The translations under genes were made by a program, and so were the position numbers. DNA of 53,390 nucleotides, counting the filler, from Jimgerdemannia flammicorona (taxonomy: Eukaryota), in assembly GCA_003990765.1 (NCBI GenBank). It is 3 parts of 3 records of this genome, joined end to end, with 100 filler letters (N's around TTAATTAATTAA, not from the genome) between each part and the next. Parts side by side here need not be neighbours in the genome. Positions count along the whole stretch, not along the records: positions 35,664 to 53,390 come from RBNJ01002436.1; 2 more parts are not named here. One strand, written 5' to 3'. This document shows positions 1 through 53,390 of the stretch, piece after piece. The notes under the pieces are model-generated. The model ran no database searches, was not told where the DNA came from, and worked only from the letters and a program-made list of their open reading frames with translations. Within the stretch, counting starts at the first letter, position 1; each line of letters opens with the position of its first letter.

Positions 1-600
1 ACAGAGACATTCACCCAAAATATCCAAAGAATAAAAATAAAAAAGGCTTCGGTCACAGAGACGTTCACCAGGAAAGAAGATATTAAGGCTTCAGTCACAG
101 AGACATTCACCCGAAATATCCAAAAGAATAAAAAATAAAAAAGAGGATATTAAGGCTTTAGTCACAGAGACATTCACCCAAAATATCCAAAGAATAAAAA
201 TAAAAAAGGCTTCGGTCACAGAGAAATTCACTAGGAAAGAAGACATTAAGGCTTCAGTTACAGAGACATTCAACCGAAATATCCAAAAGAATAAAAAATA
301 AAAAAGAGGATATTAAGACTTCAGTCATAGAGACGTTCACCAGAAAAGAAGATATTAAGGCTTCAGTCGAGAGACATTCACCCGAAATATCCAAAAGAAT
401 AAAAATAAAAAAGAGGATATGTATTAAGGCTTCAGTCAAAGAGACATTTATCCAAAATATCCAAAGAATAAAAAATAAACGAGGCTTTGGTCACAGAGAC
501 GTTCACCAGGAAAGATATTAAGGCTTCCATCACAGAGACATCCCAAAAATATCCAAAAGAATAAAAAATAAAAAAGGCTTTAGTCATAGAGACGTTCACC
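1..600. repeat. Higher-order tandem array: ~25-bp core GGCTTCAGTCACAGAGACATTCACC separated by three recurring A-rich linkers
   Basis: About 12 core copies. Linkers AGGAAAGAAGATATTAA, CGAAATATCCAAAAGAATAAAAATAAAAAAGAGGATATTAA and CAAAATATCCAAAGAATAAAAATAAAAAA recur. The array runs off the window start. Confidence 0.9.
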
Positions 601-662
601 TGAAAATATATATATCTCATCTATTTTTTTTTTTTTTTTTTTACCCCCTCCATATAATATAC

Positions 663-840
663 CTGAATAGATGGTCTGGTTATATTGGCCACTCGAGCTG
701 GATGCCTGGTTGGTGCCATGATTGCGCTTTGAGACAGGCTTCATTGGGCTGCATTGCCAAAGGTCAACTTCTTTGCAGTTTGTTTTATACGGGTCATTTT
801 GGTGCTTGAGCTGGGTTTTGAGAGGGTGAGGGAGATTCAT
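663..840 (-). pseudogene. Possible first exon of an unknown gene (MNLPHPLKTQ...TIYS)
   Basis: ATG at 840, open to a CAG|GTATAT donor-like site at ~662, then a short AT-rich intron-like stretch ending TTTCAG at ~600. No recognisable domain. Confidence 0.25.
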
Positions 841-940
841 AGTCAGTGGAAGGATCCGATAATGGCAAAAAAAGTCAGACTTGGCAATGAGCAGTGTGGC
901 TTGAGAGTTTGGACATGCATTTTATCTAAGTTGGGTATTC

Positions 941-1840
941 AGAGCAGTGTGGGTGAGAGTTTGAATGCATTTTGTCTGATTATAAAAACTATCCGTAAGT
1001 CAGGCTTGGCAATGAGCAGTGTGAGTGAGAGTTTGAACATATTTTGTCTGATTATAAAAACTAACTGTAAGTCAGGCTTGGCAATGAGCAGTGTGGGTGA
1101 GAGTTTGAATGCATTTTGTCTGATTATAAAAACTAACCGTAAGTCAGGCTTGGCAATGAGCAGTGCGGGTGAGAGTTGGAATGTGTTTTATCTGATTATA
1201 AAAACTAACCATAAGTCAGGCTTAGTAATGAGCAGTGCGGGTGAGAGTTTGAACGTGTTTTGTCTGATTATAAAAACTAACTGTAAGTCAGGCTTAGCAA
1301 TGAGCAGTGCAGGTGAGAGTTTGAATGTGTTTTGTCTGATTATAAAAACTAACCGTAAGTCAGGCTTGGCAATGAGCAGTGTGGGTGAGAGTTTGAATGC
1401 GTTTGGTCTGATTATAAAAACTAACCATAAGTCAGGCTTGGCAATGAGCAGTGCGGGTGAGAGTTTGAATGTGTTTTGTCTGATTATAAAAACTAACCGT
1501 AAGTCAGACTTAGCAATGAGCAGTGCGGGTGAGAGTTTGAATGCGTTTTGTCTGAGGATCTGGCAGTGAGCAGTGCGGGTGAGAGTTTGAACGCGTTTTG
1601 TCTGAGGATCTGACACTGAGCAGTGCGGGTGAGAGTTTGAACATGTTTTGAGAGTTTGGACACAAGGATCCAAGAGTGGCAAAATATTTATATCACTAAC
1701 CATAAGTTGGACTTAGCATTGAGCAGTGTTGGTGCGTTTTGTCTGAGGATCCAATAGTGGCAAAAACATTTATGTTACTAACCGTAAGTCAGACTTAGTA
1801 ATGAGCAATGTGGGTGAGAGTTTGAACGTGCTTTGTCTGA
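941..1840. repeat. 72-bp tandem repeat (minisatellite) with shorter and degenerate trailing units
   Basis: Unit AAGTCAGGCTTGGCAATGAGCAGTGYGGGTGAGAGTTTGAATGYRTTTTGTCTGATTATAAAAACTAACCGT, about 8 copies to ~1555, then ~48-bp and degenerate units. Confidence 0.95.
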
Positions 1841-1969
1841 AAGTCGAAATCACGTGAGCATTTAACCATGTGGTGTAAAATAGTTCGCCACACTATTTTT
1901 CAATCATTTCAACAGCATATTCTGTATGAATTTATTATAATTGCTAGTTCAAGATCAAATAATGGTTTA

Positions 1970-2870
1970 GGAGCTGCAAAAGGACGCAGATGCACAAAGA
2001 AATGCAGAATACAGTGACACAAGTGAGTGTGAGTTTATAAAGTGTGAATATAGGGTAGAAGTTCAATAAATCATAGGGTAGAGATACAAAGAATTGCAGG
2101 GTAGAGATGCAAAGAACTGCATGGCAGAGATACAAAGAATCATAGAAGCAGAGAGGCAAAGGGTTGCAGAAGCAGAGAAGCAAAGAATTGCAGGCCGAAG
2201 ATGCAAGAAATCACAGGGCATAGAGGCAAAGAATAAAGGAACAGAAATGAAAAGAATTACTAGGCAGACCCAGTTCAACACAGTAGCAATCTGATCCAAT
2301 CTAGCACCTATTTCTTGATTAGTGAACAGAGTACACAGTATCAATTGCTATGGCTTGCAGGCTGTGGTAGGGTCTTGTAATATTTGTCCAAGGTTTTGTT
2401 CTGTCTATGAATATGGGTTGGGGCAGAGAGGCAAAGAATTGTGGGACAGATATGTAAGGAACCATAGAGCATAGTAGAAAATTGCAGGACCAGAGAAGTA
2501 AGAGTTGAGATACAAGGAATCGCAGAGGCAAAGAGGCAGATGATCACATAAAAGAGATGTAAGGAAAAATGTGCAGATATGCAAAAAGTCACAGGGCAAA
2601 GAGGCAAATGATCAGAGATATAAGGAATTTCAGAGGCAGGGTTAAAGAATCACAAAGGCAGAGATATAAAGAGTTAAGATATATAAATAATCATAGAGCA
2701 AAAGAACATGAGTTATAATAATGCTGCAAAGAAATACTAGATAGTAATATAATTAAATGTAGAGGTACAACAGCAAGATAGATATAGAGTAAAGAAGCAA
2801 AGATCACAGTAATATAACTGAAGTATAACGAAATGTGAGGTAGAGATACAGAATAAGAGATATAGGAATG
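1970..2870. repeat. Degenerate purine-rich low-complexity repeat (GCAGAGGCAAAGAAT-like)
   Basis: Recurring AGAGRYRCAAAGAATTGCAGG-like motifs on a strongly A/G-skewed strand. Confidence 0.6.
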
Positions 2871-2891
2871 GAAGGTTGTTTATATAAAACA

Positions 2892-3212
2892 CTATAGAAG
2901 AGTCATGACACTTCCCTCATTAAATGCAGCAACTAAGCTGTCCGCAAGCTGCTCTCCTGTTTTGTAGTTATCTCTAATTTCCAGCATTGGTCCACAGGTA
3001 TGAGCTACTGGCCAACGTGAGCTGGTTACCAATGTTAAGCTGAATTGTTTTTGAACTGGAATGTTTCGTGCACCACTCCAGAACTACACCAACTGACTAA
3101 GAAGTTGAGGATCATTGGTAGACCATCTGTGGAGAACCTCCTTGAAAAGCTGGACACAAATACTGATCCTTGTTCCAGGATGGCCAATCAATTGTATTGG
3201 TAACATCTTCCT
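2892..3212 (-). pseudogene. HECT E3 ubiquitin ligase pseudogene, C-lobe (3' part, beyond the LINE insertion)
   Basis: Manual translation: QLFKEVLHRWSTNDPQLLSQLV*FWSGARNIP...SRWPVAHTCGPMLEIRDNYKTGEQLADSLVAAFNEGSVMTLL*. Matches the HECT PxAHTC catalytic motif (Cys at 2994-2996). One premature TAG and one frameshift near 3180. Confidence 0.85.
3198..3212. repeat. Target-site duplication, left copy (TGGTAACATCTTCCT)
   Basis: Identical 15-mer at 9092-9106; abuts the poly(T) (element poly(A) tail) at 3212-3225, so the last T is ambiguous. Confidence 0.9.
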
Positions 3213-3287
3213 TTTTTTTTTTTTTATAGTCACTTGGACTCTGCCTTTATTACCAGTCTATGAATAAATATACATCATCCCAACCCA

Positions 3288-6200
3288 CTATCCAATCCCC
3301 ACAGGGGGGCCCCTCCCTACTTCCTCACGAATGAAAATCACCTTTTCACCAACTACCCCCACTCTCCCCCCACTTTGCTCACAGATTTTCTCCACCAAGC
3401 AGCGCCTCTGACCACCCCACATCCCCCAACCCAGCCACCAGCCTGTTAAGGTATCTTCCATAAGCCTATGCCATCGCAGCAGCCAGTCCCCCAAGCTCTG
3501 CCTCCTCCTATCCTCAAAGAGAAAATAGCCAATAACTGGCCAACCCCACCCAAATTGCCAAAGCCCAATCTAAAGTAAGCCACTCCTTCCCTATCCCCCC
3601 TACCAATCTAACCCTCAAGTCCTCCCATTGCCCCTGTACTTCATCACTCCTACCCCATACCCCTAAGTGATCCCCAATTGTCTGCCAAAAATCCCCCAAC
3701 ACCTCACACTCTCCTAGCCAATGTTCTGGCGTCTGCACATAACCCCCCTCCTGCCCTACATTATGGCACTCCTCACAGTCGAAGCAACCCCCTACAACCA
3801 GGTGCCCTGAGCAAAAATTGAGCATAACGTTCCTCTGCAGCATGCACCACCAGACCACCCAGTACTTTGGTGGCAGACATGCTCTCACTGCAGCGCTCCA
3901 GGTCCAAACACTATGCCAGTTCCACTCTTCACCAATTCCAACTCCTTGCCAACCGCTAGGCCACAGATCCTGGCCTGGTCCCCTTTGGCATTCCATTCCA
4001 TCACCAATGTCAAACTCAACTAAAGGAGCACCACCCAGCAGTATATGGTCCCATCTCCACATCACCGGGTCCCAATCCTCCTCACCTTTATTCCCCTGCC
4101 AATGAATGCCAATGCGGTGCACTCCTTCTGCAATTCCCCACCAAAATCCTTTATATCATAGTTGGGCAGTGTTTTGAAGCCCAACCAAGGAGAGGAGATC
4201 ACCAGTTGAGCCCCTTGGCGATGCCTGCCTCTCCCATATCTTCTGTAACAGAGGAACCCATCCACCTCCTCTCAACTCCACCACCCTCTTCTGCCACTAT
4301 GCTCTCAAGCAGTGTAACTGTTTTGGGAAGTCAACCAGCCCAAGACCGCCTCTTGCCACTGGTAGGGACAAGGTCTCCCAACTAATCTGACTCCACCTGC
4401 CAGCCCAAATCCATCCCTTTGCCCACTTCATCAATCTCTTCACTATCCAGGCTGGGAAGTCCAGATAATACACCAGGTACCACAACTTTGGCAGCCAGTA
4501 GACATTCAAAATCGAGACCCACCCTGCCAGAGAAAAATGTCTTCCCCCCCAACTCTGCAGAGCCTCCTCCCAGATTCCAATCCTCTGCTCCCACCAAAGC
4601 TTGGGCAGAACTGACCCATAGACTGACAAGTAGATACCTAAGTACCACACTGCTTCACCGGTGGGGACAATTGTTCCTATAACCTCCCCTCCCACCAGGC
4701 CATTACCAAGCACCATCATCTCACACTTATGCCAATTCAGCTTAGCTCCAGAATGCTTCTCATACCACTCCACAGTCCTCTTGAGCTCCCCAACATCAGC
4801 AATCGAACCCAAGCCCACCACCATGTCGTCAGCAAAGGCCCCAACCTTCCATCCTATACCAAAGACAGAGAGCCCCACTATCCTCCACCTAATCCGGTCC
4901 ATAAGTAGTTCCAGGGAAAGAGCATACAAAATGGGGGACAATGGATCCCCCTGGGGCACTCCCCTTCCCAAGGGGAATGCTACCCCTCTATATTCATTAC
5001 ACATGAGTGCAGCCCTACTCCCTTCCAGTAGGCTGACCATTGTTGACCGGAATTGATACAGTACCCCCATTCTATCCAAAACTTTCTCCAGCCAGACTCT
5101 CTGCACCCGGTCATAAGCCTTCTCCTGGTCCAAGAAAACTAGATGCCCATCCAGTCCACATGCCCTCACCCCTTCGATGATGCCATGCACCCAGGCAGTG
5201 CCATCCCTGATGAGCCAACCACTCACAAATCCCCTCTGCTCAATACCCATGACTTGCTGGGCCACCTTCTGTAGTCTCGCCACCACCACCTTAGTTACCA
5301 ACTTTCTGTCCATATCTAGCAGCATTATCGGCCACCAGTTCTTCCAATCCTCCCGCCTTCCTTTGTTTTTGTAGAGCAGTGTCACCAGCCCAAGGTCCTG
5401 CTCCCCCACCCATCTACCTATCTGTAGAATAAGGTCACACAATGCTGTCATCTCTCCCATCACCCCTGGGACTTCAACCATTCGCTTCCAAAAGTCCCAG
5501 GGCAGCCCATCCTCCCCAGGTGCCATACCGGACGTTGTCGTGGCAAGAACCTGGTGGATCTCATCCTCCTGTACAGGCAACACCAGGTCCCCTAGCCCTT
5601 CGACTTGTGGTGGGTGCCAATCCTCCAATGTTCATTCAATTGTAGCAACATCCGCCCCACCTTCCTCCTCACTCCACAATCCACTCCATCTCTCCTTCAG
5701 TGATCCAAGAATGTCCTGTACACCATGCACCAGTATACCATTAGAGTCCAATACCCCTTCCCACCATTGCTGGACCTGCCTCACCCTAAGGGCCCTTGTA
5801 AGAAGCTTGGAAGGCCTCTCTCCTTTCTCCAGATCCTGCCAATGAAGCCGTGCTGCCAAGCTCTGTACCCTTGCCTCTTCCTCCTCCAACAGCACCTGTT
5901 GAAGTTCCCCAACCTCCATTTTCACCCTCATTAATCTCCAATCTTTTTCTCCCTCCAACATCGTCAGCCTTGCCCACTCCTCCAGGAGCCTCATCAATCC
6001 AGCAGAGGCCCAGCACACTCTTTGTTTTCACTACTTCCCTGCCTCCTTGCCAGCCTCCTTCCAGTAAATCCTGGCCATTTCCTTCATCCTCATCCACCAA
6101 GTCCCAACTGTGGCCCCTTCCTGCCTCCAGTTCTCCACTCTCAGCTGAATGTCTTTAGCCCACTCATCCCACTGGGTCTTGTCATCTAACAAAGAGGAAT

Positions 6201-6945
6201 TGAGGCGCCAATGTCCAGGCCCATCCCCACTTCCCCCAAAGCACCCCTGTCCCAAAAGCCCCCAGTGATCCGACCATGGACACCATTCCACCTCCAATGA
6301 TTTCCAAACATCTAGTCCCCAGCAGCAGGCTGTCAAAATCCAATCGATTCTAGTCCCCAGACCCCCTGCCCAATGTGTATAGACTCTCCTACTCCCCCAG
6401 CACTCCCTTCCAGCATCCAATAGCACACTCAGCCTCTCTACTTCCTCCCATGCCACCAGCCCTCCACTCCTGCTCTCAGCACCTCATCCTCCATCTGATC
6501 TATCCAGCAGTATATCCCTAACCATATTGAAATCTCCCCCTAGCACATCCACCCCGGCCTCCACAAGAAATCCACTCTCCTGTAAGCCTTTCACCCAATC
6601 GACCCTCTCACCCCGTACCACAGGGCAGTAGCAGGAACCAACCATAACTGGCTCCCAGCCTGCCCGAATCCACTCTCCCCAGACCAGTCTCTCCCCCCAG
6701 CACTGCACATTCTGTATCTCCCCTCTGCCTTTCCTAACCAAAACCCCAACCTTGCCCTTCCAAATCGCCACACCTCCCCATTCCTTCGTCCATTCTAACC
6801 TATCAGAGTCATCTTTACACTGGACATCCTGCAAGAGGAAGAGATCGGCCTCCAATCTCTTCATCCAAGTAAAAATGTTCCTACGTCAAGAAGTGCCCCA
6901 TAACCCATTCACGTTCAAAGAGAAAATGTTGGTTGTACTGTTCAT
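3288..6945 (-). pseudogene. LINE ORF2: AP endonuclease, reverse transcriptase, C-terminal zinc finger (stops and frameshifts)
   Basis: APE motifs SLNVNGL, DLFLLQD, GGDFN, RIDWI, SDH. RT motifs WWPIMLLDMDRK, DQEKAYDRV, GVPQGDPLSP, AFADD. C-terminal CEEC...HWLGEC. Confidence 0.93.
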
Positions 6946-6978
6946 ATTGATGATATATGTGATGTCGTCAATCCGCCT

Positions 6979-9003
6979 CTACTGCTCCATGCTCATCTCC
7001 TCCTGTGCCCTGTCAAAATTATATTCCACAGCCACCTCCTCCTCTTCAGCCCTCTGAGCCTCCAATCCAGCCAGCAGTTCATTCATCTCGCCATTGGCCT
7101 TCCCCTCAAACTCCCCTCGGTATTCGATGCATGCTTCCTGCCAGAGCTGTAGTCCATGTCACTTGTTCCAGCTGTATTCAGCCCTTTCTCCAGCAACAAC
7201 CGCCATCTCCTCCTCCCTCTCCTTATCCACCTCATATCCTTCCTCCTCCAGGTACACCACAAGAATTTCCACCTTCAATGCCTTCATCATGCCATCCCCC
7301 TGCAGTATTCCCGCCCAATGCTCATCGCTCATCACTCGCAAGTCCACTTCCCCCAACTCTTCCACCACCAGGTTATTCATCATTCAGCACATCCAAAGCA
7401 AGTTCCCCACCTCTTTCCCCCCCAGAGTCGCCGGCCTCCCTCCATCCAACATTGTGGTGTCAGCTCCAGCACTTGCAGACTCATTCCATACTTCCAGGAC
7501 ATCCACCAGTTCCTCCTCGCCATCCGCCTCCACCTGTCCCCCATACGCCACCTCTGGAACTCCGAATTGCACCCTCTGGGCCCCTCGCATTGGCACATCT
7601 TCCACCACCCTATTCCGGGAAGCCGGGCCACACCTGATGAGATGGGTAGGAGTAGGGGAGCCCACCCAGTCCTCCTCCCACACCTCCAGTGTCCCATCTG
7701 CATATGGGTCCTTTCCAGCCTTCTTCTTGTCCTCCCCCACCTCCTTCTTGTCCTTCCCCTCCCCCTTGCCGGCCCAGACACTCGCTCCAGCTCCCCTTGT
7801 GCCCTTCACCTTGCTCGCCTCCCCCAGTGGTCCGCTATCCAGCTTGGCCAGCAACTCTTTCTGCCTCTTATGCCCCTGAGCCCTTTCCCACTGCTCCTTG
7901 GTCACTCGAATCTGCTTTCCATCCACCACCTCCAAGTGTGTCGCCTCTTCAAAAGCCTCCCAAGCCTTTGCTCGCCTCTCCACAGCACCCTCCAGCTCTT
8001 CGTGTGCTTCCCGTAAATCCTCCTCCTCCTCCTCACTCCCCTTCACCCTCGTCACCTTACACAGGATCGCTCCCCAGACCATCGCCAAAGACCAATCCCT
8101 TGCCTTCCCAGTAGCTTCCTTTCCAGCCAGCCGAATCCTCATATCCATGTCACCAGTCCTGAGTGAGGTCCCTTCCCAGACCCTGAACCCGATATCTACC
8201 ACCTTGCCATATTCCGCTATGAAATCCTCAACTCTCTTTCTCGTCTCCATTGCTGTCACCATCAGCACTCCCTTCACCAGCAGTTGGACCACCCTGGGGT
8301 CCCACTTCAGGCACCGCGCCATTGGAACACATACCTCCCCAACCACCAATCCAACCTTCAGCGTCTCCTCCAGCGGTGCTGCCTCCTCAAAACCCACCTC
8401 CACTCCTTCCAGTCCCTTCAAAAACTTCACAGATGCTGTACCTGCCACCTGCTTAGTGATGAGGCCCAGCACCATTTTTGCCATCACTGCCAGGCCCCAG
8501 AAGCATTGTGTGACCACAAATGCCGAAATCGATTTCTTGAGTAATGGGGCCACCGCCTGACCCGTTATACCATCTGCCAAGTCCCCTTGTCTTCTAAGCC
8601 TCAGCTGCTCAGCCTCGCCATCAGCCATTACATCTGGATTTTTTTTCAGATTGACAGTCCCAATACCCTCAGCAGTCACACCCCCCCCAGCAACTACTCC
8701 CACAGCTCCACCGCCCCCCCTTCCAAGGGCCGCACCCCCCAGCACCATCACCTTCTTGGTCTCCTTGCTCTTCTTCAGCCAGCCCTCCAGCTCCGATGCC
8801 TGCTGTCTCCCCTTCACCATCTCTGCAAAGCTTGCCCTCCCAGATCCTGATCCTCCACCACCTCCTCCACCCCTTCCACATCCACCCACCAGCAGGCCCC
8901 TCATACCTCCCCCCAGGCCTGGCCCCCTCCCCACCTGCTGCCAGTCGAAAGTGCTAGGGCCACCCTGCCCAGTACACACCTCAGGTTGTCTGTTGGTTGC
9001 CAT
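6979..9003 (-). pseudogene. LINE ORF1 (nucleic-acid chaperone-like), interrupted near the C-terminus
   Basis: 539-aa open frame plus continuation to TAG at 6979-6981. SFAEMVK motif and RRM-like GKVVDIGFRVWEGTSLRTGD segment; homologous to ORF1 at 47811. Confidence 0.85.
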
Positions 9004-9091
9004 GTTGTTAGTCTCTCTTTGCCAAAAATGATGTTGAAAGTGCCTTCCAAAGGTTGTGTAACCTGAATGGTACTGGAAAGAGATGTTGATG

Positions 9092-9106
9092 TGGTAACAT
9101 CTTCCT
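9092..9106. repeat. Target-site duplication, right copy (TGGTAACATCTTCCT)
   Basis: Identical to 3198-3212. Confidence 0.9.
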
Positions 9107-11782
9107 CACTATAGAGAACTGAAGAGTAAAAAAGTTGTGCAATTGGTTGAAATCTTTGTGGTTGATGAATGAACTTATTAATGAAGTTTCCGATATTGAA
9201 TCCTGAAATAAGCTGGTCAAGAGCAGATTGTTGTTTCCAGATCAGAAGAGTTTTTCTGATCAATGAGAGAACTTCATTCTTGTCTTCATACTTTAGATTC
9301 TGTATATTCCGACTGATACCAAGCTCTTCAAAGGCAGATGCCAATCTAGATGAAAAGAATTTTTTAAATTAAATAATTTATAATCAAAAAATATATAAAG
9401 AAGAATATAAAATCTAACTGACCCTAAAGATGCAGACCATATCTCCTTTGTTGTTTCAGTAAGATCTAGTGATCGAAGGAGGAACCCATATTGCTTGCTA
9501 AATGACAATACATCTTCATGACCAATCGAATCATAGCAAGCATAAAGAAGACAAGCAGGATGTAGGTGATCGGGTGCAGGTCCATAGTTGAGAAATGAGG
9601 CCATAATAATCCATCCTAAGATCTGATAGTCATGCTTGTCAACATTCAAATAACTTTCTGTACATGGGAGAAATTTCTCATTGCTCTCCATCAAAGGTGA
9701 CTGTGGTCCAATATAATGGTCTAATGTAATTTGAAAGGCTTCTCATGCAACTCCTCCCTGGTCTACTGCAGGTTCACCTATGATGGTAACTTTGACCAAG
9801 TGGAGTATATCTGAGCTGGACTCCAGAGATGAATAAAACTGAAATAAATCTTCAGAAAGTGTTGAACGATGTACTAAAGTATTTAAAATGAAATGCATGC
9901 ATATTTAGTATTAATGTAATTTTTTTTTTTAAAAAAAAATAATAATAAAAAATCCTAATATTCTATTACCTTGTATATTGTGCAGTGGTCCAGCATCAAT
10001 AGCCAAATGCCTTATTGCTTGCAGTGAATGTGCCAATAATTCTCCATCATGAGAGCCTGCAAGATTGGCAAAAAAGACTATCTCTTGACTATTGCTCTCA
10101 GAGTTAATGCTTTCTGCAGTATCATATGAGCCCAGAGTTAATGGAGCTGTCAGAAGATCATTCATTGATATAAGACTTGGACTAATATATAATTATATAT
10201 GTGAATGAATAATCAATATAATATATTAAATATTATATTATATATAATATCATATTACCTGAGAGATGATTCAGCAGTTAGATCATTTTTGTCATCAACT
10301 ACCACCATTGATTGCTCAGATTCAGTAGTTTCATCAACACTATATAATTATAAATAATTATTTTATAAATTATATACATAAGAAAAACCAGCAATTCTTG
10401 AAAAATATATATATCTGACACTAGTATTTCTTGGACAAATAGTTTCATGTGAAGTACATTTTAGGATATTGTAATATGGTAGATTACAAAACTTGCAAAG
10501 CAGTTTAATAGGAGTGATGACTTGATATTAAAATATCAATATTAGAATTAGTTATACAATATATATTATATTATATTACTTATATATATATAATCAATCT
10601 TAGCTTTAAATCAGTAGAGAACTTTAAAACTTATCAGAGTTGTCATCCTCTTCAGATGCAGCAAGTGCAGATGGTAAGGGCATTGTGGTTCGGGCCTCAA
10701 TATACCATTTCCTCTTACCAAAGAAGCATATCAAGGTCTCAGCATCGAATTCGGTACCAGGTGCATGAAGAGGGTGAAGGATAGTGTAATCCTTGACCTT
10801 GACAAAGTTGTATCCATATATATAGAGGTCCTTGTGTTGAAACGAAGTCAATATATGTTCATTGACTGCTACAGCACTATCACCATATAGGATAGTAAAT
10901 GATGAGATAATAAACTAATTTTTTTTTTTATAAAAAAAAAAAAGGACATATCATATTAGAAAATATTGAAGTTTCACATCAGAACATTAAAATAATATAT
11001 ATATTTACCTCATTCATACTCAATAGTGTTATATACTTATTTGATATTTTTTCTAGATTATTTTCTGGGATGAGTATTATTTCACCATGGCTTGGACTAA
11101 ATGGCTTAGATGCTATTTCAAGTCGCTTCTGCTCTGCCTGAGTTACAGCAGTCTTGATTTGTGATCTTCCACCTTGGTCAACCCTTGTATGCTTTCCAGT
11201 AGAATTGACAGCATGACTGTTAAATAAAATAAAATAAAATCAGTTTTATACATTCAAAATAAGTGAGGCATACTGGTGACAATAAACCTACCTCTGATAT
11301 GGTGCAAATGGCCGCATTCCAATGCTAGCAGATGAAAATGAAGGAATATGATTTCTTCCAATATTTTCAATTCCTGTCAAGCCAAAGTTCAGATATCCAG
11401 TCATATTGCTCACAATGTCAGTGAGCGAGGTGGAAGTAGATAGTGGATTTGTTGTAGTTGAAGAAGTTGCAAAGGTTGAGCTGACATGTTATATTTGGCC
11501 TGCAGTATCGGATGGGAGCAATCAGCTTTCTCCACTCATTATATGGAGAGTTTTAGCCCGAAAATTGGGCTCTCTAATAATTAAGAAAATAATTTAACAG
11601 TAGTTAATGACTATAGTAGTTTATGCTTAGCTTGAGTATATAATCATTATAAATATACTTTACATGGAGGTATTACTTGCAGCTTGCTGAACAGGTTCAC
11701 TTTGTTGTGGCTGCTGGAGGATTTGTCATATTTGTGGGTGCTGAGCAAGGGCTACCAAATGTTGTAGCAATTCAGGATCCAT
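9092..11782 (-). pseudogene. Multi-exon HECT E3 ubiquitin ligase pseudogene, 5' part (G2E3-like N-lobe)
   Basis: Likely ATG at 11782 (MDPELLQHLV). GT-AG introns at about 9346-9422 and 9874-9969, plus others near 11008, 11291 and 11663. HECT motifs IQVHRSTLSEDLF, GEPAVDQGGVA*EAF, YQILGWIIMASFLNYGPAPDHL, QQSALDQLISGF. Reads YSEEDVT into the TSD and resumes at 3197. Confidence 0.82.
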
Positions 11783-12144
11783 GACCAAATATCAGGAAAG
11801 ACTTCTGAAATATGTTTCTTAAAGAAATGCAAATAATATTTAGTTTGTTGGGGAATTTTTGGGTTTCTTTTTTTTGGTAGAAATTGTCACCTGTGATAGC
11901 AATCTATGAATGTATATAAAGTTGAAGATTGTCTTCTCAAGTGAAGTCCTTTTCCATAGATGTATCTCTCAGCAAGAATCCGAGAGCCCATGACAAGTTT
12001 TATAACACTTATGTTTACAGAACTGACTCATCACTAACTGTCTCTTTTGTATGTATAATGTATAATATGCTCAAATAAATTATATTTACCTGCTCAGATG
12101 CACTAGCAACCAAAGGCTTGGCAGTAGGGTGAATAGAGACTTGG

Positions 12145-12600
12145 TGTTAGGGGAAATGGAACTTGGTGGCAGAGGGGACTATAAAGTGATTGAAAAATGG
12201 AAATGTAATGTAAGGATTGAAAAATGAAAACTTGATAGTAGAGGAAAGAAACCCTTTTTGCAGGGGACAGAGTGAACTTATTGGCAGTAGAGGCAACAGA
12301 AACTTTGGTAGTGAAGAGAATGGAAAATGGAAATTTGATGATATAGAGAAGGAAAACAATAACTTGATAGTGGAAAAAATGGAAAATCAGCAGTGGAGAG
12401 AACAGTGGAGGCAGAAACTTTGTGAAGGGAATAGAATCTTAGCAAAGGAAATAGAAACTTGGCAAAGAGAATGGAAATTTGGCAAAGGAATTGGAAATTT
12501 GGTAAAGGGAATAGAAGGGAATAGAAATAAATTTGACAAAGGGAATAGAAATTTGATGAAGAGAATAAAAATTTGGCAAAGAGAATAGAAACTTATGTAA
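12145..12600. repeat. Degenerate purine-rich repeat (GGAATAGAAATTTGGCAAA-like)
   Basis: Recurring ~20-bp GGAAATTTGG/GAAACTTGG motifs, clearest at 12430-12595. Confidence 0.6.
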
Positions 12601-12715
12601 GTTGAATCTGATTGATCTTATGGCTGAATAGAATGATTTAATAGATATGATGTGTCTTGATAAATGTGACGCACCTTGACACATGTGATATATATATAGC
12701 CTTGAGTGATGGAAG

Positions 12716-12915
12716 TATCCACTTTTTTGATCAAATTTCATCAATCCACTTTTTTTGGTCAAATTTTATCAATCCAATTTTTTTATCAAATATTTCATCA
12801 ATCCAATTTTTTTGGTCAAATTTTTATCATCAATCCAATTTTTTTGATTAAATTCATCACTCTAATTTTTTTGGTCAAATTTTTATCATCAATCCATTTT
12901 TTTTGATCAAATTTC
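12716..12915. repeat. ~30-bp tandem repeat ATCAATCCAATTTTTTTGGTCAAATTTT
   Basis: About 7 imperfect copies, ending where LINE copy 2 begins. Confidence 0.85.
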
Positions 12916-12934
12916 TTGGACCCTGATGATGCGC

Positions 12935-15900
12935 CATATACAAGAGGCAGAGGGAGCTACTGGCAAGTATGGATGGAGGGGAGAAGATGAAGACTGGGGG
13001 CACTGAAAAGTCTAAGGGTGTAGAGGCAAGTGTCTGGGCCAGTAAGGGAGAAGGTGATGTGGAGGAGGGCCTGGGAGGGACTGGGAAGGTACCACACAAA
13101 GACCCATATGCTGATGGTATGTTTGAGATCTGGGAACTGATTTTTGGTAACACTCCCCCTCTGGTCAGACAAGGTCCAACTGCAAGGGGGGGGGGGTGGT
13201 AGAGGATATACTGATAGGGGTGCTCAATGGGTACACTTTGGGATGTCTGACATAATGAAGAGAGGGCAGGTGGTGGCAGTTGGCAAGGATGAGCTGATGG
13301 ATGTCCTGGAGGAGGGGTGGGATGAGACTTCCAGTATAGGGGCAGATACCATGATGCTGGATGCAGGAAGGCTGGGGATGCCTGGAGGGAAGGAGGTGGG
13401 AAACTTGCTGTAAATGAGCAAGATGATAGATAACTTTGCAGCTGAGGAGTTGGGGGAAGTGGACTTAAGATTGATGAGTGAGTAGTATTGGATGAGAGTT
13501 CTGCATAGAGATGGGGTAGTGGAGGCACTGCTGGCAATCATACTGAAGAAGAAGGGTTATGAGGTTAATAAGAAGAGAGAGGCTGAGCTGACAGTCATTG
13601 CTGGTGAGTGGGCTGCTTATTGTTGGGCAGAGCATCATGGTTTGCAACTCTGGTAGGAGGCATGTCTGGAGTATCATGAGGACTTCAAGGAAAAAGAGAA
13701 TGGGAAGATGGCTGAACTTCTGATTAGACTGGAGACAAAGGTAGCTGAAGAGAAGGAACTGGCTGCTGAACACAACCTGGACTTGGTACAGGAGGAGTTG
13801 AATGTAGATTTGTAGAGGATGAGATAGATATTAATATCATTTCTTATGAACAGTACAACATTATCTCTCTAAATGTGAATGGGCTAAGGGGATCTGGGAG
13901 GCATAAGAACATTTTTACTTGGCTTAAGAGATTGAAGACTGATCTCTTCTTACTGTAGGATGTACAGTGTGAGAATGAGGAGGATCAGGTAGAGTGGACT
14001 AGAGAGTGGAGAGAAGCTACTGCTTGGATTGGCAAAGTGGCAATTCTGGTAAGGAGGGGTAGAGGAGATTTGGGTGGAATCAGGAGCTGAGGGAACCATT
14101 TGATCTGGGGCAAATGGCATTGACCTGGGTGGGAACTGGTGAGGGTTGGCTCCTGCTACTGCCCTGTAGCTAGGGGTGAGTATATTGAGTGAGTTAGGGA
14201 TCTTTTGGAGGAGGCTATTCTTTTGGAGGAAGGAGTGGATTTCCTGAGAGGTGACTTTAATATAGTGCAGAATCCACAGTTAGATAGAACTGATTGAGGG
14301 AGGAGTGCAGATGGGAGGAGTGGAGGTCTGGATGTCTGGAAGGAGGTGGAGAACCTTAGCTCCTTGAGAGATATGGAAAGAACATGGTGGGGCAAAAAGA
14401 GAGTTTACACATACTGGGTGAATGAACTGGATATGAGAATTGACTGGATTCTGACTGCCAAATGCTGGGGTGTAGATGTTTGGAGGGCTCTGGAGATGGG
14501 GTGGTGCCTGTGGTCTGATCACTGGGAGCTCTTAGGGCAGAGGCAGTTTGGGGGGAGTAGAGATGGACCCAGACATTAGTGTCTTAACTCCTCTCTGCTG
14601 GCTGAGAATATATTGTGGGACTCATGAGTGGAGGACATCTGAGTGAAGGTGACTAGCTGGATATATAAAGGTTTACCTGTGGGTGTTTGTTGGATGAGGT
14701 TGAAGGAGGCTGTAAGGGTTTATTGGAGAGAAGCTAGTAGGGAGGTTGGGAGGCATAGAAGGAAGAGAGTAAGGTGCTTCTAATAGACTGCTTAGATTTC
14801 AGATGGAGTGGACTGATTTGATTTCTTCTGAAGAGGTGGGGGATTGGAGGTTGGAGTGAGCAAAATTGGAGATAGTGGAGCTGCAACAGATATTGAGAGA
14901 AGAGGAAGAGCTTCATATGAAAGGAATGGCTGCCAGACTAAGGTGGCAGGGGCTTAAGGAAGGGGAGAGGCCTACTAGGTACTTTTCAAGACTTCTCCAA
15001 GCTAGGAGAGTGTGATATCAATGGGATGGGATCCTTGATGCTAAGGGGGAAATGGTGCATGGTATGCAACCAATCTTGGGAGTACTGAAGGAGAGGTAGA
15101 GGGCACTGTGGAGTGAAGAGGAAGGGAGTACAGATGAGGAGGAAATTGGTGATACACTAGAGGAGTAGGAACTACTGCCAGTAGAGGTCCTTGAAGATTT
15201 GATACTGCCAGTCTGAGAGGAGGAGGTCCAGGGAGTCCTGGCAGTGACTAAGCTTGGAACAGCACCAGGAGAGGATTGGCTACCTTGGGACTTTTGGAAG
15301 AAGATGGTAAAGGTCCCTGGAGTGTTAGGAGAGATGGCATCCCTCTGTGACCATGTTCTTCTAAATGGCAAATGGGTTGGAGAGCATGACTTAGGGCTGG
15401 TGGCCTTGTTGTATAAAGACAAGGGAAGGAGGGAGGATTGGAAGAACTGGAGGCTGATCATACTTCTGGATATGGACAGAAAGATAGTGACCAAGGTAAT
15501 TGTTGCAAGGCTACAGAAGGTTGCCCAACAGGTGCTGGGAGAGGAGCAGAAAGGCTTTGTTAGAGACAGGCTTATCAGAGATAGGACTGCCTGGGTTCAT
15601 GACATTATTGAAGGAGCAAGGGCTTGCAGATTGGATGGGAGACTGGTCGTTTTGGACCAGGAAAAGGCCTATGACCATGTTTAACAGATGTGGCTAGGCA
15701 AGGTGCTAGATAGAATTGGTATTCCTCCATGATTTCGAGCTTCTATGTTGAATCTGTTGGAGGGAAGTAGGGCAGCACTGATGTGTAATGGTCACTGAGG
15801 TCTGGCATTCCCCTTGGGAAGAGGAGTTCCTCAGGGAGACCCACTGTCTCCTATCCTCTATGCTCTTTCATTAGAACCTTTGATAGATAGAATCTGACAG

Positions 15901-16597
15901 AAGATGGTAGGGCTCTCTGTATATAGTATAGTGTGGAAGGTGGGGGCCTTTGCACATAATATTGTAGTTGGACTTGGTTCAGTGGCAGATGTGGAGGTAC
16001 TTCAGGAGACAGTGGAATGATATGAGGTGCACTCTAGGGAAAACCTCAACTAGCATAAGTGTGAGACAATGGTGCTGGGGAATGGGCTAGTGGGAGGGGA
16101 AATCATTGGAACAATTGTCCCTACAGGAGAGGCAGTGAGATATCTGGGCATCTTCCTCTCTGTATATGGTTCTGTCTTACCACAAGTGTGGTGAGAGAGG
16201 AGGGTGGCCATTTGGGGGGAGGCTCTTAGAGGTTGGGGAGGTCACCACATCTTTCTAGCAGGTTGGGTATTGATCCTGAATATCTACTGGTTTCCCAAGC
16301 TATGGTATATTGCTTATCATTTGGACTTTTCAGCTTGGGTGGTGAAGAGACTGATGAAACTGGCTAGAGATTGGATTTGGGCAGGGAGGTGGTCCCAGAT
16401 TAGTTGGAATACTCTTACAATACTGGTGGTTTGGGGAGGACTAGGCCTAGTAGATTTTTCTAAGCAGCTGTATTGTCTGCAAGCTTGGTGGTTGAAAAGA
16501 GCTGTTGAATTGCAGGGAGGGAGTTGGGTACCTCTGATGCAGAAGGTGTGGGACATGAGATTCTCCCCATGAGGGTCCAAAGACTGTCTGCTGTGAA
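12935..16597 (+). mobile_element. L1/Tx1-type LINE copy 2, truncated at both ends and heavily mutated
   Basis: Starts mid-ORF1 (homologous to KRQKELLA of copy 1). ORF2 ATG at 13846. APGEDWLPWDFWKK, DQEKAYDHV and GVPQGDPLSP motifs. Ends abruptly after the RT with no poly(A). Confidence 0.92.
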
Positions 16598-17733
16598 CTA
16601 GACCATCTTGGTGGACTCTTCAATGTCCCAACCTAGGTGGTCAATTGCCTTCTTGCTCATGAGACATCCTCCAGCACCAGTATCAATGATGGCATCAAAG
16701 ATACAGTCTTCAATCTGGCAGGGGGTATAGGCTGATGTCTTGCGCTGGTCTTCGGATTCTTCATCTGAGTTCTCAGATTCTTCTTGTACATTGTGAGCTT
16801 TTACAATCTTGTACTCTTGATTCTTGACAGTAGTTGCAAGTCCTACTCTCAACTGCTGTCTGAAGGCAGGGACTTCAGCTAGCTGCCCAAAAGTGGCATT
16901 TACCTTCTGTTCCTTAAGGTCCTTGTAGATGTCATACTGGTGGATCTTGGTCTTGCGCAGCTTCTGTTCCTTCTTGCTCTCGCTTTCTCCTGAGACTGGA
17001 GTAGTGCCTTCAATAATTTGGCAGGCAGCCTCATCTAACTCCATATCTTGATCAATCTCCTCGTGTTGGGTCTTGCTTTGAATAGTGACAGCTGGAGTCT
17101 TCTTTGGTCTTCCAACTGGCTTGCTGTTGCTCTTCTTGTCATAGGGCTTGGACCAGGTTCTGGTACCTTCAGTAGCAGGGTAGAATTCGAGCTCCTCATA
17201 GTATTCTTCATCATCAGTATCACTGATCTCCTCGATGACTACTGCATTGGTTTGTTCTCTGGTTCTGCTAGCATTGCTTGGTGGGTTTTCTGTCTTGTTT
17301 CGGTCATGCAATTCTTTGCATAGTGGCCTTCTTCTCCACATCTGAAGCATGTGATATTATTGTGTTCTTCTGTAGCAGCTGCAAATCTCTGCACTGGTCT
17401 CCTGTTGGTGCTTCGGACTTCTCTAACAATATCACCAAGGTGTGCAGTCATCTCGGTGAACTGCTTGGCAAGTTCTTCCACAGGGTCAGCTTTGGCTGTC
17501 TTGGGAGTAGGTGGGGTTGGTTGTCTGTTTACAACTGTGGCAGGTAAGATACTAGTTGGCTTTGATGGCTCCATCTTGATGCCAGTTATTTTCTCCATTG
17601 AGTGTTCGGCAGGGTGTCTGGCAGTCCAATATCTCTGTGCAAAGACCACTTTCTGATCAAGGGTCAGTGCAGCTGGGGTAGACCGGATTGCTAGGGCAAT
17701 TTCAGGGTGAACTCCTTTGAGGAAGGTTGAATC
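16598..17733 (-). mobile_element. Ty3/gypsy-like LTR retrotransposon fragment (Gag zinc knuckle and aspartic protease)
   Basis: CFRCGEEGHYAKNC knuckle and AIIDTGAGGCLMS protease motif. Cut by the gap on the 5' side and by the LINE junction on the 3' side. Confidence 0.85.
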
Positions 17734-17833
17734 NNNNNNNNNNNNNNNNNNNNNNNNNNNNNNNNNNNNNNNNNNNNTTAATTAATTAANNNNNNNNNNN
17801 NNNNNNNNNNNNNNNNNNNNNNNNNNNNNNNNN
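17734..17833. other. Assembly spacer (44 N, TTAATTAATTAA, 44 N)
   Basis: Fixed 100-bp six-frame-stop linker; identical at 35564-35663. Confidence 0.97.
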
Positions 17834-17879
17834 AAAAAAAAAAAAAAAATGACACCAACACTTACATCCCTCTGCCCCA

Positions 17880-19400
17880 CGGGCACGGCCTACCAGAAGG
17901 CTGGGCGGATCAAAAAAGCGAAGGATCATGGCCCTGGCGTTATGGTTTCTGATGGGCTGGTAACCAGCGGCCTGCGGAGACCCACAAGGCCATCGCGCCA
18001 ATGCAGTGCCGTCAACAGATTTGAGTGTCGGGGAGACCAAAGTGTGACGACCCTCTGTGTTGGGCTTGAAAACTGAACGGAAGAATAGGATTGGGGTTGA
18101 AAACCAAATTCTTCCTAAATAAACGACCGAGGAATAACAATGAATACAAACCTCCTTAACCGCTTTCATATAAACCCTACCAACGGCCACCTGCTCAGCC
18201 TCACACCAAGCACACAGCCTCGACGAGCTGCTTGATAAGGTCGCCAACCTCCTGCCCGAATCTGCCGTACTGCGCCAGGAGTGTCACACAAAGCTTGATA
18301 TCAAACACAGTCAGTGTGACAAGCCTCATAAGCGTACCCAGGGTGGTCTACCCAGCGTGGCAAGCCTCGTGAGTGTACCCAGGGAGGTCTACCTAGCGTG
18401 ACGAGTCTCATGAGCGTACCAAAGATGGTGTTGAAGTGGAAGAATTTGGTAGAGAGATCGGTGTCTGGGTCAGCAGCGTTCGTTGCATCTGTGAAACAAT
18501 GAACCGTGAGTGTTAAATCATCTGCTTCCTCCTACGAATCCACATCAAGGACAAAACATGACCTCACAAACCCCACCTTTATCCCGTTGTTGTCTTCTTC
18601 TTGTTACTCTCCCTCCGCTCCTACCTCTCATCCCCACTGCTCAACCCATTCTTATCGCCAGCTCACCCCTTACCCACCTCAAACCTGTCCGCCCACCACC
18701 TGATCCCGGCTTTGATCAGCACCGTATACCGCTCCTGCACCGCCCTCAGGGAGGTCAAGTGCATATTTGGTGAGTCGGGTGACCAAAACAGGTTGTTCGA
18801 GAAGAGCCAATAGACAAATAGGTGTCACTGAGGTCCCTGAATGGAAGACGAGGAGGGTGCCCACAAATGTAAACATGCCAGTTATCTGATTCTTGCCCTC
18901 CCCCCCGCCACTGCGAAGACAAAAAAAAAAAAGGAAAACCCACCGCCCTCTTTGCCACCCCCACAACTCAGACTCAGACCCCGCTCCTGATGGCCAGTTC
19001 GGTGAAATTGTCGAGAGCCCAGTCGTGGCGCTCCTTGAGCTTGGATGGCGCGGCACATCTGTGTTGATGCTTGAAATGACCATCTGCAATGAGTGGAAAT
19101 TCATTAGCAATCAGAAACCCACAAGGCTGCGCCAATCAAAAGCGAATTCAAAGCCACACCTGTTTCTCCGCCTCCTCATACCTTAACCCTCCCTTATCGA
19201 CGAGACTGCTGATGAGCTGTATGACCTGCTCACCCTCGACGTGACCCGCTTGAAAGGAGCAGCTTGGTGCTGCCCATAATGGCGATGAGGTGCTCGATAC
19301 GGGAGACGGCACCACTGAGGGAGCGGAGCCAGTCGTCTGCAAATTGGGCCACTGGGACGCCCTGTAGAATAATGGGAGGGAGAATGACAGATAATATAAA
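17880..19400 (+). pseudogene. Possible TCP11/SOK1-like gene remnant (copy A)
   Basis: Ordered peptides NRFECRGDQSV, SLDELLDKVANLLPESAVLRQECHTKLDI and YDLLTLDVTRL resemble TCP11-domain blocks from memory. GTGAGT donor at ~18506. Frameshifted. Confidence 0.35.
18312..18425 (+). repeat. 41-bp tandem repeat, ~2.7 copies
   Basis: Unit CAGCGTGACGAGCCTCATGAGCGTACCCAGGGTGGTCTACC starting at 18312, 18353 and 18394. Confidence 0.88.
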
Positions 19401-20433
19401 AGACTGTATACATTCACAGTCCGAAACACACACACAGCCGCTCAGACATGACCAATTCTACACATTTTAACCTTCCGAGGATCTCCTCATTTGTGGCGCT
19501 CAAGCTCTCGACCTGCGCTGCGGCATGCAGGGTTCATACGACACACTGGGTGAGGTATGTTTGAGATTCTTGCGACATCGTCTAGAAGAGCATGCGGAAG
19601 TCGAGATAGACGGAGATTCATGAGCTGCGGGACGGTGATTATTTCGGCACTAAGCGCCGCTTCTGGGGAGTATTTAGTTAGGAGGAGTATCTTCACATTA
19701 TGGCGTGAGAGTCTCCGCGATCTGCGTGTGTGTCCGGGGAGAAGGAAGAGGAAGGAACAGGAGGTGGGTATCGAATTCGTTATACTCTGTTCCGCATCCA
19801 CGCGGTTCGTAACCCACACGACCTGCAAAGCAACGCACCTTCTTCAATAAGACTAGATCAGTTTGGGATAAACGTGATTTCAAATACCGACTTGTCGATG
19901 GCGATATATAGCAACCGGCAAGCGCACTCAAAAACGCAAACACTGCTGACGATAACGACGGAGTAGGACTGCCTGAGAGAAGTATATAAGAACGACGATA
20001 GCCAGCATGGCAGCATTACAGAAACCACCCGTATTTAAAAGACTGAGCAGTTTCGAAGAGACGTCTACGATGATTTGTAGCTTAAACAACAGGTGTTTGG
20101 TTGAAGCCGAGGGCAAAGGCGTGAGGTCCTCCCAGCAAATTACGAACGTTATGCTGGAAACAGGTGGCTTAGGCGAAATTGACGCGTCCCCAAATTGGAC
20201 CGAGTGACCCAAACATTACGCGCCGAGACATCGGAAAAGAGTATATACGTGGAGGTCTATGTGAAGGAATTCAAAAAGGATATGTGGAATCGTAAGGACA
20301 GGCCACGCAAATTATTTTCTAGTAGAAATTTTGTATAAATAGTGGATTTCATTAACTGTAATAAAGCTTAGTCTTGAACTATCGAAGGGTCCCTTTACTT
20401 TGTGGAACCGTGACGTTGCATAATATATACACA

Positions 20434-22727
20434 GCTGGGAGGACCTCAGCATCAACTAAACACGTGTGTTGTTTAAGCTACAAGTCATCATAGAGTCTCT
20501 TCGAAACTGCCCAGTCTTTTTAATATGGGTGGTTTCTGTATGCCGCGGTGCTGGCTTTCGTCGTTCTTGCTTCTCTCAGGCAGTCCTTCTCCGTCAGCAG
20601 TGGTTGCGTTTTCGTAGTGCGCTTGCCGGTTGCTATATATCACCATCAACAAGTCGGCATTTGAATCGCGTTTATCCCAAACTGATCTAGTCTTATTGAG
20701 GAAGGTGCGTTGCTTTGTGTGGGTTACGGACCGGGACGAGGTAGGGGTGTTGTGGGTTTGTGGCGCGTGTGGATGCAGAACAGGGTATAACGAATTCGAG
20801 ACTCACCTCCTGCTCCTTCCTCACCATCCCGCAGCTCATGAATATCCGTCTCTCTTGGCTTCCGCATGCTCTTCTAGATGACGTTGCAAGAATCTCAAAC
20901 ATACCTCACCCAGTGTGTCGTATGAACCCTGCATGCCGTCGAGAGCTTGAGCACCACAAATGAGGAGGTCCTCGGAAGGTTGAAATATGTGGAATTGGTG
21001 GGTGTCATGTCTGAGTGGCTGTGTGTGTGTTTCGGACTGTGAATGTATGCATAATCCTTCATTCTCCCTCCCATTATTCTACAGGACATCCCAATGGCCC
21101 AATTTACAGACGACCAGCTCCACTCCCTCAGCGGTGCCTTTCCCGTATCGAGCACCTCATCACCATTATGGACGGCACCAAACTGCTCCCTCCAAGAGGG
21201 TGACGTCAAGGGTGAGCAGGCCGTGCAGCTCATCAGCAATCTCGTCGATAAGGGAGGATTGAGGTATGAGGAGGAGAAACAAGCGCGGCTTTAGATTTGT
21301 TTTTGATTGGCGCATTGCCTTGTTGGTTTCCGATTGCTAATGAATTTCCACTCATTTTTCAAGCATCAACACTCTTCGCCAGATGTGCCACACCATCCAA
21401 GCTCAAGGAGCGCCGCGACTGGGCTCTCGGCAATTTCACCGAACTGGCCATCGGGAGCGGGGTCTGAGAATGGGTCGTGGGGGTGGCAAAGAGGGTGGTG
21501 AGTTTTTTTTTTTTTTTTTATTTTTTATTTGGTCTTTGCAGTAGCGGGAGGGGGCAAGAATTGAATAACTGTCATGTTTACATTTGTGGGCACCCTCCTC
21601 GTCTTCATATTCTCCGGCATTCAGGGACCTCAGTTACACCTATTGGCTCTTCTCGAACGGCTTGTTCCAGTCACCCGATTCACCAAATATGCACTTGACC
21701 TCCCTGCAGACGAGCAGGAGCGGTATATGGTGCTGGTCGAAGCCAGGATCAGGTGGTGGCAGACAGTCTGAGGTGGGTGAGGGGCGAGCTGGCGATAAGA
21801 GTGGGGGGAGCAGTGGGGACGAGAGGTAGGAGCAGAGGGATAGTAGCAAGAAGATGACAACAACGGGATAAAGGTGGGGTTTGTGAGGGTCATGTTTTTT
21901 CCTTGATGTGGGTTCGTAGGAGGTAGATTATTTAACACTCACGGTTCATTGCTCCACAGAGGCAACAAACGCCACTGACCCAGACACCGATCTCTCTACT
22001 AAATTCTTCCACTTCAAGACCATCCTGAGAACGCTCTTGGGGCTCGTCACGTTGGGTAGACCACCCTGGGTATGCTCATGAGGCTTGTCACGCTGGGTAG
22101 ACCACCCTGGGTCGCTCATGAGGCTCGTCACGCCAGGTAGACCACCCTGGGTATGCTCATGAGACTCATCATGCTGGGTAGACCACGCTGGGTACGCTCA
22201 TGAGACTCGTCACGCTGGTTAGACCACCCTGGGTACGCTTATGAGGCTCGTTACGCTGGCCGTGTATGATGTCAAGCATTGCGTGGCACTCCTGGCGCAG
22301 TACGGCAGATTCGGGCAGGAGGTTGACGACCTCATCAAGCAGCTCGTCAAGGCTGTGCGCTTGGTCAGAGGCCGAGCAGGTGGCCGTTTGTAAGGTTTAA
22401 ATGAAAACGGTTAAGGAGGTTTGTATTCATTGTCATTCTTCGGTCATTTATATAGGAAGAATTTGGTTCTCAACCCCAATCCTATTCTTCTGTACAGTCC
22501 TTCGAGTTCTACAGGAGGGCAGTCACACTTTGGTCCACCCGACGCTCAAATCCGTTGACGGCGCTGCGCTGGTGCGATGGCCTCATGGGTCTCTGCAGGC
22601 CGCTGGCTACCAGCTCATCAACCATAATGCCAGAATCATGATCCTTCGCTTTGTTAGATCCTCCCAGCCTTCTTGTACGCCGTGCCCGTGTGGCAGAGGG
22701 ATGCGGGAAAGATGTAAGTGTTGGTGT

Positions 22728-22758
<31 letters not shown>
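20434..22758 (-). repeat. Right arm of the inverted duplication
   Basis: Reverse complement of 17834-20136 with substitutions and indels. Confidence 0.93.
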
Positions 22759-23790
22759 GAGAGGGTGGGAGGGAGAGATGCTCTGGTGGGTGTGAGACGT
22801 GTTTAAGGATTGAGCTGTCGATAGGTGCTTGGTGGTGATAGAGTTCTCGAGAATTAGTATGTTGGGTTGTTTTTGGGTTTAATGTGCTTTATTTCACCTT
22901 TTCATCGTAGATCGAAGCATCTCGAGGGTGCTATCCAAGAACACTCAATTAACATTTTAGAGGGATCAAAGGATAGGGATCCGTATTATTTATACCTGTA
23001 AAACTCAGAGAAAATCGTTATAATTTGGTAAAGATCTCTTTGTCTACAATAGAACATTTCCTTTTTTGACATGTTTATATTCATGATCACACCATTCATT
23101 CACAATCATTTTATATGATCCCCCCTCCACCTCCCGATGCGCCACAAACTGACTGCCGCTGTTAGCTTCGATGACGAAGAAGACGATGAGCCTGGCGCTG
23201 GCGCGGCGATGCCGACCTGCACCGAGTGTAAATCCACGGCCGCCAAGACCTGGGGATCCGCGTGGCGCCCGGGCGGCAGTCGCCCTCGGATGATGATGGG
23301 CAATGGCTTGTCCTTGCACCCGACAAGGATGACAGTTCGGATTGCCAAGTAAGTGGAGGAAGTAGATGCATCTTGCAGATCCAGGCGCTAGGAAGGATGT
23401 GGCTGATGAGGGCCCGTCAGGTGCAGAAAATGAAAAGGAGGGTCGAAGTGCATCCAGTTCAGCAGAGGGCTCGGAGGAGGAGAGAAGGAGGCCCGGAAGA
23501 GGAAGAAGCCGAATCGGAAAAGGAGTGGCAGTCTGAACAACGAAGTTGGATGGGAGCAGGAAGGGGAGCTGGCTTGGTCGGGGCGACGGCGATGCACGCG
23601 AGGACGGGCCGCAGTCACCGAATTTAGTGTCTGCAACTTCATCACCTCGGCATACCGAGAATGCAAGCTGCTATACTTGGAGATTGCTAGTGACAACGAA
23701 GAGGGAGAGGGGAGACCGGATGCGAAGAGTTCGTCGCTGGACATGATGAGGGTGGGTCGGATCCATGACTGAGAGGACAAAAGAGCATGA
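21050..23790 (-). pseudogene. Possible TCP11/SOK1-like gene remnant (copy B, with upstream exons)
   Basis: GIMVDELVASG...GFERRVDQSV and LHGLLTLDVT...WREQFGAV. Upstream coding-like segments MSSDELFASG... and LAIRTVILVGCKDKPLPIII... Confidence 0.35.
22030..22260 (-). repeat. 41-bp tandem repeat, ~5.6 copies
   Basis: Same unit as 18312-18425 in inverted orientation. Confidence 0.9.
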
Positions 23791-25551
23791 AAAAAACGTG
23801 AAGGAAGTGAGGAAGGATAAGGAGAGAGTGACGGGAGAAGAATATATAGGATGATAGAATAGATGTATTCTAAGTGTGTATTGTAAACAACCTCATGCTA
23901 GCTGCCATGGTTGTAGATCCTCAATGTTTAGCTAGTGAAGGATGTGTTTAAAAATATTAATATAACACAAAAGAGCAGCGATAGTCCCAAATGTTTGGAT
24001 GTTTGGCGTGCAGATCGGAAATTATGCCACGTGGCGCTCGGCCCAAAAACACGGTAGTTGGCCCACGTGCAATTAACCTCCCGCCAGCGGAGTATGACGC
24101 CATCACAATAATCCTTTAAATAATATAGAAGCAATTGCTTAAGAAAATATTTTTCGAATAAATGTTATATAACTAAAATTTATTATTTATTATTATTATT
24201 CAGACATCAAACGAGAACCAGTCAATGCACGTGAAATTCCCGGGAATCACGTGACTTGGAGGAATGACAAAGGGGAGGAACTCCACAGCTATAAGCGGAC
24301 AGCTTCTTTAAACCATACATTGGGACCTATGTCGAGTGTGCGGTGTATCAAGCGTCGGGCTTCATAGGCTTGTATGGTATTCGTTATGTGCAGGACTGCA
24401 CCTGATTTTTTTTTTTATAGGATCTATTTATGTTGGATGTCTTGTGCAGTATTTGTATCATATCGAGCTGCCATTGGAGAATCAGAGATGGCTTGGGAAT
24501 CTTACGAAATGCCAATGGACCTGGACCTCCATTTCGCCGAGCTCCAGATCACTTGCATAATCATCCACGCCAGAAGAGTTCACTGATCGGCTTTGGTGAC
24601 ATCATTCTTTGCTGCATGATTTTGTTGCTGGACGGCAACCGTCTGGGGGAACTTGACTTGATGCGGCGATGGCATGGGATCACCAAAACAGAAACCTTAT
24701 CGTGCATTTTCCATGGCGATGACATAAGGCCTCAGAGAGGTGGCTAAGGTTTCCCCTCATTGAGAAGTTTCAGTTTTTCCTGCTCGATTTCGATTTGGAG
24801 AAATACCTCCTATCCTGTCATCGAGTGCACCGCGCGGGGCCTATCTCAAAACAGATTGATCCCGAACCCCGTTTAAATTTGCGACAACAAATATAAAGCA
24901 TATTACGCATATTTACCCACCCCTACCTCTACAATTGACGGGCAACCGTGGGTACATCGCTCTCCCCTTTCCTGCCCCCCCCCCCACCGAAAATGGCGCG
25001 GGGCAATGGATACGGGGAATAACTTTATTTGAGCCTTAACCTTCTGCGTGATGGGGGCTGCAGAAACCCAATAGGGTAAAAACGGCAAAACCCTGTTCCG
25101 CTCTACGGCATTCGTTTCTTAGTGAGTTGAAATTCAACGGACTGAGATTGTAACGCCAGGGTTCGATGTGAAACGCTGTTTCAGATTTGTGAGGTGTCAC
25201 ATGGATTCTCCCGCAGTAGAAGGCTGACAACTATTTTCACGTAGTCAACCCATATCTGCATTTTTAAAGCTGCGGCGGCAAGGACTCTAGTTCCTATATT
25301 ACTGTATTCCTGAATTGATTGGACATACAGTGCAAACTGAAAATTGTTGTCACTCAGTGACCGCTACTTCACAATATTAGTTTTGCATCGGGCCCAGTAA
25401 AAGGGGAATAACTACTAAAGGAGATCTTGTGATTTAGTTTCATCATCCAAAACCATCTGTATTACAGCAGGATACTATTTGAAGCCATCGTTTGACAAGT
25501 AAAAAAAAAAAAAAAAAAAATAACACAGCAAACTATTTTTATAATTGTCTA
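22600..25551 (+). repeat. Diverged direct duplication, unit 1
   Basis: 22600-23390 matches 26190-26950, and 23881-25551 matches 28189-30040 (e.g. TTGTAAACAACCTCATGCTAGCTGCC; poly(A) followed by CAGCAAACTATTTTTATAATTGTC). Confidence 0.88.
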
Positions 25552-25999
25552 CTGGTGGAGAATTCCACTGGCTCCAATATATTATTTCGGGTGAGAAATC
25601 TTCTGCAGGACTCGGCCACTGTAAGAGCTATCCTCCCCCGAGCTTCATCAATGTGCTCTATCAATGTGCTCCATCCCTCTTTCTCCCTCTCCTTTTCCTA
25701 TTGCAAACGACCTGCCTCACCTCTTCGGGCTTTGGTTTGTGTGATTGGCTTATAAAATCTACCAAAAATGTCCTGTAAAAACATCCTTTGCTCTCATACC
25801 TCCACAAACTCTTTCTCAAATACGTAAAATGCTCAATTTTTTCTCAGGAAAGGATATGAAGCTACTCGCGATGGCATTGCTCTCACCTGGTCCATCGCGA
25901 CAAATCTGGTGTCATCGATGGGCATGACTCCTGGTAAGTGTTGCCCGAATCCGACTGGTACAACTAGTACAAGAACGCTGCTGCCAAAACATCAGATGG

Positions 26000-26090
26000 T
26001 GGTGAGGAAATCCAGAGGAGAAGGGTGTGCAGATCGCTGACAACTACTGAGCATGCGAAAAGATTAGATTGGGCCGCTCAACACTGTATG
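26000..26090 (+). mobile_element. Possible Tc1/mariner transposase remnant
   Basis: RRRVCRSLTTTEHAKRLDWAAQH resembles the Tc1 KKPxLTxxHxxxRLxWAxxH linker. Very short. Confidence 0.3.
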
Positions 26091-27087
26091 CTGGAGACAG
26101 GTGGCTTGGGCCTGATGAGACATGTGAGGATCGCCTCGCGGGTCTCCGCAGGACATCGTGGACATACATCACATATGTCATGTCCAAGGCTGCCGGCTAC
26201 CAGCTTATCAGCAACCATAACGCCAGGGCCTTGATCCTCCGCTTTTTTAAGCTCTTTTTAGCCTTCTTGTAGGCTGTGCCTGAGGCGCAGAGGGATGCGG
26301 GAAAGATGTAAGTGTTGGTGTTATTTTTTTATTTTTTTTTGGGGGGGGAGAGGCTATTGGGTGTGAGACGTGTTTAGGGATTGAGCTGTCAAAAGGCACT
26401 TGGCGGTGACAGAGTTATTGGGGATTGGTATGTTGGGTTTTTTTCGGGTTTAACATGCTTTATTCATCTTTTCATTGTAGATTAAAGCATCTCGAGGGTG
26501 CTATCCAGTATTTAGAGGGGTCAGAGGATTATTTGTACCTACAAACTTGAATGATCGTTACAATTCGGTAAGAATATCTTTGTCATCATGGGCATCCAAA
26601 TAGAATATTTCTTTCTTTGACACGTTTATATCCATAATCACACCATTCATTTACAATTATTTTATATGATTTCTCCTCCATCTCTCGGTGCGCTGCAAAT
26701 CGACCGCCGCTGTTAGTTTTGACGACGATGAAGACGATGGTGAACCTGGCGCGGCGACCAACTTGCCCAAGTGTAAATCCATGGCCACTAGGAACTGGGG
26801 ATCCACACAGTGCCTGGACGACAGCCGTCCTCGGATGATGAGTAACAGCTTGTCGATAACTGCTTACACCCGGCGCGGATGACCAGTTTGGATTGCCTGG
26901 TAAGTGGAGGAAGCAGATGCATCCTGCAGATCCAGGCATGAGGAAGGGTGGGACTGAAAATAATGTTAGCAGCGGGTTTTAACAAGGATGACAGAATAGA
27001 CGTATTAGGGTTATAAGTAATTAATGAAAATGAAGCACATTGTTTTCAAACGTTGCCCTTATTCAACTTCACACCGCAACCGCAATC

Positions 27088-27557
27088 CACCCTGATCATT
27101 GTCGAGGGCAAGCCGCCGGACAAGGAGCAGCCACCCTCGCTCGAATGGCAGTTCAAGGTCGGATGTTTGACCCGTTATGGTGTGGCGCAGGGATCGGTAT
27201 GAGGAGCACCCTTAGGGGCCAAGGCATGAGCCAGTAAGTAATCGAAGTAGAATCGTGCATAGGATGTTGAAATAGATTTTAGAGGAGCGTATTGGGCAGA
27301 AAGATTTATTTCGATTTGTTTTTCTGCACATCTAGTTGGTCTATCTAAACAAGAAAACGAAAACCTTCACATCTTCATCCTCGACCGTTTTGCCGGCTTC
27401 GTCTTGGATCAAGTGATCTGACCCATCCACGAGACGTGCTCTCAGACCTTGATCCAGTACATGATGTCGATCTGCCTGCACGACCACGGTGATGACGTCT
27501 GCGCTCGCAGCCACTATGCTGTCTATCACAACTGACTTCATGTAGCTAAACCCCACC
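27088..27557 (+). pseudogene. MOT1: MOT1/BTAF1 N-terminal HEAT-region fragment, degenerate and internally deleted
   Basis: Ordered peptides IIVEGK...EWQF, MFDPLW.GAGIGMRSTLRGQG, IFILDRFAGFVLDQVI*PIHETCSQTL and LHDHGDDVCA/AATMLSITTDF. They match Mot1 motifs EWPF, LFDPxWExRHGA, [24 protein letters not shown] and DDDVRAVAA. Intron-like GTAAG...TAG at ~27234-27335. Confidence 0.75.
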
Positions 27558-27599
27558 AAGCGCGAACGATCTCAAGTTGGCGATCTAGTGCACGAGTTG

Positions 27600-27601
27600 G
27601 T

Positions 27602-27643
<42 letters not shown>
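27600..27643. repeat. (GT)n microsatellite
   Basis: Direct inspection. Confidence 0.95.
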
Positions 27644-27645
<2 letters not shown>

Positions 27646-29968
27646 TTAACATATTGTATGCCATCGCCAAAGTTCACTGAGTTTTCCCAGGTGAACTGGC
27701 CGGAAAGCAAAGCAATTGGATTAAATAGAATATTTCCTGACGAGATATTCCGGTATTCGAACAACTTTCAATTATATCTGATATTGATAAAAATTGGGCG
27801 CATTGTGTAGTTGGAGGAAAATAAGCCTCAAAATTATTTATTTAATCGTTTTGCTGCAAAATGCCGTTTTGCATAATGTTCGAATCGTATGTCGTAAAAT
27901 AAAAGCAAGGTCCGCCATTCGCACTTGTATATACGTGAAAGGACCATTTATTTCACCCCGAGACCAGTCGGAGGGATGCGCAAACAAATTGTTGATAATT
28001 GCTAAGTCGCTGGTTGAACGAACGACTGAGGCTGGTGTAAATCTGAATCGGAACTAAATGTTGAGCGGCTTTGGCCACTTTGCCAAAGTTTGAATGATAT
28101 TGATAGCTATATGTTTAACAGGTGTTTTTCCACCCAAAACCAGCATCCCCACCAAAAACAAGTGTTTTGTCGAAAGTCTGAGTGTTTGTTGTAAACAACC
28201 TCATGCTAGCTGCCGCAGTTATAGATCCACAATGTTGAGCTAGTCAAGGATGTACTTAAACCAATTGATAACACAGAAGAACAGCGATAGTCACAAACGC
28301 TCGGTGTGCAATAACCAAGGGACTGGTCGGAAATTAACACCACGTGGCACTCGAGGGTCCCAGGAACTGGGTAAGTTGACAGGTTGTCCCACGAACGCAA
28401 CTGATAATCTTTGAATAATGTAGAAGCAATTGATTAAGAAAATATTTTCAAATAAATACTATACGTATAACTAAAATCTATCTGTTATTTATTATTTATT
28501 ATTATACCGACATCAAAACGAGAGCCGTCTAATGCATGGTGGATTCTCTAGGAATCATGTGACTTGGTGCAGGGATAATGGAATGTTGAAGAGGAGGAAC
28601 TCCACAGGTCCAATCATTCACATCTGATATTAAATGGCCCTATCGCATACAACATTTGAGTTTATAGTAAAATTTTGATATAATCATGTCATTAGGACCA
28701 GCATTCAAGTGTATCAAGGGTGCTATAAGCAGGCAGCTTCCATAAACCATATAATGGGACCCATGTCTAGGTATGATATATCAAGTGTCGGCCTTCATTT
28801 GCTTTAGGTTTGTGTGGGAATCGTTTGTGTGTGGACTTTGTGAAATTCAATGCTTCGGGCCCTTGCGCCTGACATTGTTTGTTTGTATGGGCTTATTTAT
28901 GTTTATCATGATGGGCGGCATTATAGATATCTGGGGCCCGATTCGAACCTTATGAGGTTCTACTTGATTCAAAAAATCAGTTTCTGTCATGTATTACCGA
29001 AATGGCGATGGCCCTTGACCTCCATTTCGCCGGTCTCCAGGTCGTTATGTTGCTGTCCAAGCTCGGCACCAGAGGGCTTGCCGTCAGCTTTGGCGACATC
29101 ATTCATTGCTGCATGACCTTGTTGCTGGACGGTAACGTCTGGTCAACGGACTCCTCAAACATGTTATTTTGGTTCCGGAAGTACCGAGGGCAGTGCAACT
29201 AAGGTCAGAAATGAGGTCCAGACCCATCAGTGTTTGAGGGGGTGAGGTTTCGGTGGGCACTCAACGGCCCCTAGGGGTAGTTTAACACTCCTCCACTTTC
29301 CACGATCCTATTTGGGATGCCATGGGAAGTCTCGAGATCGGCCTCCTGTCATTGAGAAGGTTTCAGGTTTTTCCTGCTAGATTTCGATTGGAGTAGGCAT
29401 CGCCTCAACTATCCTGGCCTGTCTTAAAACAGTTTGATCCGCGAAAAGTGGCACAGGGAAACGGATACAGGAAACACCGTTATTTGAGCCTTCAGACAAA
29501 GGCAGCGGAAACCCAACAGGGTAAAAAAGCAAAAACCTTCTCTGTTGGGCTACGATGACTTCTACGGCATGGCATTCATATCGTAGCGAGCTGAAATTCA
29601 ATGGACCGAGATTGTAGCGTCGGATGTCTTGGGGTTCGATGTGAAACTTATATAAGACTGTGGCAGATCCTTGATTTTCAAATAAATTGTGTCCGAAACG
29701 TCATTTGTGTACTCCCACAGAGGAGACTGACAACTATTTTCGCGCAGTTGACCTCCTTATACGAGATCATCTTCCATTCCTGAATTGATTGAACATAATT
29801 ACAGTACAAACCCGTCAGTCGCTGGCCCAAGAAATCCGTGACGCTTCATTGGTAAACCAGTAAACAAAAGAAGAATAACCACCAAGGGAAATGTTGTGAT
29901 TTAGTTTTAAAACTGGATGTCGTTATCTTGGCTCCATAATACTATTTGAAGCTGTCGTTTATCAAGTC

Positions 29969-30008
<40 letters not shown>

Positions 30009-30744
30009 ACCGCAGCAAACTATTTTTATAATTGTCGACCGGTCTGTGTGTGGATAAAGGGGCACTGTGCAGCCTAAAATTGTTGGATCTTGGATGACGC
30101 ACTTGCTAAAGAATTTCCTGAAAAATTACCTATCGTGCACCGGATAAAGGGTGCACGCCGCTTATTCGAGATTTCCAGACTGAGCACTATTTATACAGCA
30201 TTTTTATTCTGGATTCCTCCACGTAAGATCATGCATGACCTGTACTTTCATTCCCACCTAACCCCCCCTTAATTCTGCCTCTTATGTACTCCTTTCCGAT
30301 GTCTCGGCCTTCGTTTCTCGTTCGTTTGTTCTACCTGGCCAAATTCGGGACGCGTCAAATTCAAGCACCGTCATCTGCATTTTCCATACCGCAATATGAT
30401 TCTAGTGATATGCTGACAGTTGGAAATTGTGTTCAATTGGATCATGACCATGGTAACATCATTCAGGCCAAGGTGTTGTTTGCACGAAAATGAGTTACAT
30501 CGCGAACAATTGGTGTGAACGGAAACAGCTATGCGACAATAATGGAGCCAAAACACAATTTACGAGAGAGAGTGTGTTTGTCATTTTATTTTTCGCCATA
30601 TCAAACATGGAAGAATTAAAAATCCTACAACTGGTAGATTAGAATACAAAATAGGGCGCCCTAGGTATCCTTTCATTCTCATCTACTTAAAACCTCTGAG
30701 CGAACTTGTACCCAACTTCGTTTTCACTTTGGCATGGAAACACA

Positions 30745-31260
30745 GTTGACCTGAATGAGGATACGGATGTCGTCACTGCGTGAGGCACGGATCTTCAATA
30801 AATTGGTATTCTGCCTGAAAATACTGCAAGACCATTTTGTCGTTCTTGATATTGAAGGTCACCGACGATTTGTTGGCGAGAGAGGTTGACGTCACGGTGA
30901 CTTTGACGTAGTGCTGGAAGAAGCTGTGGTTGGCGAGGTTAGTGAAGTCGAACTTCTCAGTGTCGGTCACATTTGTACTCTCAAGGGCGCGCTTGGAAAC
31001 GTTGGGTTGATGCCCACATATGGTTGGACATCTTCGCTTGTTCGTAGCAAATTCTTTTTATCCCCCCGAAATTCATATATAACTTACGTTGAAGGCAGTA
31101 TTAATGGTGACCAGCAAAGCCATGCCAGCTAAAATGCTGTGGCATCCGCGTTCCTGTCGGTATTGATGCCGAAGATTGTGGCCCGGGACGCCCATATGGA
31201 GGGAGTAGTACGAGTGGAGATGTCGGAGCTCAGGACCATGGAGGCAAGTCCAGGGAGGTG
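30745..31260 (-). pseudogene. Coding-like two-exon remnant of unknown family
   Basis: GTAAGT donor at ~31088; exon-like text TEKFDFTNLANHSFFQHYVKVTVTSTSL...; disrupted frames. Confidence 0.25.
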
Positions 31261-34200
31261 GTGACAAGTCTAAGAGTTCCGCAGGGAAGGAAGGAGCCCA
31301 TGAAAAACGACTGTTCCAGAAATATCCCTACAATGATATGGGTTCAGCGGAAAATTAACATTGATCCCCAGACTATGCGCGGATTAATGGGAGATCCTAG
31401 TAGGAAAATTGGTGTAAATAAGAACATTTGAATAGGTGGAATGAATCAGTTCTGAAATCTCAAATAAGTAGCATGCAATAGCAGGATCGGATATCCAACA
31501 TGTATTTCATCCATGCCCCGCAAAAACGTTTTTTTGTCCACCCCGCGAGTTTCTAGTTTCCTGTGGTATAGATCGCTCTATTGCTTCGTCCCACTCGGGC
31601 CTCACCTTGTTTGCCCCGCCCTCTTTCGCCCCTCTCATTCCGCACAAGTCAGTTCTTTACATACATTGGAATGGTCGGGTATTCCAAATACGTGAATACC
31701 CAAGTTACATGCAATCGCTCATGGCGCACATACCAAAGAATGGATGAGTGTATTTTATAGTGAATAGTGGGTGGTAGGAGCACGTAGAAAAAAAAGACTT
31801 CCACGGTCCGCTGATTTTATATAGTTGTCCCCTTCGTATTGCCCATCCCCGAACTTAGTCTCTCGGAGTTGCCCAGCCCTAAGCACAGACTTACATGGCG
31901 CACTTGCGTATCTCGTGGCATTAGTTGGGTCGGCGATGCACTCTCTCTTGAGTATTACGAAGCATCCGGGCGTGATAGGAATTAGGGCGGGAAGCAATTG
32001 GTGGAGGTTTTTGGCGCAAGGAATACTGTGATGGGCAAGGGAGATGATAAATGGGCGTACTGATGGGCGTAGAGCCTGATCCAAACATACATACACGAAA
32101 ATTCAATATGCAAAATGATCAGCAACGAAGAATCTCATAATATTTAATCGCTCTTTCCACCCGTTTTTTAAGCCAATCCAGGCTAAGGACCCATGTCTCT
32201 GCTTGCTTTACCTTCTATTGTGCGTGCTTTGGTCATGGTACAGTGCGGATCCGCTGGCATGTGAGCGTGTCCTCTGTGTGGGAGAGGTCATCAAGAAACA
32301 TGTAATTTGTGGCATGTACTTATTTTAATGGATAAGAGGAAAGGACTCAATCATTAAAAACGATGAACACCCTTTTCTCCTTTCCTCCATTAACACTCAC
32401 CCACTCATCATGTCTTGGTGCCCTTTCTTTGGAACAGGCGTGCGGGCATGTCGGTGGACAGCCATACTTGAAAACACTAATGTTGCACTGTTCGTGGGGG
32501 GGAGGGGGCCGGATCCAGAGGGCAGCAGATTCAACGTGAGAGGGGTCGTAATTTTGTGTTGGTGTGGTGGCTTGGTGGTCTTGTTGTTGTGTGGGCTTCT
32601 GAGAGCCAGTCAGGGTCGATGGTTCTGTGGAGTTGTAGGGGGATAGTGGTATTTTCAAAATACATGAGAGGCCCGCCCACCCACTCTTTTCGCTATTGTC
32701 TCTTTCGCACATGTTCCGTCAAAATGGGCTCCTACCAGAATGTGTGTGGGTGCACCTGAATGCCGCGGCATAGGCCTTAGTTCTGCATATTACTGAACTC
32801 CCGCTTTGATTGGATGCCTTAAAATAGTTGTAAGACATCTGTTAAGCTTCAATCACGTCTTGGTTTGGTTCATTGAATTCAGCTCGCCTAATACGAATGC
32901 CGCAGAAAACATTGTGGCCCAACACAACGGGGTACCCTATGTGGGATTCCGTAGCCTTCGTCATGCAAACGATAAAGCCTCCAATAGCGTTATTCCCTAT
33001 TGCCTTACAGCCATACCAATGCAAATTGTTTCATGTGCCCCTGTGCCACCTTGCGGGACTGCAACTGTCGATCAAGGCTCAACAGGGGACAGGAATTCAC
33101 AATTGCGATGTCCCCGTGGTTGCCCGTCCATTGTAAAGGAAAGGGGTGGTCAATTATGCGTAATATTGATTTAAGACTGGTGAAATGCAGAAGAGGCTCG
33201 GTGCACTTAAAGGACAGGATGGGGATGAAACTTTGTTTTACGGTCTTTCTGAGTAATGATCCTCGAGCAGATCAACACAATGACGCGATGTTTTCAGAGA
33301 TAGGCACCTTAGCATCCCAAGAATAAGCATCATGTTGGGGTTCCCCTTGAACGAGCTCACATAATCACCCACAAGAAAATCAGATCAATCCCGCCAGCAA
33401 CAAATTCCATCACGGCTGAGTGTGACTGGGTTGGTATATAAGGAAGGTCCATCCCATTAATCCCAAATAGGAGGTTCAGTGTCAATTCACAAAAATAAAT
33501 AAGCATATTCTGGGTGCTGACAAGGCAGCACATTCAGGGTAGATGCGCCGATGGCACGGGATCGCTACCGTACCACAACGCGCCATTCATTTACTCAATA
33601 AGAAGAGGTTATCTTTTTCCCCTCCCAGAAGGTGAGATCACGTGACTTTGAAGAAATGTTCGGAAACGCCTACTCGGTTAGTTTTTTCGATGTGTGTTGA
33701 CTTAAAAATAGCAAAAAACATCACCAATAATTTAATATCGGCTCGATACGTGACATGTGGTTTTGTGTAATTGTTGTAGGCTATGTTTGGTTCGTTAAAA
33801 ACGGATTAATATATCGGGGAGAGATTTGTATGAGAGGTATAGACACCCACAAGCATTTGCAGATAACCGCAGAACCTTAGCTTTATTGTTAACCTGTATT
33901 CACAAACCTTCATTTTCAATCTTTTTACATCGCTCGACGACAGGATAGGAATGAAAGATATTAAAGCGATGCCTAACAGCCTTGGCACCGAGAGTTTCTC
34001 CAATCAAAATCGCATGAATCAATGATGTGATATTTCCAGAACAGTTGTTTTTGTTAAACAATTTCCAAATATGACGAAGGCCGCATAATCGAAACTCTGT
34101 ACAATCCTAAACAAATGTCAGCCACAAAGTCGCAGTAAAGAGGGGACTCTTTAGCCACTTTTAAGGGAGACTTTCCATATTCTTATACTACAATAATATT

Positions 34201-34403
34201 GCATCACAAATTGTTGAACGCGATAATGTTCCTGAATGGTTTGATTTTGGCAGGTGACCTCGGATGGGAGGGTGTCCATTGGAGCTATAAATTTCCGCTG
34301 TGGTAGAATTGCCATTTGAAAGATCAAGTTCCTCTTTTCTCCCGCTCCACCCATACCCTACGAATTTCTCAGTGGCGAACTTCGCGACGAAGTCCAAAAA
34401 GCT

Positions 34404-35123
34404 ATGACAACTGCTAGCAGCCCCCAGCGTATCCTTCCAAATACGTTACTCAAAATTCAGTCACCCCACACGAAACACAACCTCACGTGGCAAAATTATT
34501 ATTATACACAGAAGGCGGGCTACTTAGGCATGGTTGTCTGCACATCGCCTTCCCAATTGGATACTTCGATTGATAACAGCTCCTGGAACTTCGTCCCAAG
34601 CTCCACGTCCTTCACCTCCATCGACTCCCAAGTGGACTCTCCGGATCTTTACCTACGGTATAACGACGTCATCTACATCCAACCAGTCAACTGTCAACTA
34701 GGGGATCCCAGAACCTCATCCGCTTTGCCACTGCATAACCCGCAGTACCTGCATGGCTCAATGAATTATGGAAGCCCTGTCACAAAGACGGCGCCAGAGT
34801 GCTCGCTTAGACATTTCGAGGATGGGAAGGCAAACGCGACCGATCGGTGGGTCATTGAGCGTATCGATGATGAATCGCGGTCTGATTATGTTCTCAAGAC
34901 TGATAGGTTCAGACTTAGGCAACAGGATAATGAAAACTATTATTTATGTTCCCATAATGTGACTATTGAAGGGATCAATGTCAAATTGAAACCTAAAGAT
35001 CCTGCCGTTAGACTCCTTGGAAGTCCAGAGGCTGCAGGTGTGCTCGCAGAGCAGTATTATGAAGTGTTGTTATTGACTAGAGAGGAGTGTATAGATCAGA
35101 AGGATGAGTGGAAATTCGTCTAG
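34404..35123 (+). CDS. MIR-motif beta-trefoil protein (SDF2/PMT MIR-like), 239 aa, no obvious signal peptide
   Basis: Intact ORF with three MIR-like repeats: LLKIQSPHTKHNL...NSSWNFV; LRYNDVIYI...YLHGSMNYGSPVT...ECS...DRWVIE; FRLRQQDNENYYLCSHN...YEV...DEWKFV. Confidence 0.72.
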   Translation: MTTASSPQRILPNTLLKIQSPHTKHNLTWQNYYYTQKAGYLGMVVCTSPSQLDTSIDNSSWNFVPSSTSFTSIDSQVDSPDLYLRYNDVIYIQPVNCQLGDPRTSSALPLHNPQYLHGSMNYGSPVTKTAPECSLRHFEDGKANATDRWVIERIDDESRSDYVLKTDRFRLRQQDNENYYLCSHNVTIEGINVKLKPKDPAVRLLGSPEAAGVLAEQYYEVLLLTREECIDQKDEWKFV

Positions 35124-35563
35124 ATAAAATAAATGAACGTGGATAGTTTGTATTTGTATTGTGACAAACCACAAAACGTAGCAATCTCGAAACCCAACCA
35201 GGTGACGTGAACATTAGCATAGCATAGTAACCAGCAACCATTACTGCGGAAAATGTATAAATAACCCAGATAGCAACCACAATGTATAAATTACCCCAGA
35301 GACAGGAGTGAATAAACCTCAGTCCGAAATTGAATCCAAAAAGCAAAAGACAAGTCTGCCTACTACACTTCGAGGGATACGCCTGCCAAAAGCCACTTGA
35401 TCCAGGAAGGATTGCAACACTTAGGAGAAACACCCGCTCTAAAGCCACTACTAGGAGATTGTGAGCATTGGTTCCCTTTTCCCACTCCGGTCCACTTTCC
35501 GATATAAAGAAGAGTCCGTTTTTGGTTCGCTTGCCAGATAAGCCTGAAGAAAAGTCCGCCGCT

Positions 35564-35663
35564 NNNNNNNNNNNNNNNNNNNNNNNNNNNNNNNNNNNNN
35601 NNNNNNNTTAATTAATTAANNNNNNNNNNNNNNNNNNNNNNNNNNNNNNNNNNNNNNNNNNNN
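35564..35663. other. Assembly spacer (44 N, TTAATTAATTAA, 44 N)
   Basis: Same linker as 17734-17833. Confidence 0.97.
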
Positions 35664-36028
35664 TATAATAAATATTAAGTCAAAAAAAAAAATTAAAATT
35701 TAAAATTTTTTTGTAGCTAAATTTGGCTATATCATATTACAGAATAAGGAATATATAATTCAGCTTATAATAGTTATGATGTTGCTCTTATTTATTTATT
35801 TTACCTAAAGTATCTGGTAAAGATTATTATACTTCTTTCTATAGGTCTCTAAAATATCTTTATAAATAGTATTGGTACTTAGCAGATATAAATCATACTT
35901 GAGGAGACCAAAGATGTTATACAATTAGTTACTTTTAATAGTTATGAATAGTTAGTCTATATATACAATCTAGTAAATAAGTTGATTTTGAAATTTTGCT
36001 AAAGAATATAGTTAAATATTTTTGATTA

Positions 36029-38061
36029 AATAAGAGGGTTACTTTTTAGGAGAACTATTACATAGTTCTGGAAGGGTTTTCTGGATGTTTTAGAAGACTG
36101 TTTTCTTATGGTCAAGATCAATTTCATATGGAGTACGTCCTCTATGCTTATTGACTTCAAGTTCAGGTTGACATCTCAACCAAAGTCCTTTTTTTTCAGA
36201 CTAGTTCTAGATGTTCAGGATTTTCTATATTTCAGGAAGTTTAAGAAACTAAGACCAGCTTAGTTGAATTGGCGTATTGCTACAGACAATACCCAATTAG
36301 GAAATTTTGTGATGGGGTTAGGAGTAGGATCTAATAGAGAGCAGATTTACTTAAGAGTGGCTTGTGGGTTATTAAATAGATTTATTCACTATTCATGATA
36401 TTGCTATACTAGAAGTAGTTGTGTGAAGGGATATTGTGGGGAAGTGCTCAGGAGTTGTGTTTGGATTGTTCAAGTGTTCCAGTCTGAGATTCTGAGGTCT
36501 GGGGGAGGGGGTATTTATACTAGTGAGGGGCTATCTGAACTATGTTGAATATAGATATAGTACTAAGTGCCTTGCTGAGTTGGAATACAGTCATATAGTA
36601 CAAGTGTGATCTGACATATCAAGAGATCGTCTGACTGCTGAGTCAGTTCACAGTCATGTTGTACAAGGCTAATCTAACTATACTATGACTGCTAGGCTAT
36701 TTATAGGTTTAGGCACTATCTGTGTAGTTTTCAATGACATTACCATTGATTGCATTATCTCTAATGAAGTAGTCATCTAGGAAGAGTGGTTTGCAGATTA
36801 CTTCTCCTTGTTCACTGAGATAATAATACATTAGAACTTCATCACCATCCCACAGAATAGCATCATCTGTCTCATATGCTGGATAAGGTGTTGGTGAGCA
36901 AAGGAGAGGTGCATCATCTTCACTTTCATCGGATTTGCTGTCTGCATATCTTCTGCAGATTACAGCACTATGAGTTGTGGGGTTGTAGTAAACTGGTGGC
37001 TGTGATTCATATTGCTCATACTCAGGTGGTGGAGTGGTTGGTTCAATCTCAAGGGTTGTCTAAAGATACAGGTTGTGTTCTCCAGTCTCTTCATTATAGT
37101 TGAAGTAATCAGAGATGAATGTGGGTTAGTATTTGTGCTAGTGATCATTGTCCCAATAAGTCTCATAGGCTGTTATGAATTGTTGCAAGTTCATTGGCAA
37201 GATTGGCAGTGTGATCAGGGTTGGTAGAGATCCTTGGCTTGAGGTCATGTCGGCATCAGAGGGATCATTGTCTTCTGCTTCATCTTCATCGAAGTGGATT
37301 ATATCATAGATATCCTTCATAGTGTATCTGACTTAGGGCATTTACAGGATATGATTGTTGGAGTGGGGGAAGATTCTGTCTGTGGTTTCAATATACTCAA
37401 GGTACTTGTGGTTAAGTTCTTGTATCATATCGTTGATTTGGCCATAGGACAGAGTAGCAACCATTTCGGCTATGATAACTCAGAGGCGGGGAATAACAGT
37501 GCTATACTCATAGAAGAGTTCTCGATGTTTGCAGGCAATGAGCTTCTGATATTGAGACATCTGGGTAATGTCTATATCATGGTGGTGTTCAACCATGTCT
37601 TCTAAGAGGTGGCCGATCTGGTAGTAGCTTGAGATTTGTCTGATTCAGTGGGCCTTGCTAAGTATGTTCAGGGCATTCCATCAGGCTTCCACAAAGTAGA
37701 GAGGTGCTAGGCTATGGATATTCATGAGGGGCAGAGGGGGTGTGGCTCAGTTGACAATAGCATTCCAAATGTCAGCATGGATATGGTTGTAGCTCTTGGT
37801 GGTCATATTTGTGTGTTAGAAGTTATAGTTGTTATTTGTTTTGGTTCTCTGTTTCGACATGTCTCGGTGCTTGGTATATATGCATTTGGTTCTGATTAGT
37901 AAGATTCTGTTTATGTGAATCTTGTGTTCTGTGACTTTGTATTGACTCAGCTTTGTGTACTGTGACTTCGGATTGACTCAGCTTCATGATCAAGCAGGTG
38001 ATTTCCAGATTTGTTCAGAGGTCGCATGTGATTTCAGTGGCTTGGAGGTTGTACACTTACA
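36029..38061 (-). repeat. 3' LTR (~2033 bp)
   Basis: Colinear with 44528-46559. Starts TGTAAG on the minus strand at 38061; the outer terminus is mutated. Confidence 0.95.
36709..37806 (-). pseudogene. LTR (U3)-encoded ORF of unknown function, 365 codons, 3' LTR copy
   Basis: ATG at 37806 to TAA at 36709-36711 is 1098 nt, the same length as the other copy. Internal stops are single-transition types. Confidence 0.75.
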
Positions 38062-38075
38062 ACTCTCCCCTTCTT
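38062..38075 (-). other. Polypurine tract AAGAAGGGGAGAGT
   Basis: Immediately precedes the TGT of the 3' LTR. Confidence 0.88.
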
Positions 38076-38489
38076 AGCTTTCAACATCCTTGTTGGGGCC
38101 TTCTAATTTATTCTAGTGTTGTTACACCATTTAGGAGATCAAAAGTCTAATGAAGTCCATTTTTCTCAGAAAGTGGCATGCTCATAGTGCAGTTGCCTAA
38201 CGTATTGGATTCATATGTTAAAGAGTTATGTGTTTGATACCATGTGCTGGAAGTGATTCTGATGTCATTCACTGCTGGAGAATTTCCTCTGAGGAATCTT
38301 CTTAATTATCTATGTCTTATTTCCCACCAGTGGTATAGAGAGAATAGGCTTGCTTTCAGTTTTGCTATTTTTCCAGAGGGTCAGTATTCTTGTCTTGTTT
38401 TGCTGAGTTCTTGGTTTGGTTTGCAATAATTATAATATTCGGGAGGTATAATATATAGTATGTACTGATAGGTGTCAGAGTATTCAGTT

Positions 38490-41400
38490 TTAGTTGTTCA
38501 AGGAATCATATTCCTGAACTAAGTTGATAGCATTCTGGAGATTGGTCTTGGGTTCCCAGGTTGCATCATGGATTGGGTAACCTTTCCATTTGACAAGGTT
38601 CTCTAGGTAGTTCTTATAGCCATGTTTGTTGAGGATTTGTTCAACTTCGTACTCTTCTTGGTCATTAATAATGACAGGTGCAGGTGGTTTCATGGTTCGG
38701 TTAGAGAATAGTTCATCATCATTCTCATTGCATCACTTGAGACATTGGACATTAAAGACTGGGTGAATCTTAATAGTGTCTGGTAATGCCAATTTGTAGG
38801 AGGTTGGAGAGACTTGTGCAATGACTTCAAATAGTCCAATGAACTTGTTGTTCAGCTTTATAGATGGTCTGTGCTTGAGGTTGTCAACTCAGTATCCTCT
38901 GATGTCCAGTAGAACTTTTTCTCCAATATCAAAGATTTCTTCTTGGCAGTATTGGTTAACATACTGTGACTGTTGTTCTTGAGCTCATGATAAATTCTCG
39001 ATAGCAATCTGGCTTAGATTGCACATTCGGAGTAAGAATTCTTCAACAGCTTCGACTGTAGAGGGTTCTTCAGTGGTTCAGATAAGTGTCAAAGGGGTGT
39101 TTGGGTTTTGTCCAGTATTGGCAAAGAATGGGGTCATTCCAAGAGAGGCTTGCTTGCTGTTGTTACATATAAGCAAACTCAACTGGAGTGAAGTATTCAT
39201 GCCAGCCATCTTGTCTGTAGGAAACATAGTTCCTTAGCATTTGTTCTAGAGTTTGGTTCATTCTTTCAGTTTGACCATCAGTTTCAGAGTAAAAGGCTGT
39301 AGATAGTGCAAGTTTTGTTCCAAGGTGTGCATGAAGGGCTTTCCAAAAATAGCTGGTGAATTTTGGGTCTCAGTCACTAACAATGATCTTAGGAAGACCA
39401 TGATAGTAGAAGATGTTGTCAAATAAGAGTGTGGCTATATCTGGTACTGTTGCAGTAGTGGTAGTAGGCACAAAGTGGGCTTGTTTGCTGAGGTAATCCA
39501 CAAAGACAACAATTGCATATTTCCCGTTCTTGGTTCAGGGTAGTTGTACAATGAAGTCTATAGAGATTTGTTCCCAATTTGCAGAGGGTACTGGGATAGA
39601 GTGAAGTAAGCCAGGTTTTGCTAGTGTTGAGGACTTGTTTCATTGGCAGGCATCATAGGAAGTGATGTAGGTTTTGAGCTGATCTACCATGTAGGGCCAA
39701 TAGAAGTTTCAGGAGATAACTTCATAGCATTTGTCAAATCCTAAATATCCAGCTGTAGATGTATCATGACATTCAAATAGGATAGTCCTTCAGTTGGTAT
39801 TGATGATACTGTGTACACTTGTCAGCATCATCACTATTCAGGATTTCTTAGAGTGCTTGAGCTTCCTTATCATCAGTATATACTGTGATAATTTGTTCCA
39901 TGATGGTGTTTGTAACCAAGGTGAGAGTTTGGATAACTTCTTTGATTGGTGGTCTGGAGATTGCATCAGCAACAATATTTTCCTTGCTAGGGTGGTACTG
40001 GATTTTGTAGTCAAAGTTGATGAGGACTTTTATCCATCTGGCTTGCTTTTGAGAAAGGGTAGCCTGTGTCTTGATGTTGACTAATGACTTATAGTCAGTC
40101 AATACAGTGAAGTGTACTCCTTCTAGGTATAGTTGCCATTTGATCAGGGTGTCTATGATGGCTAACATTTCCTTCTCGTGGGTTGCATAGTTAATTTCAG
40201 CATCATTGAACTTGCAGGAGTGATAGGCCACAGGGTGTTCTTCTTGCATGAGTACTGCTCTAAGAGCTAGGTCAGAGACATCAGTAGTAACTTCATATGG
40301 TAGGGCAGGATTTGCTGCTTGAAGTACTGGAGTGGTTATCAGGGCATCTTTCAGTGCTTGAAAGGCTGTGTCTTGTTTGGGTCCCCAATTTATAAGATTG
40401 TTGAAGTCTTTCTCTTGTTTCATGGTCCAGGGCTATTCTTCTTTCTTGCTATGCTTGGTCATTTGGGTGAGAGCAGTGGCGATTTTAGCAAAGTTGGCAA
40501 CAAATTACCTGTAATAGTTTGCTAATCCCAGGAATAACTGGAGGTCTTTCAGCTTCTTGGGTCTGGGCCAATCTTTGATTGCAGAGATTTTGCTAGGGTC
40601 TACTTTGATTCCATTTGGAGTGACAATGTATCCAAGGAATTGAATTTCTTTCAGAAGAAATTCACACTTGCTGAGTTTTGCAAAGAGTCGGTTTTCTTGG
40701 AGTTTCAGTAGTACTAGTTCAAGATATTCAAGATGTTCCTCTAGGGTTTTGCTGAAGACTAGGATGTCATCAATATAGACAACAATGAATTTGTCCAGAT
40801 ATGGGTGCAGGATAGTATTCATCAGGGTCTGGAAGGTTGTAGGAGCATTAGTTAAGCCAAAGGGCATAACTAGAAACTTGAAGTATCCATAGCGAGTTCG
40901 GAAAGCTGTCTTGTAAATGTCTTCTTCTTTCATAGCAATTTGCCAATAACCATTTCACAGATCAAAGGAGCTCATGAATTGTGGGTTGATAAGTCTATCA
41001 AATATTTTATCGATCCTCAGTAGTGAGTAACAGTTCTTGATGGTCTGTTCATTGAGGTCATGGTAATCAATGCACATTCGCAGGTCTCCTCCTTTTTTGA
41101 CAATAAAGAGGACCAGTGCACTATAGGGTGATACGCTGGGTCTGATGAATCCTTGTTCTAGGAGTTCATCAATTTCTTTCTTGAGTGCATCGATTTCTCT
41201 CAGAGACATATGGTAGATTGACTTAAAGGCTGGTTTGGCATCTGGGATAGTCTTGATTATATGGTCTACTATTTATTTAGGAGGTAGGCCTTTCGGGAGC
41301 TTCTTTGGGATTATGTCTCGAAATTTCTGGAGTAGTGGTCTGACATGGCTGTCAACTTTGGAAAAATCTTCTTCAGAGTTCTCAGGTTCTCCTTTGGATG

Positions 41401-41880
41401 AATGGATGGAGATGGTGAAGAAAGGGCATTTCTTAGCCAATTTCTTAAGTTGTAGCTTATTGATGTGGGTGATCTTTGGTCCAGGGTCACTAGAATTAAG
41501 TGGGTCCTTTTCACCTTGCAATTTGAAGTTGTGGCATCCTTTCTTGATGGCCAGAGAATGGTTTACCCAATCAATCATGGGGTTCTCTTGTTTTAACCAT
41601 AGAGTCCCAAGAATGATTTTGTTGTTCAGGAGTGGTACAATCTGGAGGGTAATATATACTCGATAGTCACCAATTTGGAAGGGTAGATTGCAGACTTCTT
41701 TGCTAATGATATGTGAGGTTCCATCAGCTGTGGCAACTACTTGAGTTTTTTGTACTGGAGAGGTAAAAACCTTGAGTCTGTTGGCTGTTTCCTCATTGAT
41801 AAAGTTGCCTGAGGTACCACTGTCTATCATAATCTTGACAGGTGCTCAGTTGACAAAAGCTTTAAGTGTAAGCAGTTTGT
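38490..41880 (-). pseudogene. gypsy pol: protease, RT, RNase H, integrase, chromodomain (many stops)
   Basis: IDSGTSGNFI; LRMCIDY, KTAFRT, MPFGLTNAP, VYIDDILVFS; VTTDVS, NYATHEKEMLAI, NIVADAISR; integrase Zn-finger and core remnants; chromodomain EYEVEQIL...LVKWKGYPIHDATWEP. Confidence 0.96.
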
Positions 41881-42089
41881 CTGATTCAATGGTGGTGATT
41901 TCAGTTATTTGAGCTTTTCTTCTGTTGGTTCTTCTTTGAGCCAGTTCATTGATACAAGAGAAGCAATCATCAATCATTCAGGAAGAGTACATTCCAATGC
42001 TATGAGGGCATTGGCCACTTGGTACATATCCATCTTCAATCTTCTTGTAGAATTGTTCTTCTTTACTCATGGTAGGTTGGGCTGGGGCC

Positions 42090-42500
42090 TTTTGATGAGC
42101 CAAATCCTTTGGATCCTCAGATGGTAGATAGTAGTTCAGGGACTTCCTTGACTATCAGGGTTGACTCAATTTTTTTGAATAGGATCTGGGCAATGCAGAA
42201 ACCTATAGGGATCTTGAAGGGTGTCTAACTATAGTTTTGGATGAGGACAATGATTTCGTCTGTGTAATCTTCATCGATAACTCCTCCTTCCACTGAGAGT
42301 CCTTTCAATGCTAGGCTGTTGTGACAGCATATTCTTCCAACATGTCCTTCAGGAATTTGAATACTGATTCCTGTATAGACTTATTTGACTTCTCAGTTGG
42401 AAACTGTAGCTTCTTCGGCTGCATACAGGTCATATCCAGCTGCTTTCTAACTTTCTTTGGTTGGGGCCTTGGCAGTTTGCCTTAACTTGACAAAGTTCAG
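42090..42500 (-). pseudogene. Trimeric dUTPase domain inside the gypsy element
   Basis: Manual translation: VKLRQTAKAPTKES*KAAGYDLYAAEE...YTGISIQIPEGHVGRICCHNSLALKGLSVEGGVIDEDYTDEIIVLIQN...IGFCIAQILF...STI*GSKGFGSS. All five dUTPase motifs are present in order. Confidence 0.9.
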
Positions 42501-42509
42501 TATTCTGGT

Positions 42510-44500
42510 GGTTAGGTTGTTGAGGTGGTGCAGAGTGGTAACAGTTGCTCATGTTGCTGTTCAGGGTTTTCAGTTAGGGCAGGCACTGGCCATGTGTCCT
42601 GTCTTTTGGCAATAGAAGCATGCTCCACTTCTTTGAAGTTCATTCCTTTTACCTTCAGTGAGTTTCTTGAAGGTACTCAGTTGGGTAGATTCATAATTTC
42701 TAGGTGTCCAAGAGGTGGATGTGGGGGGAGCTCGGGATGCTTCATACTTGGGTTCTTCTTTCTTGGTCCAAGTCTTTTCCTTGTTGTTGAATTGTCTTCG
42801 GGGCAGAATTGGTCCAGCTATTAGGATTCACTTGACCGTAGTCTTGATTCTTACCAAGTACCATTGTTGGTGATCACAACCAACTGGGCAGTCTTGTTCT
42901 CGGATTTTTCTAGTAAGCCATTCAGGCAGTGCATCAAATAAATGGTCTGCTCTTGTACCATTCTATGCTTCATCATTGGCAATATATCCTAGGCCAACAG
43001 TGTTCAGGAGTGACTCGAGTTTTGTACAGAAGGTTTCAAATTCTTCTTTGCCATGTACATCAAATTTGAGGTTGTGGAGTTTTACTCAAGATTCAGCAAT
43101 CATGGTTTTGCTGTAGTATTGAGCAATCATGAGTTGTTTGAGTCCAGGGGCTGCAGGATGGGCTCCATATCCTGGGGCATTGTTTGCTGCATTCTGAGTA
43201 ACTACTGCAGGTCGGGTATCCCATGTGAGGGGTTTTTCAGGAAGGGTTTGCCACCATTCTTCGGCAGGTCCTCAGAAGAATGTAACAACTCAGTGGACAT
43301 AGGCTGTAGTGGTAGCAAAGAGTTGTTCCAGAGTATGGTCTTGATTATTTGTCAGAATGTGGTCAGCAACTCGCTCATTGGTCTATTGATTGGCTTCGAA
43401 GTTAGTATCAACTACACTAATGAAGCTTTGGACTTCTTGTGCAGTACCATTGAAGGTAGGTAGGCTCAGACTTTTGGTAGGTTGGGCCTGTTCCACTAAG
43501 GCAGTAATAGTTGCTGCCATTATTACTACTTGGGCTGTGAGGTCTAGAATCTGTTGGTTTGCTATGTTGTTTACTAGAGGTGGTTGGACTGCTGGTAGTG
43601 GTGTTACTGGTACTACTTGAGGTACTGGTGCAGAGTGTGATGGGGTTCTTTGGGTCTGTGTAAGTTGCTGGAGTAGTAGTTGTGGGTCTAGAGTGAGGGC
43701 TTGATAGATAACTGTTTATTACTATGTAGGTGTATTCTGTCCTGATGGAGGTACTTCTCCTTCAGTGGTATATCTGGAATCGAATTCACTGAGATACTCC
43801 TCCTCCTCTTCGGTTTGGTCCTTATATAATTGGGTTTGCTCAGCGTCGAAGTAGATGAAATCAGTTATATATCTGATTTCAGATGGACTTAATTCAAAGT
43901 CAAGTTCAGGTTCAGTATTGGTTTCAGATTCAGGTAGGGCTGTAGCAGGGCCTGCTTCAGGTTCAGGGTCAGGTAGTTGATGAAGGGGTTCTCTTGCTTC
44001 TTCTTTAAGAATATGGCAGGCCTTGCTGTTCTGGAATCGATAGTATAATGCGGTCTTGGTCCTGGTATAGTGAAAGTCAGTAGAGTTGAGCCACTTGGCT
44101 ACAGAGGCTTGGGCTTCGTGAGGGACTAAGGCTTGAAAGACTGCTGCTGGTTATCCTAGGTCACTTGGATTTATGGAGCTGACAAAATTCTTATTAAGAA
44201 GAGTAAAGAAGGCTTCAATAAGACCTTCTTCATCTTAACTTGCTGGGTGTAGGGCAAGGAGTTTGGTGAATAGAGTTTCGCCTATTTGCTAATTTAACTG
44301 GAGTATTTCTTTCTTCGAATGAAGTTTGTCCCACTTGTTGTAGGTATGGAGGTCAAATTGTCCTTGTATATCAGGTTCAATTCTCTCCAGATTGTCAGAT
44401 GGTTCAGGATAAATTCCAGTTCAGAGGTTGGGCTTTATACCAACTTGTAGGAATTCTTAGAAGGGTTTGTAGTGGAGTGAGGAAGCATCTTGAAGTGGAT
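42510..44500 (-). pseudogene. gypsy gag (capsid-like region and CCHC knuckle) with a long in-frame upstream extension
   Basis: LPTFNGTAQEVQSFI, GPAEEWW, and knuckle CFYCQKTGHMASAC at ~42579-42620. The frame continues upstream almost to the PBS. Confidence 0.85.
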
Positions 44501-44510
44501 TTGGATTGTA

Positions 44511-44524
44511 AACTGCTGCTACCA
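44511..44524 (-). other. Primer-binding site TGGTAGCAGCAG (likely initiator tRNA-Met)
   Basis: TGG begins 3 nt after the 5' LTR end; TGGTAGC matches tRNA-iMet-type PBSs. Confidence 0.75.
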
Positions 44525-44879
44525 AGTTGTAAGAGAGTTACTTTTGAGGGGAACTATTATATAGTTCTGGAAGGGTTTTCTGGATGTTCTGGAAGACTAT
44601 TTTCTTATGGTCAAGATCAATTTCATATGGAGTATATTCTCTATGCCTATTGACTTCAAGTTCAGGTTAATGTCTCAACCAAAGTCCTTTTTTTTCGGAC
44701 TAGTTCTGGATGTTTAGGATTTTCCATATTTCAGGAAGTTCAAGAAACTAAGACCAGCTTAGTTGAATTGGTGTATTACTGCAGACAATACCCAATTAGG
44801 AAATTTCGTGATGGGGTTGGGAGTAGGACTTAATGGGGAGTGGATTTACTTAAGAGTGGCTTGTGGGTTATTAAATAGG

Positions 44880-45019
44880 TTTATTCACTATTCATGATAT
44901 TGCTATACTAGGAGTAGTTGTGTGAAGAGATATTGTGGAGAAGTGCTCAGGAGTTGTGTTTAGATTGTTCGAGTGTTCCAGTCTGAGATTCTGAGGTCTG
45001 GGGGAGGGGGTATTTATAC
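44880..45019 (-). promoter_or_regulatory. Candidate LTR core promoter and poly(A) signal
   Basis: TATAAATA at 45011-45018, then AATAAA at 44880-44885 on the minus strand. Both are conserved in the other LTR. Confidence 0.55.
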
Positions 45020-45206
45020 TAGTGAGGGGCTATCTGGACTATGCTGAATATGGATGTAGCACTAAGTGTCTTACAGAGTCGGAATACAGTCATATAGTAC
45101 AAGTGTGATCTAATATGTCAAGAGATCATCTGACTGCTGAGTAGTTCACAGTTATATCATATAAGGCTAATCTAACTATACTATGACTGCTAGGCTATTT
45201 ATAGGT

Positions 45207-46304
45207 TTAGGCACTGTCTGGATAGTCTTCGATGACATTATCATTGATTGCATCATCTCTAATGAAGTAGTCATCTAGGAAGAGTAGTTCGCGGATTACT
45301 TCTCCTTGTTCGCTGAGGTAATAATATATTAAAACTTTGTTACCATCCTACAGAATAGTATCATCTGTCTCATATACTGGATAAGGTGTTGGTAGGCGAA
45401 GGAGGGGTGCATCATCTTCACTTTTATCGGATTCGCTGTCTGCATACCTTCTGTAGATTATAGTACTATGAGTCATGGGGTTGTAGTAAGCTGGTGGCTG
45501 TGGTTCATGTTGCTCATACTTGGGTGGTAGAGTGGTTGGTTCAATCTTGAGGGTTGTCTGGAGATATAGATTGTGTTCTCCAGTCTCTTCATTGTAGTTG
45601 AAGTAATCGGGAGTAAATGTGGGTTAGTATTTGTACCAGTGGTCATTGTCCCAATAAGTTTTGTAGGCTGTTATGAATTATTACAAGTTCATCGGCAAGG
45701 TTGGCAGTGTGATCAGAGTTGGTAAAGATCCTTGGCTTGAGGTCATGTTGGCATCAGAGGGATCATTGTCTTCTGCTTCGTCTTCGTCAAAGTGGATTAT
45801 ATCATAGATGTCCTTCATGGCATATCTGACTTGAGGCATTTGCAGGATATGATCATTGGGGTGGGGGAAGATTCTGTCTGTAGTTTCAATATACTCAAGG
45901 TACTTGTGGTTGAGTTCTTGTATCATGTTGTCAATTTGGCCATAGGATAGGGTAGCAACCATTTCAGCTATGGTAACTCGGAGGTAGGGAATAACAGTGC
46001 TATACTTATAGAAGAGTTCTCGATGTTTGCAGGTGATGAGCTTCTGGTGTTGAGACATCTGGGTAATGTCTGTATCATGATAGTGTTCGACCATGTCTTT
46101 CAGGAGGTGACCAATCTGGTAGTAGCTTGAGATTTGTCCAATTCGGTGGACCTTGCTAAGCATGTTCAGGGTATTCCATCAGGCTTCCACAAAGTAGAGG
46201 GGTGCTAGGCTATGGATATTCATGAGGGGCAGAGGGGGTGTGGCTCGGTTGACAATGATATTCCAAATGTTAACACAGATACAGTTGTAGATCTCAGTGG
46301 TCAT
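45207..46304 (-). pseudogene. LTR (U3)-encoded ORF of unknown function, 365 codons, 5' LTR copy
   Basis: MTTEIYNCICVNIW...SSYYQIGHLL...KHRELFYKY...DEDEAEDND...IEDYPDSA*; 1098 nt, no frameshift; contains ORF-track 45681..46163. Confidence 0.78.
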
Positions 46305-46440
46305 GTTTGTGTGTTGGAAGTTGTGGTTGTTATTTGTTTTGGTTCTCTGTTTCAACATGTCTTGGTGCTTGGTATATATGCATTTGATCCTGATTGGTAA
46401 GATTCTGTTTATGTGAATCTTGTATTCTGTGACTTTGTAT

Positions 46441-46478
46441 TGACTCAGCTTTGTGCACTGTAACTTCGGATTGACTCA
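46441..46478. promoter_or_regulatory. Two AP-1/Gcn4-type TGACTCA sites near the LTR 5' end
   Basis: TGACTCA at 46441 and 46472, conserved at 37943 and 37974 in the other LTR. Confidence 0.45.
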
Positions 46479-47071
46479 GCTTCATGATCAAGCAGGTGAT
46501 TTCCAGATTTGTTCAGAGGTCACATGTGATTTCGGTGGCTTGGAGGTTGTGTGCTTACAGTTATTGATACAAAAATAGTTAGGTAATCAGATAAATGTAC
46601 CCACTATAGCTTAGATATCAATTTTATTTATTTCTATATTCTTTTTGATTTTGTTAGGATATTTATCTTTTATATATTAATATATATTTGAAGTTGAACT
46701 ACTAAGCATTTTGAACTTCTGATTATATAATATAAAGAGGTTAGTAGAACATTATATATGTATATATCAAATAAAAGTATTAGTTATATCATAAATGTGT
46801 CTTTTTTTTTTAATTTTTTATCCACAATAATTACAATAATATCATCTCCAGTCTTAGTATAATATTGCTAAATTTTGGAATGAGGATTGTGTGAAAAGTG
46901 TAAAACTATCAAGAATATTTAACTTGAAGTATTATTGATACTATGAACTATTGAAGACTAATCTATCAATATGTGTATTTATATATTTGTATATATGTTT
47001 TTGCATATATATATATTTGTATATATATATATATTATATATATATATATCTTGTATATGAGTTATATAGAG

Positions 47072-47340
47072 GATTTAGATTAGAGGATTCAAATTGAAGA
47101 ATTTAGATTAGATAATTTGAATTAATTCAGATTGAATAATTTAGATAAAGTGATTTGGATTGAGTGATTTGAATTGAATAATTTGAATTGAATAATTTAG
47201 ATTGAATGATTTAAATTGAGTAATTAAGATTGAGTGATTCAGATTAAGTAATTCAGATTGAGTAGTTTAGATGAAGTAATTCAGATAGAGTAATTCAGAT
47301 TAATCCAAGTTGATTCAGATTATTTCAGATTTAAGATTCA
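47072..47340. repeat. 14-bp tandem repeat (AATTCAGATTGAGT consensus)
   Basis: About 16 degenerate copies in AT-rich DNA. Confidence 0.85.
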
Positions 47341-47810
47341 GGTCAAACTGTTTCATAATAAATTGAATCTAGATTTAATTTTAATTAATTCATTCAGAAT
47401 ACTAGGTTAAGTATAGGTATGAAAATAAAAATAAAAATAAAATAAATAGAGTTATATAATTGCTTCTAAGCCACAAATTCTTCAGATTTAATGAGAATTT
47501 TTTTTAAATAAATATAAGAAAATAATAAAAAAAGCTCTCTATAAGATTATTGTTTAGGGAGTTTTTTATTATTATTATTATACTTATTGTCTAGAAATAG
47601 AATTTTAAAAATAAAGTAGATAATTATAGATATAGAGTACTATATAATTTATATAATTATATAAAAAATACAACTATATAAAACTCACAATTATATAGAT
47701 TATATAGATATATAGATCTTATATCATGACCCTTTCACCAGTAACATTTGGGTGACACAAGACTTAGACAATACTTTTTACTATGTTTTTGGTATTCAGC
47801 AACTATCAAC

Positions 47811-49724
47811 ATGGATGGCAACAATCGAACTAATGAGTGTACTGGCCAGAGGGGTGACAGCACCTTTGGCTGGCAGCAGGTGGGGAGGAGGGGAGATAGT
47901 TTGGGGATACTAGGGGTCTTGATGGCTAGCTGAGGTCCTGGTGGTAGAGGGAGGGGCAGGCTAAGGCAGCGAGAAGGGGAGCGGTTGACCTTTGCTGACA
48001 AGGTCAGAATGGGAAAGATGGCCTCAGGCCTTAATAGTTGGCTAGGCCTAGGGATGGCATCGATGGCTGCTGCTAGGGGACAGGGAGGTGTACCCAGGGG
48101 AGTCTCAGATAGCAGAGGAGGAGCGGGAGTAGGGACTGGAGATGTGACTGCTGATGGGGCTGTGACTGGAGATCTGGCAAAAAATCCAGATGTGATAGCA
48201 GTTGGCATTTCAGAACTGAGAGTGGGCATGAGGCCTGGGGACCTGGCAGATAGGGTGATGGGCATGGTGTTGGCCCTGTTACTCAAGAAGTCAAGATCAG
48301 AATTCGTGGTCACAATGTGCTTCCGGGGCTTGGCGGTGACAGCGAGGATAATTTTGGGGCTGGTGGTGCAGGAGACTAAGAGAGCAGCATCAGTGAAGTT
48401 TTTTAGAGTGAAGGAAGGGGTTGAGGTGGGGTTTGAGGAGAAGGATGCCTTGTTGGCAGCCATAGAGAAGAGGGTGATGGTTGGCGGGGTTGTGGTCCCT
48501 ATGGCCCAGTGCATGCGCTGGGACCCCCGAGTAGTGCAGTTGACAGTGTTGGATCTCCCTACTGTGTCAAAGGAGAGGACCAGGGAGTTGGTTGTGGTGG
48601 TGATCAAGGAGTATGGTGAGATTGTTGATATTGGGTTCAAGGTCTGGGAGGGCACGGAGCTTCGAACTGGTGATGTAGATGTCAGGGTGAGGCTGGCCAG
48701 GAAGGAGAATACAGGGAAGTCGAGGGACTGGCCAGCAATGCTGAGGTGGAGACCAGTGGAGTGTAAGGTCACAAGGGTGAAGGGGACCCCAGAGGAGGAG
48801 GAGGACCTGTTGGAGGCTCTGGAGGATCTGGAAGGGGTGGTTGCAAGGAGAAGATTGGCCTGGAAGGAGTTTGAGGCAAGGATGGTGGTGGGGGAGGTGG
48901 ATGGGAAGAGGGTCTGGATGGAGAAGGGGGCCTGGGAGAAGATGCAGGAGAGGAGGATCCAGAAGGAGCTGTTGGCGAAGTTGGTTGGAGATAGAGCCAG
49001 TGGAAGCTCAGGGGAGGGAGTTGCAGGGTTGCAGGAGAGCGCCTGGGCTGAGGGGGGAGAGATGGCCCAGGGTGGAGCTCGGATTGGAGTGGGGGAGGAG
49101 AGGGAGGGCAATTTGGAGGCAGATGCAGAAATGGGTAAGGGTGTGCACCCTCAGTATAGTGTTCCAGATAGAGCAGAGGGGGAGGAGGAGCTGCTGGATG
49201 TGCCAGATGAGGAGTGGGATGAGTCAGTGAGGAGGAGCGCACTGGTGGACCCCGAGGTGGATGGGGGATGAATCGCTCAGGGTATAGTAGAGGTGGTGGA
49301 TGAGAAGTGGATGTGGAAGACCCTGGAAGGGGTAGCAGCTGAAGAGCTGGGGGGTGAGGACTTCAGGGTGATGGAGGAGAGGCATTGGGAGGAGATTCTA
49401 CAGGGGGAGGAGGTGTCGAGAAAGATGAGGAATGAGATCCTAGCTGTCCTCCTGGAGATGGTGGAATATCAAGTTGATGATCAGCAGGAGGAGGAACTTA
49501 GGAAGATTGCGAGTGACAGGGCACTTTTCTTGTGGAACTCGAGGAAGGGACTGGTGAAGTGGTGTGCAGTCTGCTTGGACTACTGGGCAGATATAGAGGA
49601 AGTGGACAGGGTGGAATGTCAGAAAATCTTGGGGGCACTGGATGATCAGGCTAATGTGGAGGGTGACTTGGAAGCTGAATGGTGCTTGGATCTGGTGGGG
49701 GATGAGATGAGCATGGATTTCTAG
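47811..49724 (+). pseudogene. LINE ORF1 (interrupted by stops)
   Basis: Homologous to 6979-9003 (TFADKVR, KNPDV, WDPRVVQL, VDIGFKVWEGTELRTGD). Confidence 0.85.
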
Positions 49725-49755
49725 GTTGGGGTCTCTGTTGCAATATTTCTTCAAT

Positions 49756-52700
49756 ATGAACAGTATAACTAGGATATTCTCATTGAATGTTAATGGGTTA
49801 TGGGGGGTGGCTAGGAGGAAGTATATATTTGGTTGACTTAAGGGACTGGATGTGGACCTCTTCTTGTTACAGGATGTTTGTTATGAGGCAGATGTGGACT
49901 TATAGGATTAGATTAAGGAATGGGGGAGCACAGCAGTTTGGAGGGGGAAAGTATGTATTCTCATTCAGAAAGGGATGGGGGACATTGGGGACATTGGACA
50001 TTAGGAGTCTCGGGTGGTGTGGGGAGTGTAGAAGAGGCCTGGATGGGGCTCACTGATGGTTGGGTCTTGTTACTGTCCAGCTGAGAGAGGGGAGAGGATG
50101 GAATGGATTTGTAGATTGAACGAGACTGGCATACTGGGAGAAGTTGGGCTAGACTGTATGGGGGGTGACTTCAATATGGTTTGAGATAAGGAGATGAACA
50201 GAACTGATGGAGGGAGAGGCATGTGGGGTGAAAGTGGGGGGTTGGGTGACTGGTTGGAGATGGAGCGGTTGTGTTCTCTAGTGGACTCGGGGAGACATTT
50301 TTGGGCTGATTGGCAGGTATACACCCACTGGGCAGCAGAGCTGGCTCCAGGATTGACTGGGTTCTATCAGCAGAGTGTTGGAGAGCAGATGTCTAGTCGG
50401 TGTTAGAAATAGTATGGTATCCGTGGTCTGATTACTGGGGGCTGCTTGGAGGGGGGAAGTTTGGGGGAAATAAGGATGGGCCTGAACATTGGTGGCTAAA
50501 CTCTTCCTTATTGGAGGATAGGGTGTTGTGGGAGGGTTGGGAAAAGGAGGTGGTTGGAAATATCAGCAGGTGGTGGGAATAAGGACTGGAGATTGGAGAC
50601 TGCTGGAGAAGACTGAAGGTAAATGCTCAGAGTTATTGGAGAGAAGCAGGGAAAGGAAAGTGTACCCAGTGAAGGTGGCGGGTGCTGTGGGCCTCGTGGC
50701 ATCTAGCAGCGCTCATGGAGAGATGGGTAGGTGCACTGGAGGATGGGGACAGGACTGACTGGCATATTGTGAGAATCTGGCAAGAGGTAGAGGAGCTTAA
50801 AGAGGTGTTACAAAGAGAGGAGGAGGTGCAATTGCAGGGAATGGTGGCCCGACTGCAGTGGCAGGGGCTTGAGGAGGGGGAGAGGCCTACTAGGTTCTTG
50901 TCACAGTTGTTACAGGCACAATGAACAAGGCAGTGGTGGGAGGGAGTTTTGGACATGAATGGTGAGCTGGTGGTGAGGACTCCAGCAATTCTGAGCCTTT
51001 TGAGAACCCAGTGGAGGAATCTTTAGAGTGAGGAGGAAGGGGGATTGGATGCTCTGGACATTGAAAGGCAGCTGGGGGATTGACACCCAGACCCTACAAT
51101 GGGACTTGGGGCACTGGGGGACCTGGTGAGTGGCAAGGAAATTTGCAGGGCTGTGGCCTCAACAAGTAAGGGGACAGCCTCGGGAGAGGATGGACTTCCC
51201 TGGAATTTTTGGCAGAAGATGACTGGGGTGGGTGAGGTGCTGGAGGAAATGACTGCTATGTGTGATGGAGTTCTTTGGTCTGGTGCTTGGATTGGGGAAC
51301 AGCGTTTAGGGCTAGTCTCCTTGTTCTATAAGAACAAGGGTAGAAGAGAGGACTGAAAGAACTGGCAGCCAATTATGCTTCTCGACATAGACTGCAAACT
51401 GGTGACAAAAATCTTAGTGATGAGGCTGTAAGGAATCGCTCAGCAGGTGCTAGATGTGGAGCAATGTGGGTTTGTCAGCAGTCAGTTGATTCGAGATGGG
51501 ACAGCCTGAGTTCATGGAGTTATTGAAGGTGCCCAGATGACAGGGGTGGATGGCAGATTAGTGTTTCTGGACCAAGAGAAGGCTTATAATAGAGTACAGA
51601 GAATATGGCTAGAGGGAGTACTGAAATAGATTAGTATCCCCCTGGGGTTCTGAGGATCATTGATCAGCCTTTTGGAGGACAGTCAGGTGGCATTGGTCAT
51701 CAATGGCCACAGGGGGGTGATCTTTCCCCTGGGATGTGGGGTACCACAAGGGGACCCCTTGTCATCCATATTGTATGCCCTTTCCCTGGAGCCACTACTG
51801 GACAGAATTCGGTATTGGATTGGAGGTTTGGACATTTTGGGGGTTAACTGAAAGGTGGGGGCCTTTGCTGATGACATGGTGGTAGGGCTGGGCTCCTTGG
51901 TGGATGTGGGGGAGTTACAGAGGACTGTGGAATAGTATGAGAGGGGTTCTGGTGCTAAACTAAACTGGCACAAATGCGAGATGCTGGTACTGGGCACTGG
52001 AATTGTTGGTGGTAATATCATTGGGACAGTGGTACCAGCTGGTGAACCAGTGCATTACTTGGAGATCTACTTTTTGGTGTTCAGATCTCTTCTTCTCTGG
52101 GCATAGTGGGACCATAAACTTCTAGAGTGAGGTAATGTTTTGCTGTGATAGGGAGGCTGGCATATGTCCCTAGCCAGAAGGGTGTTGGTGTTGAATATGT
52201 ACTGGATGCTGAAGCTGTGGTATGTTGGATATCATTTGGATTTCCCAACCTGGGTGGTCAAGAGGTTGTTGAAGATGGCGAGATCATGGATCTGGGGAGG
52301 GCGGTGAAGCCAGATTGGTTGGGAGGTACTCACACTACCCTTGGAAAGAGGTAGGCTGGGCTTAGTGGACTTTACTAAGTAGTTTCGATGTCTGAGAGCC
52401 TGGTAGCTGTGAAGGGTGAGTGAGCTTAGGGGTCGGGAGTGGGTGCCACTCATGCAGAGGTTGTGGGAGGTTTGGTACTCCCCACACAGTGGCTCTGGTA
52501 ACCTGCTTGTGATGGTGGCCATGGAGGGGAGTAGGAGGATGTGGTTTATGGGCTTCTAGTAGGGGGTGGTGGATAGTGCTAAGAAGATTGGACTTCAGTG
52601 GCAAGGTGATGAAGCCAAGGAGGTGTGGGGACTGCAGATGTGGCGGTGGGATAGACTTCTACTGAGTGGTGTTCTGGTGGAGAACTTTCAGCTTGGCAAG

Positions 52701-53390
52701 GGTCTAGAGTATCTGCGAGGCCTAGGTGGAGACCTGTGGCCAGAAGCCTGGCAGAGGGTTGGAATTGGTGAAGAGTGGGATTGGAATGGACTCTGGCTTT
52801 AGAGCAAATGAGTGAGGCAGTGGCTGCCCCCCAGGTTCTGGGTAGTGTGGTGGCAGGTCCTATGGCAGAATGTGATGTTGAACTATCAGTCTGGATACTT
52901 GGTGGACAGTGGGGTATTCGAGTGTGAGGATTGTTTCAACATTGGTCAGGAGGGAGGAGTGGTACAAATGCCTGAACATTGGCTTGGCGAATGTGAGGTT
53001 TTGGAGGAGTTTTGGAGATATATTAGGGACTGAGTAGGGCTGGGTGCCTTGGAGGAAGAGAGAGGGGGGAGATGGGGTGAGCTTTGCCAGTGACTGGTGG
53101 GTGGGGTTGGGGACGAATGGCTGACCCTTGGTTGGGCTTTGGCTATGTGGGTTGGGTTGGCTGGGTATTGGGTTTATGTCTTTGAGAAAGGGCATCAGGT
53201 CGGGGTTGATGACAAGGTGGCCCATTGGGAATGGTTGTTATTGGACATTTTGAATAGTTGGTGGTGAGGTTGGGGGATGGGTGGGGGGAACTGCAGGGAT
53301 TTGGTGCAGTGTATCTCCTAGAAGAGTGGTGGGAGGATTCGAGTTATGGGTGACTGAGTGGTGCTTGGATGGAAAGAGATTAAGGGGGGG
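49756..53390 (+). pseudogene. LINE ORF2 (APE, RT, Zn finger), disrupted
   Basis: SLNVNGL, GGDFN, WWLNSSLL and RT motifs as in copy 1; multiple stops and frameshifts. Confidence 0.92.

Follow-up and report, generated by a model that had tools for sequence, protein, structure and literature searches.

What kind of element lies between positions 36029 and 46559 of this stretch of the Jimgerdemannia flammicorona assembly, and which of its parts are new? We analyzed the whole stretch of 53,390 nucleotides (the window), the content of which was transposon sequence only. A sequence-only reading had recognized here a chromovirus with an extended gag region, a dUTPase between NC and PR, an integrase chromodomain and a reading frame in the U3 of ~2-kb LTRs, a combination likened to that of MMTV, and had proposed a convergently complex, possibly undescribed gypsy lineage.

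Limits and state of the element

Two direct repeats (36031-38052 and 44530-46550) were 90.6% identical over 2023 bp, and the LTR ends, marked by a terminal inverted repeat, fell exactly on the limits first proposed. Coding was wholly on the minus strand, as seen from translation and Pfam domains. The TG...CA LTR ends (one of them mutated), primer-binding site, polypurine tract (PPT) and probable target duplication are those of Ty3/gypsy (Metaviridae) elements, as is the Pol order PR-RT-RNase H-IN, read from Pfam and collinear with an intact relative, P0056. Contig depth in four public runs, which possibly contain the sample behind the window itself and are not fully independent, was high inside 36029-46559 and dropped outside; the steps for run X1 were 25 to 1129 (left end) and 346 to 1.6 (right end). 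Neither a tRNA gene nor a second copy of the element was found within the window. Feature coordinates are collected in Table 1.

The window copy is dead. About 30 stops and at least three frame breaks were spread across its gag-pol domains, and a tblastn comparison with P0056 needed four frame pieces and crossed 30 stops. Transitions accounted for 193 of the 204 differences between the LTRs, and the LTR sites changed comprised 67 of 102 CpG, 73 of 321 CpA, 38 of 220 CpC and 11 of 266 CpT. Where the window has A or T, other copies in the run contigs mostly have G or C. This copy was ruined after its insertion by C-to-T/G-to-A decay, strongest at CpG, plus small indels. Classic RIP was ruled out as the cause, because CpG sites were the most affected.

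Table 1. Features of the element and its flanks (positions along the window)
Feature	Position	Strand	Remarks
Whole LTR retrotransposon, decayed copy	36029..46559	-	10,531 bp
Probable target-site duplication, ATTA (+ strand)	36025..36028	.	Same as GTTA at 46560-46563 save one transition
Probable target-site duplication, GTTA (+ strand)	46560..46563	.	4 bp
5' LTR (element sense)	44528..46559	-	2032 bp, TGTAAG...CTTACA
3' LTR (element sense)	36029..38061	-	2033 bp; final two bases TT vs CA in 5' LTR
TATAAATA, putative TATA box	45011..45018 (5' LTR), 36512-36519 (3' LTR)	-	LTR positions 1542-1549; putative function
AATAAA, putative polyadenylation signal	44880..44885 (5' LTR), 36381-36386 (3' LTR)	-	LTR positions 1675-1680; putative function
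LTR reading frame, 5' LTR copy	45207..46163	-	318 codons, 4 in-frame stops; ATG at 46163, TAA 45209-45207
LTR reading frame, 3' LTR copy	36709..37665	-	ATA in place of the first ATG; 7 in-frame stops
Primer-binding site TGGTAGCAGCAG	44513..44524	-	3 nt past 5' LTR
Gag N-terminal extension	43472..44456	-	Limits are an upper bound (no identifiable start codon); acidic, without a Pfam family
Capsid-like gag part and CCHC zinc knuckle	42573..43471	-	zf-CCHC 42573-42623; Pfam and alignment to relatives
dUTPase	42093..42473	-	PF00692, E 1.3e-28; 5 in-frame stops
Frame break after GFGSS	42090..42091	-	Other copies have 2 more bases (10 contigs, 4 runs)
Conserved C-P-H-x13-C-x-S-C motif	41954..42010	-	Between dUTPase and protease
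Aspartic protease	41540..41920	-	RVP_2; Pfam
Reverse transcriptase	40622..41104	-	RVT_1, E 2e-32; Pfam
RNase H	40013..40387	-	RT_RNaseH, RT_RNaseH_2; Pfam
Integrase	39298..39792	-	Zinc domain 39628-39792, catalytic core 39298-39573; Pfam
Integrase C-terminal SH3	38730..38924	-	SH3_Tf2-1; Pfam
Chromodomain and pol stop	38490..38651	-	PF00385, E 1.9e-11, 38505-38651; TAA 38490-38492
Polypurine tract AAGAAGGGGAGAG	38063..38075	-	1 nt ahead of 3' LTR

Domain order and relatives of gag-pol

Pfam gave the order CCHC, dUTPase, protease, RT, RNase H, integrase, SH3 and chromodomain, with the dUTPase between NC and PR as originally read. The chromodomain follows SH3_Tf2-1 at the integrase C-terminus, which marks the element as a chromovirus and agrees with the first reading, and the translation shows its three aromatic positions (EEY, KW, GY). 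The extended gag also held up: in the frame that encodes the capsid-like part, up to ~330 codons precede that part. This frame has 6 stops, whereas the other two have 19 and 27. In P0056 ~235 residues precede the aligned capsid motif. As the same reading had noted, no env was seen; 414 nt without an ORF separate the pol stop from the PPT.

The homotrimeric dUTPase is defined by five conserved motifs. Motif 2 of the window copy has decayed (HN vs RS in relatives) and motif 3 has D vs G in P0005, while in motif 4 a C replaces R both in the window family and in P0005. All five motifs were present in P0056, P0060, P0066, P0101 and P0104. At the frame break after GFGSS the other copies carry two extra bases, so that their dUTPase and protease share a frame.

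Two relatives were P0056, a metagenome protein of 1964 aa encoded on a 28.7-kb contig, and P0005, which is 87-88% identical to the window and for which an ESM Atlas search gave matches in mixed eukaryote taxa, all scoring under 0.9. The former encodes the whole gag-pol in one frame (N-extension, gag, CCHC, dUTPase 566-693, PR 826-955, RT, RH, IN, SH3, Chromo) and matched the window from 43559 to 38505 by tblastn at 36-58% identity; the latter has dUTPase, PR and RT in one frame. Among the 120 long homologues listed, seven had PF00692, before PR in five and after it in two. The CCHC-dUTPase-RVP_2 order of the window recurred in P0056, P0066, P0060, P0101 and P0104, and the dUTPase came after the protease in the metagenome relatives P0111 and P0122, which fell in a different part of the tree from the window. 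Close relatives do carry the dUTPase, which answers the dUTPase half of the check proposed with the first reading, whether relatives have both the U3 ORF and the dUTPase.

In an RT-RNase H tree whose 37 rows were Ty3/gypsy-type database matches throughout, with no retrovirus row, the window grouped with P0056 and P0060 (SH-aLRT 96). Within this tree the window sat with chromodomain-bearing elements, and its nearest rows were dUTPase chromoviruses. Contig searches returned no match for P0005 or P0066 in viral_contigs, nor for P0056 in genome_contigs and viral_contigs. P0101 matched eight loci in metagenome_contigs, its own contig not among them; 12 ORFs from six of these eight contained no dUTPase, and the loci were ordinary chromoviruses, one of which (L001) had 350-bp LTRs.

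A reading frame inside the LTRs

Both LTRs contain a sense frame at LTR positions 397-1353, 251-318 codons long, with its stop codon at 1351-1353 and a conserved second ATG (45962-45960 in the 5' LTR copy). The frame had 4 and 7 stops in the two LTRs vs 14/30 and 14/38 in the other frames, a frequency 3-5 times lower, and the rest of the LTR favors no frame. Every stop confined to one LTR copy reads Q, W or R in the other. The only database homologue of the LTR protein was P0003, an intact relative of 247 aa with the same end (60% identical, 78% similar, E 1e-90), which lies on a 998-bp contig and was compared as a protein. All eight stops within its range, one shared by both LTRs included, face Q or W in P0003. 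Contig depth over the LTR stretch with the frame equaled that of the internal region in the four runs.

The protein has a pI of 4.05, 18.6% D+E, 9.7% P, 9.3% Y and no Cys, and no membrane segment was found in it, the highest 19-residue hydropathy (KD19) being 0.97. It is thus an acidic, soluble protein rich in proline and tyrosine and probably disordered, and we interpret it as an accessory factor specific to the element, rather than an envelope or superantigen analogue.

Of the earlier claim of a U3 ORF in ~2-kb LTRs, the ORF itself stands, in the same frame in both LTRs, and its assignment to U3 comes from motif positions only. The putative TATA box TATAAATA and AATAAA sit in a block identical between both LTRs; because the frame ends ~190 nt before this TATA box and AATAAA follows 130 nt further, the LTR gene is likely to lie in U3. 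Before the frame, both LTRs have another TATA-like site (TATATA at LTR 182), and a 41-codon frame and several ATGs also precede it.

Alternative explanations

The LTR frame might not be a functional gene at all, and instead be a passenger in a long U3, either an accidental frame or the relic of captured or once-coding sequence. A TAA at codon 185 is common to both LTRs, as is a TGA just upstream of the frame, and the former suggests that the parent copy had a stop; these shared stops may predate insertion of the window element, in which case its parent would have transposed with a broken LTR gene. The protein belongs to no Pfam family in a search up to E 5, and P0003 remains its sole relative: phmmer against 1.84 billion representative proteins matched nothing except the query itself, and alignment A1 of the LTR protein had no match in metagenome_contigs, viral_contigs or genome_contigs. 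The ESM Atlas yielded no usable match (model pLDDT 0.39) and AlphaFold2, given a three-row alignment, no confident fold (mean pLDDT 34), and by our estimate the stop-free run of 165 codons is borderline significant for the composition. However, P0003 is open over 247 codons and shares the end codon, the one-copy stops face sense codons, and the scarcity of stops in this frame is absent elsewhere in the LTR. We consider such a passenger frame unlikely; the frame is probably a protein gene, now or until recently. Its location could also differ from the one favored above. If transcription started near LTR 210, the frame would belong to R/U5, forming the first cistron and being repeated at the RNA 3' end, and the TATATA upstream of the ATG at 397 is compatible with this. 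Such an arrangement would need an R region of ~1.5 kb, far above usual sizes from general knowledge of LTR structure, and would place the 41-codon frame and the additional ATGs ahead of the gene, whereas TATAAATA at 1542 with AATAAA 130 nt on, in an identical block, is the usual U3-R-U5 plan. An R/U5 location is very unlikely in our view.

The remaining alternative is the one originally proposed, that of an undescribed gypsy lineage which converged on the betaretroviral layout of NC-dUTPase-PR plus a sag-like U3 gene. MMTV encodes its dUTPase next to NC, upstream of PR, and has a sense ORF in the LTR U3; it also has env, uses two -1 frameshifts and encodes a membrane-anchored superantigen, Sag being a type II membrane protein. 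The dUTPase between NC and PR and the sense LTR frame are real in the window and are features of both, and an ORF carried by the MMTV LTR is on record, for example, in the abstract of PMC2118998. MMTV has env and the window element has none; the betaretrovirus pro frame is reached by a -1 frameshift, whereas a single frame runs through in P0056 and P0005, and the frame change at the window's dUTPase/protease junction is a 2-nt loss. The superantigen is membrane-anchored, whereas the LTR protein is predicted to be soluble and acidic, without a hydrophobic segment. The window dUTPase matched cellular, large-DNA-virus and lentiviral entries, with no betaretroviral chain recognized among the 60 PDB chains listed. 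Moreover, the dUTPase/chromodomain layout is already in print for fungi, as the available text of PMC2864245 reports. The likeness to MMTV is an analogy only; against homology, which the first reading did not claim, stand the one-frame relatives, the dUTPase chromoviruses nearest in the tree, the dUTPase matches and an LTR protein that lacks a membrane segment. Convergence of a new lineage on the betaretroviral plan is quite unlikely.

Proposed explanation and its implications

The best explanation overall, and a probable one, is an inactivated high-copy Ty3/gypsy chromovirus of the known dUTPase kind with gene-bearing LTRs. Its order is LTR-PBS-long gag extension-CCHC-dUTPase-protease-RT-RNase H-integrase-SH3-chromodomain-PPT-LTR. 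By analogy with known family biology, the element's own protease would cleave the polyprotein, the dUTPase would be carried in the particle and lower dUTP, limiting the uracil built into the cDNA, and the chromodomain would direct integration to marked chromatin. If the LTR gene is in U3, the genomic RNA would lack it at the 5' end and carry it at the 3' end, past pol. Its expression would then require either its own promoter in the first ~400 nt of the LTR, with use of the LTR poly(A) signal, or a spliced subgenomic RNA. In that case the gene is likely to have once lain between pol and the 3' LTR and to have been pulled into U3 by an upstream shift of the PPT in use.

A more far-reaching possibility, which we raise tentatively and hold to be on balance doubtful, is that of a true U3 accessory gene kept by a chromovirus lineage, each LTR being self-contained with a ~400-nt promoter region, a 250-aa acidic protein and its own poly(A). 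The protein could then serve the element, perhaps by countering host silencing or by helping to handle particles or cDNA, and this would be the first case, outside the vertebrate retroviruses, of a retrotransposon with a retrovirus-style U3 gene. Extra genes in LTR retrotransposons show routes to retrovirus-like complexity, and a conserved gene inside the repeat would be copied to both ends each cycle. Such a gene would persist in solo LTRs and could spread hundreds of small expressed genes across a genome. If real, it would also offer a testable case of U3 growth by post-pol gene capture, and its product would found a new family of orphan proteins, linked to a high-copy element of a soil eukaryote.

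Comparison with known systems

A literature search for LTR-internal ORFs in retrotransposons found, by title or abstract, nothing relevant beyond MMTV and a review of additional ORFs. The proposal of a possibly undescribed lineage survives in part: only the LTR-borne gene appears to be undescribed in the searchable literature, and the dUTPase/chromodomain layout is not new, the window element adding another member. According to the accessible text of PMC2864245, Postia placenta chromoviruses have the dUTPase at the Pol N-terminus (PosPlaTy3-3), at the Pol C-terminus or between PR and RT, and earlier reports cited there concern Phanerochaete chrysosporium and Tuber melanosporum. Chromoviruses bearing a dUTPase, some with it ahead of the protease, have been in print since 2008-2010. 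The window element is almost certainly a dUTPase chromovirus of this known kind.

The PosPlaTy3-3 type from basidiomycetes (Postia placenta, Phanerochaete chrysosporium), as described in the same available text (PMC2864245), resembles it in being Ty3/gypsy, in the chromodomain of its integrase and in a trimeric-type dUTPase that precedes the protease at the Pol N-terminus. In these elements Gag and Pol may be fused into a single frame, and fungal elements range from 4.4 to >13 kb. Unlike the window element, it has no LTR-borne gene mentioned in the main text of that paper. Other LTR retrotransposons with a captured dUTPase, namely Tmt1 (Tuber), PosPlaTy3-5 and the rotifer elements Juno, Vesta and TelKA, differ in having it between PR and RT, to judge from the part of PMC5408684 available. 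According to that part, the rotifer elements also have no chromodomain, unlike the window, although in Juno an extra zinc-knuckle-like motif adjoins the dUTPase, a likeness to the window.

For the LTR gene, the closest parallels are elements such as Athila, Bagy2, Grande, RIRE2, Retand and Boty, which, in the portion of PMC7264820 at hand, likewise have a conserved extra ORF of obscure origin with homologues only in the element. Sense ORFs past pol are known from plant and fungal LTR retrotransposons, some of them spliced for expression, in the account given there. Those ORFs are internal, in the gap between pol and the 3' LTR or before gag (PMC7264820, same portion), whereas the window ORF lies inside the repeat, so that each element has two copies of it and any solo LTR has one.

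Element boundaries and domain order

The element region of the window contained a pair of direct repeats, each some 2 kb long, 8.5 kb apart (36031-38052 versus 44530-46550, 90.6% identity in blastn). LTR ends, recognized by TGTAAG...CTTACA, fell on the same coordinates that a sequence-only reading had proposed, such that its limits for the element were exact. Flanking ATTA and GTTA were compatible with a 4-bp target duplication carrying one transition. An ORF scan found no long ORFs left inside the element, and the protease, RT, and chromodomain motifs were all in minus-strand stop-to-stop frames. A Pfam scan of the three minus-strand frames, with stops read as X, gave the order zf-CCHC, dUTPase, RVP_2, RVT_1, RT_RNaseH, Integrase_H2C2 and rve, SH3_Tf2-1, and Chromo.

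Features of the chromovirus copy in the window
Feature	Position	Strand	Detail
3′ LTR (element sense)	36029-38061	minus	ends TGTAAG...CTTACA
5′ LTR (element sense, high-coordinate copy)	44528-46559	minus	ends TGTAAG...CTTACA
Primer-binding site	3 nt past 5′ LTR	minus	TGGTAGCAGCAG
Polypurine tract	just ahead of 3′ LTR	minus	AAGAAGGGGAGAG
dUTPase		minus	Pfam E 1.3e-28
RVT_1		minus	Pfam E 2e-32
Chromo		minus	Pfam E 1.9e-11

Two identical linkers (N44-TTAATTAATTAA-N44, at 17734-17833 and 35564-35663) restrict the element's contig to 35664-53390, and the preceding window sequence is therefore not its neighbor. The window thus joins at least three distinct contigs end to end, and adjacency across linkers is meaningless.

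A probable conserved gene within the LTR

Both LTRs carried a sense frame that opens at LTR position 397, with ATG in the 5′ LTR but ATA in the 3′ LTR, and closes with TAA at 1351-1353, counted in element sense from the LTR start; a second ATG at 598 is kept in both copies. Four in-frame stops were present in one copy and seven in the other, as compared with 14/30 and 14/38 in the other two frames; elsewhere in the LTR (680 nt), no frame was favored. Among 5.8 billion clustered proteins searched, a sole relative was recovered, P0003, an intact 247-aa protein (60% identity, 78% similarity, E 1e-90) whose start methionine corresponded to the second ATG and which shared the end point of the LTR frame. 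Stops private to one LTR copy had Q, W, or R opposite them in the other, and all eight stops in the range of P0003, the shared one included, were Q or W in that protein. These pairings, between LTR copies and with P0003, were compatible with single transitions. The LTR ORF proposed from sequence is confirmed as a reading frame of both LTRs.

Two stops were common to both LTRs, specifically a TAA at codon 185 (45624-45626 and 37126-37128) and a TGA at LTR 382-384, just upstream of the frame. They were either present at insertion, arose twice, or spread by inter-LTR conversion. The shared TAA may predate insertion, which would weaken the argument for a cis requirement of this LTR gene in the parent.

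The LTR protein was acidic (pI 4.05), with abundant D, E, P, and Y and no Cys; searches of it found no Pfam family, no membrane segment, and no confident predicted fold. P0003 itself matched nothing further among 1.84 billion representative proteins.

At LTR 1542, TATAAATA was present in both copies, as was AATAAA at 1675, in a block nearly without differences. Read on the usual LTR plan, these positions would put U3 at ~1-1570, R at ~1570-1700, and U5 at ~1700-2033, with the LTR gene wholly within U3. Alternatively, transcription may start upstream of the LTR gene via a TATATA at LTR 182, which does lie ahead of the frame.

Judging from its protein families, the element would follow the standard Ty3/gypsy cycle, with a single polyprotein cut by its own protease, a packaged dUTPase that would keep uracil out of the cDNA, and a chromodomain that would guide integration. 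A gene placed in U3 would be absent from the 5′ end of genomic RNA and might be expressed from its own promoter, terminating at the LTR poly(A) signal, or else from a spliced RNA using the 3′ LTR copy. It probably came to lie in U3 when the PPT in use moved upstream of a post-pol gene.

Relatives with dUTPase and the long gag

P0005 (537 aa), 87-88% identical to the window, encoded dUTPase (second half), protease, and RT in a single frame, which indicates that the frame change after GFGSS is a defect of the window copy. Of 120 long homologues listed for P0005, seven carried PF00692 in Pfam scans: the domain preceded the protease in five, namely P0056, P0066, P0060, P0101, and P0104, and stood between protease and RT in P0111 and P0122. 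P0056 (1964 aa) was a complete one-frame gag-pol with the domain order of the window and a chromodomain at its extreme end. A 37-row RT-RNase H tree comprised the window, the seven dUTPase hits, 11 named algal/plant and 16 unnamed chromodomain sequences, and two fetched loci, leaving out the remaining 86 listed homologues. Window, P0056, and P0060 clustered together (SH-aLRT 96), and the other dUTPase elements were placed elsewhere, with deep branches poorly supported.

The P0056 dUTPase segment matched dUTPases of the trimeric type (best E 1e-23), whether from cells, large DNA viruses, or lentiviruses, and no betaretroviral dUTPase entries were recognized among the 60 matches listed. The five dUTPase motifs survived in relatives and had undergone some decay in the window copy. 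A conserved C-x-H-x11-13-C-x2-C motif, which may be a zinc-binding module, adjoined the dUTPase (window 41954-42010, minus strand; P0005 101-119; P0056 747-765; P0066 433-449), downstream of it in the first three and upstream in P0066; its varying position hints at dUTPase entry at different points.

Ahead of the capsid-like part of gag (from about 43480), the same frame continued almost uninterrupted for up to 330 codons, with six stops versus 19 and 27 in the two alternative frames; its start codon was lost in the window copy, and no Pfam family was found in the extension. In P0056, ~235 residues precede the aligned LPTF motif, and alignment to the window starts ~110 residues ahead of it. 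The extension was 0-100 residues in more ordinary relatives, P0066 and L001. The latter, an apparently young complete chromovirus on a metagenome contig, has LTRs of 350 bp that are identical to each other (1212-1561 and 5666-6015) and one 1386-aa gag-pol frame without dUTPase, a baseline for ordinary chromovirus layout.

Decay and copy number

In tblastn, the alignment of P0056 to 43559-38505 was split into four pieces that together occupied three frames and crossed 30 stops. Transitions made up 193 of 204 LTR-LTR differences, and the share of sites changed fell from CpG (67/102; 66% in one copy) through CpA (73/321, 23%) and CpC (38/220, 17%) to CpT (11/266, 4%). The decay is of the methylation-deamination type and suggests that cytosines of the element were methylated in its host; classic RIP was ruled out as its cause because CpG sites changed most.

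Contigs from four public runs, three of them soil metagenomes and the fourth a coded organism (8582, 966, 1596, and 750 contigs), were aligned to the element. They spanned it entirely and ended at its limits, and at mismatches mostly had G or C versus A or T in the window copy. One run may be the window's own source. Coverage and mismatches together indicate a high-copy family, to which the window contributes a decayed copy. Ten contigs across the four runs had two extra bases at 42090, the site of the frame change after GFGSS.

Remainder of the window

Outside the element, frames of at least 100 codons with a Pfam match of known function were all reverse transcriptase (2/78 frames); a third had only a DUF6944 match, below cutoff. 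No host gene was recognized among these frames. Three blocks of ~50-57% GC (3000-9100, minus; 13000-16000, plus; 48000-53390) lay amid AT-rich background and had extreme GC skew (about 0.4-0.55). Two contained RVT_1 frames (4300-5631, minus, E 1e-24; 15217-15681, plus), without LTR-type partners, which suggests non-LTR retrotransposons of strongly one-sided base make-up. Stop-free frames of 471 and 445 codons (47738-49150, minus; 47934-49268, plus) overlapped on opposite strands in a GC-skewed block, and neither matched a Pfam family.

Comparison with published elements

Published work on Postia placenta chromoviruses describes dUTPase at the Pol N-terminus (PosPlaTy3-3), at the Pol C-terminus, or between PR and RT, alongside fused Gag-Pol frames, some "additional ORFs", and elements between 4.4 and more than 13 kb long, and refers to earlier accounts of dUTPase in Phanerochaete chrysosporium and Tuber melanosporum (PMC2864245). 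Rotifer elements also have a dUTPase domain (PMC5408684), and an Entomophthora preprint reports the dUTPase Pfam family enriched alongside retroelement domains. The sequence-only reading had combined the U3 ORF, long gag, dUTPase between NC and PR, and chromodomain into a betaretrovirus-like, possibly undescribed gypsy lineage; these features were borne out, with the U3 placement of the ORF probable, and the interpretation is partly supported; an undescribed lineage overstates the case for the dUTPase chromovirus layout, which PMC2864245 already contains. A literature search for genes inside retrotransposon LTRs brought up mainly MMTV, and a review of additional ORFs puts those it describes in the internal region (PMC7264820). 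The dUTPase chromovirus layout is already known; what appears new here, against the literature searched, is a probable conserved orphan gene borne by the LTR.

Follow-up and report, generated by a model that had tools for sequence, protein, structure and literature searches.

HIV and SIV nef and foamy-virus bel2/bet are 3'-terminal accessory genes that reach into U3. When an LTR element is reverse-transcribed, both LTRs receive whatever lies downstream of the polypurine tract (PPT), and the genomic RNA includes the U3 of the 3' LTR. The closest architectural analogue of the locus described here is MMTV sag; the section of PMC12548423 on this virus speaks of an 'LTR-encoded sag gene' and states that U3 also encodes Sag.

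In LTR retrotransposons, aORFs such as the env-like ones of plant Athila and Bagy2, Grande gene23 and those of RIRE2, Retand and fungal Boty are described, in the consulted sections of PMC7264820, as mostly orphans beyond gag-pol that are found family-wide. According to the same sections, some have their own promoter (Grande gene23) and some have nuclear products; they occupy the internal part of the element, in most cases past pol and ahead of the 3' LTR, in sense or often in antisense orientation (PMC7264820). Bdelloid rotifer LTR retrotransposons that bear a dUTPase carry diverse captured ORF3s, expressed as separate units (PMC5408684, in the sections consulted). Fungal chromoviruses bearing a dUTPase are known from basidiomycetes and from Tuber; they include Postia placenta PosPlaTy3-3, -4 and -5 and elements of Phanerochaete and Tuber (Tmt1), and a figure legend of the same paper names an 'add. 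ORF' (PMC2864245, in the portion consulted).

Here we describe a 365-codon frame that lies wholly inside each LTR of a Ty3/gypsy chromovirus of Jimgerdemannia flammicorona (assembly GCA_003990765.1). All positions refer to the window, the whole stretch of 53,390 nucleotides that was analysed, filler included. We put the probability that this frame is the remnant of a genuine, conserved, LTR-borne protein gene, decayed in this copy, at roughly 75%. Such a gene would be lineage-restricted and carried in U3 by a family of dUTPase-bearing Ty3/gypsy chromoviruses.

Like MMTV sag, otherwise the best-known case of such an arrangement, the frame is a complete gene inside U3, present in both LTRs and placed at the 3' end of the genomic RNA. 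Unlike Sag, its predicted product belongs to an element that is a chromovirus without env and no vertebrate retrovirus, and is acidic; the two proteins show no sequence relation (0 Pfam families for the frames and for both homologues described below). Only part of nef and of bel2/bet overlaps U3, and these are genes of complex vertebrate retroviruses; no sequence relation between them and the frame was found. Unlike the aORFs, the frame is in sense orientation, past the PPT and wholly inside the LTR, hence doubled. With an ATG 255 nt inside the LTR it falls outside the aORF-3S class, defined as internal and upstream of the PPT. The rotifer ORF3s, unlike the frame, have recognisable origins (env, GDSL esterase, DEDDy exonuclease, TM or coiled-coil) and are not described as LTR-embedded in the sections of PMC5408684 consulted. 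PosPlaTy3-3 has its dUTPase at the N-terminus of Pol, as does the element studied here, where it lies between the gag zinc knuckle and the protease (PMC2864245, in the portion consulted). The open-access literature searched returned MMTV and internal-region aORFs; a gypsy element whose LTR contains a complete gene was not among the results. A U3-embedded accessory gene in a chromovirus is best viewed as a variation on known retroelement accessory genes.

Results

The frame lies inside both LTRs of a decayed chromovirus

The element spans positions 36029-46559 on the minus strand and has 2.03-kb LTRs. Self-BLAST of the window returned a single long direct repeat pair, 36031-38052 and 44530-46550, with 90.6% identity; direct reading of the ends widened the repeats to 36029-38061 and 44528-46559. 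The parts of the element are as follows.

44528..46559, minus strand: 5' LTR, 2032 nt, TGTAAG...TTACA (self-BLAST, ends read directly, alignment)
36029..38061, minus strand: 3' LTR, about 2033 nt, starting TGTAAG, final two bases TT not CA
38062..44527, minus strand: internal region with gag (zf-CCHC), dUTPase, aspartic protease, RT, RNase H, integrase, SH3_Tf2-1 and chromodomain
44513..44524, minus strand: primer-binding-site-like TGGTAGCAGCAG, a TGG-primer site 3 nt past the 5' LTR (read directly)
38063..38075, minus strand: polypurine tract AAGAAGGGGAGAG, 1 nt ahead of the 3' LTR (read directly)

By their TG...CA ends, the PPT and the primer-binding site, the repeats are the true LTRs of a gypsy-type element. 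The target-site duplication is not clean (TAAC versus TAAT at best). Internal domains were identified with Pfam on X-masked three-frame translations of the minus strand, together with an ORF list. Along this strand the matches follow the order RVP_2/Asp_protease, RVT_1 (1e-32), RT_RNaseH_2 (5.6e-28), Integrase_H2C2 and rve. A chromodomain (PF00385 Chromo, 3.8e-11) follows SH3_Tf2-1 at the C-terminus of the integrase, and a dUTPase (PF00692, 7.6e-29) lies between zf-CCHC and the protease at about 42093-42473 on the minus strand. The gypsy-type assignment follows from this RT-RNaseH-INT-chromodomain order. The domains are scattered across three frames with many stops between them: gag-pol is broken and the window element is dead. 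Named relatives of its pol, from algae, plants, fungi and an arachnid, are at best only 32-49% identical.

The rest of the window consists of other retroelements and repeats. Nine other ORFs in the window gave only retroelement domains with Pfam, plus a sub-threshold Prenylcys_lyase match (16.9 bits against a cut-off of 27). No Rfam family, rRNA or tRNA was found within the window.

The two copies of the frame, and the LTR signals that follow them in the 5' LTR, are listed below.

46304->45207, minus strand: LTR-borne frame, 5' LTR copy, 365 codons plus TAA; 5 internal stops (codons 42, 208, 209, 227, 319)
37806->36709, minus strand: LTR-borne frame, 3' LTR copy, 365 codons plus TAA; 9 internal stops (codons 20, 42, 54, 109, 155, 158, 223, 227, 249)
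45196..45203, minus strand: first TATAAATA, 3 nt past the stop codon, starting at LTR nt 1357
45011..45018, minus strand: second TATAAATA, downstream of the first
44880..44885, minus strand: AATAAA, predicted LTR poly(A) signal, R/U5 border region

An earlier reading of the sequence alone (the sequence-only reading) had proposed a protein gene of this size inside both LTRs. Its coordinates and the equal length of the two copies stood; the strand had to be specified as minus, the plus strand of both intervals being stop-rich. Its placement of the frame upstream of the LTR TATA box was also borne out, the stop codon lying 3 nt before the first TATAAATA. The ATG is 255 nt into the LTR, downstream of the PPT, so that the frame occupies LTR nt 256-1353 and fills about 70% of U3. 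No indel separates the two frame copies, the sole LTR indel falling outside the frame. Throughout, the frame was read only with X at its stops. The possibility that it is a C-terminal extension of Pol was rejected: about 430 nt of stop-rich sequence and the PPT lie between the chromodomain stop and the LTR.

The window copies have decayed by cytosine-deamination-type transitions

Across 2022 aligned positions the LTRs show 192 differences, of which 188 are transitions and 4 are transversions; their CpG observed/expected ratios are 0.29 and 0.20. This divergence is cytosine-deamination-type decay on both strands. The internal stops fit the same process. Only two are common to both copies, codon 42 (TGA) and codon 227 (TAA); each of the 10 private stops is paired in the other copy with CGA, CAA, CAG or TGG, one transition away. 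The claim that stops in one copy are mostly sense codons in the other, with two shared, therefore held for every private stop.

Stop-prone codon sites were defined as those at which each copy has either a stop or a codon that a single C>T or G>A change would turn into one. There were 27 such sites: 15 still read as sense in the two copies, 10 carry a stop in only one copy, and 2 carry a stop in each. Independent hits at the per-copy rate of 0.26 would give 1.8 doubly hit sites (P of at least 2 = 0.55), so the two common stops need not predate the insertion. After insertion, transitions of the cytosine-deamination type struck both gene copies independently; at the time of insertion itself the frame may well have been fully open.

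The 121 within-frame transitions between the copies comprise 52 synonymous, 59 non-synonymous and 10 stop-making changes; context-matched random placement predicts 40-42 (+/- 4.7) synonymous, 74-75 non-synonymous and 5 stop-making ones. The synonymous excess is mild (P 0.01-0.025) and stands beside an excess of stops (10 versus 5). This between-copy pattern fits post-insertion decay and was treated as uninformative.

Two open homologues point to selection on the protein

Homologues were sought by a word-indexed search of 5.8 billion proteins and by a profile search of 1.84 billion representatives with no length limit. The word-indexed search gave one match near the length of the frame and one among shorter proteins; the profile search returned only the same pair, P0001 and P0002. 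Both are metagenomic, single-member clusters, predicted automatically on contigs of 998 and 1180 bp and known as proteins alone.

P0002 (128 aa) is open, shares the start Met and covers residues 1-128 with 104/128 identities (81%) and no gap. P0001 (247 aa) is also open; it covers residues 115-364, ending within one residue of the end of the frame, with 149/250 identical (60%) and 194/250 positive positions and two 2-residue gaps. The two are thus fragments, and no full-length intact copy was present among the homologues found. P0001 starts at an internal Met, and the gene in its lineage may be two-part or truncated. P0002 carries Arg at the common TGA of the window copies (codon 42), and P0001 carries Gln at the TAA sites, including the common one (codon 227); this agrees with the proposal of the sequence-only reading that the shared stops arose by CGA>TGA and CAA>TAA. 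Among the 24 differences between P0002 and the window, 19 (5' copy) and 18 (3' copy) are C>T/G>A changes of the window codon, and the opposite direction accounts for 2 and 2. The direction of these differences indicates that the window copies have decayed from a sequence like P0002.

The replacements in P0001 were compared with neutral, stop-free simulations in which the window codons were evolved to P0001 identity (300 runs at each of three transition/transversion ratios, n = 900). Simulated positives averaged 176-180 (+/- 4.3), with maxima of 190, 191 and 195 per setting, versus 194 observed. Simulated BLOSUM62 sums averaged 756-779 (+/- 20) versus 859 observed, a score reached in 0 of the 900 runs. 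The P0001 replacements were thus more conservative than under neutrality, which points to selection on the protein. Conservation in P0001 extends over the whole C-half, for example DYFNYNE.TGEHNLYLQTT, PTPYP and YFIRDD, so the C-half is unlikely to be a mere linker.

Searches by protein alignment for related loci gave 181 pattern matches in metagenome contigs and 115 in viral contigs, none of which was confirmed. Two loci found with a degenerate pattern were discarded: both were AT-rich, matched by chance and lacked BLAST similarity to the element. No paralogue of the frame was found elsewhere in the window (tblastn, best E 1.4).

The predicted protein is acidic and matches no Pfam family or PDB chain

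Pfam returned 0 families, at E<=1 for the window frames and at E<=10 for P0001 and P0002, and a profile search of the PDB returned 0 chains at E<=10. AlphaFold2 with a three-row alignment gave a mean pLDDT of 30; this low-confidence model has helices over residues 3-141 and little regular structure beyond. The ESM Atlas model of P0001 had a pLDDT of 0.39, and ESM Atlas yielded no usable neighbour for P0001 or P0002. The matches listed there for P0002 (0.93, unnamed clusters; a closterovirus coat family, 145 features) were below the bar and in the chance range, and were set aside.

P0001 has a pI of 4.05, and Asp, Pro, Tyr, Glu, Thr and Gln are abundant in it. Overall, the protein would consist of a helical N-terminal 140 residues, as far as the low-confidence model goes, an acidic patch and a conserved C-half rich in Tyr, Pro, Asp and Glu, with a pI of about 4-4.6. 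No signal or anchor segment was seen in it by eye.

The frame recurs in the same LTR setting in public runs

Small word shares with the frame DNA occurred in 7 public runs; these come from 5 studies and comprise soil metagenomes and a coded 'organism A'. Contigs from four runs (3 studies) were placed on the internal region and the 5' LTR at a likeness of at least 80%, giving 7633, 114, 938 and 716 placed contigs; 913 matched at 99% or more in run X1. Single contigs bridged the ATG and the LTR upstream of it (45866-46456; 46210-46454), and one contig bridged the stop codon, both TATA boxes and AATAAA (44843-45468). The start of the LTR was joined to the 3' end of the internal region, which is the 3' LTR junction, in 4 of 4 runs. 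The frame is thus not limited to the window copy, as a recent capture private to it would be: with the same LTR context in contigs of four runs, it belongs to the LTR of the family.

Among the 40 differences from the window listed out of 1778, most are A>G and T>C on the plus strand, a trend to be expected if it is the window copy that has decayed. Of the 12 indels listed out of 46, two fall inside the frame and cancel each other: one nucleotide is lost at 45966 and one is gained behind 45969. Contig depth was higher in LTR bins than in internal bins; the runs had been chosen with the frame, and depth was not counted as evidence.

These data bear on the alternative that survives best, namely that the frame is a passenger: a cellular or other-element gene captured into the U3 of a family ancestor that does not help the element, its constraint stemming from an earlier life or being too weak to see. 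LTR retrotransposons are documented to transduce genes (PMC7264820, in the sections consulted), and the frame decays freely in the window copy. Yet the 1.84 billion representatives held no cellular or other homologue, and transduced genes typically occur in one or few copies according to the same sections (PMC7264820). A 60%-identical relative that is still open and has conservative replacements speaks further against a passenger; together with the LTR context in four runs, it argues for long maintenance linked to the family. We consider the passenger explanation improbable and prefer a conserved gene of the element family.

Coding signatures are confined to the frame

Counting the terminal one, the two LTRs have 3 stops in common in this frame. 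The two remaining sense frames have 17 and 27, and the three antisense ones 7, 24 and 21. Shuffling of alignment columns gave a mean of 15.8 +/- 3.8 common stops, against the 2 internal ones observed, and 2 or fewer in only 1 of 20,000 shuffles (P 5e-5). Codon-position periodicity was strong in the 5' LTR copy (chi2 64.6, p 5e-12) and in the 3' LTR copy (chi2 65.6, p 3e-12) and was present in both halves of the frame; the LTR outside it was aperiodic, both over the 246 nt upstream (p 0.14) and over the 677 nt downstream (p 0.78 and 0.85). The composition by codon position (G 0.24/0.10/0.13) matches that of the element's pol (0.26/0.10/0.13).

A second alternative would be that regulatory U3 DNA happens to be stop-poor in one frame, with P0001 and P0002 as gene-caller artefacts on other LTR copies. 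Both homologues are indeed automatic predictions on short contigs, gene callers report any long open frame, and the structure predictions are poor. Against this explanation stand the shuffle probability, a periodicity confined to the frame and a composition like that of pol, together with the features of the homologues themselves: the same start and end at 60-81% identity, gaps in whole codons only and replacements conservative beyond 900 neutral simulations. We regard a non-protein origin as very improbable. That the repeats are instead two insertions of a gene-bearing unit around an unrelated gypsy core is hardly credible: the 9.4% divergence of the LTRs, the unclean target-site duplication (TAAC versus TAAT) and the TT in place of the terminal CA of the 3' LTR would allow it, but the repeats have TGTAAG...TTACA ends, with a PPT next to the 3' one and a TGG-primer site after the 5' one, and the junction between the repeat start and the internal 3' end recurs in contigs of 4 of 4 runs. 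Collectively, the openness of the frame, its codon periodicity, the open homologues and the conservative replacements lend good support to the central proposal of the sequence-only reading, a real protein gene inside both LTRs.

Candidate expression signals surround the frame

Two candidate signals lie between the start of the LTR and the ATG.

46441..46478, minus strand: 31-nt tandem duplication with two TGAGTCA (bZIP/AP-1-type) motifs, 137-174 nt upstream of the ATG (motif scan, TRF, sequence)
46373..46378, minus strand: TATATA, candidate LTR-internal promoter, 69 nt upstream of the ATG, in both LTRs

The tandem duplication recurs in the 3' LTR (37922-37984), and its TGAGTCA motifs may have a regulatory role. 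With a start site 25-35 nt past TATATA, the transcript would lack the ATGs at 46383 and 46358, and its first AUG would be the one at 46304, as in P0002. The two TGAGTCA motifs and TATATA, as an LTR-internal promoter, might pair with the LTR's own AATAAA and thereby make each LTR a self-contained transcription unit. Such short promoter motifs could instead be enhancer elements of the kind usual in U3.

Discussion

We propose that the frame is what remains of a U3-borne gene of this chromovirus family. Since it lies downstream of the PPT, the gene is copied into both LTRs and forms the 3'-terminal cistron of the genomic RNA. The protein would presumably act in trans for the element, made either from the LTR-internal promoter or from a subgenomic or spliced RNA.

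Its role can be proposed in graded terms. The sequence-only reading had suggested a transactivator or an anti-silencing protein that solo LTRs would also spread; the searches for family, fold and motif spoke neither for nor against such a function. Composition and precedent suggest, as a first and tentative guess, a regulatory or adaptor protein such as an LTR transactivator. We hold a cofactor of replication or of the particle to be unlikely, and likewise a protein without benefit to the element; a counter-defence protein appears more doubtful. The boldest version of the proposal, to which we give little credence, is that each LTR is a self-contained gene, so that a full element would have two expressed copies and solo LTRs would still be expression units of a trans-acting factor that boosts the family. 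Such a factor might activate the family's LTRs or blunt the host silencing by cytosine methylation and deamination that destroyed the window copy. If this were true, retroviral accessory genes would have a counterpart in a chromovirus, one that the LTRs themselves spread.

Extra genes in LTR retrotransposons are common, poorly understood and normally described in the internal region. A conserved, complete gene lying wholly in the U3 of a gypsy-type element would be doubled at each insertion, left behind in solo LTRs when recombination removes the rest, and placed beside the element's promoter, and annotation pipelines that mask LTRs would miss it. The frame provides a defined orphan protein for the study of retroelement regulation or silencing evasion. 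If it is expressed, LTRs and solo LTRs, usually viewed as regulatory DNA, would be protein-coding units in this lineage.

Start and divergence of the LTR-borne frame

The decayed 365-codon gene carried in both LTRs of the chromovirus has an annotated start codon at 46304, and an upstream in-frame ATG lies 18 codons 5' of it (46358-46356, minus strand). In the 5' LTR copy, the 58 codons upstream of the annotated start stay open in the same frame. A stop found only in the 3' LTR copy interrupts this extension there. P0002, an open metagenomic relative of frame residues 1-128, starts at the downstream Met and not at the upstream ATG.

Comparison of the two frame copies (36709-37806 and 45207-46304) revealed 52 synonymous differences against 40-42 expected, a mild excess (P 0.01-0.025). 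Neutral divergence of the copies would be presumed. The excess may stem from elements exchanging LTRs or from a mutation context that the model did not include.

Ends and dUTPase of the chromovirus

The 3' LTR end (36029-36030) reads TT rather than CA, and the target-site duplication is unclean, with TAAC versus TAAT at best (46560-46564 and 36024-36028). The element also encodes a dUTPase, placed after the gag zinc knuckle and before the protease, an arrangement described from basidiomycete elements in the literature consulted (PMC2864245).

42093-42473, minus: dUTPase domain (PF00692, 7.6e-29)

Other repeats in the window

Tandem arrays occupy the start of the window; the 72-bp array is traversed by open frames on both strands.

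1-611: additional tandem arrays, 42-163-bp
942-1650, plus: 72-bp tandem array, 8.5 copies, 92% matches

Runs of N break up a fragment of a second LTR-type element, which is adjoined by an inverted repeat pair carrying 41-bp tandem repeats.

16598-18283, minus: gag zinc knuckle and start of aspartic protease
18316-19638 and 20821-22131: 1.3-kb inverted repeat pair, 85% identical

A LINE-like reverse transcriptase ORF occurs together with an inverted copy. The DNA around them (6-9 kb and 12.9-16 kb) is extremely GC-skewed, and both of its strands hold long open frames rich in Pro and Ser.

4297-5631, minus: non-LTR (LINE-like) reverse transcriptase ORF (RVT_1, 1e-24)
15217-16407, plus: inverted copy, 73% identity to 4297-5631

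A further region, GC-rich and strongly skewed, holds two overlapping open frames.

47735-49724, both strands: open frames of 471 aa (minus) and 445 aa (plus)

Pfam returned no match for the 471-aa and 445-aa frames. Weak BLAST links connect this region to 4.7 kb and 14.9-16.4 kb, and it is probably part of the same LINE-like family as the two reverse transcriptase copies.
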